Below are positions 1 through 64,000 of a stretch of DNA of 64,000 nucleotides, one piece after another. The position numbers and the translations under genes are program-made. The first letter of the stretch is position 1, and every line of letters begins with the position of its first letter. The notes beneath the pieces are model-generated. The model was not told the DNA's origin and searched no databases. It saw only the letters and a list, made by a program, of their open reading frames with translations. The stretch is from assembly GCA_905178155.1 (NCBI GenBank), contig CAJINV010000013.1, positions 1,546,833 through 1,610,832 on the forward strand, read 5' to 3'. The stretch is from Amoebophrya sp. A120 (Eukaryota > Protista > Dinoflagellata).

Positions 1-1820
1 CACTTGTCGAGTTGGTCTGTTGCTGTTGCAGCTCTTGTTCTACTACGTCGAAGTAGATATTGTCGAAAAAGTAGGTTCTGTCGTTAAAGTCGTTTGCAAA
101 CGCGAAGGTCTCCCGCGACGCCCATGGCTTCTCGCTGTTGGTGCTGGCCAAGTGGGGCACCAGCACCTGGGAGAGGAAAAATACCACCTTGGCCGCGTCG
201 TTCACCGCGAAATTGTACTGCGCCACCTCGTATCAAATGCAAACATGTCCGGGCCTGGAAGAAAGCAGACACTTGTCAAGCAGTTTTGGCATATGCAATA
301 AGTATAGTAAGTCTCTGATGCGTTCTCGTCGCACAGAGCGTGAAAAATTGAATGATTCTGCGGAGACTTGGACTTCTCCATGGCTAATCTGCATGAAAAA
401 TCGCTCCCTCCTGGGCTGCTCAAAAATCCCGTTATGTTTTGCTGACTTTAGTACAACACAGCTTTTATTTTGTATCTTCCACAATGCGCAGCGCAACAAG
501 TTCACACTTTATTTCCAGACCCAGACAAATATCTGCAATGCATACGTCGACTAGCCGCGCGTTGGGGGTCTTCTCGCTGACCGGAGGAGCGAGGGGTCCC
601 GTGAGAATGTCCTGCTCAAACGTTTTTTGGTCAGTGAAGTGAAAAATGGTGGCATAGGGGTTCTTAGTAGACGTCGAGGAGGCCGGTGCCCCCGCACTGA
701 GATCGTAAAGACCGGTGTCATCTGTCCACTTGGACGCCACACGCTTGTAAAAGTCCTCCAGGATCAGATTCAATCCCGGCACAGGAGCGTACTCGACGTC
801 AGCGCTGCCACTCGTAGAAGTGCTGGCATAATCCGTGAATGGGCGCATCTTATCTTGCACCAGTATCGGCTTATACTCCTCCCAGAGGGTCTGTGCAGTT
901 TCGTTCGACCGCAAAAACTGCAGAAACTGGCGCTGCTGACGGTCAAAGTCCTGCTTCGTGGTCTTCGGATACCACGCGGTGGCCCAGGAGGTGGACAGCT
1001 GCTCCACGTCCTGGCCGTAGTTCTCCTCTGTGGGGCTTGGGGGGAAGCCGTGAAGCAGGTTGGGCGGGGGACGCGGGAAGGATTCCACCGTTGGGTGTAG
1101 GTATTCCGTCCGCAAAGGGATTCGCATGTCGTTGGGGCGGAAGAACATCTGCAGCAATTGAAAACACCCCAAAGCGAGAATGAGGAGGTAAGACCGGCAG
1201 AACGTGAGCCACCGCAGGTTCAGCCAGTGCACGTCGCAATTCTTCTGCCACAGCAGCCCGCAGTTGCCGCACCACCGCTTTTGGCAGCAGCAGCAGTAGC
1301 ACCGGCAAGGCGCGGGCGCAACAATGGGATGCAGCACCTCTCTGTGGTCTCTTTTTTCTTTCCTCGGACCGCGCTGCTGTTGTTCATGTTCTACTTGCGT
1401 GCCACTGCCACCTTTCTTCCTACTTTCCCGCAGAGCAGCTCCGGAAAGGGGCGAGCGACTGGTTCTGTTGATGGTACCACTTTCCTCCTCGGCAGCCCCC
1501 GCAGCGGCGGCGACAGGGGCGCCCACCACGAGTTCTTGTGAGGATTTTGTAGTAGGCTTCTCCCCATCGGCAGCGTCTCCCGGAACAGGGGGATCAACAT
1601 CGCCCACTGTCTTAATACTTCTTATCATCGATACCTTCGACTTGGGCCGGTCGACGATCTGCGACATCGCTTCTACTTCTTCAAGATCCACTTCTTCAAG
1701 ATCAAGATGCGATGTAGAGATCAGGTCATAGCGAAACAGGTGCTGAGGGGCTAGACTTAAATAGGATGTGCGTGGCTTTCTAAAAACGTCGCGACGGCAG
1801 GGTAGTACTTGGGGAACCAA
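1..1820 (-). CDS. Hypothetical type II membrane protein, 3' end runs off the window; one IE intron (231-544)
   Basis: ORF 465-1820 has one hydrophobic segment (SYLLILALGCFQLLQMFF). Removing the IE plus 5 bp continues the frame (RLVD-VAQYNFAVNDAAKVVFFLSQVLVPHL...) open to base 1. Start codon uncertain. Confidence 0.7.
231..544. mobile_element. Introner element, family A (TIR TATCAAATG..ATGTC.GG..CTGGAA)
   Basis: TIRs at both ends; flanks CCTCG/CGTCG; can be spliced as GT-AG one base outside the TIR. Confidence 0.85.
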
Positions 1821-3004
1821 AACAAAAAGAAAAAATTCCTAAGCAAGGAGACATCACAACGAAGCATTGGGGAAAGAAACCGAACTACCGTTGAGATGAG
1901 ACTTACTAATGCTGGTCTGGATAGTAGTGCTGGTGGAATTCAGCTGGGGCAAAAATCGTGCAGATGTTTTTACTTCATCAAACTCCGAACTTCATGCAAG
2001 AAGAACGAAAATGAGGAACGAAAGACGCACGATAGCACAATGAAACGCGAGTAGATAAGAACCATCGACTGAAGGTGCACGGCGGAGAACGTAACTGAGG
2101 ACGTACAAGGCTGCGAATTTGAGCAGAATCAGTCGTTTCAACATGAAGAACGATTTAAAGACGATGAATACGAATTTCAACATACGAAAATCAAGTACAA
2201 AGACGATGACATTATAGCCTGTGGCAATTTGACATGAAAATCAATGCACGGAATCTTTACACTGTCAGTCTTGAGAACCTCCTTCTATGCTATCGGACGC
2301 GATGCTTGTGTTTGTGAGGAGCAGGATGAGTAAAAAGCTGCAGAACATTGTTGTTGAACCACACAGGAAGTTGTTTTTGTTGCCTACCTGCCGGCGTGCC
2401 TGTGCCTACCTGCTCAACATACTAGCTGCAACGACAAAAAATATCGCCTCCTGAAAGCGCAAATAAACAACCGGTCTCAAATTTATTTCAAAAACAGCCT
2501 CCGCGAACGGACATAGTCTGCAATCATTCAAAGTGAAAACGTACACGGTGCGACAGCAGCGCAAGCCAACAAGAACTGAAACATTTCGTTAAGGTACAGT
2601 GAATTAGGGCCTTAGCCTGTTTTCTTTATGCATAGTAAAAAGTTAAAGCTAACAACGAGCGAGCACGATGATGTTTGAAGTTGGTATAATCGGAAACACA
2701 TAACATATTCTGGATAAGTAGTTTCTTCGTGCGAATAAGTCTCTGTCTGATTGTGGCTGGATTTTATTTGGAAAAATTGCTCCACCTGATAGCATCTTCC
2801 AGCACCATCTCACTGGAGATTGTTTACTTCAGGTAAAATTCATCGTGAGAAAATGTTCTACTTTTACATATACAGAACTGGAGAACAAGAAGTTGTGATG
2901 TACTGATTTTGGAGATGCTGTCGTCTCAATTTCTACTGCTGTCCTGCAACGGTGGACGAGATCTTTTTATCAATTTTCGACAAGACCTCGAAACAAGGAC
3001 CTCC

Positions 3005-6000
3005 TCACCGCGCAACCCAAGTGCGCGCATTGGCCAGCGCCATGTTGAATCGGTCCCAGCCACTGGACCTGGCCCCGTTGCTCCGGCTAGTGCCTGCATT
3101 GGTGGTGGTGGGAGATGACCGCAGAAAGTTGCTCCACCGCCTCGCTGATGTATCTCCGTCATCGCTCTTCAGTTTTGCGTCCTCCTTGTCATTCCGCAGC
3201 TTCTCCGCAAACACCACACTGAAATACTTGTACTGCATATCCTCAGTAAAAACGTACCCACGCCAGAGTTGTAATGCAGATTTGCAAAGACAGGAAGACT
3301 TGTAATGCGCATCCCCATGCGAGCCATTTCCAATCGTATTTTGGAACTTGTGATGCTGTTAACAGGATGAGCAGATGAATCTGTGATGCGGCTGCACTTG
3401 CTAACCTGCACTACGCTGCATAGTGCAACTTGTCATGCGTGACTCACAAAACTCCTAGGCTTGTGTTGCAAAATCCCCATCCTGACTCTGGTGTGGGTAC
3501 GTTTTTACTCAGGATACTGCAGCAGTTCTTTTTGCTGCGGGTCTGTCAGATACGTCTGCTTGAACACATTGCTGTTCTCGATGGCTCTCCCGAGTACTTG
3601 CCCCGTCGCTTGTTTCATGAGGTACCGCATGAGCAGTTCCATCGGTGGCGAGGACGGCGGAAGAGGATCGGTTTTGGGTAGTTGGTCTTGTTCCGCCCCA
3701 TACGCATTTTCAATATTTGTTGTTCGTCCAGAGGAGGCACTACTAGTTGTACTAGCGACCCCCTCCTTCTGGAACCTTTTCTTGTTATAACTGCCGCTCG
3801 ACACGGCTAGCGCAGATGTTGAAGTGCCACCCTGTTGCCGTAGATCCGCCTCGACTACCTCCTCCTCTTTCAGATTGAAAACTTGCAAGAACTCGTTCAG
3901 CGGCAAGATGGCTTGCAGCCGCGTCTTCAGCTCCTCGAGGCCGTCGAACCACTGCCACAGCGCAAACAGAAAGGGGTAGAAATTCGCTTCGTCAAAGTCA
4001 AAGCAGTGAAAGTATTCGAGAATGACCTTCTGGAACACATCCCGAAAGACCCGCTGCTCCAGTTCATTCTTCAAGTTGATGCGGTTTTGCAGCGCGAAAC
4101 TGTACGTCAACAGATGGCTCTGCTTCTCCTGGCTGTGCTCGCTGGCCCAGGTGGTGATGGCGGCCTTGCCCACGTCAAAGTACTCGTTCATGATTTTCGT
4201 CTGCAGGCGTTCATCGCACACAAAATGGCTTTTTTTCTTATTGCCCTTGCCCTGTTCATCAACATCATTCCGCAGCTTAAAGTAAATCCCAACGACGTGC
4301 TCCACGTTCTCGGCCCAGATCCGCAGGCGGCTGTCGTCCGCGTCGCTGACGTCTATGGGTCTGGCACTGGCCAAATCCGGGACCGGATCTTCGAACGCCC
4401 CCAGCAGCGCAGCCTGCTTCAAGGCGTGCGTTTTTGCGCACAGCAGGTCGTTGTGCAAATCCGCACTCTTGCTGGAAAATTTCCCGAAAAAGCGCGAAAG
4501 AATCGACTGCTTCAAGCGTCGCGCCTTCACGACCTCCTGCTGTGTCTTTCTGTCATCATCTTGCAGTTTCTCTTTAGTACCTTCCGACGATGCAACAAGG
4601 GACGACGCAGATGAACCCGACCTCGAAACAGGTGCTGGTTTCCGCTTGTTGCGCCAGTAAATTTCAGGATCCGCAAAGGTGACGCTAACAACCCGCTTCT
4701 TGGTGGGCTTGGAATTAGTGTCTGAGTGCGCCGCCCACATCTTCTTATTGCTGCCTCTCGACGCAGGAGTTGCACCAGAGTCCTCGTAGAAGTGAAAAAG
4801 CAAATTGGACAAATCCGGGCGGCCGTGGAATGCCCCCGCTTTATCCTTCATCTCGCGGCCGGGGCAGGCTTCGTGAATCCAGAGCCGGAACGCTTGCGTG
4901 AAGGCGTGCACAGCCGACGAGTAAAAGCGGATGCGCAACCGGTGGTACACTCTCTGCGCACCGAACCCGGCCGCCGCACTGCGGGTGCTTTCAACAAGGT
5001 TGGGATTCGAGGCGAGACTGAACCTTGCCATCATAGCAGTCTGCTGGTTCTGGTGTACGACCGCGGCCCGCGGAACAGATGCACCATCTTCCACGGTACC
5101 ACTACCGGTCTCGTCGAGCGCGGAGGGGTCGGAGATTCGAGCGTAGGTCAGGAACTCGCTGCCATCGACGGTCTGGTGTTCCCCATGGTCGTCGTCGAGG
5201 GATTCAGCATCCTCGTCCGGGGGGCGGACCAGCAGCTGGCTGTAGTGCGACCTGAGCACGGAGACAATGGGGTCGTAGTACCGATCATCCAGCTGAATGC
5301 GGCCTCCGGCCTCGAGGATCTCCTGCTTCGTCTATTACAATGAAAAATGCAGCCCCCACCCCAGAACTTGCAAAAGTTTCTGATGCAAAGTTTCCAAGTG
5401 AAAACTCTCTGTCTTGCATGGAAGGACTGCGAGTCTTTCTGATGCAGAATCTAGGTGCGCAAGGTATCTTTTGCATAAGAGATCCGGCTGCTGCTGGGCT
5501 CTTTGCAATACAAATTCATTGAGCTATTCACCATGGAAAATTTGTGACGCTGCTATATGCAAGACGAAGACGGGAAATGTGTCTATTGGAAAAGTTTGCA
5601 ATACAAATGCTGCCAAGTAGTTCTGATTCGGGGCATTTTTCGTTTGCATATCGTCCGCGGCTTCCTCACCTTCCGCATCGCCCCGGTCAACTCCGCCCCG
5701 AAATGGTCCAGCTCCGTGGGTGGTTCCACGCCCGCGCCGGAGGCCTCCACCGCGAGCGGGTTGGAAGAAAACATCTTCAACGCCTTCCCCTGCCGCTCTG
5801 CAGCCGCGTCGAGAGTCGCCAGATGTGGGAAGGGCATTTGGAAGTCGTACTCGAGCGACTGACCCTTGTGCCAGGGAGTGCGCACCCGCAGCGCAAACCG
5901 CATCTGCTGCAGAACCGCCCTTTCGCTCTTCATCCGAAGCCGCAGCAACACCCCTACGGCGTCTCGAAAGGATCGGAACCCGTTAGCCAGTACGAACACC

Positions 6001-8731
6001 GCCTGTCCGTACCGCGTCCGTGCCTCGCTAATTACGTGCTCGCGGCGCTTGGTCGTTTTCAAATGATTGGCCTCGGCAATCTGCGAGGGCACGCCAAGGA
6101 TTTCTGGCAGATACAGTCCCTTCTGGAGCAGGTTTTGCCGCTGGTCCTGCTCCTGCTCTTCCACAGCAAACAACTCATGTAGATAGGCACGCTCTGCCCG
6201 CAATTTCTCGCGGAACACCCCGGGGCGAAGCATCTTTAAGACCAGATGTTCCGGCGGTAGCACGACACTGGACTCCCAGGATCCGTCGCCACCATCGGGC
6301 ATGCGATCCCCACCAAGTAGATCATGATCATGATCAAAAAAATAGTGCATGTAGCCAGATCTTCTTTGACTTTGTACTAAGAACGAGCTGCTGCTCGTCG
6401 CTTCTGTCACTTCACCACGTGGCCCGTCCGTGGGCCGGGGCGACGTCCTCGCCGTCTCATCTCCACCTGCTGCGCCCTCTTCTGGCTGTTGTTGAATCAG
6501 GTGAAAGCTTTCCCCGAAAGCAGAAGCAAGGTCGGAAATGCGCAGCGGCCGTTGATCCTTGTGGGATTTTTTGCCCGTGATCAGCTCTTGCAAATTCACC
6601 ACGAAAGTGTTATCGCTTGTCTCCTCCACGACACAATCCTCGAAGAGCGATTGAAAAGTGACTTCCGTGTGATACAGTCGCCCAAAAATGGCCCCCGCCG
6701 ACGTGTCTGCATCACTCGCGGTGCCACTTTCACTCAAAGCGCCACTTCTTGTTGCCCCCTGAGGAATATAGAGACGGTAGTCATAGTCCTCGTACATCAA
6801 ACAGCCGTCTTCGTCCTTCTTGTCGCTCTGCTTGTACCTGGGTGCTGGGGCTCCTGTTCGTGATGTTGGCTGTACTTTTTCGTGCAGTTGCCCCAGCCGT
6901 GCTGCCAGCGTGCTTTGCACAACATCAAGGGGAGACGGCGTAACTTCTTGCCCACGAAACTCCCGGTTTACCACATTCGTGTACTTCCAAAGGCTCCGGC
7001 CGTGATTCACCTTGACACCAAACTGGTGAAAAGTAGACAACAACACCGGGCCGGAATCCTCAAAAATGCGCACCAGCTCGAAGCAGGAGTTTGCTTCTAG
7101 GAGCCGCACGCAACCCTGCGGGGGCTGTCCGGGCGACGACTCCGCGCACGCCCCAAGCGCCACCGAGGTCGCCTCTGGGGCGGTTTTCTCAAAGTAGTAC
7201 TCCAGGTAGGAAAACAGGATCGGAATCTTCACGGACAGGTGAATTTTCTCGAAATAGTTTTCTACGAACGTCGGGACGATCGTCTCAGTAAGCGGATCAG
7301 CAAGCAAGACGTTCTGGCCTTTCTCTTTTTCGCGAAAAAACTGCTCGCTGTAGATGTTTTTTTCTAGTTCCTGCTGGAAGAGACCGGGAAATGTTTCCGC
7401 GCACGGCACCACGGTGGGCTTGTGATGATTTTTCATTTCCGCCGGAAGAACATACGGCGCCGCATAACTCGCGACGGAAACCGGTGCGGCTTGCAGCAAA
7501 TCGCTCAGCGTCAGTTTCTTCAACCGCGCCACACTATGGAACTGTCAGAATCGAAATCGACAAAGTTGAAATGATTTGTCATGCATAAAATGGATGCCAG
7601 TTGGAGCCCAGTTTTCAAGTGGCGCATGACAAATTTTGGTGGTTCCTAAATCCAGTTTGTAATGCTGTTTGGGTAAGGAAGACGCCTTTTGTCATGCTAC
7701 TTCCGCAGCTCTATTTCTCCCCCTCAAGAGGCTGACAATCTGCCTCCGTTGCCTACTCTGCAAGACAGACACTTTGTGGGTTGCATTTTATGCATCACAA
7801 ATTTTTTCAACTTTGACGATTTCAATCCTGACGCTTCCATACACACTTTCCGCACCGTAGAATTCCGCCAGCCTCTTTTCTATCAAATGTAAAAATGTCT
7901 GGGTCTGGAAACTTGTGATGCTGGGGGGCGTCTCATGATGAGGCCACAAGTACTGGCTCAGCATGACAAGTTTCTGAGCTTCTAGGTATTGCCTATTCTG
8001 CATGACAAACTGCGTTTCTGCATCACAGAAAAGTGTAGCTCTTGAGCAACGTGCATGACAGATTTAAGAGTCATGCCAGACAAGCATGACAAACACGCAT
8101 TCTTCCAGACCCAGACATTTTTACATTTCATATCTTCTACGTTGGCGCAACTGGTGTCTGGGCCGCAGATTTTCTCAAGCAAAAGTCGCGGCTTCGCGTC
8201 GCCGGCGAGAAACGCGGCGGGAAGGAGCGCGGTTGTACTATCAGCGGCCGTGCTTTCCTCTCCTTTTCCAACCTGGAGCAGTTGACTGCTGCTGCGCGAG
8301 GACGAGGATCCTTGTTCCCAAGAAGAACTCCCTCTCCACCTCGAGTTCGTGCCACCAACGGTCGGCGCGTATGTCGTACCATCTCCGTCGACGTCCTCCA
8401 CATCCTCGTCTGCCCCAAAAGTTATTTGATCCTCGTCGTCTTCGTTTCGGTTGTAGTTCCCCCCGTCGGGATGGATAAGAACCGCAGAAAAAGTAGGCCC
8501 ACGGTGAAGACGTCGATGCTCTTCGTCTTCTGCTGCAGAAGTAGATGCTGTTGTACCTGTAACTGTCTGCTCGGTCATCTCCTGCTGTTCCTCTTCTGCC
8601 GGTTTTGAAAACACTGCACTTGTTATTTTACTGCCATCTAGTAAAGCGAGTAGGAGACTGAGAAAACACGTTCTTGACGCCGCCGCCACCGACGTCCAGC
8701 GCGGGGAGGTGGTCCACGCGACGTGCTCCAT
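3005..8731 (-). CDS. Large (~1517 aa) hypothetical protein with signal/anchor-like N-terminus; 5 exons joined across 4 IEs
   Basis: ORFs 7982-8761, mini-exon 7842-7880, 5583-7532, 3505-5259 and 3005-3238 join in frame: NVE-EKRLAEFYGAESV-ARLKK, KPRT-KQEILEAGG, ELLQ-YKYFSV. Confidence 0.8.
3238..3516. mobile_element. Introner element, distinct family (TIR TATCCT.AGTAAAAACGTACCCAC.CCAGAGT)
   Basis: ~32-bp TIR; perfect CTGCA direct repeat; frame restored on removal. Confidence 0.9.
5333..5650. mobile_element. Introner element, family C (TAT....GAAAAATGC.CCC)
   Basis: Imperfect TIR; perfect TCGTC direct repeat; frame restored. Confidence 0.85.
7535..7841. mobile_element. Introner element, family B (TATGGAA..GTCAG.AT.GAAATCG.CAAAGTTGAA)
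   Basis: TIR; perfect CACAC direct repeat; frame restored. Confidence 0.9.
7881..8132. mobile_element. Introner element, family A
   Basis: 30-bp near-perfect TIR; flanks TTTTC/TCTTC; frame restored. Confidence 0.9.
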
Positions 8732-9903
8732 GTTCAATACACGTGGACGAGAGGACGCCACTTTCCTTCTTTCAAAAACTTACTGCACTTTCTTTTTCCT
8801 TTATATAGGCAAAAAAAAACCTCCACCTCCTTGCGGAAAGGAAAACAACATAAAATTCATTGGATTCATTCTGTGCTGGCATTTATACAAAATGGCACAC
8901 ACTGCTCCTCTTCGTAGATTTAGGCTTGAGGGTTTATTTTCTTTTTGTTTACCACGACCCGGCTTTCAAATACGATTCGGACTCCCACGAAGCAATATAT
9001 TTGTATTTAGCACGACAAAAACAGAATCTGCACGAGCGGATCTATGTATCACAGTACCACAGCCATGTGCGCGCTGGCATAGTACCTGAAACAGAAACTT
9101 TTGCCAATTGTTCTTCCGCGCAACCATTTACGAGCATGAGCACCACGCTCTCCCCTATATATAAATCTCCTGACAAGTGATGAACAACATCATCAAGTCG
9201 TCAATGATAGATCAACACCGACATCACTAAGAGCACCAGTGCACTTTACGACGAAGGGAAAAGAGTCGAACTAGATTATCCTCGGGTATAGATAATACCG
9301 TGTAGTATACGATAAACGTACAGCGCCCCGCCTGCACAAGAAGAATTTCACTTACTTCCGCCTGCAACACGACACGAGCAAAGAAGATGGCAGCCACCAG
9401 AGTGGAAGTTGAACTAATTTAGTAGAACAACAGGGGATCGATGGCGATGGAATCTTGTTGCGGCTTTTCCTCCGGACGAAACTATCGGGCGGCCGTGTAT
9501 GATTTGTTCCTAGGAAGTCGCTTAAAGTTGTTGCTCAAATAAAATCTGTTTTCAAATAAAATCATCAAAAGATTTTATTTTCATTATTTCCACACGGAGG
9601 AACGGGTGGTCGTGACTACACACGAAGTCGCTACACTTTTACTATTGTACTCACTTACTTCAATCACAGTCGTTGATGTCATTGTCGCTTTTTGAAAAAA
9701 TCTCTTTCGCAGGAGCTACTCACGAGTCATATTGCGCTCCTCGTCCTGTAGGTGCAAGAATTAACATTTCCTGTCCTTCTAAAAGCAAAACGTAGCCTAC
9801 GTCGTGTGAAATAAAGATAAACCAACTTTCATCTGCTTCTTGACGGGCGGCAAAGAGCTGGCATTTTTGCGGTGCTCTGATTTTTTCAGCTGTGGTCTCC
9901 TCG

Positions 9904-10815
9904 TCAATGCTTCTTCTCCGCTGCCGCCGCAGGTCGGACGCCGCCACTCGACGAGGACGCAGAATTTGTTCGCGTCTTGATCTTTTTTCTTCGGGAAGCA
10001 TGATAGAGGTCGCTCGTAAAGTCGTAGGGAATGGAAATCGCAAAGTTAGAACAACTCGAAGAGGACACTGTGTTGGTTGTACAACTCATCGACGCCCTCT
10101 TGTTCACGTCCTCGACGTCGGTGCTCCTTGTTGACGTTGAAAAGGCAGCGGCATTGGAAAGCACCTTCCGACGCTTCAACGCTTTTCCTTCAGTGTCCTC
10201 GTCCACCGCAACACAAGAACTGCTAGTGAAAGAAGAACCAGCAGCCGTCTGGCCATCTTCCACTTGACAGTCTGCTTTGTCCTGTACTAGTCCATCATTC
10301 AGATGACGACACAGACGGTCTTCACAATCAGCTGGTTCATCTCCGTCCGCAAGGATGAAGGACTCTGTCGCTGTACTAGTGTCAAACAGTGCAGCCCGGC
10401 GTCCCTTGCTTCTCTCCAAGAAGGCTTCCATTTTCGAGACCACCTCGTAGATGCGCTTCGGGAATTTGTTGCGAAAGTACTCGTCGCGCAGGCAGAGATT
10501 CACCGTCTCGATGAAGGCATACTGCAGCCTGCGCAACAGATCGGATTTCCGCAACCGCTTCCAAATCTCGTCCACGTCCGCGCCCAGCGACGGAAAAAAG
10601 GTCAGGTCCGACAAATTTTTTCGCAACAAAGCCGTTCTGATGATCTTGGAATTCTGCACGCCTCCTCCAGTTGTTGATGTTGTCTTCGCGGTAGTTGTTG
10701 GCGCACTAGCACTGAGTGGTCCTTGATGTTTCATGTGCGCTGCGCCAGCTGCCCGTGCTTTCCGTTCCAAAAAGTCCTGCTCCTCCTTTTCCAAAACCGA
10801 CGCGACACTATCCAA
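9904..10815 (-). CDS. Hypothetical protein or terminal exon
   Basis: 303-aa ORF without an ATG start, preceded on the minus strand by ACTAAC, a pyrimidine tract and AG, like a canonical acceptor. Confidence 0.5.
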   Translation of the reverse strand: MDSVASVLEKEEQDFLERKARAAGAAHMKHQGPLSASAPTTTAKTTSTTGGGVQNSKIIRTALLRKNLSDLTFFPSLGADVDEIWKRLRKSDLLRRLQYAFIETVNLCLRDEYFRNKFPKRIYEVVSKMEAFLERSKGRRAALFDTSTATESFILADGDEPADCEDRLCRHLNDGLVQDKADCQVEDGQTAAGSSFTSSSCVAVDEDTEGKALKRRKVLSNAAAFSTSTRSTDVEDVNKRASMSCTTNTVSSSSCSNFAISIPYDFTSDLYHASRRKKIKTRTNSASSSSGGVRPAAAAEKKH

Positions 10816-10931
10816 GGGAAAAAGTAAAAGTGTTAGTTACTTACTAGTACTACACCAGTGCAAAATAAACAGTCTGCATAGAATAAGCATTCATGCGACC
10901 GATTTGGCATAGAAGATTCTGCAGTGTGTAA

Positions 10932-13370
10932 CTACAACACTTTTTTCTTTGCATAAGTGACTACGTTCATGTAGTTCGGAAACTCCTCAGCCCAGAAATA
11001 GGCGCCCTCGATCACAAACTTTTCGAACGGGTCGATCTTCGTGCCTGTCCTCTTTGTCATGCTGTTAGTGAGGTCGTTGATAATTTCATCTTCGTCGCCT
11101 TCACCACCACAGGAGCTGCTGATATTTTTACAACTACCTGCATCTTTATACAAACCACGTTCCATGTCGGCCACAACATCGTAGTGCCTCGAGGAGGACG
11201 TCGTTTTATTGTCGTCCAAAAATTGTGGTCTCTTATCGCGGAGGTAGATGTGGCAGTCCTCGAGGTAGTCGACCGAATCGATCCACCGGTCCGCGATGTC
11301 GGTCAGCCGCTCCACCATGTCGTCCTTCACGTCCTCCAGTTCGTTCTCGGGCATCGCCATGTCCTCGTACTTTTCCATGCCGACCGTGTCGAATCCCTTC
11401 CACTTGTTGCTCATGGACAGGAAATGCGCCACGTGCGTCTTGTTCAGTGTGATAATGTATCAAATATAAAAATGTCTGGGTCTGGAAGATTGCAACTTGT
11501 CATGCTAAATCTGCAGCATGCAAAAATCTGTGTTGCATGCTTACCAAAAGTCGCCCAATTTTGACCAAGTCGGGAGGTAGTTTCTCATGCAGGATAGGCA
11601 TTAGAAAGTTCTCGCAGAATCTGTCATGCTAGCTCCGGCATTCCAGACCTCATGAGTCATGGAAAAGCAGCATGACAAATCGCGCATTCTTCCAGACCCA
11701 GACATTTTTACACTTGATATAATGGATTCGTACGCGCAGATGTTCAGTTGGTGGGTGATCGTCGGTGTCGGTGACAAAGAAGTCGGTGGACAACGGCTAT
11801 GAAGTAGACCTTGGTGGTCCTTCTTGTTTTTGTTCGCCCCTGCAGCTTCGCCCTGCTCTATTTGAAGATGTCTTTGTTCATCATCAGGCCAGCACCGTGT
11901 TTGCCCTTGTTCCACCACCGGGGCGGGGGGCTCCGTGACCGACAGCGTGACGTGCGGAACGCCGCCGGTGAAGTAAAACACATCGCCCGGCTTGATCAGA
12001 CAGACCGCCGCGGCCTTCTGCAGCAAGGACAGTTCCAGGTCCGGCAGTTTCATCTTGATGTTGTTGACTTTTACTTGTTTTTCCGTTTGTTCTGTAGTGT
12101 TGGTCCGCTTGTCCTTCAGTTTTTTAGTACCTGCATCCTCTTCTGCTCCTTCGTCCATCACCCGTGGATCCTCTTGTTCGCCACAGCTTGATGTTCTTTC
12201 AACTTGTTCAACTACGGGGACCCGGGGTAGAAACAGGCAGTCGGACACCTTTGTCAGCAGCTCACTGGTGGTCTGCACCGGCCACGCGGCCAGCAGCTTG
12301 TAGCCGGTCCAGTTTTTGCCGATGTTCTGCCACAGAATCTGGTCGATGTGCAGCGCCTTGCCACTGCGGTCGCCGCCGAGAAACACACCCTCGTCGTACC
12401 GGTCCCAATACAGCGTGTAGTCGCCGTACTCCGCGCACACGTCGCGCATGTCCCGCTTCAGACTCGTGCGCACCTTCTCCTTCCGCTGCAGCGGGTGGTA
12501 GATCTCGTGGTTGTACCGCAACTCGGTCATGTACAACGTGTTCTCAATCTTCCCCGCAGGTTTTGCGGACGTCGGTGGCGACGTAGTAGACGTACTAGCA
12601 GTGCCAGCATCATGATCCGTACTAGTAGTTTTACTACTTTCTCGTTCTCGCTGCAGCAAACTTTCCAGTGCGGTAATCTGCGAACTCAGGTCCTTGGCCT
12701 TGCAGACCTCCTTCTGGTACAGAAGCTTGCATGAAGATGTTGATGAGGCACAATTAGAAGTAGAGGTAGCAGGAGCAGTAGTAGTTTTATCTGCCTGCAG
12801 TCCATCTGTGCTTCTGCTTTTCGGAAGCTGCAGGCTCTTGCACTGCTCTGGCGGGTCCTCCCGGTCGTGCTGGTAACTCTGACACGTCGTAGGTTCTGTC
12901 TCCGCCGGGCTCGCTTCCCCCTCAGTGGTGGAGGTCGGGGACGGAGCGATAAACGATCCCGCTGTGGCCGTGGTCGCGGCACACGAGTACAACAAGTTCT
13001 TCTCCGCGAAAACGTTTTTAGTACTCGCATCTGTTGTAGTTCCCTCCGTGGTTCCTTCGCCCCCTCTTGCAGGAGGAACTCCTCCTGCGTCAGCACCACC
13101 ATCATCCTCACAGACGGTGACTGGTTCTACTTTGACGTCCTTCTCCACCAGGTACTGCACGCGGGCCTTGTACTTTTCCTCCAACCCGCGCTTCCGAATC
13201 TCGAGCAGGAATTCGCGCACATTTCCCGCCTGCAGCAGGCACTCCGCGAGCTCGGGCTCGAAACAGTCCTTAATCTCCAGCTGCAGCTTCCGACAACCGT
13301 CGCCTGTGTTGAGCACGACCGAGGAGTTGGGTAAAGATGCAAATAGGATAAACCAAGTAGAAGTACACAA
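10932..13370 (-). CDS. JmjC/cupin-like 2-oxoglutarate-Fe(II) oxygenase domain protein; one IE
   Basis: FLGGDRSGKALHID (HxD), GYKLLAAWP and IKPGDVFYFTGGVPH (distal His). IE removal joins YESI-ITLNKTHVAHF. Upstream exons may lie at 13520-14182. Confidence 0.75.
11458..11719. mobile_element. Introner element, family A
   Basis: TIR; perfect TAATG direct repeat; frame restored. Confidence 0.9.
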
Positions 13371-15260
13371 CTAGACTGCATGATATAATGGAAGCAATAT
13401 CAAAAACTCTTCCACGTCGGGCATCTAATGATGAGCAAAACCAAAAAGTCCTTCGTTCGTAGTTCATGTGTAAATAGCGCAGAAAAACTTTAAATATAGC
13501 AATACGCAAAACGCAGACACCGTGCAGGAAGTCTCCGGTGAGCAAGTGGTCGATGAATTCCACGGGATCGTCAAAATAACGGGGTCTGTATTTTTCGAAC
13601 AATTCCAACGGCCATAGGGAGGCCAACCGCTCCTCTGTTTTTCCGGATTAGGATGAAAACATTTTGAAAGTAAAATTTCTTTTCATGCTTTTACCCGAGC
13701 CCGACTACGTGAAAAAACTAAAACAACCTAATCTGAAAACGTTAAGGTTAACAGCACGACAACATATTGTCGTGCTCGATTTAAGGTTTAAATGGAGTTT
13801 GATGTTTACTGCCGCACTATCTACAGCATCTCGTCTCTTCAAGGAAACTACAGTATCAACTCGTGAAGTAAGTACCCTGTTCGTTTGCAAATACGGAGTC
13901 CGTCCGCGGCGGCGCGGCGGGTGGAGCGCTAGCATCCCCCCCGGAAGCGGCTATCGATGATGCGGTCCTCCCATGCAAAGCTGCCATCGCTGACGCTCGA
14001 GAAGAAGATGGCGACGCCGAGGATGTTGGGGCGGAAATAGTACTTTTGTCGGCCAACACGTGGATTCCAGTCCCGGTGTCCACCTCCTCACCGATCAGCG
14101 CTGAAGCTCCTGTTCCTGCTCCTTCATCTCCTTCCAGTACCTCGGGTCTCATTTCCAGTGTCGAGCAGGAAGTACCGGCCATCTTTGGGGTACGAAATCT
14201 GCTGGGACGTAGGTCTTGTAGTTCTAGCTACAAATGGCGGAGGTCCTAATTACTTTAGTACGTTGCTGGTCGTCTCAAACTTGTGGAATTATATCTTACT
14301 GCAAGGCGACCTAAAATGTTCTTCAATTTAGCTGTCGATCACACTCGCCCGCAATGAAGGCACAAATGAAAATCAGCGGGACCGTAAGACATGGATGAAG
14401 AGCGGGTGATACAGACATGAACATATCCATGAAGATGAGCCGCAGGCACCTGTTTCAATATCAATTCTTTGGTAACTTGTTTTACTCTTCAACTTCAAAC
14501 AGAAATTGAAAGCTGCTTTGCCAGTGCTTGATCCCGGTTCTTTTTGCGATCGCCCAACCATCAAAACGAGCACCATGATAGAACATGTACATGCCATGGG
14601 AAAACAACTTCTACAACAACTACAACACTGAGTCATATTTATAACTTCTCCTCGTCTTGGACTGGCTGCATCCAGCCTCGTGGCATCAAACACATTTCTG
14701 GAATAAGACACGAACTACTTTGTCGATATCGGATTTTTCGTCTTCATTTTTTTGTACATCGATCTCGCGTTCTTGATTTCGAAAGAATTTTAATTTTCTC
14801 CCATGCATGGAAAGAAAACAAGATGCAAAAATTTATAATTAATAGAATAAATCAGGCATCTCTAGTTTGTCCCGTTTGTGAAAAGCCTTTCTTGTTTATC
14901 TTGTACAGAGGGACCAGCTTGTCATGATGGCTTGGCTTAATGCACATTAATTTTGATTTATGTTGAAGTTTATCATTTACCCGCTGCAGTATGCAGATTC
15001 TTTGTCGTCTCTCTGGCTGCTTGATGCTTGTGGTACAACATGATCGGGCAAGAAAAAACAACAAGAGTATTTTGTCTGGTGTGGACCACAGTGGTTTTTC
15101 AATTTACATTATGTCTTTGGTTTTTCAATCATACGTGTTCATCTAAGATCGATTATACAGTTTTCTCCAACATATTAAGTATGTTCTGACAAGGCACGAA
15201 AGCTACAACCCTTTGCCCTCCAGTCCCTCCCTCCTCGTTCTTGTGCGTGCCGTCACAAGT

Positions 15261-15575
15261 TCACTGATCCTCGCTTCCCTGTTCCGCCGGACCGACCGAC
15301 AACGCCGCATGATTCGCCGTGGATTCCTCCTGATTCGCGTCCGTCCTGGCCCCGTCGTTCACCACGATTTTTCCGTCCGTGTCCTCGTGGTATTCCTGGT
15401 CGTCACTGCCCATGCCGCCGGCTTGCTCGTCCAGAGTCATGACATGTCTCTCCCCCGGCGCAGACAGCTGCAGCTTTGATGTGAGCCCCTCGGCACGACC
15501 TGACAGATGCACATAATTTTCTTGCCGAATCCGCATGCCCATGCGTGCCGTCAGCACAGCCGACACTGACACTGT
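15261..15575 (-). pseudogene. Partial third copy of the tandem gene unit at 18.4-21.3 kb
   Basis: ARMGMRIRQENYVHLSGRAEGLTSKLQLSAPGERHVMTL closely matches 19451-20002; separated from its upstream part by the satellite block. Confidence 0.55.
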
Positions 15576-15576
15576 T

Positions 15577-18365
15577 CAAACTTTCCAAAGCTGTCGCGAT
15601 TTGCGAGACCGCTCACCGCCCAACGGCCAACGGCAGCCGGCCAAATCGCAAACGGCCAACGGCCAAATCGCACGCGGCCAATGGCCAACGGCCAACGGCC
15701 AAATCGCAAACGGCCAACGGCCAAGGGCCAACGGCCAAATCGCAAACGGCCAACGGCCAACGGCCAAATCGCAAACGGCCAAATCGCAAACGGCCAACGG
15801 CCAACGGTTAACGGCCAAATCGCAAACGGCCAACGGTTAACGGCCAAATCGCAAACGGCCAACGGCCAACGGTTAACGGCCAAATCGCAAACGGCCAACG
15901 GTTAACGGCCAAATCGCAAACGGCCAACGGTTAACGGCCAAATCGCAAACGGCCAACGGCCAAATCGCAAACGGCCAACGGCCAAATCGCAAACGGCCAA
16001 CGGCCAGCGGTCATATCGCAAACGGCCAGCGGCCAGGCCGCAACTCGCAAAATAGTTTGCAACGCGACGCCAAGTATTCTGTAGCTTCAAAGATTTTGCG
16101 ACAGACTCAAAATAATTCGCGAGTCCAAATATTTTGCAACGCAAAAAGTGTCTCAATGAGCTGCGCGCGTTAAAACTTTGCGACGGGGAGGAAAATCGCC
16201 CACGCCGGCAATTTTTTGAAAGTTTTGAAACTTTCCAAAGCTGTCGCGATTTGCGAAATCGCTCACCGCCCAACGGCCAACGGCAACCGGCCAAATCGCA
16301 AACGGCCAACGGCCAAATCGCACACGGCCAATGGCCAACGGCCAACGGCCAAATCGCAAACGGCCAATGGCCAGCGGCCAAATCACAAACGGCCGCCGCT
16401 TAGCGGCCAAATCGCAAACGGCCAACGGTTAACGGCCACCGGCCAAATCGCAAACGGCCAGCGGTCAAATCGCAAACGGCCAGCGGCCAAGCCGCAACTC
16501 GCGAAATATTTTGCAACTCCAAACATTCTGTAGCTCCAGAGATTTTGCGACAGAAAAAAAATACTCCGCAAGTCCAAACATTTTGCACAGCACAACACTT
16601 CTCAACCCAAAACATTTCGCGACTCCAGAGATTCTGTAGCTTCAAAGATTTTGCGACTCAGAATATTTCGCAAGTCCAAATATTTTGCAACGCAAAACAT
16701 TTCTCAACCCAAAACATTTCGCAACTCCAAACATTTTGCAAGTTCAAATATTCTATCGCCAACGGGAAACGGCCAACGGGAAGCGGCCAACGGGAAGCGG
16801 CCAACTGGAAACGGCCAACGGGAACCGGCCAACGGGAACCGGCCAACGGGAAACGGCCAACGGGAAACGAAACGGCCAACGGGAAACGGCCAACGGGAAA
16901 CGTACGGCCAACGGGAAACGTACGGCCAACGGGAAACGGCCAACGGGAAACGGCCAGCGGGAAACGGCCAGCGGGAAACGGCCAACGGGAAACGTGTCGC
17001 AAAGGAAGCGAAATACTTTGCGGCGCAAAATATTTCGCAACGCAAAACATTTCACAACTCGAAAAATTTCCCAACGAAAAATATTTTGCCAGCCAAAAAC
17101 CTCGCAAGCCGGAAAATTTTGCAACTCGAAATATTTCGCAAGCCCAAAAATTTTGCGCGTCGAAATATTTTGCACGCCCGAAAATTTTGCAAGCCCAAAA
17201 ATAAACTTCGCAAGCCCAAAAATAAACTTCGCAACAACCTTCCAACCAAACCGCCTCTCCCATTTTTGCAGCTTTGAAGGCGGGGGGCACGGGGGGAGCG
17301 GGGAACACGGGGAAAACGGGAAGCACGGGGAAGACTGGAAACACAGGAAAAGCGCGCGGGAAGCCCGGGGGAAGCGGATGGAAAGCACGGGGAAGGCGGG
17401 AAGCGCGGCGAAAGCGGCCGGGAAGCACGGGGAAGGTGGGGAGCATGGGGAAAGCGGAAAGCACGGGGAAAGCGGGAAGCACGGGGAAAGCGGGAAGCAC
17501 GGGGAAAGCGGGAAGCACGGGGAAAGCGGGAAGCACGGGGAAAGCGGGAGGCACGGGGGGCGGGGCCGCGGAGCATCGGCCCAAGGGGACAGCCGCCCGC
17601 GCCCCAGCACCAGGCCCACACGCGAGCAGCTGCCCACCACCCTCCCCCGGCGCCCCCCCTCTGCTCACGAGGAGACTGGGAGAGGGCGCCACCGTCCGCC
17701 TCTCTGCCTGCCCGCCTCTCTTGGATGGAGGCTCGCTCGCTCGCTGCGCGCGAGGGGAGGCGGGGGCGGAACAGATTGCGCGCAAGCTAGCGCGTGGGGC
17801 GCCGTTGTTGCCCAGGGGTGCGGGGGGGGGGCGGTGGGCCCCTACGCCTGGAAAGCAATGAATGCCCTGCCCCGGCGCCCGTCCTCGCTGACTCTACCCA
17901 AGCGCGCAACAGGGGCCCCAACAAGCACCGGCCCTGCAAGACCGCGCGCGGGAGAAGGGCGGGGGGGGCACCAACGCGCAAAGGAGCAGGGCGCACCGGC
18001 AGGCGTCACAGACGGGCCACAAAGCAGACGCGCGGGCGGGGCGTGACGCGCCAGAGCCGCGCATGGCGCGGGCTGTGCTCCTGCCTCCTACCTTCCCCCG
18101 CCCACTGGCGCCCGCCCGCTGCCGCGCTTTGCGTTGTTGTGCCTAGGGCTTGCCGTCAGAAACGCGGGCCCAATACGGGCGGGGCCCTCGCACTCACACA
18201 ACGACGGAGACCACGGGCGCGATGGCGCACCGCCTTCGTTCTTACTTTGAACACGAAGCGGCGCAGAGGCTTGGCCCCGCCCTGCATCAAAATTTTTTCC
18301 CCTTGCCCCCCCTCTGGCGTTTTTCTTTCCCCCCTTTCAACTCGTTCACCCTCCCACTGCGCGAC
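15577..18365. repeat. 2.8-kb composite satellite/low-complexity block
   Basis: AACGGCC/AAATCGCA arrays in two ~650-bp units (starting 15577 and 16228), TTTTGC/GCAAAA repeats, AACGGCCAACGGGA array, 18-bp GGGAAGCACGGGGAAAGC array, GC-rich right end. Confidence 0.9.
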
Positions 18366-20002
18366 ATAAGCTGCGGCCTTGTAAGACATGTTGGTGCTCA
18401 GCACTCCTTTACAGTCGACAATAACCGTCGTGCACGACGCAACTACGCACTGGTGATACCCTGTACAGCACGACCACAATCATCGAAACAAAAAGCTGTG
18501 CCAGATTTACAATCTACCTATACCTGGAGACACCGGTCCCGCCCCGCTGATCGATAGAAACGAGAGGAATTGCTCTTCGTGCACCGGCGCGTTGGTATAG
18601 CCGCGTGGAGGAGCCACGGCGATTTCGCCCGAAGCAAGTAGCACATCAGAGGACTGGTGGACGCGACCGGACTTTCCACCACGATGCAGATGGAGTTGAC
18701 TGGCAGCCTTCGCGTCCCCCGCGTCCGGACGATTCTCTGCAGTCGTTGCGTCCGATGTTGAAACACCTTCCCCAAGAAAGCTGCTGCTGCTGCTGGACAC
18801 TCGGTATACACCAGGCACCCCTTTCTTGATTCGGTCGGCGTCAATATCGGCTTGCTTTGCTCGAATATCCTCAGCATCAAGACTTTGACGCACCGCGGTA
18901 ACCCCCTCAGTAGCAATCCGTTGATGCAGCGCGGTCCTCCTTCGCTCCTCGTCTTGACGCCTTTCTTGCAGAGCGGCGTACTGCGGACTTTGCTGATATT
19001 CTTGAACAAGAGTCGCAATTTCGTTTTGGAACGACGCTTGGCTGACCGCAATCGGACAGCCATTAAAAGGGTTCCAGGACTTCGGTGTGCGCGTGCACCG
19101 CGAAAACTCAGAAAGCCCCAGTGTCTCTATGTATGGGAGTGTCAGGATTGAAATCGTCAAAGTTGAAATATTTTGTCTTCATGCTAAACCGACCGAAACC
19201 ACTACACAAATAATCGTTTGTCATGCATAAAACGCAGCCCACAAAGTGCCTGTCTTGCAGAGTAGACAAGTGAGGCAGATTGCGAAAAGCCTGCTGAGGA
19301 GCAGTAGAAATAGAGCTGCTAAAGTAGCACGACAAAAGGCGTCTTCCTTACCCAAACAGCATGACAAACTGGATTTCGGCTCTGCCCAAATTTGTCAGGC
19401 GCCACTTGGAAACTGGGTTACAACTGGCATCCATTTTATGCCATGCCAAATCATTTCAATTTTGTAGATTTCAAACCTGACGCTTCCATACTCTCCCTCC
19501 AAAACGTACAGCATTCACTGCTCGCTGGCCTGGCGTAGTCGCCATTGTAGTGGCAGCCACCTTGGTCGCGAGGCAAGCCGTACCTTTCGTAGCTTAGGTG
19601 AGCGCAGGTAAAAAAGACTCCTGGTCCTCCTCCTTCATACGTCTGCATCAAGCCGGAGGTGCTGCTCACGTCGGCGCTAGACTGGATGGGTATCGCGTCG
19701 ACAACAGGCAACCGGTCATCTGGTTCGACCTCCGCGACGTCGGTCTCCTCCGTTTCCTCCACCAGCTCCGCGGTGTCCAGAACGTCCACGTCCAGATCGT
19801 CACTGCCCATGCCGCCGGCTAGGCCGTTGAGAGTCATGATCTGCCTCTCCCCCGGCGCAGACAGTTGCAGCTTGGATGTGAGCCCCTCGGCCTCGGCACG
19901 ACCTGAAAGGTGCACATACTTTTTTTGCCGCATGCGCATGCCTATGCGTGCTATTAGCACAACCGACACTGTTATCTCAATACTCCTGCTGGTGGTCAGC
20001 AC
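18366..20002 (-). CDS. Cys-rich tandem-array protein, copy 2 (IE 19128-19490; candidate GT-AG intron 18461-18523)
   Basis: IE removal joins ECCTFWRE-TLGLSEFSRCTRTPKSW...CPI, which aligns with copy 1. Confidence 0.6.
19128..19490. mobile_element. Introner element, family B
   Basis: TIR with an extra TATG at the left end; flanks GTCTC/CTCTC; reverse orientation relative to the 7535 copy. Confidence 0.8.
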
Positions 20003-20008
20003 TCCTTT

Positions 20009-21345
20009 TCAGTCGAAAATAATCATCGTGCACGACGCAAGAACTAGGCACTGGTGATACCCTGTACAGGAAGAGCAGCAGCAGCAACACGATCATCGAA
20101 ACAAGAAAAACAGACTGTGCCAGATTTACAACCTATACCTGCAGACACCGTTCCCGCCCCGCTGATCGATAGCAACGAGAAGTGTCCCCCGGATGTCGCG
20201 TCGTGGACCGCAGCGCCAGTGTCGCTGGCTGGAGCCGCCGCCTCGGCGTCGCCAAATGTTGCAGCAGATGCGAGGCTCTTGAAGCCATCCTCGGTACGCC
20301 CGGAAATGTCGCCACGGCTAAGTAGTTGCTGCCCAGTAGATCCCGTCGCGTCTGTGGCTGCAACCTGTGGTGCGGCATCGCCGTCCACGAGAAAACTGCT
20401 CTGTGCGCCCCCACGGAGCCGGGGCGGGTTGGCACGGGGGGGGGGATTGGCACGGGGCTCTTGGACGAGGCCGTCACCACGTCGAGACGGCGCCCTCGCT
20501 TGCATTTCCTCGAAGTCGAACAAGACCCCTTGTTGTAAATCTTCCTGCGATCCATCCGGCGCGACGGGACGTCCCAGAACTAGGTCCTCCTGGTGTGTGC
20601 CAGCGAAGCAGCCATCCCTTACTGTACAGTACGTGGCTACTCGGCGTATTGGTCGTCTTTGCAGGCCTCGCCGTTGTGCGTCGGCCACCGCTGCATTCAG
20701 AACGTCTGCGGAGTCCAGCGTGTAATCTGAGCCGCCGTCAACTATCGAGTACTGCCATCGGAAATCACGGAAGTCTGTAACTGGGATCGGACAGTGGCGC
20801 AAAACTTGCCACGTCGACGGCGCCCTCTTGCAGGTTGGTTTCGAGTACACATCTTTCGGCTCCACCACTACACAACACTGCGCGCTCGCCATCCTCTGCA
20901 GGTTGCCTTCGTAGTAACAACCGCCGTCGGGTTTTCCAAATTTCATGTACCAACAGGTAAACAAAAATTTCGGTTCAGTGGTCTGCATCAAGCCGGAGGA
21001 CGCGTCGGCGCTAGGCTGGACCACGTTCTTCGTGACGACATCAACAGGCAGCCGCTCATCTCGCTCGACTTCGATCTCCGCGCCGTCAAGAAAGTCCGTT
21101 CCTTCCATTTCCTCCACCAGCTCCGCGGTGTCCAGAACGTCCACGTCCAGACTCGTCGGCTCCTGCTTGGCGGTGTTGACTCGTCCCAGCGACCGCGGAG
21201 GGAGCTGCCCATGCGCAGCCGCACGTGTAGGCGAGTGCTCGCCCTGTTGTACCGCCCGCACCGCCTTTGGTTCTCCCGCTGCGACTTGGTGGTCTTCACC
21301 GGCTTCGTTTCGGGTCGTCGGACCAGTTTGTGCGGAAGCGAACAC
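20009..21345 (-). CDS. Cys-rich tandem-array protein, copy 1 (candidate GT-AG intron 20062-20138)
   Basis: Shares LDVDVLDTAELVEE, FTC..GGC..CC..C.R.P..W..CPI and the SISGAG tail with copy 2; 5' end uncertain. Confidence 0.6.
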
Positions 21346-22852
21346 GAAGAGAAAACCTGAAAATTTTCGTCAGGGTGGAAACCTCGCTTGTATATGTATT
21401 CGCGCAGTTGTATTTTGTTTCTGCATCACATGTCCAGCAAAAGTTAAAATATATCCAAAGCATCATCCTGCATGGACCGACAAACATCAAGATAGGCAAC
21501 CACCACACGAACTAACTACCTATGGCGCAACACGGATTTTGCACGGCCAATCCGGTCCAGGTGGAGATCGGTGCAAGAATTGTGACAAATGGCTTCCAGG
21601 AAAACAGCATCTTTAGCAAGCCGGTGGGGTACTTGCGAAGCAATGTGGAACCTTCTTCACAGAGACGAAGGCGAAATTGCACGTCGTCGAAGGATTCTTT
21701 GTCTTTCGAACAAGTCCGGACCTGCTCAAGCCTACTTCAGATTGTAAGTGCGCCCACCGAGGACGAGAATTTCTCAGCGAAATAAGCTTGACTGGTGATG
21801 AGAATGCTCAAAATCCTCCGTGCAGCAGGAGAAGGAGCAGTGTAGGCAGTGGCAGAGTGATTTTCGTTCGCAAGATCTATGCACTGTTTCAGATTGATTT
21901 GTTCCTATTTTTATCAAATTAGACGAATCTACTTATGATATGAAACGGTGTTCGCCTCACGCAGAAAAAAAAATGAATCTCCATCGCTTCCTAAAAGGGT
22001 AGTTGGTGGGGTAACCGATTTCCATTCTCAACAATGATTTTCTCAACAATGATTTTTTCATTTCAAAGTAGAAGTACGTGTACATACTTGGTTAAATAAT
22101 GTATTTTGTTCCGCTCTGTGTCTATTTGGGTTCGGCGATGTTGAAGACGACCCGAACGCGAAATCATACGACAACTAAGCAAGGAAACAACGCGGCCCAA
22201 AGCCCAGTTTGGTTTCCGCAGCTTCTACAAGAATAGAAAAGCGAAATAAACGATATCTTCATGACGTTTGCTCCCTTACGACCGCACGAGGTGAAAGAGA
22301 CGGAACTACCGAGGCAGACGACATCGACGAGACAAAAGACGGTGCGCATCATCGACCACATAACATTCTATCCGGCACAGGGGGTACTACTTGACGACGT
22401 ACTGACTCGATGATGCCACGCGGGACTCTTTTTCTGATGTTTTCTTTTACGCGTCTAATTACACCAGCAAATGCAAAAGCCTTCTAAAATAACACTACAG
22501 CAAAATTTTTGAGTCAGGTTCAGCAAGCGACGCACCTTCAGGAAAGGACGGAAAAATATTCAGGATGTGAACCTTCTTGTACGTAGTTCTGCGAATTTTC
22601 AAGCACAACTCCATCGTGATTTCTTGTACTTCGCACTGATTTCATCCCTTTTTCACGAGAACCTTCAGTCATAACGAGAAAGAACGCACTCATAGCTGTC
22701 TTGAGGACCAGCACCACACGTATCTCACAGCCGAGTCAGTGCCTGCTCTGGCTTCAGCTTCACAAATAAGAACCCGAATCTTCACATAAAAACTAGTAAG
22801 TAGAACAAGGCACGAATCACAAAACCGTATATATATTTTCTGCTGAGAATCT

Positions 22853-25330
22853 TCATCCCCTGTCGTGCGTGCACTGCGCCAGCACCAGCCCTTGCTTTTC
22901 CTCCCCCATGATGCCGCGTGCCCGGGTTTTCAAGTAGCACATTTTCGCGCCACTCGCGAACACGAAGGTATCGCACTCCTTATCGGCCTGGCAGGCGGCC
23001 TGGTACTATGCTGTGCATAAGTTAGTGCTATCGCGCTTGTAGACGTAGACGTAGTCGTACGAATTGCAATCATGCATGACAAATCGAAATCTGCTTCCTG
23101 TACCTGTTCCGTACCTGAATCTGCATGACACAGCGCTCTGATTTTCCTGCTTTAGCAGAATATTTGTAGCGGCACTTTATTACATCACTAATGCGATACT
23201 CATAGGTGCACTTGTGCATTGCATAGACAACTCAGAATGTCGATTTTCGACGTTGCACCACCAGAACCGGTGATGTCGTAGCCCTTCACATCCATGTTGT
23301 TCGTCTGCTTCCAGTATGCATTGAAAATATGTTGCCAGGGTCTGGAGAAAGATTGATGCGAGATTCATTTGTAATACTCGGCTGCAGAAGTGCTCGACAG
23401 GTTGGTCTCTTATGCAAAAAAGCTCCTTGTCATGCGCAATATCCAAGTAACAAACACATCCATGAGCACCTGCAGAACTCTTGTTCACACTCATCTGCGT
23501 ATTACTGACATCTGCTTTTTAACATTGACAAAATAACACCACAACAAGTTTCTAGACCCAGCCTGACGTTTTTGCAGTTGATACGAACTCTTTGCAATTT
23601 GGCACCTTCCAGCTCGTCTGCTTTAGATGTTGACTGAACTGCTTATCCCAGGAAAAAACTGTTGAGTCTCAAGCCTGTGCAGACTTAGCAAAACAAAATC
23701 GCAGCCCTCCACGAAGCACAAAGAAAATCTGTCATGCGTCAGGCCCAAGACAATGAGAAAAAGGCGCTTTTCTTGCCTGTCGATTAAAACAAAAAACTGC
23801 ATCGAGGAGTTTCTGTGTTACAGGTGGAAACTGGGACAGTTTTTTTCTCGCGATACTGCTGCACGCCGTTATACAAGATCGGATACCGCATATCGCGAGA
23901 AAAAACTGTTTCACGGTGAAGTTGGAAATGCAGAAAATATTTCGCGCAGTATTGTTTGCCTCGCTACGCATGCAAGATAATGCATCTTCAGCAGTGATTC
24001 ATGGCAAATGTTCTGTCGTATAGAACAAACTGAAACTCGGAAAGATCAGAAGATGCAAAACATGCAAATTCCTTTCCAGTGAAACACACTTTTCGTACGA
24101 TACTGCAGGTACAGTGGCGCGTCGCTGTTCGTGCGGATCTGCTTCGAGTGCCATGAGAGCCCGAACTGGAAGGACGTGCTGGCGGCCTCGGAGAAAATCA
24201 GCTGGTGACTGGACGTATCCATTGCAAATAGATACATCTGGGCGGTCTGGGACAATCTCATGCTCAGCTAAGTGCAAGACTTGCAAGTCTGTCATGTGCG
24301 TTGTGCAAGCCCTACACTTCTCTTTCATGCAGAAACGCACTTTTTTATGCAAAACAACTATACCCGTAGCAGCTCAAAAATTTGTCATGCTTGGCCCTGA
24401 GCTAAAGTCAAACTGTCGTCCTGGCGATTTTTTATCCAGCATCACAACTTTCCCGAGAACCCAGACCTTTTTGCAGTGGATAGGACGACCCCGCGTCCTG
24501 GAGGGACAGGGCGTGGAATATCAAAAGGAAAAATGCCCCCTCCCCATATCGAAGTGGAAATCTGTGACGCAGGATTTGTGTACGCACATCGGATTTGCCT
24601 TGGAGTGGAGGACGGCAGGCCCATAGCATGCCAATGCGGAGAGGTTGTGGCCTAGGCACTTAGCATGCGGAACGTCTATGCTGTAGGACCAACGGCATTA
24701 CAAACCGCCTGCATAATGGGGCGGCGCCTATGCCGTTGCTTTCTTGCAAGACAAACACGATTTGGGGTCACGAATCAGCATCACAAATTCTGTGAGGCGT
24801 TTCTTTTCGTTATGGGGAGGGGGGATTTTTCCGTTTGATATGGAACCCGAAGTAACGGCTCAGCCGGGACGTGAACGCGTTCCACACGGTGTCGTACGCC
24901 ATCCCGCTCGGCCCCTCGGCGTTCTATGCATTGCAAATTTGTCTGGGTCTGGAAGAATGCAAACTTGTGATGCGCATTTTAGAGAATAGAAAAATCTCTC
25001 ATGCATAGGTAGTAAAAGCTGCCCACGTTATGTCACCAAAGTGGGGGATTTGTCATGCGGATTAAGCAATGCGGAAGCTTCTGGAAATCTGTGATGCTAG
25101 GGCTTCCATGACAGGCATTTTGTGCCATGCAAAAACAGCATGACAAAAATCTGCATTCTTCCAGACCCAGACATATTTGCAGTTCATACGTTCAGGTTGC
25201 TCGCAAAAAGGAAGCTCCCGCACTTCTCGACCAGGAAGTCTAGGCCGCTGAGCCACCGGAGTACCTCCGGCGCGCGTCCGTAGACAAACGCCGCACTGCC
25301 ACCGGTAATGGCGTATCCAAAGTAAAATAA
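22853..25330 (-). CDS. Protein with C-terminal PAN/Apple domain, split by 7 IEs; likely upstream signal-peptide exon at 25594-25965
   Basis: Manual splice gives one open frame ending C...NMDVKGYDI...LSCQAACQADKECDTFVFASGAKMCYLK...GLVLAQC, the six-Cys Apple pattern. Confidence 0.75.
23007..23225. mobile_element. Introner element, degenerate
   Basis: TATGC..TGCA TIR; direct repeat decayed (GGTAC/GACAA) but element+5 restores ILSC-QAAC. Confidence 0.7.
23315..23583. mobile_element. Introner element, family A-like
   Basis: Degenerate TIR (GGGTCTGGA/TCTAGACCC); no direct repeat; element+5 keeps the frame. Confidence 0.7.
23644..23855. mobile_element. Introner element, family D (TATCGCGAGAAAAAACTGT)
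   Basis: 212 bp; perfect CTGCT direct repeat; frame restored. Confidence 0.85.
23891..24102. mobile_element. Introner element, family D
   Basis: 212 bp; flanks CCGCA/CTGCA; frame restored. Confidence 0.8.
24216..24482. mobile_element. Introner element, family A-like
   Basis: TATCCA.TGCAAA TIR; perfect GGACG direct repeat. Confidence 0.85.
24519..24840. mobile_element. Introner element, family C
   Basis: 322 bp; perfect TGGAA direct repeat; homologous to 62114-62435. Confidence 0.9.
24925..25188. mobile_element. Introner element, family A
   Basis: TIR; perfect CGTTC direct repeat. Confidence 0.9.
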
Positions 25331-26748
25331 AAACAGGTACCCGCCCCGCCTATACTTGTTGCCATGCGATTGCACATGCCCAGAAAGTGGTCTCGCCCCA
25401 TGCGGAACTTTATGTTACTGCGAAGTATTTCTACTTACCGTCATCATCGAAATTCAAATTCGTCATGCGCTAAGTACTTAAACTTAATCACGATCATAGC
25501 CGCATGCGCATCGATTTTTGAATTTGATATACCTCCTGCATTAACTTACTGCGGCGCTATCGTCCCGAAGTTATCTTGTTGCGCCGCAGCAAATCACCAG
25601 AATTGATTCTCTTCTTGACAACTATCGGGAGGAGGTGAGTACGTTTTTACAGAGGATACAGCGGTCGTCAGGTTTTCGTCATCGCCGACAGCCATTGGTG
25701 CCTCACCGCGGGTGGCGTGCTCCACTCTGGTCGCTGGTCCGGACGCTGCTTCGCCGCGAACTGACCCTGCGGTCTGGTGAGCTGCATGTCCTTGTCCTGC
25801 CAGAGGGTCTAATATATTGCCCGTCGCACTCGCTGTTGAGCCGCTATATCTTGTAACGTGCGAGAGTTCATGTTGATGTGTCCAGGCAGCACCTTGCGCA
25901 CTTGCATACAGAAGTTTACGCAGAAGTCGTAGGATTATGAGAATGTCCCACAAGTGCGGCGGCACGCGACTCTGAGACTCGCCTTCCGCACTTCCGGGAC
26001 ATTGAGAAGCAGGACGAAAACTTCAGATTCCACAAAAAAACAGCCACGTAATACTAGAACTTTTGTCCTGCTAGCGCAACCTCCGGTCTTCAGGTCATAA
26101 GGACTCTCGTTCCGCTACATCCTTATCGCGTTCTTCACACGTCAACATCACAAAATTGCAATGCATAGCAGTGTCGTGGAAAACATGCAGCGCATCACCC
26201 CCGGGGTCGGCTTCCGCAAGACACCGAGCAAACCGGTGCCTCCTGACGTCAAAAACGAAGCTGCTGTCGGCCAGAACGGCACTGGACGCGGCCGCGGCGC
26301 TTTTGCTCTTTGCAGTGGACTGCTCCGTATTTGCACTACTGCTCTTGCTCGGTGAATTTGAAACCACAGGTGGCGGCTTTCCAACTTTTGACGCACCGTT
26401 GAGCGCGTTTGCGGTCACCGTGCTCCAAAGAAACAAGTTATCTTCGTAGTCGGAATAGGAGAAGGTATGGAAAGTTTGAAATAAATCAGTTCCGACAACA
26501 TCATCCATCGCAAAGTAGAGAAAGAAAACAGTAACTGGTGAAACAAATGCTGATACAAAAAAGTATTCCTCCGGTCACAGACCTCTTGCACTGACAACTT
26601 ACACCAAGTTTAGAACTCGTGAAGTGGTGCTGTGCCGCTGGGATGTGCGCAGACATCGACACTACTGTGCTTCTCATGATTTTTCTGCGGTCCTACAAAT
26701 GCAAATCACGCATACAAAAATTTCCACTTTGACACTCTAAAACAATGT

Positions 26749-29700
26749 CTACTGTCTTCGCGATGGAGCGAAACGACCTCGTCGCGAGCTTTTTTCCCTG
26801 ATTCCATAAAAGTGCTCGGAGTGGTAGTAATTAAAAGCCGGGTCTACGCCGTAGTCGTCGTTAGCAACGGAAAGCTGGGATGTTGAACCACTGGGAGCAG
26901 GAACATCACCAGCGGCAGGGTGCCCGTCAGCCTCCCCTGCTGCTTTATTTCCTCCAGTAGCGTCCACACCGTCGAAGCCCCGGATCCGGCACGTAACCCA
27001 GTTGAATTGGTTTGTCCACAAGTTGGACACTTTTCTTTCCAGCAGCTGCTTCCGATTTTCCTCCGCGATCTGCTTCAACTCCGACCTGGAAAACGCGCTG
27101 CTCCCCCGCGGCTTGTTCATCAGCACGGCACTGTTTCCGCCGGCTTTTCTCAGTTGCTCGGCCAAATCGGCGCCGAGAAATTCCACTTTCTGCTGTTCGC
27201 TATCGGAGAGACCACCCAGGTCCTTCGCGACAGGACGATTATATGGCGATGGTTTGGGGAAGTACTCCTTCATCACGTGTAGGTCTTGCCAAATGTTCTC
27301 GGACTGGATGAACATCTTCTCGGTGAGCACGAGTGCGTGGTCGAGATTGGGTAATTTTTCCTCTATCAGGTTGGGCAGAATCACGTCAGCGTCGTAGACG
27401 AACGCGATGTCGCTCAGGTGTCGCGCCCCCGAAAACACCGGCGGCCCGCAGATGTCGAACAGAATCAGGTTCGATACCTGCCGCATCTCCTCGAACAGTC
27501 GAACCAAATCCTGGTGCTTCTTCAAAAACTGCGGACTGCTCAGGTTCATCTCGCCGTCGTCCGATTGATGCCCTCGTTGCTGAACTTTCATTGCATTGGA
27601 TGACCCGCCAGCGAAGCCGGTACTGGCACTTGCTGAAAGCGGAGAGGACTCGGGGGCTCCCGAAATTGTGCTAGATCCTCCACCCGCACCGGACATTGTG
27701 GGCGGCAGCAAGTACACCACGTACTGGACTTGCCCGCTGGGGTCCCGCCAGTTCTGCGCCGCCTGTTGGAAAAAGCTCGCCAGCTTCTCGTGTTGCGCCT
27801 TAGTGCTCGTCGAAGGGGTTGCACTTCCGGAAGGCTGCTGCAGCGGTGCGACGACCGTTCTTGGCACCTCGACAGCGTCGGGATCTTCCTCGGGACCAGT
27901 CTGCTGTTCTCCAGATGTCAAGACTCTGGGGCGCGCCTCCTTCCGGTCCTGAAACACATCAGCGCGGATCAGCATATCTTTCTTGTTATCATCTCGTTCC
28001 GCGGCGGAGTGTTCTACTTGTTCGGGCAACTGTGACTTTTTCGTCCATTCTTTTTGCCGGTGCGCGTCGTGGGTCTTTCGGGGCAGCTGCTGGTCTGACT
28101 GCTTCACAAGGACCTCGTCAACGTCGTTGTTCTCGGCTCTAGAAGGATCGCTGAAGATTTGCTCTTTTCTTCTGTTGTCGATCTCGTCACCATGTTGCCG
28201 CTCAGCTGGAGTTTTTACGACTTCCCTTTCTTCATCAACCGCTCCTGCTTTTTCATTATTTCCCACTCCGGCTGCCCGCGCTGAAGACCAGGAGAAAAGA
28301 TTGAAAAACTTGCCGAAATGCTTTCGAAAAGATGTAGCCCCGTCAGCAATACAACCAGGAACAAGGTGCTCGGCTTCAAAGGAGCTGCCAAATGTTGATT
28401 TCCTTTCCGTTGGTATCATCGGAAAAAACTTCTGTTTGAATCTCCGAAACCAGTCGCTGAAAAAACTCCCAACCGGATCCAGCACGGTGGATCGGAGGGG
28501 ATAGTTGACACGCCTCGACGCGCGACCGATCGTGAACAGTTGATGCAGTTTATCTTCCAAGTCTAGCGAAGATATCTCTTCGTCATCGCGGCTTTCCTTT
28601 TCTGAAAAACTCTGGTTTGCGTTCTCTTCAAGATGAGTATTCATCTGGTGGCTCCTCCGCGCATTATCATACCGGTCCTCGTGCTCATTTAGATGGTTTT
28701 GCTCCGCGACAACGGCCAGATCGTCGTCCATCAGGTCCGCATACTCGTACAGTGCGTCTTCGTCCTCGCTCGCGTGCATGTTCACTGCAGCGAGGGACGT
28801 AATATCAGCGGTGTTCTGGTGGTACAACCCAGCCCCCAACTCGGTGCGCTTTGCATGATCTTCGTCGTCGTTTTTTGATATTCTGTCTCTGTAATTATTG
28901 CTGTAATGAGAAGCTGGTGGAGGTCTATTTCCTTCGACCGGTGCATCCTGCTGTGCTGGTGGGCCGCCCCTAGCACTGCCGTTGCTGGTCGCAGTGGCTC
29001 CTGCAATAGAAATTCTTCTAGTGCCGTCCCTTATAATTGAAGGGTCAACTACATACTTCTCCGTTGTTCGCCTCTGCTCGTGCAGCGTTCGGTCGACTCG
29101 CGAATCAAAATCTTCTTTTGCGTCGTCCATCCGGAGGTTGCGCTCGTCGACGTCACTCCCATCTTCCTCTTCCTCTGTGTCCTGGTTCGTCATGGTATCG
29201 CCCACAGCTGTCCCTGGCGATGAATTGGTCGTCCGAGGATTCGGATCCGCTTTCGCCACCACAAAGGGACTTTCGTCGCGCCTTCCCTGTGGCAACGACC
29301 ACAGCACCGAGCAGATGTGCTTTACAACTTCCGTGCGGTCGCTATTGGTGGCGGAGATCAAAGACACGATCAGTTTCTTCTTCTTCGGGTTCGGTGCAAC
29401 CGTGTTGAACGAAATGCGCTCCTTGCGCGGCCGATGCAGTACCTGCTTGTAGTTCCGGGTGTTTTTATCTGGTAGTGTCCCCTGGTTCTGGGTCGCCGAT
29501 GATGTTGAATCTATTTTTATTCCAGCACTACTTTCTGCAGTAGAAGTCTCTTTATCGCCATCAACATGGAAATTATCTTGTGGATCTTCATCCTCTTCGA
29601 CGGAATTGTAGAGCAGCGTGTGATCTTCTTTCTGCATGTTTATTTTATGCGATGAAGCAGGAGCACTATCTGCACTTTTGCTTTTCGCTGTTGTACTACT

Positions 29701-30624
29701 TGCGCCGGCTTTTTTTACATCGTCTCCAGCCTGCGAGTCGTCCTCCGATGTACGACCTTGATACTTGTTTCGCTGCGCTGCATCTGAGTCCTGCGCGGAG
29801 GCCGTGTCCACCGGCGTCGTTCCGCCGTCGTGCAGTACTGGCGCAGAGGTGGCACTGGAAGCGCCTGGGCTCGCGTCGCCATTTATCCCTCCTGCTGATG
29901 ATGAGGTTCCAGTGCCACCCCCGTCTCCAGCGTCATAGCAGTTCTCTTCTTCGCTGGTTCCGGAAAGCGGTTCTCATGAAAGTGCACAACCCCCCTTCCA
30001 CAACTTTTGAACGGCAGCAACGGCAAGAGAATAAACTGGCACGAAAAACATGCAGCTTTTGCATGTTGACAAGTTCATCGTGCGCAGCAACATGTAGTAC
30101 TGTTTGGGCTTCCGGATGAATCTGTCATGCAAACCGTGGCCCCAGGCAGCGATTGGCTTTGGGATTTGGCAGAACAATTGAGGGGGATGGGGATGGGGAG
30201 GTAATGTGCACTCCCATATTTCTTCCCCCAACGACATTCCCCCAGCGTGCAGCAGCCCCCCGTCCTTGCTGAACCGAATCCACTGGGATAGCATGCTTTT
30301 CCCCATCTCCCAGGCCATACTGGAGACGTAGTTCCTATCCGCCTTCCCTCTCGCGGTCGCCCCATTTTTGTTACTGTGCAGCAGCTGCTTTTCTAGCAGG
30401 GCCGGCTGCGACTCTTCCCCAGGCGGGTAGGAGAAATAACTCAAATAGAGCGCCAGGAAAACCTGGGTCAAAAACAGCACGCCGAAGCAGGTCGCGGTCA
30501 CTGTCCGCACGGAGAAGACGGCTTTCGCCACCGCACGACAAAGCAGGGAGGCCCAGGGTGGAATGGTGGCAGAGAAAGTTCTTGCAGACGAAGAGGCCGG
30601 CGGTTGCTGCGAGAACGAGGACAT
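26749..30624 (-). CDS. Large (~1208 aa) type II membrane hypothetical protein; one IE; may continue into exon 26095-26508
   Basis: N-terminal TM segment (CFGVLFLTQVFLALYL); IE removal joins MSLGEE-TLSGTSEE...VDTASAQ. Confidence 0.7.
29975..30218. mobile_element. Introner element, family C-like, divergent
   Basis: CATGAAAGTGCACAACCCC / GGGGAGGTAATGTGCACTCCCATA; flanks GTTCT/TTTCT; frame restored. Confidence 0.75.
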
Positions 30625-31613
30625 GTCGTCAGTCGATAACGGGAAGTTGATGTGGAGATAATACGTAGCGCCCCCACTTCGACTCTCTCCAGCAAGAGCG
30701 CACTTGATGGCGAAGAAAGAAAAAAGGAGGGTGTGATATTTCTGCAAAAAGAAAAACAAAATGACAACTGTGTCCTCTTTTACATTAAAGCTGCAAACGC
30801 GAACGGAAACACAGAAAGTGACCGAGAAAATCTTCTTTCAAGTACAGGATAGGAAAAAGAAGAAATAGATACTGAAACAACAAATACTAGACGTTTTCAC
30901 CCGAACACCAACACCATCACCCCAAAAGCCAAACAAACAAGACCACTCTGCTGCTTGGTTGCAGACGCATGTACTCGAGAAATCAGGTGCAGCAGGCAGA
31001 CTTCAGTGCGCATGTCGGAGGACAACTGCAGCCTTAATATTTTGCTTCATTTTTCGATCCTACTTGGAGTAAGCTGAGGAAAAGAGCAAGCTGTTCAGGT
31101 CCCGGCCTCTTAACCATGTAAATGCGAAAGTACCCGTGCTATACCAACTTGAACTCTCCTAATTGTGGGTTTTTTTGTATGTCTTTCTAAGAAAGTGTGA
31201 ATTCGGTAATTTTGGAAAACATAGCCGCCTTATTCCTAATGCAATGAAAGACGTCCGCGCCTCTGTTTTCAAGTTTTTTCGTCGCAGCAAATTTTAACTC
31301 TCGACAGTGACACAAAAACTACGAGAACTCTTTTCTAGAAGGGGTAGGGAGACAAAAAATACCCAGAAGTATAAATAATGAGGGGTTTGCTATTGCTGGG
31401 AAAAAGCACGACTAAACAGTGAACAAAAATCAAAAACAATGCGTAAAAGCAAAACACAAAAAACAATGTGCTATAAGTACAGAAAATAAAGCGAAACTGG
31501 AATATAATCACCGGAACGAAATAGAACAATTATTGCCGCGGGGGGAATAAGTTAGTAACATCAAGACCGGACCAGGTCCTATTCCGACACGGTGCCGTAC
31601 AACGTCCGGGCCT

Positions 31614-34506
31614 TCAATAACCAGCGTCACTGGAGGCGCTGCTGCTGGCCCCACTCCCATACACCGTGGACTTGGGTGATTCCTCCTCGCCAAGATTGAG
31701 GCCGCCATGCTGCTATGCATTGCAAAAGCATATCGTACTAGTACAAAAACAAATTGCATGACAAATTTTTATCAGAAAAAAAAATGCAAGATGCAATGCT
31801 GATTCAGCTATACAAACTAGATTTGTCACGCTGCACTGCAAAATTAGTACGAGTACGATACTTTTGCAGAGCGTAGCTGCACCGGAAAGGTGATTTTGCT
31901 GGGGTGTCGGTACTTCTTCTTGACCACAATGCTCTTCCCCAGCGCGCTCCTCTCGTCTTCGGACGCACTGGTATCCCCATCGGCCGTTTCGAAGATGATT
32001 TTCTGCTCCTCCGCGGTCAGCACGAGTTCCTCCTCCTGTGGATCGACTTTGTCCACTTGGCGGCCGAAGGCGGTGAAAAGGAAGCACCCGGCGCTGACGA
32101 TAAAAAACGCCAAAATTTGCCACGAGGTCACCGCGTTGTGAAAGATCAGGACGGACAGCAGGGCGGTCGCCGGCGTCTTCAGGTTTCCCACCACCATCAT
32201 GGTGGTGGGCCCCACCCGGCCGATCAACAAAAAAGCCAGCAGGTTGAACAGTGCGGCGAAGGACGCGGACCCGGCAAGCCACAGGGCCCCAGCGGCTGGC
32301 AGCTTCGTCATTTCCACCCAGGGCCGGCCCCCCTCGTAGTGGGAGGACGCCAGGAGGAACAGGACGAGGGACAACGGCGAGGAGTAGAACAGCAGGGTAA
32401 TCGGGTCCAGCTTCTCGTGCTCATTCGTTCCGTCAATCAACATGCCCTGCAGCGCCGCTTTCAACGCACGCAGGAAGGCGGAACTCAGGCTCACAATCAC
32501 GCCGACCTGTGAATGGGTTGAGAAAAAAATTCTGGACGCCTTCTTCATTCGCGCAAGCAGATGATGCTGAGGCAACAAAGAAGTAGTCGTACTCAAATTC
32601 ACAAACAACTTTCATCAGGCGCAGGCCTGCTTCAAGACAAAGGCACAACACAACCTCGTCAATTTCGCCGAAGTATAATCTCTGTCGTAGCTAGTAGTTA
32701 TACCGGAATTTATTTTATTGGTGAAAAATAAGGACAAGAGCTCTACAGCTAGTGTCGAAGTACATTCATTAGTATGAACAACCCAATCATGATCGTTCAT
32801 AAGTACCCAAACGAACGTTTTCTCCGCGGACTGTTCGCCCCAGGCCGCCAAAGCACCGCCGGCGCACACCGGAATGAGGGCCAAGTAGGCCATATCAAAT
32901 GTAAAAATGTCCGGGTCTGGAAGAATGCCAGACTTGTCATGCAGGTTTTTCATGACCCATGAGGTCTGGTATGTAGGACATAGCATGACAAATTCTGTGC
33001 GAGTCCGAGTTCTTTCATGCCTATCCTGCATGAGAAACTGCCTCTCGGTTAGGTCAAAAGTGGACAGCTTTTGGCAATCATGCAACACAGATTTCTGCAC
33101 GATCCAGATTTAGCATGACAAGTTGCTTTGTTCCAGACCCAGACATTTTTGCATTTGATAGGCCACCAAGTTGTAGCGCTTGGACATCAAACTGACGGCG
33201 CAGAGGACGGACCAAATGGGGGTGGTGTTCTGCAGCATTTGGTGCAGCGACGGGTACAGGTACAGCAGCGCCACGTTGCCGCAAGCAATCGACAAGGCAC
33301 CCAGCACGCAGAACGGCGCAACGCGGGCGGACGTCCGGAAGTACGCATACGCTTTCTCGCCGAAGGTGAGCGGTAGTTGATGTTCGGCGGAAGAGGAGGT
33401 GGAGGACCGGGCCGTGTTACTATCTTGGTCCGTGATCGCCGCCCGTCGCTCTCTCGCTGCCGGCAGCTTGTCTTTCTGGAACCACGCCACGCAGATGGCG
33501 GACAGGACAAAGGAAAACAACATGTGCACAGTATCGAGCGCAAATACCTCGTCTGGAAGATCTGGAATACTGCCATGCTTGTACTGCTTGTGCTTGTCCG
33601 GCTTTGGCATGACAATGATTTTCACGAACACAATTTCAATGGCAAGATGCATATTGCGGAAAAGCGGGAATTTCGTTTCACGACTTGCCGTGCGCAACAG
33701 GCAGCTAAAAAATGACTCAGCGGAATTGCATTAGACAATTTTAATTACGGTTTTTACTTCTTGTCGTGTAGATATTTCTATGCCTATTCGCAGCCGCGCG
33801 TGCAAAAAGAAGTAGCATCACACCCTTCCAGACCCAGCGGTACTATTTGCGAGGCATACATGGATGTGACAAACAAGGGGTACTTGAACCCATGGGAAAC
33901 GTACAGGATTTTGACGGACGTGGACATGAACATGGACACGAGGAAATTCGCCAGCACCACCAGAAGGGTCGTCCGCAGGTCATAACTCTGATGGTTGTAC
34001 GTGTATTCGAATGAGGACCATCGTACCGCACTGGTGGGAGCAGCCCCCGTGCCCGCCGACGCAGCTGCTGCTCCCGCTGCTGCAACATTAATATCCTGCT
34101 CGTGGTTGATACTTCTGTAGTTATCCGCGTCCTCGGGGCTGCCACTGCTGTTGCCTTCGTCCCTGCTCATCTGCTCGCCCAAGTGGCGAATTCTATTTCT
34201 GCTCGTACTTGTGGTGTTTCCCGAATGGACAAGTTGTGCACGACTTCTGTCGAGATCTAGATCCTTCGCAGCGCTATGGTGCATGTAGAATTCATGGGGT
34301 TGAGCAGCAGCAGTACTGTTTGCACTTCCACCGCGGCTCTTGTTCGGAGTACCAGGGGGTGCCCTGTGGTCCTCCTCCCGCTCGCTCGGAGAGGTTGACA
34401 ACACACCCCCACCAGCATTGATCACACCGACCGAGATCTTGCGCTTCGAACCCTGCACCGGGGTTGCCAGGTGCAGATTCATCGCACTCCCGCGGCCCTG
34501 AAACAT
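31614..34506 (-). CDS. Triose-phosphate/nucleotide-sugar transporter family (TPT, SLC35E-like), ~604 aa; 3 IEs plus one GT-AG intron (~32507-32812)
   Basis: KILYVSHGFKYPLFVTSM-HM, GNVALLYLYPSLHQML..TTPIW, GGALAAWGE, LLFYSSP and VGPTTMMVVGNLK are typical TPT motifs across multiple TMs. Confidence 0.9.
31714..31875. mobile_element. Introner element, short distinct family (162 bp)
   Basis: TATGCATTGCAAAAG..TATCGTACT TIR; perfect GCTGC direct repeat. Confidence 0.85.
32893..33160. mobile_element. Introner element, family A
   Basis: TIR; perfect GGCCA direct repeat; joins YNLVA-YLALIP. Confidence 0.92.
33532..33858. mobile_element. Introner element, family A-like, divergent
   Basis: Weak TIR; flanks CACAG/CATGG; element+5 restores conserved VTSM-HMLF. 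Confidence 0.75.
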
Positions 34507-35747
34507 TTTGATTTTCTTAGAAGTGTAAAAAACTCTATAATGAGACTTCGCAATGATCAGGCTGACGGCAAGATACAAAGAGAAACAAACCGTGACTTTT
34601 TACACAAAAAAATCGTTAACAATGGAAATGGATTCTAAAGGCTGTGGGAATAATGAGTGAATTTCTAAAGAAGTCATGACTTTTATCAAAAGGAAATGTA
34701 AAAGGGGTTGAATCACGTTCCACTTCGAGCAAGGGTGCCCTGTAGTCCTGGAGAAAATAACAGCTCAACAAGCACAAGAGCAAACAGAAGAAGAAGACGA
34801 AAAAGGGTACTTAATACATTTTACACAAATATCAAGATTTAAGCATTCATTTGCAACGCACGATTTGGTGGACGAAACGAGAACGAGGTCTTTTATGCGA
34901 CAACTACACCAATTTCAACCGACAAGAAGCAAAACCATTCTGACAAATCATCATTCGCGCACGTCGCTTGGAATTCGGACGAGAAAGAGAGAAACGAGTC
35001 TCAATTTTGATTTTTTTTCACATGTTGGGAATAATAAATATGTGAAATAAAACGAAAAAGTTGTACCTATTGAAAAACCGAAAGAAGAATCGTAGAAACC
35101 GAGAAAGCAGGAGATCAAGATCCTGTGCCGCCACGCGTTTTTGTGCCTTTCGTAGCGAAGATGCAAAGAGAACCGAGAAGAAAGAAACCGAGATGTACAG
35201 AGCGAGACGAAAAGCGAACGAGGTTGCGAAGTCGTTGTACGAAAAATAAACGACCGCGGTCCACCTTCAAACGAATTGTACCGGCAAAGTAGTATACCTG
35301 CGAACGAAAACGCAGCGCGTCGAAAGAAGACTGGCTGAAGCAATAGCAGTGTTCCTGACAGAAAACGAAGACGAACCCAACCAGAACAGAATCAATACGG
35401 AAATAATAAAACACGCAAGTTGATGGCATTCAACTTCGGCACCTTCAAGATCGGTCTTGACTATATTGTTCCATAATTATCCTCTATTTGTACATCTTCA
35501 GGAAACGTCGACAACCAAGCGATCCTGCCTCCACGTATCATTTTTGCCTTCTACTTTCGACGATTATTCTGGTCGTGACAACGAAGTTGCTTGGACTCTT
35601 AAGTGCCACATTTGAACCTGAACCATCAATCTTTCAAGTCGAGATTACGTCTCGCCAAAAGCATTTTCTACTGTACCTAGTACACGACCTCAAGGTAGGT
35701 CTAGCTCCTGTGAAAGTGAATCGTGCCGCGAAAAATATAAAAATATC

Positions 35748-38457
35748 TTACACGACCCGCCCGACCGCAACATCACCGAGTTCCTGTGCGACTTTTTGTT
35801 GCGTGCCGACACTCGCGCCGCGGTAGGAGGCGGGGATCAGGGCGTTGGCAAAGTCCATGTCGTTGTTCACTTGTTTGGTGTGGATAAATTGGGCCATCTT
35901 CATATTACAATGAAAAATGCCCCCACCCCCGAACTTGGGAGCATTTGTATTGCAAACCTTTCCAAATGAAACATTCGCCCTCTTGCATCTATCAGCATCA
36001 CAGGATTTCAATCGCGAATAGCTAAAATTTGTATTGCAAAAGACCCCAGCAAGAGCGGCACTTTTCATGCAAGCGATGCGATACACGCCTACATTCTGCA
36101 TCAGAAAGATTCATACTCCTTTCATGTATGACAAAAAATTTTCATTTGGGAACTTCGCATCACAAATTTTTGCAATTTAGGGGTGGGGGGCACTTTTCAC
36201 TGTAATACTTCATCGCCTCCTTTAGTGTCAGCTTGTACCGATCCTCCTCGTCAAACTCCTTGTACAGGAGGTACCTGTTGTGAAAGTGGTGATACTCTTT
36301 TGCCTATTGTTTCCATGGTACCCATGAAGATGCAGGCAGCAGCAGGAAAACGAAAAACGAAACGCAAATCAAAACTATAACCGCCTAGGAGGACATCAAG
36401 CAATCAAAACATTAACCTGTTTGCTCTAGTACCACTGAGTATTTGTCAGCGCAGGGATTGGCACGTCGAAGTATGAAAAGAAAAGGAGACAAGAAATACT
36501 AAGTCACCCAACACTGTAGTTTTTCACTGCCGTTGTCTGAGTTCACAACAAGAGCTGAAATTATACAGATGTTGACGAGAGTTGTGGAACGAGTCTCAAG
36601 CTTCTCCCACGCGGCTGCACGGCAGATATCGCCGATGAATAATCAGTGCTGGTGCCTACTTACAAACAAGACCTATACACAAGACCGTCACAATTACTGT
36701 GATCGGAACTGATAAATGCAAACTGACTCGCAGCAGCAACTTTTTTCGGGTGTGGGTGTCGGTCCTTGTGCTGGTTTGCCTCTAGTACATATGCATCAAA
36801 CACCAGTTTGGCGAAGGCCGTGATCTCCCCCTTATTCCACGTGATATTGCCGTCTCTATCGCTGTCATTCTGTTTTGTATTTGAAAACAACAATTTGCAT
36901 CACGACACACACATCTAGATAGGAGCTACCTACGCAGATGCACAAGATTAGAGGGAGGTGAGAAACAGAAAAGCTTCTATTTCGTCCGAACAGTAGATCA
37001 AGGTTGTTGCGTATTATATGTTTGGAGCGAATACCGCCTGAAACTATCAAATGTAAGAATGTCTGTGTCTGGATGAGTACAAGGTTTGTCATGCATATTT
37101 TCCATGAGGCATGATGTCTGTGATGCATGCCTAGCATCACAGATTCTGCGAGAGCTTTCTGATGCTCCTACCGCATGAGAAATCCCCTCTTTGCGTAGCA
37201 ACAAGTGGACCTCTTTTCCTGTTCATGCAATATATACAGGTTTTTTTTAGCATCCAAATGCAGCATCACAAGTTGCACCCTTCCAGACCCAGACATTTTT
37301 ACATTCCATAGAAACAATCTGGTGACTATGTCAGTGTCGCCGGTGCTCTTCTCCCAATCATACATGGACTTTCCGCTCAAGGTGCCCCTCGTCGCCTCGT
37401 ATCAAATGTAAAAATGTCTGGGTCTGGAAGAATGCAACTTGTGATGCTGAATTTGGATTCCGAAAAATGTGTATTGCATGATGAGCAGCAAAGGCAATGC
37501 AATTTTTGCTACGCGGAGAGGGCATTTGTCATGCGGAACAGGCATCGCGAAGCATTCAAAAAATCTGTGACGCTAGGGCATGCTTCACAGACATCATGGC
37601 CAATGCAAAACATGCATGACAAGTCTCAGAATCTTCCAGACCCAGACATTTCTACATTTGATACCTCGCTCATCCGTTCCATTTCTGCTGACACCGGCTT
37701 GGACCCTTTAGACCCTTTTGTTATCTGTTCGTGCAACGGGATCAAGTGGTGCTGCGACGACATCTGCGAGATCGAGGTGCGAATCGTGTGGTGCGCGTGG
37801 TGGTCGGATATCCCCTGCGCCTTTTCCAGCGACGCCCGAAATTGCTATCCCGTGGAAATAAAGCAAAAGGAAAAACAAAACGCGTAAGAACCCGCGGGAG
37901 TCTTATGTATGATCGACCCCAGTGTATAGCCAACGACCAAAGTCTTGACGACTACTTCTTGTGGAAGCTGCAAATCCAGAAGACGATTGGCATGGCAATG
38001 CCAAGTGCCCCGCCGAGAATTATTGTTCTTGTTATAGTAATTCCTCTCTCTTTCCAGCACGTAGCTGCATCAGATTGTTTTCCCTCGCGGCCATGCCGAC
38101 GCCGTGTATCGTGTGTAGGTTCGCGTCGATCTCGTCATCCCCCGTGTTGATGGTGTGCGGCTGCGGGTGCAGGTTCGTGAGGAGATTTGGCGCGTTTCCG
38201 GCGTTTGTTGTGGCGGAAGTGAGCTTGACAATGGGTGGCAGGTGGGCAGAAGGGTCATCGTTATCGTTCACCAGCGAAAACCTCGTCGGCAGGGAATTCA
38301 GCTGGATCGGCTTGGGCTTGTAGTCAGTGAAATTCGTTTGCACCGCGTACGCAACTTGCAGACGAGGGTGCTGGATCACCTGGGAACGGGAAGGAAAAAG
38401 AAAGTGTTTTCCATGATTACACGGAGGTTGTGCAAGAACTACGGGAAAAAAAGTCAT
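35748..38457 (-). CDS. Multi-exon EF-hand-like protein (3 IEs plus canonical introns; boundaries approximate)
   Basis: Spliced RLFQA-NDSDRDGNITWNKGE (EF-loop-like) and LYKEFDEEDRYKLTLKEAMK-MAQF; IE joins are in frame. Confidence 0.55.
35903..36207. mobile_element. Introner element, family C
   Basis: TATTACA.TGAAAA.TGCCCCC TIR; perfect CTTCA direct repeat. Confidence 0.9.
37045..37310. mobile_element. Introner element, family A
   Basis: TIR; perfect GAAAC direct repeat. Confidence 0.9.
37400..37663. mobile_element. Introner element, family A (opposite orientation to the 37045 and 41732 copies)
   Basis: TIR; perfect CCTCG direct repeat; can be spliced as GT-AG. Confidence 0.92.
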
Positions 38458-39293
38458 ACAAATTTAAGTAAAATTCATGATCTGGGTCACACTGTACAGG
38501 ATCATGCTGACAACATACAATGAAAAACACAGTCCTCGCACACTACAGCTAACAGGTACTGGCTGCATCAGTTGCGGCAGGTCACCGAAGAGACTCGGGG
38601 TTTCGTCTGTCATTTTTTCTTGTTGTGAAGCTATAATGTAACTCAGATTCTAGATAATATCGGTATCCGTATGATCATACAGGTTTTTCTACTTCTTCAC
38701 GGAAACTCCTAAAACTGATGTACTAGTAATTCACTCTTCCACAATCACCAGATTGCGAAAGAACCAAAACCAGCACGTGAATCGGCCAAGCAATTCGCCA
38801 AGCAGTAGAACGGAAGAAACTTTAGCAGAGACCTCTCTTGCTTCGCTCAAGCAGGCGGAAGGACGTAACAAGCGAAAGCCGCCTCAGGAGCTGTGCCGCC
38901 AGTGCATAAACAATATCCAATGGCAACGGGACTGCTTCCGCATGTTTTCTTTGATCTACATAAGTAACGAAGACACACGACAGTACGCAAGACCTGGAGT
39001 GATGATTCGAACACGGAAAATGAAGATATGGTCGCCAGACACCATTTTCTCCTGCATCAGATGCACAGAGCGGGCGAATCCTACACATAATGCCTCGCGT
39101 AGAAAGGAAATGTAGACAAGGACAACTTGGTCGTGATACAAACAGTTGTAGGGGTAGGTCGAAGGGGGCACAAATACCTCTGCCTAGGAGGCCCAAAAGA
39201 CCGTTTGTTTTTTCCACTTTTTGGCGTCGAGTTTGTTCATCCTATGTATGTTGTAGTTGAAGTCCGTGTTTGTTTGTTGTCGTCAATACGCCA

Positions 39294-39706
39294 CTACATT
39301 CTCCTCTCTGGTGGCTTGCCGCAAGGTTGTATCATGGCCTGGATCTGGTTGTACCGCACTCTTGCTATGCTTTCGTTTTCTATCACCGAAAACAAAGCGC
39401 ACCGGTTAAACCTGATGGTGTAAGAAAGAGTGTAATTGACTTGTTTCACATCGAAAGAGTTTCACTTTCGTTTTTTTCGAACGCGCAAGCAAAGAAAGTG
39501 CATGTTACTACATCAACTAAAAAAAAAACTTACCTTGATGCGTGGCTGGCATGCGAGTCTCGGTGCACCGTGGTCATCCATTCCCATTTCGTGGTGTCTG
39601 GCCCCCCGCACCCGGTGTACTTACTCTGGATGTGCTCCATCTGGGCATGGAGGTTGAACTTCTTCAAGCCCATGTCCACATTCTGCTGTGCAACGTGGAC
39701 CGACAT
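39294..39706 (-). CDS. SF3B5: Splicing factor 3B subunit 5 (SF3b10/Ysf3), 96 aa; exons 39534-39706 and 39294-39411
   Basis: FNLHAQMEHIQSKYTGCGGPDTTKWEWMTTVHRDS...IENESIARVRYN..AMIQPCGKPP matches the SF3B5 family as I know it; canonical GTAAGT...CAG intron of 122 bp. Confidence 0.93.
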
Positions 39707-40887
39707 TTTCGGCTGTTCCCTTGTGGCTTAGCTTTAATAGAGTTGTAGGTACGCAGAATTTGATAGAAATAACCGAGTCAGAAGACTCTAGCTATTTTTC
39801 GTAGAGATAAAAAGTAATTGCGATTCTGGTCTATTCTTTGGGTATAGTACAAATTCAATCAACAGGCCACTGAAACAATCTATCAACGCGCGGCGTAAAA
39901 TGTTTTTCGTTTCCATACAGCTCACTTGCGACTCGCTTTTTGAACTTTCAACTTCCTGGTGGTGGACGGGTAATCTTATTCTTCAAGCATGATGATCGCT
40001 GCAAACATTACGAAGGAAACATATCTAAATCTATGGTTCTTTGATACAAAAAAGAAGGAACCTGGGCGGCGCAGGCCCGTGGCCGAAAAAATAGCGATTT
40101 TGAACTTTTCGAATGAAAGTAGGAGCTCTGCAATTTGTCTAGTATTCCTTCCTTGAAGAAATGTATTTCACGATCGCGATACATTTGGCCTTGAGCGTGG
40201 AAAGAGTTGCGTCAGAGCAGTCAACTTTCGACCCTTGGTTTGAGTATAGAACGAGGATCTGCGAAATCAAGAAGGTCGATCTGTCCTGAACTGCAGAATG
40301 TCGATGTTGTTGCAGCGCCGCATGCCAAATTGAAATTCTCGATCGATCGAAACTGGTTTTAATGATGGTTTTTCTGTAGTAGTACATCCAGGCAAGTAGA
40401 CGACGAACCAGAAGCAATCATGGCACCAGAAAGAACTCGTCGTCCCCGTCAGAAATATCTGCCATAAGGACAAAGAATTTGCTTCGCACTTCAATTCTTC
40501 ATCGTACAATCATGATCATGCGCAGAAGTTCCAGTTGTCGCACCAAGAATTATGGAAAACTATACTTACTCTTGTTACAGCCACTACTTTATAAATATGC
40601 CACCATCAATGTCGCCATGTCGCTTTTGTATTTTTGTCGCGTGTTCATCTTGCTCAGGGCGTCACCTGTTAAAAGTGAGGCTGTTGAGCTCTTTTCCACC
40701 TGATATATGTTGCGTCTTCTACACACCACAAGCCGGTCCCTTGAAGAGTAAAACGTCAATGGCATTTTGCCCTCTCTACTAAGTACTTGCTGGTCTCTTG
40801 TCCACTACTATATGGTCTATATTCACGGCACTACTTTTTATTCACCGCTGCTGAATCATTGTAAGAGACCTCCATGCATGCGGCTTT

Positions 40888-43800
40888 TTAATCATCCTCG
40901 TCGTGCTTGTCGTGGTCCTTTTTGGTATCAATACCAGTTCTAGTTGTGGTTCTTTTTGCTCTACTTCTACTTGTCGGCCCGGAGCCGGAAGCAGAATTTC
41001 CCTTACTGCTCTTGTCTTGACGCCCCTTCATCTTGCTGCTCTGTTCCACAGCTGCTCCACCGTTGTCCTCGGCCGAGTGACCTCCTCCTCGTCCTGGACG
41101 GTTTTGGTTTTTCATCACATGAGGCTTTTTCGACGAAGTACCTCCTGAAGTGGACTTCTCCTCCGCCAAAACGTTGTCGGTCTGGTCAGGTAACGTGATT
41201 TCTTCTTCGGTACAACTTTCGCGAATTTTCCTCTGAATGTCCTCCACCGTCAAGTCGTCCCGAATCGCGTCGATCACCCGGTCCACGGTGTACTTCGCAT
41301 TCGGAAAGGCCTTGTCGTTCCGCAACTTGTAGAGGCAAAACCCGTCTCGCGCTTGGTCGAACCGGCACTCCCAGACGCTACCATAGGACGAGGTGGTGTC
41401 ACCGGGACACGAAGAACTGCCGGAGGAAGGCTTGTTGTTTTTGCGCTGATCAACAAGAACCTCGACCTCGACGTCAGGCCCAGTTTTTGTTTTATTTTGT
41501 TCCGCAGTGTAAGCTCTAGTGCGTTGCTTGCAGAAAAGGTTTTCCATCATCAGCCTGGCCGCAACGTCCCACTGCCGCAGCTTCTTGTGCGTAAAACCTG
41601 AACCAGAAGCGAGGGAAGGACAGCTGTTTTGCTCTTCACGATTTGCAGTGCTGTTCATATTTCTTTTTCTTTCCTCCTCCTCTGCCCAGACCAAGTCGAA
41701 GACTTTCGCAAGCACCTCCTCTTTGGTGGACTATCAAATGTAAAAATGTCTGGGTCTGGAAGATTCTGACACTTGTCATGCACGTTTTGCATGAGCCCTG
41801 ATGTCTGTGATGCACGCCCTAGCATCACAGATTTTTTGAGAGCTTCTTGATGCCTATTCCGCATGACAAATGCCCTCTCCGCGTAGCAAGAATTACATTC
41901 CCTTATGGTACTCATGCAATACAGATTTTTTTTGGAATCCAAATCCAGCGTCACAAGTTGCATTCTTCCAGACCCAGACATTTGTACATTTGATATGGAC
42001 TTGCAGGTTCCAAACTTCACAAACTCATTGTTGTCCACGATGAAAAGGTCGAGGGAAAGAAGGGACGAAGCGGGTGTAATCATTTCTTCGTCTGCATGGA
42101 GATTTGCTCCTCCTTCTTCCATTTTCAGCATCTGATTGATCAGGTCCGCATCGGAGGAGGATGACGACGTTTTGACAGCGCTAGTGGAGGTTCGCCGACT
42201 CCGTCTGGTTCTTTTAGGACTTCTGGTCACTCCTTCGCTCCTCCTTTGCCGTCGCTTTCGTCGCGAAGATGCTTTTCCGTCCTTCTCCGCCGCTTTATTT
42301 TGCGTTTGCTCGCTGTTGCTGCTGTTCTTTTCTCGTTCATGTCGCTTGCGCTTGCGGGCTAAATGACAATGCCCTACATCTTCCAGCTGGTCTTGGTGAA
42401 AATCCAGAGTGGAGCCCTCATCTGCGTTTATTTCTGCCATTTCGTCGTCGTTTTCGAGGTCGTGACTGTCATCTTCGAGAACTACATCATCATCCCTATC
42501 CAGGTGGTCCGAGTTGCTCCTATCGCCCGAAAGAGACCACGACCTTGATTTCTTTTCCACATCACGATCTTCTGCACTATCATCAGATTCGTCTTCCACG
42601 TCGTCACAATCCACATCCACTTCCTCTTCAGCCGAAGTGTTGCAAGAAAAGTCCTCCGCTTCGTCCTCCAAATCGGTTTGTAGATCGCTTATCTCTTCTT
42701 CATCACTTTCCTGCGCGGACGAAAACCGCACCAGAAAATCGACCGTGTTCAGCTCCATGGGTTTCCACTTGAAAGCCGTCTTGACTGTTTGGCACCGGTA
42801 CGGTTCGTGCAAGGGGGTGAACACAAACCCGTCGTTCTCGTGGTTGGCCCGTTTCGTCTCCTCCCGACACTCGTCGAAATACTTCATCTTGTAAAACTGC
42901 TTGCACCGGACGTGCAGGAGGTTTTCCAACGGGTGTTTGCACGTCTTCATGTTCACGTCGTCGTCATCCAGAGGGAGTAGTACTTCATCTCCCTTTATTT
43001 GCCGTACACGCAGCGCAGCCCCGCTGGAAAAATTCTCAACAGCAAGCTCCTGGTCATTGCACACTTCTCCCACACCATGTTCCAAAACGTCTTGCTCGAC
43101 TTGAGTTCCAGTTTCCGCCCCGCACGATGAACTGCAGCCTCTTGCTGTTCTCGCCCCGAACGGTGATTTCATATCTGCAGAGGGAGCGGTCGCGGTTGTG
43201 CCCTTGTTGATATTATTTTTGCCCGCACACATCCGCAGAATGGCGGCGCTCCACTCGTGCTCAGCCTTGAGGATGACGGGCAGCGTGTGCTGGCGGTTGG
43301 CCAGGTGCGTGTTGAATCCCGTGTTGCAGCGTCGCGAGGCCGCGAGGAGCGCGTTTGTGTCTTCCAGTGTTCCGTTCAAATCCGAGAACACAATGCTCCA
43401 CACCGGCTGATACGTGGCGGCGGCCTTCAACCGGAAATCCAGGGGCAGGTAGGAAACATCCTTCCCGTCCTGCACCACGCAGTCAAAAGCTAGGAAGAAG
43501 AGTTTATTTTTTCTCTGCTCCCCCGAACCCGTGGAGGCGGAAGCATCTGGGATTCTCTCGACACACAGCTCCCCATCCAGGAGCCAATCCGGCTGGAAGC
43601 AGTACCGGAGAAACTGGTTTAGTCCTCCTCCGCCTGCACGACGGCGGCCCCTGCCATCCTTTTCCCCCGCCCGGTCGTCGACCTCGTGCACGACATCAGC
43701 AGCCAAGATCGTCGAAGCAGTACTGGGCCCCGTGATATCGTGCTGCTGGTCCCCCGCGTCAGTTGTGCTCGTCCGCTTCTTGCACGAAGTTGTACTAGAC

Positions 43801-44668
43801 CCGCCCTGGTTATGGTGCAGCTTCATGCGGTGCTCGTCGTGGTTCTTGTCGTACCACCTGATCTCCTCTATCTTGCATTTTCGGTCGATCAGAAACACTC
43901 GCGCGTTCTTCTCCAAGAGAAAGTAGCGGTCCCCGTCCGTCTTTTTATGGAAGCGTCAGGTTTGAAATCGTCAAAGTTGAAATACTTTGTAATGCATAAA
44001 ATGCATGACCCGAGGTACGTGTGTTGCAGAGCAGGCAAGTGAGGCCGATTGTAAGCCTGTTTGGGGTTACAGCTCGAGCTGCTAAAGTAGCATGAGAAAA
44101 TCGCTCTTCTTTGCCTAAACAGCACGACAGACTGGATTTGGGTGCTCGCGAAATTTGTCATGCGCCACTTGGAAACTGAGTCTCCAACTGGCATCCCATC
44201 GATTTTGTGCATCACAAATTTTTCGATTTTGTCAATTTCGATTCTGACACATCCATACTTTTCACAAACCGCGTAGTCCTCGACTTGGAACGCAAAGGGT
44301 TTGGTTTCGGGTTCCCCGTCCCGGTTGTACTCCTTTATCGGGACGGTGTCGAACAAGAATTCCTTGGTCAGCGACACGGGCTGCATCCCCGGGAACTGGA
44401 GCCGCTGGTCCCCGTACCGCACGTAGTCGCAAATTAGCTGCAGCAGGAAGCGCCGTTCCTCGGGGCACGTCACCAGGCTCAGGTAGCCGTCCAGCGTTTG
44501 CTTCTTAAACGCCTCCAGAGAGGCCGTTGCGGTGGAGACGACGACCTGGGGAGGTCCGGACGGCGCAAGAACTACGCCGTGGGACTTCGATTGCAGTTCT
44601 CCTCCACCAGGGGGGCATGGCATGGCTGAGGGGTGCTGCATAGTACTCGCGCTCTGCCGCCCGGTCAT
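40888..44668 (-). CDS. mRNA capping enzyme guanylyltransferase (Ceg1-like, ~1064 aa, long low-complexity insertions); 2 IEs
   Basis: FPGMQPVSL, motif I VCEK-TDG, III LLDGE, IIIa FLAFD, IV DGFVF, V FKWKP, VI RNDKAFPN. Confidence 0.92.
41732..41995. mobile_element. Introner element, family A
   Basis: TIR; perfect TGGAC direct repeat; joins CKS-TKEEV. Confidence 0.92.
43946..44257. mobile_element. Introner element, family B, inside the KxDG motif
   Basis: TIR; perfect CTTTT direct repeat. Confidence 0.92.
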
Positions 44669-47049
44669 TCGCAAATAGCCATGAGTCTACTTGCGGCTAA
44701 AGGTTGAGAGCAGTAGAGGCTTAGGCTCTACCAACTAGTTCACATGGGACCACATCGGTGAGCATCACCTAGCCGCAATTGAAAACTTTTCACGTTCTAC
44801 TGGGTAGATCACACTTTTTTTCACTTGAATAAAATAGTACGTGTCTTATATGATTGAGTAGACATGTCCAGTAGCGAGCTCGCGATGTCCTTGGAGCAAA
44901 AAAATGAAATTAGTACTCGATGGGCAATACTTCCCCTAAATGTCTAAACCTGAATCTATCAGAATTATGCTCCTCTTCTGTTAAAGTCATTTTCAAAGAA
45001 GCATGTAGTAGTAGAAGTGATGTGCTGTCAAGCGTATCAAGATCCCAGCGACTCACTTTTTTTTTTCTGCCTTTTCTCAGTCTTCTCAAAAGACTGGGAA
45101 AATCGCTTTGATCCTGACGCACATTCCGTGTCGTTCATTGCTATTTCAACATAGGAGATTTAGTCACACGAGATCGCCGTAGTCGTGATCGTGCCATAAA
45201 TTGTTTGTCGTTTTTCCAGATCCATCGATTTTTGTGTGGAGCTGCAGATCGGACCAAGTAGAAGTTGCACGCACGACATCTTCAAGGATCATTCTTTACT
45301 GTGGTTCGCCCAATAAACTGACTCAGAAATGGAGATTGAGGATCGCTCTGCGTCGTTCTTCTTTTCGCATCCGAGGAAGGCATGCCAACGTCGACGCGAT
45401 CCAGGCGAAATTTTACCGGAGCCAAAACCGTAGTCACATGCTGGAGATCGCAACAAGGAGCTATTAGCTGATCGAGCCTTTTTTTCATTGTCAAACAACC
45501 AACCGACGGCGAGAGTAAATCTAAGACAACGATCCGTTGTTTCCTGCACTAAAAAGGAGACCACTTTGGATCTCTCACAAAATGTGTACAAAAACCAGGA
45601 TTTTTGAAGCCGAAGATAAATGAACGCTCGCGCTCGGCACGGCCACGTGATAAAAAGACGGAAACGGAACATCTTTCAAAAAATTTCAAAACTTTTTGGT
45701 CAACAGCTGTAGTAGTCGTTCGAAGATTTTTTCGATGAAGAAATTCACCACATTCCTACTTTTTTTCCTATGCGAAATCTACTTCTTGCAATCGCTTTGC
45801 GATTATATATTTCTTTTCGACAATGTGTATCGGTTTCTTCCGGCACGCAACCCAGCTTCATCGATTTTCGCGCGCCTTGGTGGAATTCTAACTATGTAAG
45901 TACATCCAAAATAATCGTCATTTTTGTACAGGTGCTGGAGAGGGAAACTTTGCAAACGTCCCTGTGGGGATCAGGACTGGTATTCAACTCATTGCAGTGA
46001 GAATGACATCGTGATGCTCGCAAATTAGTTGATTCTCCTCCTGCATTGTAGGACGACGAGAGAACCTACTTCTGAATTTATTAGAAAAAAGCCTGCCCGA
46101 CGCTCTGCGTTTTTAATTATTGTTCTGAAAACCTCCCCTGCCCCCAGAGCTCTTCGAAGTGTTTGCATTGCAAACTTTCCGCATGGAAACCCCTTGTAGG
46201 ATTCCATTCCGAGGAGGCCGCCGACACAGATGTATCGCCACTTACGGTCGAAAATTTGTCATGCTGATAGCCAATGCACGAGAACGGACGCGGCAGATGT
46301 TTCCATGCATAATAGAAGGGGATCTGTGCATGACAAAGATTTACTCCCCATTCTGGGGACATAGGAGTATTCTCCACGTTGATAATCAGCGGCATCTCTT
46401 CTATTTTTAGAAGTGCGTAGAGTTTTAAAAAAAGCTGAAAGCTCAAAGAATTAATACTACGGCGAAGTCATTGCTATATCTAGAGATGACAACAAGCACA
46501 CCCTGCATACCAGACTTTGAACTCATTGCAGTCTTCTCTTGAAGTCCTCTTTGTTGCGAACTGTTTATCATTATGTGCAAGGGTGGGTTACCTGTAGCAC
46601 GTGTTTCTTCGGAAACAAGTTAACTTAAACTTTTTTGTGTTACATCATTGACTATGGTTACTAGTAGCCAGCGGTAGGGTAATATTTATACATATAATTC
46701 GACAAAATCCAATCACAACAAATTCTCGGAACAAATGTTTTTGCTAGAATTAGGAAAAAAGTTGAACGAATAACGTAGGTCTCTACCACCAACCTTAAAC
46801 TTTTGTGAATTTCTCAAGCAGCTTCTTCGTACAGCGATGAAGCTTTGTTCTTTGACTCCCGTTTCCTTGTTTCCTCCTCCGCACAATGAAAGAAGGGATA
46901 CAGAAGTATAAACGTATCCTTTTTTTCACTTCTTCAAGAACGCGTGGAACAACCGATTGAATACTGCCCGTCCCGGCGTCACCTCGAAAGTTGCCGTCTT
47001 GGAGGACCCCGGTTTTACGCTGAAGCTCGCTTTTGCTACTTTTCGCCCG

Positions 47050-47525
47050 TATCAAACTGAAAGTGCGGCCCCACCCGCATCCCCAAAGAAATAGAGCGGG
47101 AAGCATGTCGGACGCAAAGTCTCTGTCTTGCATGAAAGGACTACGCATCTCGCTGATTCAGCTTGAAGCTTGTTCTAGGCATGCAAAGGATCTTTTACAT
47201 GACAAGTTCTGCTGTTTTTGCGAGGCTATCATCATCATCATCATCATCATCATCATCTTTCTTGCATATGGAAGGGCTGCTAGGGGTTTTTGGGACTTGT
47301 CCTCGTTATCGTTTAGCGCAGCATTCGAAGTACGGGTAGTGCAGAATACAAATTTGGATAGCGCAGCATTCGCTTTAGTAAACACAAATTTTTGCTCTTC
47401 TGCAGCGCAAACTTGTGATCCTGATGTTGCAGGCACTGTGGCAAATGTTTGCGTGGGATTGCGAAAGTTTTGCAATACAAACATTTCCTTCTCCTGGGAT
47501 GGGGACTACGCATTTCCTGTTGATA
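47050..47525. mobile_element. Degenerate family C-like element containing an (ATC)n microsatellite
   Basis: TATCAA..GAAA.TGCG..CCCC-like ends; no direct repeat left. Confidence 0.5.
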
Positions 47526-47588
47526 AACTAGCTCGCTTTCTCACATTGAACGTCACCTTCCTTGCAGTTGGTGATGTCCCCCCGGCTA

Positions 47589-47805
47589 TATCAAATGCAA
47601 ACCTGTCTAGGTCTTGAAAAGTGCATGTAATAATTGTCATCAAGTTTCTACGTCACCCAGAGGCCCTAGTAGCGTAAGTAGCAGGTTTTGAGAACATCAT
47701 GCTCAATTCGCATGAGATTAAATTCCTTCTAACGACTCTTTCTGGACACCTCTTCATCACCAGTTTGCATGACTACTACACCCCCAGACATATTTGCAGT
47801 TAATA
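47589..47805. mobile_element. Degenerate family A element
   Basis: TATCAAATGCAAACCTGTCT / CAGACATATTTGCAGTTAATA; decayed direct repeat. Confidence 0.6.
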
Positions 47806-49703
47806 GAGCAGCTGTTCTTGCTTATTCTTTTCCATGTTGCCACTCTGCACGTTCTATGCATTGTTACAGTATCGCACTCGTACTCATCGTAATGCTGATG
47901 CTGCATCACAGATTTCTGTCTCGCATATCAACATAAAAATGTTCTTTATGAAAAGTACATAATTGCGCTGTGTTCATCTCCCTGCCGAAACCTTATTTCA
48001 TGCAATCCCTACAAACGCGATACTTTTGCACGGGGTACGTTGAAAGTGAGCTGCTTGTTGGTAGAAGATCCAGAACCAGCAGCAGCAGCACGGGAAGTTC
48101 TTGTAAGACCCGCTTCCATCTTCTCGTCATCGTCCTCACGAGGACCAGGCCCCGTTCGCTTTGCAGCTTTCGTGTTCAACGTCGCTACCTTGGCGGAGCT
48201 GCTGTCGTGCGTGGGATCTGTAATTGTGCCAACAAGTAGTCCGCCCTGATCATGAGAATTCCCAGTGACTAACTGCGTCCGGCTTGTCAACAGGGTGACT
48301 GGGGCAGCGGTTGTGGTTGTGCCATCACTGTCACAATTTCCATTGTCCACCGGGGTCTGAAGACACGGAATCGTGGGCTCCATGGGATCGTCGCAACTCC
48401 CTGCAGTATACCGCAGCACGGTGGGAGTGGCAGCTCCTCCCGAAAAATCCCCGAAGATTTTCCATCCCTCGGAGCCCGTCTGACCGCTCTGCTCCTTTGC
48501 GCGAGGCATTTGCCCGGTGACGCGAGACAGAATTTCGCACGCCGAATTTGGCAGAGAAGTGCCATTATCTGTATAATTTTTACGTATTTTTTAAATATTT
48601 TTTCTCGACGTGACCGCCAACGGTGCACACTACTTGCGCTAATCATGACTTACTCGTCCTGTGTAGTGCTGCGCAGGTACTATGCATAGGCTTGAAACGG
48701 ACACGACAAGCACGAGCGGAAGTAGAAGAGATCGCTTCTTGTATACCAGCTCGATAGACAACTACAGAAACTGAAATCACATCAAACTAAAGTTGCGACA
48801 ACATGATCATGATGCTCCTGATTGCGTACGTGTAGAAGAACCTACCGCCGACAAGAAATAAAACCTGACAACTTGCAAGTGGATGAGTAAGCTATACCAT
48901 TTCGCACCACTGTCGTTGTCCGGAAGCCTCGACAATCCGAATCCGAGACGCAGCGCGACTCACATTCTTTTGTGTTTTTGACGTCGACGGGGTCCAACCC
49001 GGCCTGTAAAAAACTCGTCCGTGACGCATGCTACAGAAAAGCACACCCATACCAGAAAATACTTACTTATAGTATTTCTATTTGTGTTGCTAAGAAATTG
49101 GTGTCACTACCTCTCTCGCTGACGCTGAGCCAGCAAGAGAGGTGCTTTTTCGCCACTTATCAAAATGCATATCATCGTGGGATCGATATTATGCGGATCA
49201 AGATCATTAAAAGGGGCGACAATTTTCTAATTCTGAACGCAAAAACGTTGTTCTTTTGGGTACGCCAGAAAATCCTGACAAATCGACGACGAACAGGTAT
49301 GCGTGTGCTTTTCTGAAGGATATGACTCCATAATTTCATACTTGGACGTATCAATCTCATACCACCAGTCCCATTTGACATTACATGTTTGAGTGCGAGG
49401 CGGCAGGGTTGTGGTTGGACAGATCGTGGTGATACGCGCGAGTCCCAAATTGGGACTGTGGCACCATATCCACAAAAAAAACCTGTGTTAGCGCATGAGC
49501 TGTTCTACTAGTAAGAACTTTCCATTGCCAACAATGCAAGAAAGATGAACGATTTGCTATGCTGGACATAATCCTACTTCAAGGCCTCCTTTGTTTTCTG
49601 AATGCCGAAACTTGTTCCATTTGCCGCACTAGCAGTTGGTGGATTTTTTCTGTCATGCAGGGAATATTTGGCGAGAAGATGCTGGCGCCACTTACTGTCT
49701 TCA

Positions 49704-52700
49704 TCAAATTACACTAACACCGTTCTTTTCTTCCTCCGGGATACAGCAAACCTGCACCCTATTATACTCGTCGGAAAGCACGTCGGAAATTTCCTTTGTT
49801 TCTTTCACCCACGTGCTGTTTTCAAAGTTGCACTGGTTCTTGAAGCACTCCACCGCCTGGGCAGGACGCGAGCACTTCAAGGGCACAGTTTCCGCCACCG
49901 AGACCAGTCCATTAGGAGGCGAGTAGGTTGTGGTCGATGTGGTCGAGGTGGCTGGTGAATATTAACAGCTAGCTTTATGATGCAGCTCGTGTTCTTGGAA
50001 CCGTTAACTGCCCGGTGGATGACGATACAGAACAACAACAACAACAACAATTAAGTACAATAATACTATGTGTATGACCACAACATCATGCACACAGAGT
50101 GTAGAAGACGGAGCGGATGGAAAAGTACACAGGCAGAAAAAAACCAAAGAATATGAATAGCAATATCGTTTCATAAAAAATACTGGTTGGGCAGATTCCG
50201 GGAATGTTCCATCCGTACTGATTTTGGGGTTTGTAGCAGCACTGATCCACGATCGCCTCTTGAAGTTGGGACACCAACACGTTCGCGGTTCCATTCGAAA
50301 CCGAATCCACTTTTTTCAAGTCCGACGTCCAGCTCGCACTGGCCGAGATGCCAACGTTGTCTCTGTCTCGCACGTAATTTGTATTCACACCGTCAGCGAG
50401 CAAAATATCGGGTGAGACCACCTTCAGGGGGTTCGCGTAACTCAGCGGCGCGAAGTACTCCGTCTTAAAGTTCAGCGTGTATTTGCCCGATCCTGTTTTG
50501 TGGGCCTCGTGCATGCCGGACTGACCGTTTTTGTCCGCGCATTGGTTGATCAGGCAGTATTCCAGTGGGTAGCCCACGACATCATCTTCGTCCTCACAAG
50601 ACTGCATCCAAGGAAAAAACACCGCGACAGTCACAGTTTTCACATTTTTGCACCTCTAGCATAACATATTGCGGAAACACAACAGACACATGGCGATGAC
50701 ACGAATTTTTTGTATTGCAAAACTGTGCAAAAGTGAACATTGTGAGTATGTTTTGTTCTTGGATAGACTTGAGAGTCGTGGTACTCGTTGACGTTGTCGT
50801 TGGGCATTTCTTTATCAAATGCAGAACTGTCTGGGTCTACAAAGATGCAGGTGTTTGTCATGCAGGCTTTGCATCGCACGATGGATCTTAGATGCACGCA
50901 AAACCACTGCAGGTTCCTCGCCGCAGGAGCACGCCTCTTAATGTCAGTCTTACACGAGAAATGCGCTACTTGCGTAGCAGACATTCAGCAACTTTACTTC
51001 GAGCTCATGCAACGATCCAAATCCAGAGTTCCCATTACAAGGTACTTTTTCACTCGTCCAGGCCCAGAGATAAGATATTTGCACTCGATATTCTTGTTCT
51101 CTTCCCAATTCTTTGGCTTTTGGCAGCACACGTCTATTGCAGTGGCCATCACGGAAATACCATACACCGGCTGGAAAGTGGCTCCGGTAGTCTCAACGCC
51201 GTCGCATTCGTTTTCACTGCAAAGGGTCTATCCAGTGCAAATATGACTGGGTCTGGACGAGTCATGCTGCTTTTGCATGACGCAGTAGGTCTGGCATGGA
51301 AGCTCTAGCATCACAGGTTTCGAGAAGCTTCCGCAATGCCGAATCCACATGACAAATTCCCCATTCTGGTGACAAAAAGTGCGCAGCTTTTGCCGAGATT
51401 TTTATGTGTTGCGAAATGCGCATCACAAGTCGCATCCTTCCAGACATCCAGGGATATTTGCAGTTCATAGGGTCACGACATCGTTGTGAGAGCAAGCGAA
51501 GGTGGTGGTGGTCGTCGTGGCTGTTGTTGGAGCACAGGTTTGATGAAATTGGAATGTCAAAACCGCCGGGACGTCGGGGCGCTCCTAGAAATCAAACCTC
51601 AGAAGTCGTGAAAGGAAATAAAGGACCAATGGAAGATAATATTGTAATTACTACTTAGCACTTACTTACTCGTCGGGCACACACTGCCGTCATTCATCTC
51701 CGGCCGCCGACAGCAGTTCTGCACAATCGCCTGCTGTATCTCTGGCGACTGATCCTCCATTTGCACAGAATCCTGGTATGCCAAATTGCTCTTGCCTTTG
51801 TCATCGAAATCAAATTGTTTCCCGACATCCCCTATGAACTCGCCTTGAATGGGAGCCGGGTAGTTTGGATCGACTTCGAAGTAGTGATTTCCCGTGGCGG
51901 CGTCGGCACATAGATTCAACTGACAAGCGGCATACGCGTTCGGTAGTGCCACCCTACCGGCCACATCCCCGCCGCACGTGTATAAGTGCGTAGTCGAGAC
52001 CGCACTTCCTGCGTTGACTTTTTTCCCCAGAAGCCGTGCTTCGGTACCGGACCCTTTCGCCTCCAAATTGAAGTGCAGCTCACTAGCATCAGCGGGAAAC
52101 ACAGTGCCCCCGACTTAGATTGTTGGAAAATAATTGTTTCCGATACTTACACAACCACAAAACCACCTTTTCGATGCAAAATTTCCCTGCGAAAAGAACG
52201 TGTCGAAACTCTACTTATCCGCGTTACACATATTGCATTATCGAGTCGATATCTGCCTCTGCCGTGTTGATTGCAATATACAAAATCGATCTCGAAAATG
52301 AAAAGAAGTGCGTGGCGTTCCTTTCTTGCGTAGAGATAGACAAAAAACGACTCATCATCATTCATCCTGCGCTTGGAATGGAAAACACTTCGAATTTCTG
52401 GGGACAGTGCAGTTTCCGATAGCGTAATTGGTTGTCGACTTCAGCTCTTCCCCAGTTCTTATCTTCCTCGCCAATGCAGATTGCGCATCCTTCACGTTGT
52501 TTATGTCGTACCAGGAACTACTTGTCGTGCTTTTTACCACGTCGCTTATTTCCTGCCCACTTTCTTTGTCGTTGTCCCCCCGCTCCCCTGGCTCTTCTTC
52601 CACGCTAAATGTCAGCTCGGAGGTTGACGACTGCAAGGGCTTCCCTGCCTTTATCTTTTATCAAGTCCAAATATTATGTCTGGGTCTGGAAGAGTGTAAG

Positions 52701-55359
52701 TAAACTTGTCGTGCAGAATTTCCATGCCCCATGAGGTTTGGAAAAATGCCGGACCTAGCATAACAGATTCTGCGAGGTCTCTAACTCTATCATGCCTGTA
52801 CTGCATGAGAAACTTCCTCTGATGGTGGTCAGAAAAGGGCACCTTTTGGCGATCGCGCAAGACAGATTTTTGTGTGATCCATCGGACGCATCACAAGTTC
52901 GATCCTTCGAGACCCAGACATATTTGCATTTGATATCTTTTTCACCAGCGCCGATTGCGCCTCTTTCATCTCCGCGGAAGTAGAGGGAGTTGTATCTTCG
53001 GACTTCTTATGCACTGCAAATATGTCTGGGTCTGGAAGATGTAAAGTTGTGATGCGTATTTCACATGACACACACATCTCTCATGCATAGCCAGCAAAAG
53101 ATGCCCACTTCCTGTCACCAAAATGGGGGATTTGTCATGCGCATCAGGCATTGCGAAACCTTCTCGAAATCTGTGATGCTGGGGCTTCCTTACCAGACCT
53201 TCTGTGTCATGTTGGGAGACTAAGGGCAGGGCGTCCCTGTTTAAACAACGAGACTACAAACTTAAACCGCGTACTCGGTAAACTCTAAGATAGAAACTTG
53301 AACAGCGCGATTTCTATCGAGAGACAGCAACAAAACCTCCTGGGACGGCTGGGACGTGAGTTTTGTTTCTATCTAGGTAGAAATAGCACTGTGCAAACTT
53401 CGTATCCCAGCACCGAGGGAACAAAAAAACCGTACAAAAGGAGTGAAGCGATACGCTATGACACAGTCCCCCCTACAGCAAAAAACCATCCTAAAAAATG
53501 GTATCTCGTATTTCTAGCAGAACGGTAAAAAGTCCGGAAGAGGAGTTGCGATCGTAGCACCAGCGTCCAAGTCCAAGGACTATCATGCAAATGGCCAGGT
53601 AAACCTCGAGGTCGGTATGACAAGCATGACAAACCAAGACGACCAGGTTAGAAACGTGCTACGAGAACAGAGGTGAGCATGACCAAACCGAGAAACCGCA
53701 TGACAAAAAACCGAGAAACCGAGAGACCTTCTGTGTCATGCAAAAACAGTAACAGCACGACACCTTCCAGACCCAGACATATTTACATTTGATACTTCGT
53801 TCTCGTCGTGTCTCCTACAAGCGAGGAAGATTTCACAGCTTTATGCGCCTGCTGCTGTGCAGCTTCATGCTCGTCCACAGAAGCTTCCAACTTGCCCACG
53901 GCCGACGCCAACACAGGGGGCTCACCAGACTTTATCTTCTTTGCTAGTGCAGCCTGCGCTTCCTTCGTGCTCCTGTCGGCGATCGAGGTGGAGCTGAGTT
54001 GTGCTCCTGCAGTAGTGCCGGTCTCCTCATGGCCCGCCGCGTCAGCGTTCCCTTGGAGTTCTCGTAGTTGCGGTTGTTCCTCGTCACTTCTAGGTTTTGC
54101 AGCTGCTGAGACGCCGCTCAAATGATCTTCTACGGGGTTTCTAGTTGTATGTAGCTCGACCTTCATTTTCTTCATTGTCTCCTGTCCCTGTCCTCGTTCC
54201 TGTGCTGCTTTACTAGCGGGGGTCAAAGCAGCAAAAGACGACGCGGAGGCTGATGAAGAAGAGGCCAGTGTTGTTGTGCTGGGCGAACTAGTACTTTTAA
54301 GGCTTTTCTTTGAGGAGGGATTAGTAACTCTCGTACGAAAAAAGTGTTTCACTGCAAGTACTTACTTCGCAAGTTCTGCATCGCAAGTTCGTTACACATG
54401 ATAAACAAAACTTGCCATGTTGTGTGGTTCCTCAAAAGAAAATCACCGAGATTTTCAACAATATCTTGCATATGGAGCACGCCAAATACAACTTCTGTGC
54501 TCCGTTCTATGCGTCACAAGTTCACGGCGAAACAGTTTTTTCTTGCAATAATACTCGGCGGTGGCTTGATGTGCGCAGTGCCAGTCACAACCGCATCGGT
54601 AGCCGTATAGAAGTACGTCGTCGAACTACACAATGCTGCCGCGAGGCCAGCGCAGGAAAGGAGTTTCTTCACCCTAAGTGGTCGCCCCCTTGTTCTAGAC
54701 AGGCATTTTAGAAGAGGCTCCACCTTCTGCTTGTGGCCATTTGCAGCAGAAGAAGATGTTCTTGTCGCGTGCGGCCTGCTCCTCTCTACTAGTACTACAG
54801 GAGAACAAAAAGCTGCGCTACTTCGGTGCTGCTTCAGAGTTTTTTCTTCCCGCCGCCGCTCTCGTCGCTGGTGCCGGTGAAGAGTTACAAGATTGCTCTT
54901 TCCCCTCGGCGGCAAAAACTTTTGCCACTTCGTGTTCTTTCTTGGGTGATGATTTTCATCCTGCTCCGCGTAGAAGTCTTGTTTCATCCTACTATGACGC
55001 GAACTAGAACTTTCGCTCGGTTCATTTTTAGTGATGAAGCTCAGGAAGGCCACACCCGCGGGGATCGTCGCTGTCATCTCGGGGGCCTGGACCGCTTGTA
55101 GAATTGTTTTTTTAGAAGTGGTTGACGTTCCTGGGCCGCTTGTTACCATGCCAGATCCAATTCTTTCTTTCCGAGGAAAGGAAAGAGTAAAATCATCCCG
55201 AGCATTTGCACCTCTCTGGCTACGATGCTCCGCCGGCGTGGGCGCCGTAGATTCGGTCACAACTTGGCTGAGTAACGGCACAAATGCAACATCCGCGTCT
55301 GAAGTTTCATGTCTCGCTTTTCTTCCTCTTTCCCTACCGCCCGAGCTACTTGCCTCCAT
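49704..55359 (-). CDS. Large multi-exon protein: KEAQxALxKKI repeats followed by Cys-rich modules separated by Thr-rich linkers (ends uncertain)
   Basis: In-frame joins across 5 IEs; four modules of the pattern C..CxxNxC..CCx(K/R)P..CPT; the canonical-intron joins between blocks were not traced. Confidence 0.6.
50813..51090. mobile_element. Introner element, family A
   Basis: Perfect TTCTT direct repeat; joins EENK-KCPTTT. Confidence 0.85.
51229..51469. mobile_element. Introner element, family A
   Basis: Perfect GGGTC direct repeat; joins DVVT-LCSENEC. Confidence 0.85.
52659..52935. mobile_element. Introner element, family A
   Basis: Perfect TCTTT direct repeat; joins LVKK-IKAGKP. Confidence 0.88.
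53008..53794. mobile_element. Introner element, family A, carrying a nested insertion
   Basis: TIRs; flanks CTTCT/CTTCG; 258 bp after removing the insert and one duplicate. Confidence 0.85.
53212..53723 (+). mobile_element. Nested 512-bp insertion, possible truncated non-LTR/SINE-like element
   Basis: Perfect 17-bp duplication AGACCTTCTGTGTCATG (53195-53211, 53724-53740); AAACCGAG-repeat tail; no TIR seen. Confidence 0.75.
54329..54550. mobile_element. Introner element, family D, degenerate
   Basis: TCTCGTACGAAAAAAGTGTTTCAC / GAAACAGTTTTTTCTTGCAATA; element+5 joins PPS-INPSSKK. Confidence 0.65.
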
Positions 55360-56425
55360 TGCTTCACCGGAGCTGGGCTGCGCGCTGCAGCCTCTGGCAA
55401 GACGGCAGCCCAGGAAAGCGGGAAAGCAAGCGCCTCAAATAATTCTAAAAGTTACCCGCTGAGAACTCACTATCGTGATTTTGATCTTCCGTGTCTCGGA
55501 TGGATGGTGGTTTGCCTTCGCTCGTCGCCCTTGCGGAGGTGTAGTACCTGCCTGATTCATGCTTTTCCGCGCATCACTCCCTCAAACAAACGCTCAGACA
55601 GTAGTACAGTAGAGCACACTCACGGAACATGATCTATCAGCAGAGATAGAAGAACAAGCCTGACACAATTCGGCACCAGAAGCGACTTTCCTTTTGAATC
55701 GTGTCGCAAGTGTAGTAGGTCATTTGAGTCGTCCAAATTGTCGCACTCGCAGCAATAATGGAGTAAAAGTCGCCTATTTCGTCAGGGTCAGGGCTTTGTT
55801 CGAAGTGGAATGAGCTAAGTGAGTACACACGTCCTTAGCATCACGGTGATTCTTTGGGCTCTTATTCAATCGCCTCCCATAAAGTTCGATGCACCAGATC
55901 GAAAGATATTGATATGATGATGCAGCTTCACGCTTGACTTCTCTCTATGCATGTAGTCCATGAACATGAAGAATGGTGTACATGTCAATACTTAAATGCT
56001 GAGGGGCTACCTCGTGTTATCAGAGTCAGACCTGTGCCTGTTACTGTCTCAAAAACAAGTATAAAATTGATATTTGTTCTTTCAACTTCCACTTTCTCCA
56101 AGCTATTGCTGAGCTGATCTTGGCTGCGCTGTTGGTTCGTAGTAGATCAAGCATTTTCTGCTCGTAGGGGAATGGGTAGGACGAGAAGAAAGATGTTGAG
56201 CCATCGTTAACCACAAAGGCTTAGCAGCTTGTAGGTACCTACTTACTGTTACGCTGTAAAAAAAAAAAACGAAGAGGATGATCATGATCGCGAGGGTACA
56301 AAAGAGCATTTCTTTATTCGACGCTGCTAGTATGCACAATAGGCGATAGGCGAGAAGCGTTCGCTATGAATGTTGACCAAATATTTTTTCCGCAATTTTG
56401 CTCTTCGTGAAGTCTTTGTTCAATA

Positions 56426-57640
56426 TCAAACCGTCCTTCGACCCGGGAACCTCTCCCGCTCCCGACTTTTCCGTCCCCGTCCCTCCAGCACTTTGCGGCG
56501 CTGAAATTCCAGAGTGGCTTGATCCACGAAAATCTCGTGCTCGGGGAAGAGCGAGTGCAGCTTCCGGCCGGAAATGTAGTAGAGAAAATTTTTGCCCTGG
56601 TCGTCGGTAGTTTCTGGGTCTTCCTGTTCCGACGGCGCGTCGTGCTCGTCCATATCATCGCTGAACTCCTCCTCGTCCTCTTCATCTACTCCGCTTGTTT
56701 CCACATCGTAAAAATCCACCGACGCAGCAAAGAACTCCGCCTCACGCTGCGGGACGCGAACAGGTCGTTGCAGCATATCCTCACCGTCGTGCTTTTGTTG
56801 GATGTTCATTTCTGGTTCATGTTTATTTCCACTTCTTGTCCGATTCTTTCCAAAAGCTGCGCCATCTTCGACAAGACCCTGCTCCTGTAGGTGGTCATGC
56901 TCTACGCTTGTACTACTAGTCTGTTCGCTGTAGGTGTTCGCGGAGGAGGATGAACTGGACGGGTGATCGTCCCGTGTTGAATCGGAGGTCCTCGCACTTG
57001 TTGTATCACTTGTAAGGCAATAATTCGTTCCACCAGCATAGTGATCGGTTCTATAATGACGCCGCGGTTTATTGTGAGCACCACCTTCTCCTCGCAAGGA
57101 CGTCGTGAAAACCTCATCGACGCGATGCACAACGACGTCGACTAACAGCGTCTGATCGTCAAAAATTTTCTCACCCCGAACCACCAGCGGGCCGGTGCAA
57201 TTCTTCTCCAGAAACGCCATCATAAACTGCTTCAAATCGTAGATCGTGTGGCGTTCCCGCAGGTTCGAATCCGCTGAGCTGGTGTTCAGAACATAGCTGT
57301 TGCCATTCATCTCGTAGATGCTGAACGGCGGTAACAGACTCCCATACTGCTGCTCTAAATCCACGCATGCAGGAACAGTTTCAACATTCTCTGCTTGTAA
57401 TTCCTGTCTCCCGTCCACCGGGTTCTTGTGCTTGCCCCCGTCCCTGCATTGCACTGCGTTTATTGCATACGGGTCGTCAAAAAGAACCTCCACACCGCTC
57501 GACGTAGTCACCGACCCGTCTGCGCTTTCAACAGCATCTGCTTTCAGCACCTGCAGCTCGCGCAGGACGCGGGAAAACAACGCGCGTTCGGCCCGGCCGG
57601 GGGGCTGCGCGGGGCGGACGGGACCGGTGCGGCGACTCAT
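56426..57640 (-). CDS. Hypothetical protein, possibly with a divergent ubiquitin-like segment
   Basis: 404-aa ATG ORF; TIYDLKQ...LVVRGEKIFDDQTLL loosely resembles Ubl folds. Confidence 0.6.
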   Translation of the reverse strand: MSRRTGPVRPAQPPGRAERALFSRVLRELQVLKADAVESADGSVTTSSGVEVLFDDPYAINAVQCRDGGKHKNPVDGRQELQAENVETVPACVDLEQQYGSLLPPFSIYEMNGNSYVLNTSSADSNLRERHTIYDLKQFMMAFLEKNCTGPLVVRGEKIFDDQTLLVDVVVHRVDEVFTTSLRGEGGAHNKPRRHYRTDHYAGGTNYCLTSDTTSARTSDSTRDDHPSSSSSSANTYSEQTSSTSVEHDHLQEQGLVEDGAAFGKNRTRSGNKHEPEMNIQQKHDGEDMLQRPVRVPQREAEFFAASVDFYDVETSGVDEEDEEEFSDDMDEHDAPSEQEDPETTDDQGKNFLYYISGRKLHSLFPEHEIFVDQATLEFQRRKVLEGRGRKSRERERFPGRRTV

Positions 57641-59013
57641 TCGATACTGTCGCGTAGGAGTTCTGGGGGAGGCGGTTTTATGTGGTCTTTCTGACTTCTA
57701 CTAGACGGGGGCGGCGTCTGCTTTTGTTCTGTTACGTCGAAGGAAGAAAACGGAACAACTGCGGGAAGGAATAAAATGTCAGGTACTAGTTAGAGGGTAA
57801 AATGGTACACAAGTGCGATGTCGGAAGTAGAGCAAGGGTGATAGGGTAAACGTGGGAAGATCACCTGCCTCGTCTTCTGGAATCTTTATTCGGGTAGCTA
57901 GCGTAGACGTCGCAACAGAAGTACGGCAAGCAGTTCGTTTCTACAAAGATCGAACTCTTCTCACTTCATAAGACAAAGATTCATATCCTGAAAAAAGCTA
58001 CGTACTTTTGCAGGTGGTGGGGGAACCACGGGGTGAGTGAGCGGGGGACTCGGGGGGGGAGGGGCAAAATCTGCAAAAACCTGTTTTTTTCATCGAGGAG
58101 GGATCCGTTTTTGAGGATTTGCGTGAAGTTGCGATTTTCTTTCCTCTGCAACAACTCACACTCTGCAGACACTTCTGAATCTGCGACTGCTGGCTTGGCA
58201 ACTGCAGCACTCGTCGCATAAGAACAAATTTGGTACCGATGGGCGTGTATTCGCTCCTTTTGTGACCGATTCTTGAGAAAGACTACAAAAAGAAAAAACT
58301 ACCAAACAAAAAACGGATCTTGGGGCTCGATTTCATTTTTTCCAAGGGATATCGAATCGAGCGATTATTTTCAGATCATTTTTGCTTTCGGATATCTTTA
58401 CCGAATGAAAAAGCTCTGCAGCAATGCACACCAGAAAAAAAGACGGAAATTTGTTGAATTTCCTCAGCGGCAAGCTTCTCACAAATAAAGAACCCGTAGG
58501 TCTGGGCCTCTCGTTGAAATCTTTCCAGCAGCGGTTCTTACACCGACAGAGAGAAGTACAGCAGTCTGATAGTGCGTAGTGTTTGATAAAGCAAAAGTTG
58601 CCACCAGTATGTGATAAAACAGAAAGCTTCGCACATGAAACACTTGCACGTCCAACAGACACCGTCGTCAGAGAAGAAAGATGAGGAAAGGAACAACTAC
58701 ACTCTCCTCGTTTACTGTACATGCACAACATGATATACGGGAAATAACTGAGTACTTACCGCTGGAACTCGCACTCGAGATACACTTGGATTTCCTGCAT
58801 GCCGCAATCCCAAATACTATATGAATGACCTGTCCTTCTGGGTAGAATATCAAAAACTCAAAATTTCAAAACGTGAACTACCGGCGCATCGTCCTACTGT
58901 GTATGACTCGGAAACTCTAAAATTCCTCTAGAAGGCGAAGCATTCTTTATTTGTTTTTCGACATCATCTGAAAAATGCGTGCGACAGATCTTCTGTCGCG
59001 ACATCGCAACCCT

Positions 59014-60744
59014 TCAGTAGACAATTCCATTCACTTTCTTCCACGTCCTAAATACCTGTGCGCACTGGTCTTTCAAAATGTTCATTTTCGGCTGGTTTCG
59101 CGTAAGGTCCTTGCTTGCCTCCTCGTGGCAATTGTGTTTCCGGTGATGGTGGTGACGGTGCTTTTTTGACGAGGGGTCCTGTTCTTCGGCGCTATTGCTT
59201 ATTTGCTTCACCTCAGACGAGATAGCAGTGGTGGACTGTGGCGCGGCGCTAGTAGATGATGAAACTCCGGGGATATTAACATTATCTTCACCAAGAACGG
59301 ACATTTGGACTGCTCCGAGTTCAAGAACTGGAGAAGCCGGGCGAGCCTGTTCGTCTTCTGCTCTGCCGTGCTCTACAACGGCTGCAGCAGTTGTAGTCGT
59401 ACTACTCCCCGTAGTTGCAGAGGGCGTGGCAAGAGCTTGTTTCGTTTCCACAGTAAAATTAGCAGGCTTTTGTTCTGTGCTACTCGCCCCCGCCCCCAAG
59501 CCTTCGTACAGCTTGACCCTTCCCACGTTTGCCCAACAGAGCGCCGCAATGCTCATTTCGTTCAGGTACATCTCGCTCCTCTCGAAGGCGCAGTGCAGCA
59601 CGCTCGTTTCCTTCGGCAAGTGGTGCTTCTGCAACTTCGCACAGGCCAGCTCGATGCAAGCCGTTATCGGGGAGATGGTTGGGTCCTCGCCCTTATGTTC
59701 ATCCAGAGATGTTGTTGAGCCGACCACCTGCAGCGCTTCCTCTGCCCGAAACTCCTGCCCGTCAACAATCAACACGACCGCCGGGGTCCCGACGCTACTT
59801 CGCATTTGTGCCGGATCTAGCGACGGGTGCGTACTGGAGTGGTGGTGGTGTTTTTTAGCGTTAATATTCTTATCTTCGTTTGCATAATTTAAATTCTTCC
59901 CTTGGAGCTCCTCGTTGCTTTTCACGATTTCGATGGTCAAAAACTTGCCCCGAAACTTGCTGTCCTGCTTTTTAGAAGGAGCTGGGGATGCGGTTGAATT
60001 TTTGGTACTAGTAGCACCATCAGCCTCAGCTTTAGTAGTAGTGTCCACTTCTGGCGATGCGGCTGCTTCTGATTTATTTTCGACGGCATTCACTCCAAGA
60101 CGACTCGATGACCCCTTATCGTTGCTGGTCGGGCCGCCTTTAATATTCCCTTGCTCCGCTTGTCTTTTATCCAGCCACTTTTGTACCCCGTCCATTTCGT
60201 CGTAGAAAGCCTTGTCGTTGAAGCCGAAAGCCGCAGCGGTGTCTCGGTCCACTCCCACATACACATTGCGAATCCAGGGCGCACGCGCGATCGCCCCGCG
60301 GCACATCGGACACGGTTCCGCGGTGGTGTACAGGTCGTAGGAGGGCGTTTTTGTAGTACTGTTTTTCAAAATTATATCGGGATCAACTACATCCCCGCTG
60401 ACGGCTGAAGTAGTCGGGTTCATGTTATTTGCATCGCCGCACACTATTGGTGAGTCAGCGTCTATTCCCGTCGTAGTTGATGAAAAAATTCGGTTCGCGG
60501 CCACACGCAACGCGTTCATCTCGCCGTGCCGGGTCGGATTGTTTTCCAGCAGTACCGTGTTGTGCTCGCAGGACACCAAGCGATTGGTGCGCCAGTTGAC
60601 AATCGAGCAGCCGAAGGGCCCCCCGTCTTTCGCAACGACCCCGGCGTAGGCACTGGCACAGGCGGCGAGCATCCATGCCTGTTCGGTGTCATTACAGGAG
60701 GCCGTGGCGCTGCCAGCACACGAGGAGAAGCACGGCAGTGGCAT
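59014..60744 (-). CDS. Zn-dependent nucleobase/nucleoside deaminase (GuaD/guanosine deaminase-like) with a degenerate second domain
   Basis: GGPFG, HNTV, PTRHGEMNA (HxE), LYTTAEPCPMC (PCxxC), AFGFND and C-terminal Tyr. Confidence 0.85.
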   Translation of the reverse strand: MPLPCFSSCAGSATASCNDTEQAWMLAACASAYAGVVAKDGGPFGCSIVNWRTNRLVSCEHNTVLLENNPTRHGEMNALRVAANRIFSSTTTGIDADSPIVCGDANNMNPTTSAVSGDVVDPDIILKNSTTKTPSYDLYTTAEPCPMCRGAIARAPWIRNVYVGVDRDTAAAFGFNDKAFYDEMDGVQKWLDKRQAEQGNIKGGPTSNDKGSSSRLGVNAVENKSEAAASPEVDTTTKAEADGATSTKNSTASPAPSKKQDSKFRGKFLTIEIVKSNEELQGKNLNYANEDKNINAKKHHHHSSTHPSLDPAQMRSSVGTPAVVLIVDGQEFRAEEALQVVGSTTSLDEHKGEDPTISPITACIELACAKLQKHHLPKETSVLHCAFERSEMYLNEMSIAALCWANVGRVKLYEGLGAGASSTEQKPANFTVETKQALATPSATTGSSTTTTAAAVVEHGRAEDEQARPASPVLELGAVQMSVLGEDNVNIPGVSSSTSAAPQSTTAISSEVKQISNSAEEQDPSSKKHRHHHHRKHNCHEEASKDLTRNQPKMNILKDQCAQVFRTWKKVNGIVY

Positions 60745-61140
60745 GTTGTTTGTGCTAGTTAGAAAGCCACCAGTTGCTGGAATTTACATAAGTACTTACA
60801 ATGCAACGTAGTCTTCTGGTGCGTGCGCGTGGTGCGTTGTAAAAAGGAACTAAAAAAAGCGTGGAAAGTAGAGACAACTGCAGCGTCACCCGAGTCCTGT
60901 TTAGAGCCGCTTGCTTCAAACTGATGCGACAACTTGAAAGTCGCTTGTGGCCTCTAAGAAAAATGGCGTGAGGCTTATATCAAAAACATGAGAGAATATC
61001 AGGTGCGCAGGGGGATACGATATCCCTGTACTGAGTACAAACGAAAACCGAGAGGCCACAGCATATCTATGTATGCAAACTTGGACGAGGTAAGTACTAC
61101 CGCACGACCTGTTAGTAGGCAAGGGAATTTCGGCCGCCAC

Positions 61141-61188
61141 GATTAAACGTTGCACGATGAAACGTTGCACGATAAAACGTTGCACGAT
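61141..61188. repeat. 15-bp tandem repeat x3 (GATnAAACGTTGCAC)
   Basis: Direct inspection. Confidence 0.8.
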
Positions 61189-61745
61189 TTTCGGAAAAAA
61201 AGATTTTCAAAACCGTGGTGCACGTGCTTGTTGATTACTATACCGCACGAAAGAGACCACAACGAACGAGCAACAGTACGCGAAGACTTGCACGAAGACG
61301 ATGGATATAGGCGCACGCAGCGATGCAACAACAGTACTGGGGACGCCGGCTTCTATCTGCACTTTGAACTCCTCAGGGGCGCAATCGCGATCTGGTATTC
61401 ATAGTCATGTAACAGAACGAGATCATGCTGAAGTGCGGATGCCGAAGCAGAGACGCGAACCTATAGGCACGAGTGTCTGAAAATCATATACGAACCTATG
61501 TACTTTTACACGACACTGCAAACGCTGGAAAACCGCGACGCCATTGTGCCCAGAGCAGCCTCTATAATCGTAGTGCTTCTTCTTTCCTACGGCCTGGGCC
61601 TAATTTTTTCTTGTTCTGTGTGTGTTCCTTTCACGACGCGTTTGACCGCATCAAACCAAGTGAGAAGATTCTACCAGCACACGATGGCACAGTATCCACG
61701 CAGCGGCCTTTTGTTCTCACTGAAACTGATGACCATCAGATCATC

Positions 61746-62469
61746 TCAGTAAAACCTCAGTCGGGTGAATATTTCGTTGATGCGCTTCGGATACTCGTCG
61801 TGCGAGGCGACCAGGTCTGTATGGAAGCAAAACACCGAGGAGTCTGAGAAGTTTACTCAACTTTGTACTTTTGCAGCTCGGGGCAACTACACAGAAATGA
61901 CGTCGAAAAACTGCCTTTAGCAACTTCTCGAACGAACGAAACCGATTCTACTTGAGAGACTTCTCTACTAGACTCGCGATTTTTTCACCTCCATACTCAG
62001 ACAGGTCGTGGTTCTCAACGCCATTGATCTCGGTCACCGGACCCAGGCCCGCAACGGCAATCTTCCACTCCATGTAGCGGTAGAGAAATCCGAGAATCCA
62101 ATCCGAAGTGATGTATCAAAAGGAAAAATCCCCCCTCCCCATATCAAAGTTGCTATCTGTGTTGCGGGATTTGTGTACACAAATCAGCTCTGTCTTGCAG
62201 TAAAGGACTGCAGGCACATGCGAAGCCTGGAAAGGGCTGGCGGCAAGTGGGCGCTCAGCATGGCAGACCTCTGCCCTGTTGGCGCAGCAGCATTACAAAT
62301 CGCCGGCGTAAAGCGGCGGAAGCTCTAGCTTTGCTCTCTTGCAAGACAGACCTGATTTGTGACCCCAAATCAGCATCACAAACTTTCAAAAGGATGCCTT
62401 TTCGATATGGGGAGGGGGGATTTTTCCTTGCGATATGATGTAACCGTTGATCAGACGGCCGGAGACGAC
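61746..62469 (-). CDS. 3' exons of a DUF726/TMCO4-like protein; 2 IEs
   Basis: Spliced [48 protein letters not shown]-(D/E)[16 protein letters not shown] matches the DUF726 C-terminus as I recall it; upstream exons not located. Confidence 0.8.
61820..61995. mobile_element. Introner element, short distinct family (176 bp)
   Basis: TATGGA...GAGTCT TIR; flanks GTCTG/CTCAG; element+5 restores the frame. Confidence 0.75.
62114..62435. mobile_element. Introner element, family C
   Basis: 322 bp; perfect TGATG direct repeat. Confidence 0.9.
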
Positions 62470-63570
62470 CTGGAATGCGAATGATAAAGATACAATATGG
62501 CCATACTAACTACGGATTTTCAAAGTAGTCCAAAAAATTTCAGGGTCTCCGCGCGTATGCCTCACTGTGTTGTCTTTGCTTATGCGAAATCTGTCGCCCG
62601 CTAATGAGGCTGTGGGTGCGCAGATTCATTGAACTAGTGAACTAGGCAGGTTGCTACTGGGGCCGCCAGTTTCTGGAGCTGCGGACCCGGGTCATGTTTG
62701 AATCTTTCGTAAGATCCTCTTGGTCGTGGAGGCAATCGCACCCCCAAGAGAAGCCAAGGGGCTTCCCACAGCTTCTTGCACTCCCCATGTGCGCCGGGGC
62801 TGTAGGTGATGGCCCCGAACTCTTCGACGAGGCAGAAGGCGTTGAAATTGTGGCCCTGTGTCACATCCACGATGGTGCTGCGCCGTTCTTCCGACACGTC
62901 CCGCGTAGCCTCTTCGACAGAGGATGGGTGGCAGACCCAGTCTTCACGCTGCTCTTTTCAACCCACCACCCCCCCTTCGCTGGAAATATCAGCGCCCCCG
63001 CCTTCCCCTTCAATTTTCGTCCTAGTCCACACCTGCCGGGTTTTTTGCTTCTGCGCTGCGCCCGCCTGCTTTTGCATAGAGCAGTGGGCGCCGAACCAGG
63101 CGGGCCGCGCTTCAGTAGCGCAGCCACATGCGGCACAACTTCACCGCGCGAAGCCCGCAGGCGGCAGCCCGTCCATAACAATGGCCGCGAGTGTCTTTGG
63201 TGTGGGGAGTTTTCAAGGCCGTAGTGTTTTGCGCCTTGATTTAGCCGACACGAACTGCAGGGGGCGGGCGCACTGGAAAAAGGCGAGCGAATCTCTCGGC
63301 GGCCTATGAAGGACAATCCAGTGGCCAACCGGAAGTCCAACACAGTAGGGCTTCAGCTGCGCTGGCTCTAAACCTGTACATAGTACAGACCTACGTACGT
63401 ATGCGCCACACCTTCTCTTATCCGAATACAAGACTCTTCCGAAGCTCAAGCAAAGCGAGAAAAACGAAAGACGCAAGCGAAGCGCGATCCTACTCGGGCA
63501 TGCGAATCAGGTAGAAGAAGGGAACCGAAAAAGGCGAGCTTGTCCGAGGACCGAAAAAGCATATCTCATC

Positions 63571-64000
63571 CTCACAAAGCCAAAACTCAAATCCCTCGGC
63601 TTCACAAAGCCAAAACTCAAATCCCTCGGCTTAATAAAGCCAAAACTCAAATCCCTCGGCTTAATAAAGCCAAAACTCAAATCCCTCGGCTTAATAAAGC
63701 CAAAACTCAAATCCCTCGGCTTAATAAAGCCAAAACTCAAATCCCTCGGCTTAATAAAGCCAAAACTCAAATCCCTCGGCTTAATAAAGCCAAAACTCAA
63801 ATCCCTCGGCTTAATAAAGCCAAAACTCAAATCCCTCGGCTTAATAAAGCCAAAACTCAAATCCCTCGGCTTAATAAAGCCAAAACTCAAATCCCTCGGC
63901 TTAATAAAGCCAAAACTCAAATCCCTCGGCTTAATAAAGCCAAAACTCAAATCCCTCGGCTTAATAAAGCCAAAACTCAAATCCCTCGGCTTAATAAAGC
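63571..64000. repeat. 30-bp satellite TTAATAAAGCCAAAACTCAAATCCCTCGGC, ~14 copies, continuing past the window end
   Basis: Near-perfect tandem copies. Confidence 0.97.

Follow-up and report, generated by a model that had tools for sequence, protein, structure and literature searches.

The closest described relatives of the introns analyzed here are the introners of Amoebophrya sp. A120 and A25, elements of about 240 nt in co-oriented genes, which are flanked by direct repeats of 3-5 nt, form a hairpin and carry a repeat that starts with TAT, followed by seven loose bases and then at least three As (PMC7789003). Their splice sites were called variable and the border position unknown, and a direct repeat placed "four nucleotides upstream" as well as Table S4 already hint at a register: the predominant non-canonical sites of A120 have T at +2 in 9/9 cases, and those of A25 start with TT in 9/9. 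The same paper describes a near-complete spliceosome without detectable U1 in Amoebophrya, and no statement on element orientation was found in the part of it available (PMC7789003). In other lineages, introners of Polarella and Aureococcus make introns in either orientation (bioRxiv 10.1101/2020.10.14.339549), repeat-ended non-canonical introns of Fritillaria borealis are removed by the U2 spliceosome (bioRxiv 10.1101/2025.08.15.670264; PMC11282704), and the nonconventional introns of Euglena follow the code 5'-N3CDG...CH'GN5-6|R (PMC12501133).

The window, a 64,000-nucleotide stretch of Amoebophrya sp. A120 DNA, holds elements that are the published introners of this organism (PMC7789003), with which they share the TAT repeat, the direct repeat, the hairpin, non-GT-AG removal, occurrence in repeated families and an A120-type host. 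The elements are 150-360 nt long and display the traits of MITEs, i.e. terminal repeats, a duplication of fixed length, no coding capacity and insertion in both orientations; an Rfam search returned 0 matches. Family A elements lie in reference orientation at 37045..37310 and 41732..41995 and inverted at 37400..37663, 11458..11719 and 24925..25188, while family B is represented by 43946..44257, by an inverted copy at 7535..7841 and by 19128..19490, which carries an additional TATG on its left side and a 45-nt insertion. The earlier note on this DNA had proposed that 37400-37663 is the reverse-complement homolog of 37045-37310 and 41732-41995 and that 7535-7841 is inverted relative to the other two family B copies, and pairwise alignment by blastn bore out both proposals. 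Opposite-strand matches were obtained for 37400-37663 with 41732-41995 (88.7% over 266 nt, E 5.6e-96) and with 37045-37310 (77.4% over 265 nt, E 1e-54), and same-strand matches of 37400 to these copies span the terminal repeats of ~50 nt only. Likewise, 7535-7841 matches 43946-44257 (79.2% over 313 nt) and 19217-19490 (84.7% over 274 nt) on the opposite strand. The orientation calls were unchanged when the interiors were compared without the terminal repeats.

Insertion was accompanied by a 5-nt duplication, which is exact in five of these six copies (GAAAC at 37045, CCTCG at 37400, TGGAC at 41732, CTTTT at 43946 and CACAC at 7535) and has one mismatch in the sixth (GTCTC/CTCTC at 19128). For a broader view, a set of 175 copies was used, selected by search design for TAT at positions 1-3 and for at most one duplication mismatch; 149/175 have an exact duplication of 5 nt and 26/175 one mismatch. 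Positions 11, 12 and 13 of the repeat are A in 162, 164 and 171 copies, respectively, and family B deviates from this A-run of the published introner repeat. No orientation bias was apparent among related loci (41:34), and an orthologous flank suitable as empty site was found at none of 130 loci.

The genes that hold the elements are located on the minus strand, as the earlier note had stated for all host genes. Pfam domains place the mRNA capping enzyme (guanylyltransferase) gene (40891..44686), which contains 41732 and 43946, on this strand; CT..AC introns in RNA joints, at a depth equal to that of the 37045 and 37400 joints, do so for the host of the latter two. The gene beside 19128 holds a minus-strand GT-AG intron, and 7535 is spanned by the public protein P0003, encoded by a gene with four element introns (3008..8731; elements 7881, 7535, 5333 and 3238). 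P0002 is encoded by a gene with ten element introns (22856..30318). The spliced proteins of the window are identical to the public Amoebophrya sp. A120 entries P0001-P0003.

RNA contigs lacking the element plus 5 nt were detected for family A in both orientations. Exact removal was seen in RNA for 37045 (intron 37041-37311, minus strand, CT..TT), 37400 (37396-37664), 41732 (41728-41996, AT..CC) and 43946 (43942-44258, GT..AA; depth 6.6, with a short side of 23 letters). The GT..AG ends of 37396-37664 are a chance outcome of the duplication letters. Removal of 7535 (7531-7842, GT..GT) is documented by P0003, and the reading frame points to removal of 19128; RNA joints for 7535, 7881, 19128 and 32893 were not among the matches listed. 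Altogether, 22 RNA joints were seen, 15 of element introns and 7 of GT-AG introns only, and nine further element introns were added from public proteins, giving a total of 24; the RNA is one sample in the form of contigs, from which the public proteins may derive as well. Over 20 kb, the raw-read runs X10-X12 yielded 2, 2 and 1 reads, all of them partial. In a frame test, removal of the element plus 5 nt did not yield the best frame for 31714, and the test did not discriminate for 51229 and 62114.

Eliminated sequences of ciliate type possess TA ends and terminal repeats. The elements resemble them in both features, and transcripts could have been copied from an empty site if the elements were cut from DNA, be it by elimination of this type or through strain polymorphism. 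Moreover, runs X1-X3 are only presumed RNA and the comparison with a DNA run lies outside 37-44 kb. We nevertheless consider removal at the DNA level highly improbable, as DNA run X6 covers the transition from unique flank to element in seven cases, at the depth of the flanks (22-30), whereas neither of the joints 11451>11719 and 10804>10957 has any coverage in it (depth 0). The inverted family A element 11458..11719 (intron 11454-11720) is absent from three RNA runs and present in the DNA run. In addition, GT-AG introns are missing from these RNA contigs as well, and the polarity of the cut tracks the gene strand.

The joints define where the cuts fall. All 24 element introns fit the register N|TAY...ATA-NNNN|, a rule derived from some of its own supporting joints: along the transcript, the 5' cut precedes the first TA by 1 nt and the 3' cut follows the last TA by 4 nt, and the element plus 5 nt is removed in both orientations. 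The inverted element 24925..25188, for instance, corresponds to intron 24921-25189. One plus four equals the 5-nt duplication, and the message is therefore restored whatever the letters of the duplication. The cut is asymmetric and its register runs along the transcript, not along the element. In five decayed element introns only this register is possible, namely 10804 (10805..10956, TT..GT), 25309 (25310..25659, GT..CC), 37841 (37842..38064, CT..AA), 25847 (25848..26168) and 23311 (23311..23584, GT..GG, where the public protein allows one register), and six more narrow the choice and include it. The mirror register is excluded by nine copies (p=0.004 if orientation is random), among which family orientation is confidently assignable for one, 7881. 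This element (7881..8132, intron 7877-8133) has one duplication mismatch, which leaves two possible cut positions, 0 and 1 nt ahead of the repeat; before P0003 was consulted, the rule predicted Glu-Glu-Arg rather than Glu-Lys-Arg at this site, and P0003 indeed reads Glu-Glu-Arg. Intron 25847 looked like an exception at first and fits when its 3' end is read as ACA-AGAT, a reading made after the fact; its joint is upheld by the frame and by P0002. A fixed cut for these introners was not found in the literature searched, and figures of PMC7789003 (Fig. 3, S19-S25) may show part of it.

Few letters are fixed at the intron ends. The 24 element introns have T at +2 and A at +3 in 24 cases each, A at -7 in 24, T at -6 in 23 and A at -5 in 23, while +1 and -4 to -1 take all four bases. 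With G at +1 in 11/24 and an AG end in 1/24, they lack the GT(GC)-AG ends of U2-type introns; a GT-AG register is absent in 14 of the 15 RNA-supported element introns, and any GT/GC-AG register is possible in only 10 of 149 copies. Neither G nor AG is thus needed for removal. The canonical introns start with GTA in 7/7 cases, which the element introns match at +2 and +3. An invariant branch A at -5 was rejected (29971 has G there), and neither a TATG start nor a GATA end was preferred (27:29).

From removal in both orientations, the earlier note had suggested that a strand-specific internal branch point or pyrimidine tract is probably not required and that the symmetric terminal repeat or stem may be the signal. 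The data agree with the terminal repeat as the site of the signal and with an interior devoid of an essential one-strand signal. Orientation does not, however, single out the stem: the repeats are near-identical, so both orientations display the same linear ends, U-run included, and orientation alone cannot favor the stem over ordinary linear signals in the repeat. Indeed, the 5' and reverse-complemented 3' base profiles of the 175 copies agree, the U-run precedes the 3' cut in both orientations, and a branch-like YTRAY is located at -10 to -6, just before the 3' cut, in 84/175 copies. The motif is not universal (it is found within the last 36 nt of 95/175 copies), and family B is without it.

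It could accordingly be argued that the spliceosome reads linear signals in each repeat, an NTAY start and a U-run plus ATA end, and that the stem is a by-product of the transposon. End letters identical in both orientations and YTRAY in 84/175 copies would fit this idea, as would the pyrimidine-rich (22/26) and almost stemless intron 36466 (36468..36788). This intermediate intron starts canonical-like with GTACTAG and has a non-AG end. Consistently, G-U pairs do not exceed A-C mismatches overall on the sense strand (155:133, p=0.22); a difference at positions 21-32 (79:47, p=0.006) comes from one of five bins with non-independent copies and likely gaps and is not relied on. We regard this explanation as rather unlikely. 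All families share no letters other than TAY and AYR, which do not suffice for the choice of ends; family B, lacking both YTRAY and the G9/A11-13 motif, is still removed, and 25847 bypasses an AG 2 nt away and perfect ATA decoys 5 and 7 nt away.

The decayed copies argue in the same direction. Predicted pairing between the two ends is stronger than in shuffled sequences (p<0.05) in 21/24 element introns and in 0/7 canonical introns, and the duplexes predicted for young copies are very stable (z -4.9 to -12.1). In eight decayed copies 3/48 terminal bases have changed vs 25/40 mismatched duplication positions, and these copies still pair (5/8 at p<0.05, 8/8 at p<=0.14). Weak end pairing was calculated for three removed introns (25847, p=0.11; 26461, p=0.09; 36466, p=0.14); when exon flanks are included, the predictions for 36466, 37841 and 25847 lack the outer pair, and pairing is broken by 3/4 changes in the outer three pairs. 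Pairing between +1 and -4, present in 9/14 of the first joints, was rejected, since it is at chance level in 149 copies (35 Watson-Crick pairs vs 38.5 expected).

The reading we prefer, to which we assign about even chances, is that these non-coding hairpin transposons in exons are removed exactly, in either orientation and at fixed register, likely by the organism's own U1-less spliceosome, with the paired repeats likely replacing G and AG. The TA of the repeat might serve as positions +2/+3 of a 5' splice site, by analogy with the GTA introns of this genome, leaving +1 free; the duplex would bring both intron ends together and select them, and the invariant A at -7 is a likely candidate for the branch point, from which the 3' cut would be counted. 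In the 15-nt introns of Stentor a branch A is reported at position 10. That family B is removed alike despite its different repeat speaks for this reading. Against a spliceosome speaks that the very stable duplex encloses both the putative splice site and the putative branch A and would need opening, and that A at -7 occurs in 4/7 canonical introns only.

Cutting at the stem base with a 3-nt 3' overhang, by a separate structure-guided nuclease plus ligase or by a second splicing machinery of the kind proposed for Euglena, would make the TA match coincidental. Such an activity would account for the dispensability of both G and AG, for the strong predicted duplexes and for the clean handling of the 6-nt micro-exon 37035..37040, which is supported by an RNA joint and is bordered by element 37045 on one side and the canonical intron 36870-37034 on the other. 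Euglena introns, moreover, have similarly fixed spacers, of 3 nt ahead of the paired motif and 5-6 nt behind it, and are reported in a review to leave as circles without a lariat. We consider this possible but not likely: the duplication offers six registers, and no other than the one used gives TA at +2/+3, the arrangement of 7/7 canonical introns; weakly paired copies are removed too, and 36466 shares its first seven letters with the canonical intron 36270.

Beyond mechanism, the comparison with Euglena reveals both likeness and difference. Common features are the lack of GT-AG and fixed spacers around a complementary motif, spacer length being important in Euglena, and ends joined by pairing are predicted for 21/24 introns here. 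In contrast, the ends read N-TAY...AYR-N4 instead of N3-CDG...CH'G-N5-6, with spacers of 1 and 4 around TAT/ATA rather than 3 and 5-6 around CAG/CTG; the base that follows the cut is preferably a purine in Euglena and any of the four here, and the Euglena code was genetically tested (PMC12501133). In Polarella and Aureococcus, class 12 has a 5-nt duplication NNAG|G in a register equal to that of copy 37400, but these introners need ordinary splice sites from duplication or element and are all orientation-biased, neither of which was found here (bioRxiv 10.1101/2020.10.14.339549). As here, terminal repeats of transposons are the intron ends in Fritillaria, which however prefers AG-AC/AG-AT ends and has a conserved U1, whereas here the end dinucleotides are free except for T at +2 and U1 is undetected (bioRxiv 10.1101/2025.08.15.670264; PMC11282704). 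Hemistasiid diplonemids similarly combine paired intron ends with a conserved spliceosome; their ends are GC-rich, and data on repeat families or orientation were not found in the part of that source available (PMC12621601).

The fixed cuts likely reveal the cutting rule for the thousands of unexplained introns of this organism, turning 'no clear signature' into a candidate rule for about 43,000 introns (65% of 66,565). We think it fairly probable that N|TA...ATA-NNNN| is one universal code for the non-canonical introns of Amoebophrya, in which a hairpin serves as the ruler in place of G, AG and U1 and by which any such transposon in any exon, in either orientation, would at once be a perfect intron; this would be a second, independent hairpin-and-spacer code beside that of Euglena, in an alveolate. 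The register also names a candidate branch A and explains how transposons could fill exons at no protein cost. Gene models would be mended as well: the public capping-enzyme entry is without its catalytic motif, EKTDG, which is split by the family B element 43946..44257, and removal of both elements from this gene leaves a frame of 1070 codons.

The elements in the window (at least 24, belonging to several families) are insertions that are removed exactly in both orientations and cut in a fixed register. Each starts with TAT and finishes with ATA; its terminal inverted repeats span about 30-60 nt, and 5-nt direct repeats (duplications) flank it. Copies are named here by their start coordinates. 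The opposite orientations described in the earlier note were confirmed by blastn: family A copy 37400-37663 matches 41732-41995 (88.7%, E 5.6e-96) and 37045-37310 (77.4%) in reverse complement, and family B copy 7535-7841 runs opposite to 43946-44257 (79.2%) and to the copy at 19128 (84.7%). These assignments were unchanged when the interiors alone were compared, and 35903/5333 and 7881/24216 are additional inverted pairs. Within family A and B interiors (for example at 41773-41860), the short motif TTGTCATGC / GCATGACAA is repeated several times in both directions; it is present across different families, and its copies are possibly transposase-binding sites.

Removal was assessed in runs X1-X3, whose RNA status is a guess and from which GT-AG introns are likewise absent. 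In X1 contigs (at least 15 joint rows), elements 37400, 41732 (269 nt each), 43946 (317 nt), 24519, 24925 and 35903 are each skipped as element plus 5 nt, and skipping of 37045 leaves a 6-nt exon (37035-37040) followed by a GT-AG intron. Element 11458 (267 nt) and 10805-10956 are skipped in X1-X3, which represent one sample. Family A is therefore removed both ways round, since RNA joints exist for copies in reference (37045, 41732) and inverted orientation (37400, 11458, 24925). Excision at the DNA level is very improbable; among the matches listed, depth is 0 in the DNA-like run X6 for the joints of 11458 and 10805-10956, and long contigs of that run cross from unique flanks into elements. 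In family B, removal of 43946 in RNA restores EKTDG within a 1070-codon frame, and 7535 is removed exactly in the public protein P0003, whose gene model was probably transcript-guided; for 19128, the reading frame predicts removal. Copy 19128 carries a TATG duplication at one end (19128-19135) and a 45-nt insertion (19171-19215), which makes it a natural test of outer letters versus inner stem. For the 162-nt element 31714-31875, whose duplication is exact, excising element plus 5 nt did not yield the best frame, and no RNA joint was seen among the matches listed. Exons of 27-39 nt separate some elements (23857-23886, 24484-24514, 7843-7876), and in X6 25-38-nt spacers separate neighbouring elements elsewhere in the genome. 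Raw reads of the same species label (X10-X12) matched only in short pieces at 37073-37739 and 41075-42408, the exons there being unmatched; they perhaps come from a different strain having the repeat in common.

A perfect duplication masks the cut position, which decayed duplications reveal. A single register is permitted at RNA joints 10804 (intron 10805..10956), 25309 (25310..25659), 37841 (37842..38064) and 25847 (25848..26168) and, from protein, at 23311 (23311..23584); in each, the cut lies 1 base before the first TA and 4 after the last TA. The choice is narrowed, this register included, at 36466 (36468..36788), 7881, 23891, 23003, 26461 and 29971. For 7881, the residue forecast from the register ahead of retrieval of P0003 agrees with that protein. 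All element introns (24/24) are consistent with the register. The mirror register, i.e. the same spacing read from the opposite end, is ruled out by 9 copies, all on one chromosome strand (p=0.004, the orientation of most decayed copies being assumed random), so that cut polarity is set by the transcript and not by the element. Invariant in the 24 element introns are T at +2, A at +3 and A at -7, with +1 and the final four bases unconstrained. The canonical introns seen all begin GTA (7/7). A short minus-strand gene (39533-39709), putatively for splicing factor SF3B5 from the look of its translation, has a canonical intron at 39412-39533. Table S4 of PMC7789003 fits the register: its predominant A120 non-canonical sites all have the form NT-NN, and its A25 sites all begin TT, A25 repeats beginning TTA. 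The A120 rows add up to 20% of A120 introns, and some rows may reflect aligner preference.

Neither an orientation filter nor a sequence filter was found to act on the elements. Searching with a 31-nt repeat pattern, matched exactly, yielded 130 related loci, all in contigs of one assembly, with copies of up to 83-95% identity to window families A, C and D and 80-91% to B and 24519; none of the 130 had an orthologous flank. Window sequence served to train a codon model, which assigned gene strand to 158 of 188 distinct flanked elements, concordantly in 88 of 96 within-locus pairs. At these DNA-only loci, biased to young family A, no orientation bias was found for family A (41:34, p=0.49), nor a significant one for the smaller families (17:8, 8:3, 1:6, 1:2, 1:0). 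Among 149 copies with perfect duplication, window copies included, G stands at +1 in 46, AG is terminal in 17 and both occur in 5; at least one GT/GC-AG register is available in 10.

The earlier note had reasoned from copies in both orientations that removal seems to need no strand-specific internal branch point or pyrimidine tract, and had taken this to point to the symmetric terminal repeat or stem as the signal. Exact removal both ways bears out the former, but the step from orientation to stem fails, because either orientation shows identical ends. The remaining evidence leans towards the stem and is not decisive. An end-to-end duplex is found in 21 of 24 element introns versus 0 of 7 canonical ones, families with differing repeats are removed in the same manner, and the cut at 25847 keeps to the register of its decayed repeat, frame-breaking AG and ATA decoys being passed over. 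Against the stem stand weak pairing in three removed copies, outer-pair changes that disrupt pairing in three of four, and the absence of an overall G-U excess; repeat complementarity could be a remnant of transposition. We give about even chances to the major spliceosome, which would take NTAY as 5' site, with the duplex uniting and selecting the intron ends in place of U1 and AG, and A-7 serving as branch from which the 3' cut would be measured. A separate machine cutting at the stem is an unlikely reading, and linear signals alone are slightly less likely still. Catalysis at canonical introns ordinarily relies on the initial G and the terminal AG.

Three window proteins each have one public match (P0001-P0003), all labelled Amoebophrya sp. 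A120, which align residue for residue to the window after element removal. As far as the covered portions of PMC7789003 go, it describes the same A120 elements, with non-canonical introns above 60%, repeats beginning TAT, direct repeats of 3-5 nt and co-oriented genes; U1 was undetected there and the removal mechanism left open. Given the protein matches and this description, the system was already known. Introners of Polarella and Aureococcus, in the covered portions of bioRxiv 10.1101/2020.10.14.339549, also occur in either orientation, but with ordinary splice sites and an orientation bias; in Euglena, the covered portions of PMC12501133 report a proven spacer code. As excerpted, one large introner survey admitted opposite-orientation copies and another demanded the same orientation. 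No statement on orientation or a fixed register in Amoebophrya was found in the text portions of the literature searched, including PMC12005148 and PMC11453091. The cut rule appears new, the elements themselves being previously known.

Among the host genes, the minus-strand frame 41658-43955 encodes an mRNA capping enzyme (PF01331), with PF03919 in the following exon, and element 43946 interrupts its KTDG motif. For this gene (43232-44686, minus), the public entry P0001 corresponds to residues 380-1070 of the spliced frame without the KTDG catalytic motif and is a truncated gene model. An EamA/nucleotide-sugar transporter-like frame and a cytidine-deaminase-like frame lie at 31847-32611 and 59017-60783 (minus). 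A 3-kb GT-AG intron at 15500-18523 (minus) is packed with several tandem-repeat arrays; on visual inspection, the exons on either side of it look similar to 19790-20170. A tandem array with a 30-nt unit (63475-64000) reaches the window end.

What the first reader, a model, noticed from the sequence alone, without database searches (positions are those of the whole stretch)
43921..44280. Element inserted immediately after the catalytic lysine of the mRNA capping enzyme
Motif I reads YAVCEK|312-bp IE + AAAAG|TDGDRY. This Lys forms the covalent enzyme-GMP intermediate in an essential enzyme, and all other motifs are intact. No GT-AG reading is possible within the repeat. It is the best internal evidence for nucleotide-exact non-canonical excision.
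Basis: partly seen in the sequence, partly recalled or inferred. Interest (0 to 1): 0.8.

Follow-up and report, generated by a model that had tools for sequence, protein, structure and literature searches.

The report
Transposon intron splits capping-enzyme active site
A 312-letter mobile element sits inside the catalytic motif of the mRNA-capping enzyme gene of the parasite Amoebophrya and is missing, to the exact letter, from sequencing runs that are likely RNA, although it lacks normal GT-AG intron ends; it is one more case of the tens of thousands of such introns already described in this organism.

Summary
On the minus strand a 312-bp TAT…ATA element (43946-44257), flanked by a 5-nt direct repeat AAAAG, interrupts motif I (KTDG) of an mRNA guanylyltransferase. 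None of the six equivalent cut positions reads GT-AG. Contigs of 4 of 4 likely-RNA runs (one sample) skip exactly 317 nt. A DNA-like run keeps the element and shows no joined form. Exact removal gives an open frame of 1,055 aa with all motifs; a 1-2 nt slip truncates it.

The gene matches a public Amoebophrya sp. A120 protein that lacks the first 364 residues, so that model has no catalytic lysine. The class is published: the introner elements of Farhat 2021 (29,850 in A120; GT-AA is a listed splice pair). At that density an insertion beside some catalytic codon is expected.

One refinement is inferred. A neighbouring decayed element with diverged repeats places the cut 1 nt before TAT and 4 nt after ATA. 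That would make this intron GT…AA and split the lysine codon itself (one case; RNA editing is an alternative). Verdict: real and spliced, a new member of a known kind.

The parts
44259..44641 (-). Exon 1 coding part of the mRNA guanylyltransferase (ATG 44641; an in-frame ATG at 44668 would add 9 aa); FPGxQP motif and YAVCE-K. The boundary can lie anywhere in 44258-44263.
   Evidence: RNA-like contig X1 record 8 covers 44258-44974
44258..44260 (-). Codon of the motif I lysine (K128 counted from ATG 44641)
   Evidence: K-x-D-G-x-R in 61 of 77 homologues
44258..44262 (-). Upstream copy of the 5-nt direct repeat AAAAG (likely target-site duplication)
43946..44257 (-). 312-nt introner element, TAT…ATA ends, imperfect terminal inverted repeat, long hairpin
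   Evidence: relatives at 7535-7841 and 19132-19490
43941..43945 (-). Downstream copy of the direct repeat AAAAG
43942..44258 (-). The 317-nt intron in the inferred register (GT…AA); five other registers give the same mRNA
   Evidence: length; register inferred from 37842-38064
41997..43941 (-). Exon 2: rest of motif I and motifs III, IIIa, IV, V; Pfam PF01331
41732..41995 (-). Second introner element in the same gene (264 nt plus 5-nt repeat; 269 nt skipped)
   Evidence: joint 41726>41996 in X1, X2, X3; also removed in public protein P0001
40888..41727 (-). Exon 3 with the C-terminal OB domain (PF03919) and stop codon
37842..38064 (-). Decayed element-like intron in a neighbouring gene (CT…AA, 223 nt) whose two repeat copies differ at positions 4 and 5; fixes the cut register
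   Evidence: joint 37841>38065 with no ambiguity in X1, X2, X3; 1 of 6 registers fits

Best explanation
A MITE-like introner element, flanked by a likely 5-nt target-site duplication, interrupts motif I of the Amoebophrya mRNA guanylyltransferase gene, and the element plus one repeat copy (317 nt) is absent from likely-RNA contigs, which restores KTDG, most likely through splicing guided by the element's terminal hairpin. Shown: the anatomy, the exact 317-nt skip, the restored 1,055-aa frame, and the element's presence in a DNA-like run. Inferred: the hairpin brings the ends together and fixes the cut 1 nt before TAT and 4 nt after ATA whatever the flanking letters. The intron would then read GT…AA and the junction would fall inside the lysine codon (AA|G). 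Also inferred: the catalyst is a relaxed spliceosome (about 60%), because in this register the element's T and A sit at +2 and +3 as in the window's canonical GTA donors, and Farhat 2021 report most spliceosome parts but no U1.
For: Joint 43940>44258 in 4 of 4 RNA-guessed contig runs; shorter side 23, 57, 40 and 73 nt, so 3 of 4 pass the tool's 31-nt bar. The X4 piece is contiguous, with 0 other letters and 0 gaps. X1-X3 also skip canonical GT-AG introns and have no depth in two of 30 bins, as RNA should. X5 contigs run from both flanks into the element at depth 27-30 with no joint. Unspliced read-through ends at 250 aa; slips of 1-2 nt stop at residues 128-171, and 3-nt slips break K-x-D-G. 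The exact form scores 125.7 bits against 110.5-116.7 for four GT-AG alternatives. In Toxoplasma Ceg, alanine at K, T, D or G of KTDG abolishes activity (trace left for T134A; PMC12215270). Register: only 1 of 6 registers reproduces the RNA joint at 37842-38064; element 37400-37663 reads GT-AG in that register; all 9 top A120 non-canonical pairs have T second, including GT-AA at 2%.
Against: All four junction-bearing runs are contigs of one sample and one study, their RNA status is a guess by the tool, and junction depth is low (2-6.6). The one raw-read RNA run laid (X8) had no reads on the gene. X1 also holds an unspliced piece, 43540-43975, running from exon 2 into the element, so removal may be incomplete or the run may carry pre-mRNA or DNA. 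X5's kind is not on record, and contigs drop rare variants. The register rests on one decayed element, where an A-to-G edit would explain the same letter. Repeat composition does not separate register 1 (9 of 22 GT donors) from its mirror register 4 (8 of 22 AG acceptors), and 8 of the 9 published pairs also fit that mirror. No call bears directly on the catalyst.
Confidence: 0.88

Rival explanations
1. The intron is removed exactly, but not by the spliceosome: a structure-guided nuclease and ligase, as proposed for euglenid nonconventional introns, cuts at the base of the hairpin.
For: No fixed end dinucleotides. Related elements lie in both orientations in this minus-strand gene block. U1 snRNA was not found in A120 (PMC7789003). 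Euglenid introns with inverted repeats are released as circles without a lariat (review PMC11282704).
Against: Most spliceosomal proteins and U2, U4, U5, U6 are reported in A120, and 15% of its canonical introns have the same repeat layout. The inferred register puts T, A at +2, +3 as in 3 of 3 RNA-supported canonical donors. Tunicate non-GT-AG introns are handled by an altered spliceosome (abstract of PMC13326754).
Confidence: 0.3
2. The skip is a reverse-transcriptase artefact: the enzyme jumps a strong hairpin between direct repeats ('falsitron'), and the gene is dead or unspliced.
For: A strong hairpin (z -4.9) with a direct repeat at its base is the layout I recall for such artefacts (PMC8240250, seen as a search listing only). 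An unspliced piece exists in X1.
Against: Every motif of the 1,055-aa frame is conserved. The joint at 37842-38064 has no matching letters at the cut and folds weakly (z -1.4), yet it is skipped in 3 of 3 runs, so skipping does not need microhomology. With 65% non-canonical introns most genes would be dead.
Confidence: 0.04
3. The joined form comes from an allele or paralog without the element, and this copy is silent.
For: No whole genome was held, so a distant paralog was not searched for directly.
Against: The joined contigs match this locus with 0 other letters on both sides. X5 shows single flanking contigs and no joint. Among 1.84 billion representatives only P0001 passes 1e-10. None of the ten next hits looked up carries an Amoebophrya name (3 of 10 clusters are named), nor any named row among the 24 longer hits.
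Confidence: 0.05

Closest known systems
Amoebophrya A120 introner elements / non-canonical introns (Farhat et al. 2021, PMC7789003)
   Same: Non-canonical ends, terminal inverted repeat, 5-nt direct repeat over the boundaries, TAT start, repeated copies, RNA-supported removal; GT-AA is among the listed predominant pairs (2%). The gene's product contains public protein P0001 of this strain letter for letter.
   Different: This subfamily lacks the A-run at positions 11-13 given for the A120 motif consensus. 'Capping' does not occur in the paper's main text, and the public model omits this intron and residues 1-364. The paper's Fig. 3 legend leaves the border position within the repeat unknown.
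Introners of Symbiodinium, Polarella, Micromonas, Aureococcus (bioRxiv 10.1101/2020.10.14.339549; review PMC11282704)
   Same: DNA-transposon-like elements with target-site duplication that become introns; Polarella class 12 has a 5-nt duplication and can build its donor from the last repeat base plus the first element base.
   Different: Those recruit G-starting donors and AG acceptors; here no AG acceptor is available in the inferred register.
Euglenid nonconventional introns (review PMC11282704)
   Same: Variable ends, end-to-end hairpin, repeats at the junction, likely MITE origin.
   Different: Different consensus and hairpin offset; released as circles. The excised form was not tested here.
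Fritillaria non-GT-AG introns (PMC13326754, abstract only)
   Same: Mass transposon-derived non-canonical introns removed precisely.
   Different: There, fixed alternative end motifs and duplicated U2AF; here no fixed dinucleotides.
Toxoplasma guanylyltransferase TgCeg (PMC12215270) and fungal Ceg1
   Same: KTDG motif I, NTase motifs and a C-terminal OB domain.
   Different: About twice as long (1,055 vs 509 aa), with long low-complexity inserts.

Membership tests
Amoebophrya introner element (Farhat 2021) | Intron with non GT-AG ends supported by RNA | tested here: met
   runs are RNA by the tool's guess and by skipping canonical introns
Amoebophrya introner element (Farhat 2021) | Inverted repeat joining the 5' and 3' ends (8-20 nt) | tested here: met
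   Imperfect: 6 perfect terminal letters, 18 of 24 matching; ends paired in the fold. The paper's mismatch tolerance was not seen.
Amoebophrya introner element (Farhat 2021) | 3-5 nt direct repeat over the exon-intron boundaries | tested here: met
   AAAAG, 5 nt
Amoebophrya introner element (Farhat 2021) | Repeated in the genome | tested here: met
   Two relatives in the window; single X5 pieces at depth 821 and 1,674 against 27-30 on the flanks (suggests tens of copies, not a copy number)
A120 majority end-motif consensus (descriptive subtype, not filed here) | TAT, seven variable letters, then three or more A | tested here: not met
   TAT present, but positions 11-13 read TCA; most other elements of the window do show the A-run
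Canonical U2 intron | GT-AG (or GC/GA-AG) ends | tested here: not met
   0 of 6 registers
Spliceosomal intron of any ends | Lariat with branch point | not testable with these tools
   Only contigs cover the locus
MITE (non-autonomous TIR DNA transposon) | Short, terminal inverted repeats, fixed-length target-site duplication | tested here: met
   312 nt; exact 5-nt repeat in 14 of 35 candidates, none at 3, 4 or 6+
MITE (non-autonomous TIR DNA transposon) | Cognate transposase in the genome | not testable with these tools
   No genome held; no transposase family in 11 long ORFs of the window; Farhat report none in A120, Gozashti 2025 list TIR-transposon introners there
mRNA guanylyltransferase (PF01331 + PF03919) | Motifs I, III, IIIa, IV, V, VI and OB domain | tested here: met
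   motif names from PMC12215270, search patterns partly recalled and partly from alignment A1
mRNA guanylyltransferase (PF01331 + PF03919) | Covalent enzyme-GMP intermediate on the motif I lysine | not testable with these tools
   Inferred from TgCeg K133A

The most novel reading that the evidence does not exclude
A120 introners are cut in one fixed register set by the hairpin (1 nt before TAT, 4 nt after ATA), regardless of the first and last letters. The catalytic lysine codon of the capping enzyme is then itself assembled across a GT…AA junction, and elements with diverged target-site repeats reveal this register genome-wide from RNA-seq that already exists.
Probability: 0.55. Interest if true: 0.5.

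Novelty: new member of a known kind. Interest (0 to 1): 0.3.

Why it matters
The class is known, so this case does not overturn anything. It is still useful in three ways. It is a clean reporter for fidelity, since any slip destroys a catalytic motif. It corrects a public gene model that lacks the catalytic lysine. It suggests a simple way to settle the border position that the describing paper left open (use elements whose two repeat copies have diverged), which is a first step toward the unknown mechanism of U1-less, dinucleotide-free splicing.

Tried and rejected
No whole genome was held, so there was no direct paralog count or dN/dS. No listed holder was on record as RNA; RNA status was judged from skipped canonical introns. 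I laid 7 of the 10 listed runs (not X6, X9, X10). X8 covered only element ends and X7 only the element and a short upstream piece: uninformative.

GT-AG alternatives near the junction all lose K-x-D-G. One distant GA-AG pair (donor 44332) and two AT-AG pairs make a K-x-D-G by chance, but they delete or displace YAVCEK and are not the joint seen.

Rfam: no match for 43900-44300. A PDB search with the unspliced read-through found nothing relevant. The Atlas could not read exon 2; on P0001 residues 95-180 it returned capping-enzyme clusters. An open-frame test of 'element + 5' against other lengths over 23 elements was inconclusive. Repeat composition did not separate register 1 from 4. The T/A at +2/+3 is fixed by how I chose the elements and is not a statistic.

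Of 29 candidates (shuffles gave 1-4) I kept 22 and dropped 7 as redundant or chance-like: 7754-7988, 13765-14580, 23644-24102, 31911-32585, 36319-37079, 47855-48037, 61994-62527. Two look-ups of earlier scan findings returned nothing. The search 'Amoebophrya' + 'capping enzyme' gave two eIF4E papers, seen as listings only.

Full report
Observation. On the minus strand the frame reads YAVCEK, then a 312-nt element (44257-43946) beginning TAT and ending ATA, then AAAAG and TDGDRY. AAAAG also precedes the element, so removing 317 nt can be drawn in six equivalent ways: TA-AG, GT-AA, AG-AA, AA-AA, AA-AA, AA-TA. None is GT-AG. The ends are an imperfect inverted repeat (18 of 24), and the RNA folds into a long hairpin (-106.6 kcal/mol, z -4.9, 0 of 100 shuffles). 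This is not chance: of 35 TAT…ATA candidates found without asking for a direct repeat, 14 have an exact 5-nt repeat and none has 3, 4 or 6+. Relatives of this element lie at 7535-7841 (opposite orientation) and 19132-19490.

The gene. Exon 2 matches PF01331 (4.5e-16) and exon 3 PF03919 (1.6e-07). Removing this element and a second one (41732-41995) gives a stop-free frame of 1,055 aa from ATG 44641, with KTDGDR at 128, LLDGEL 248, FLAFD 277, DGFVF 498, KWKP 519 and RNDKAFPN 912 (patterns partly recalled, the label Ia recalled). K-x-D-G-x-R is contiguous in 61 of 77 homologues, most often as CEKTDG. Unspliced, the frame stops at 250 aa. Slips of 1-2 nt stop at residues 128-171, and 3-nt slips break the motif. 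In Toxoplasma Ceg each alanine change in KTDG abolishes activity, with a trace left for T134A (PMC12215270, section 8 and passages read). The only close database protein is P0001, named Amoebophrya sp. A120 (CAD7966550.1). It equals residues 365-1055 of the spliced frame, so the public model has the second element removed but lacks motifs I, III and IIIa.

RNA and DNA evidence. Ten runs were listed and seven laid. The joint 43940>44258, skipping 317 nt with 5 ambiguous letters, appears in X1, X2 and X3 (flagged 'between: not known') and in X4. In X4 a 151-nt piece lies at 43863-43940 and 44258-44330 with no other letters and no gaps. X1-X4 are RNA only by the tool's guess, but X1-X3 also skip GT-AG introns at 38380-38559 and 39412-39533 and have no depth in two of 30 bins. 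All four are one sample and one study, may be the data behind the public annotation, and have low depth (2-6.6). X5 behaves as DNA: even depth of 27-30 on both flanks, contigs running into the element from both sides, and no joint. Against a clean picture, X1 also has a piece 43540-43975 that runs from exon 2 into the element, so some unspliced form is present. The raw-read run X8 gave nothing on the gene.

Where the cut falls. The capping junction cannot tell, because its repeats are identical. A neighbouring intron can. At 37846-38063 lies a decayed element (TAC…ATA, ends 11 of 20 alike) flanked by GCAGC and GCAAT. The RNA joint 37841>38065, seen in X1, X2 and X3 without ambiguity, takes position 4 from the upstream copy and position 5 from the downstream copy. 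Only 1 of 6 registers reproduces it: a cut 1 nt before the element and 4 nt after it. In that register element 37400-37663 reads GT-AG, and the capping intron is 43942-44258, GT…AA, with the junction inside the lysine codon. All nine predominant A120 non-canonical pairs in Farhat's Table S4 have T second, and GT-AA is one of them. The limits are real. It is one element; A-to-G editing would give the same letter; 8 of the 9 published pairs also fit the mirror register; and repeat composition in 22 curated elements does not choose (9 GT donors in register 1, 8 AG acceptors in register 4). I put the register at about 55-60%.

Mechanism. Most likely a non-autonomous TIR element inserted with a 5-nt duplication and is removed with one repeat's worth of sequence by a spliceosome that uses the hairpin to place the ends (inferred, about 60% for the catalyst). 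In the inferred register the element supplies T, A at +2, +3 like the three RNA-supported canonical donors of the window. Farhat report most spliceosome parts, no U1, and the same repeat layout in 15% of canonical A120 introns. A nuclease-ligase route as in euglenids remains open (about 30%). A reverse-transcriptase artefact or an empty allele/paralog is unlikely (about 5% each), for the reasons given under rivals.

Comparison with what is known. Farhat et al. 2021 (PMC7789003; I read the abstract, sections 10, 11, 12, 16, 25, further passages, and searched the one supplement file, whose figures are not held) describe this class. A120 has 66,565 RNA-supported introns, 65% non-canonical, and 29,850 repeated ones, with TAT-start inverted repeats and 3-5 nt direct repeats. 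My arithmetic on their numbers gives 0.64 elements per kb of coding sequence: 2.0 expected in this 3.2-kb gene (2 found) and about 0.002 per codon. Across thousands of catalytic codons such a placement is expected several times, so it shows tolerance, not targeting. Other papers were seen as passages (PMC12130899, PMC12005148, PMC11282704, PMC11453091, bioRxiv 10.1101/2020.10.14.339549), abstract only (PMC13326754) or search listing only (PMC8240250). Searches showed no paper on this gene or on the register. Subscription papers are not in the library, and the unseen figures S19-S23 and Fig. 3 of Farhat may already favour this register.

Verdict. Real, spliced, exact, and a new member of a known kind. 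Interest 0.3. The added value is the corrected gene model and a testable rule for the cut position.

Noticed in passing
window 37035-37040 (-): A 6-nt micro-exon (in the inferred register) lies between element 37045-37310 and a canonical GT-AG intron 36870-37034. Contigs of X1-X3 carry its letters and the joined frame stays open.
   Followed up: partly
window 37842-38064 (-): Decayed element-like intron with CT…AA ends, weak fold and a pyrimidine-rich 3' end, still removed in 3 of 3 runs; used to infer the register.
   Followed up: yes
window 23644-24102 and 7535-8132: Pairs of elements only 35 and 39 nt apart, implying very short exons if both are spliced.
   Followed up: no
22 curated elements across the window: None has T as the last base of the upstream repeat (0 of 22, p 0.002, post hoc among 20 cells). 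Farhat list TT-AG at 2%, so this is weak.
   Followed up: partly
window 7881-8132, 23891-24102, 53008-53794: Three more elements whose repeats differ at one position; RNA over them would test the register. No lay calls were left.
   Followed up: no
window 53008-53794: 787-nt element, about three times the usual length, probably with an internal insertion.
   Followed up: no
window 19132-19490: Close relative of the capping-gene element with no matching 5-nt repeat at its ends.
   Followed up: no
window 15538-17570 and 63475-63984: Tandem repeat arrays (14-, 17-, 18- and 29-nt units; a 30-nt unit at the window end).
   Followed up: no
window 59017-60783 (-): ORF with a cytidine/deoxycytidylate deaminase domain (PF00383, 7.6e-13).
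   Followed up: no
window 37400-37452 and 41733-41765: Raw RNA run X8 has reads only on element ends, nearly all at 90-95% identity, and none on genes: a different strain with related elements, or too little parasite RNA.
   Followed up: no
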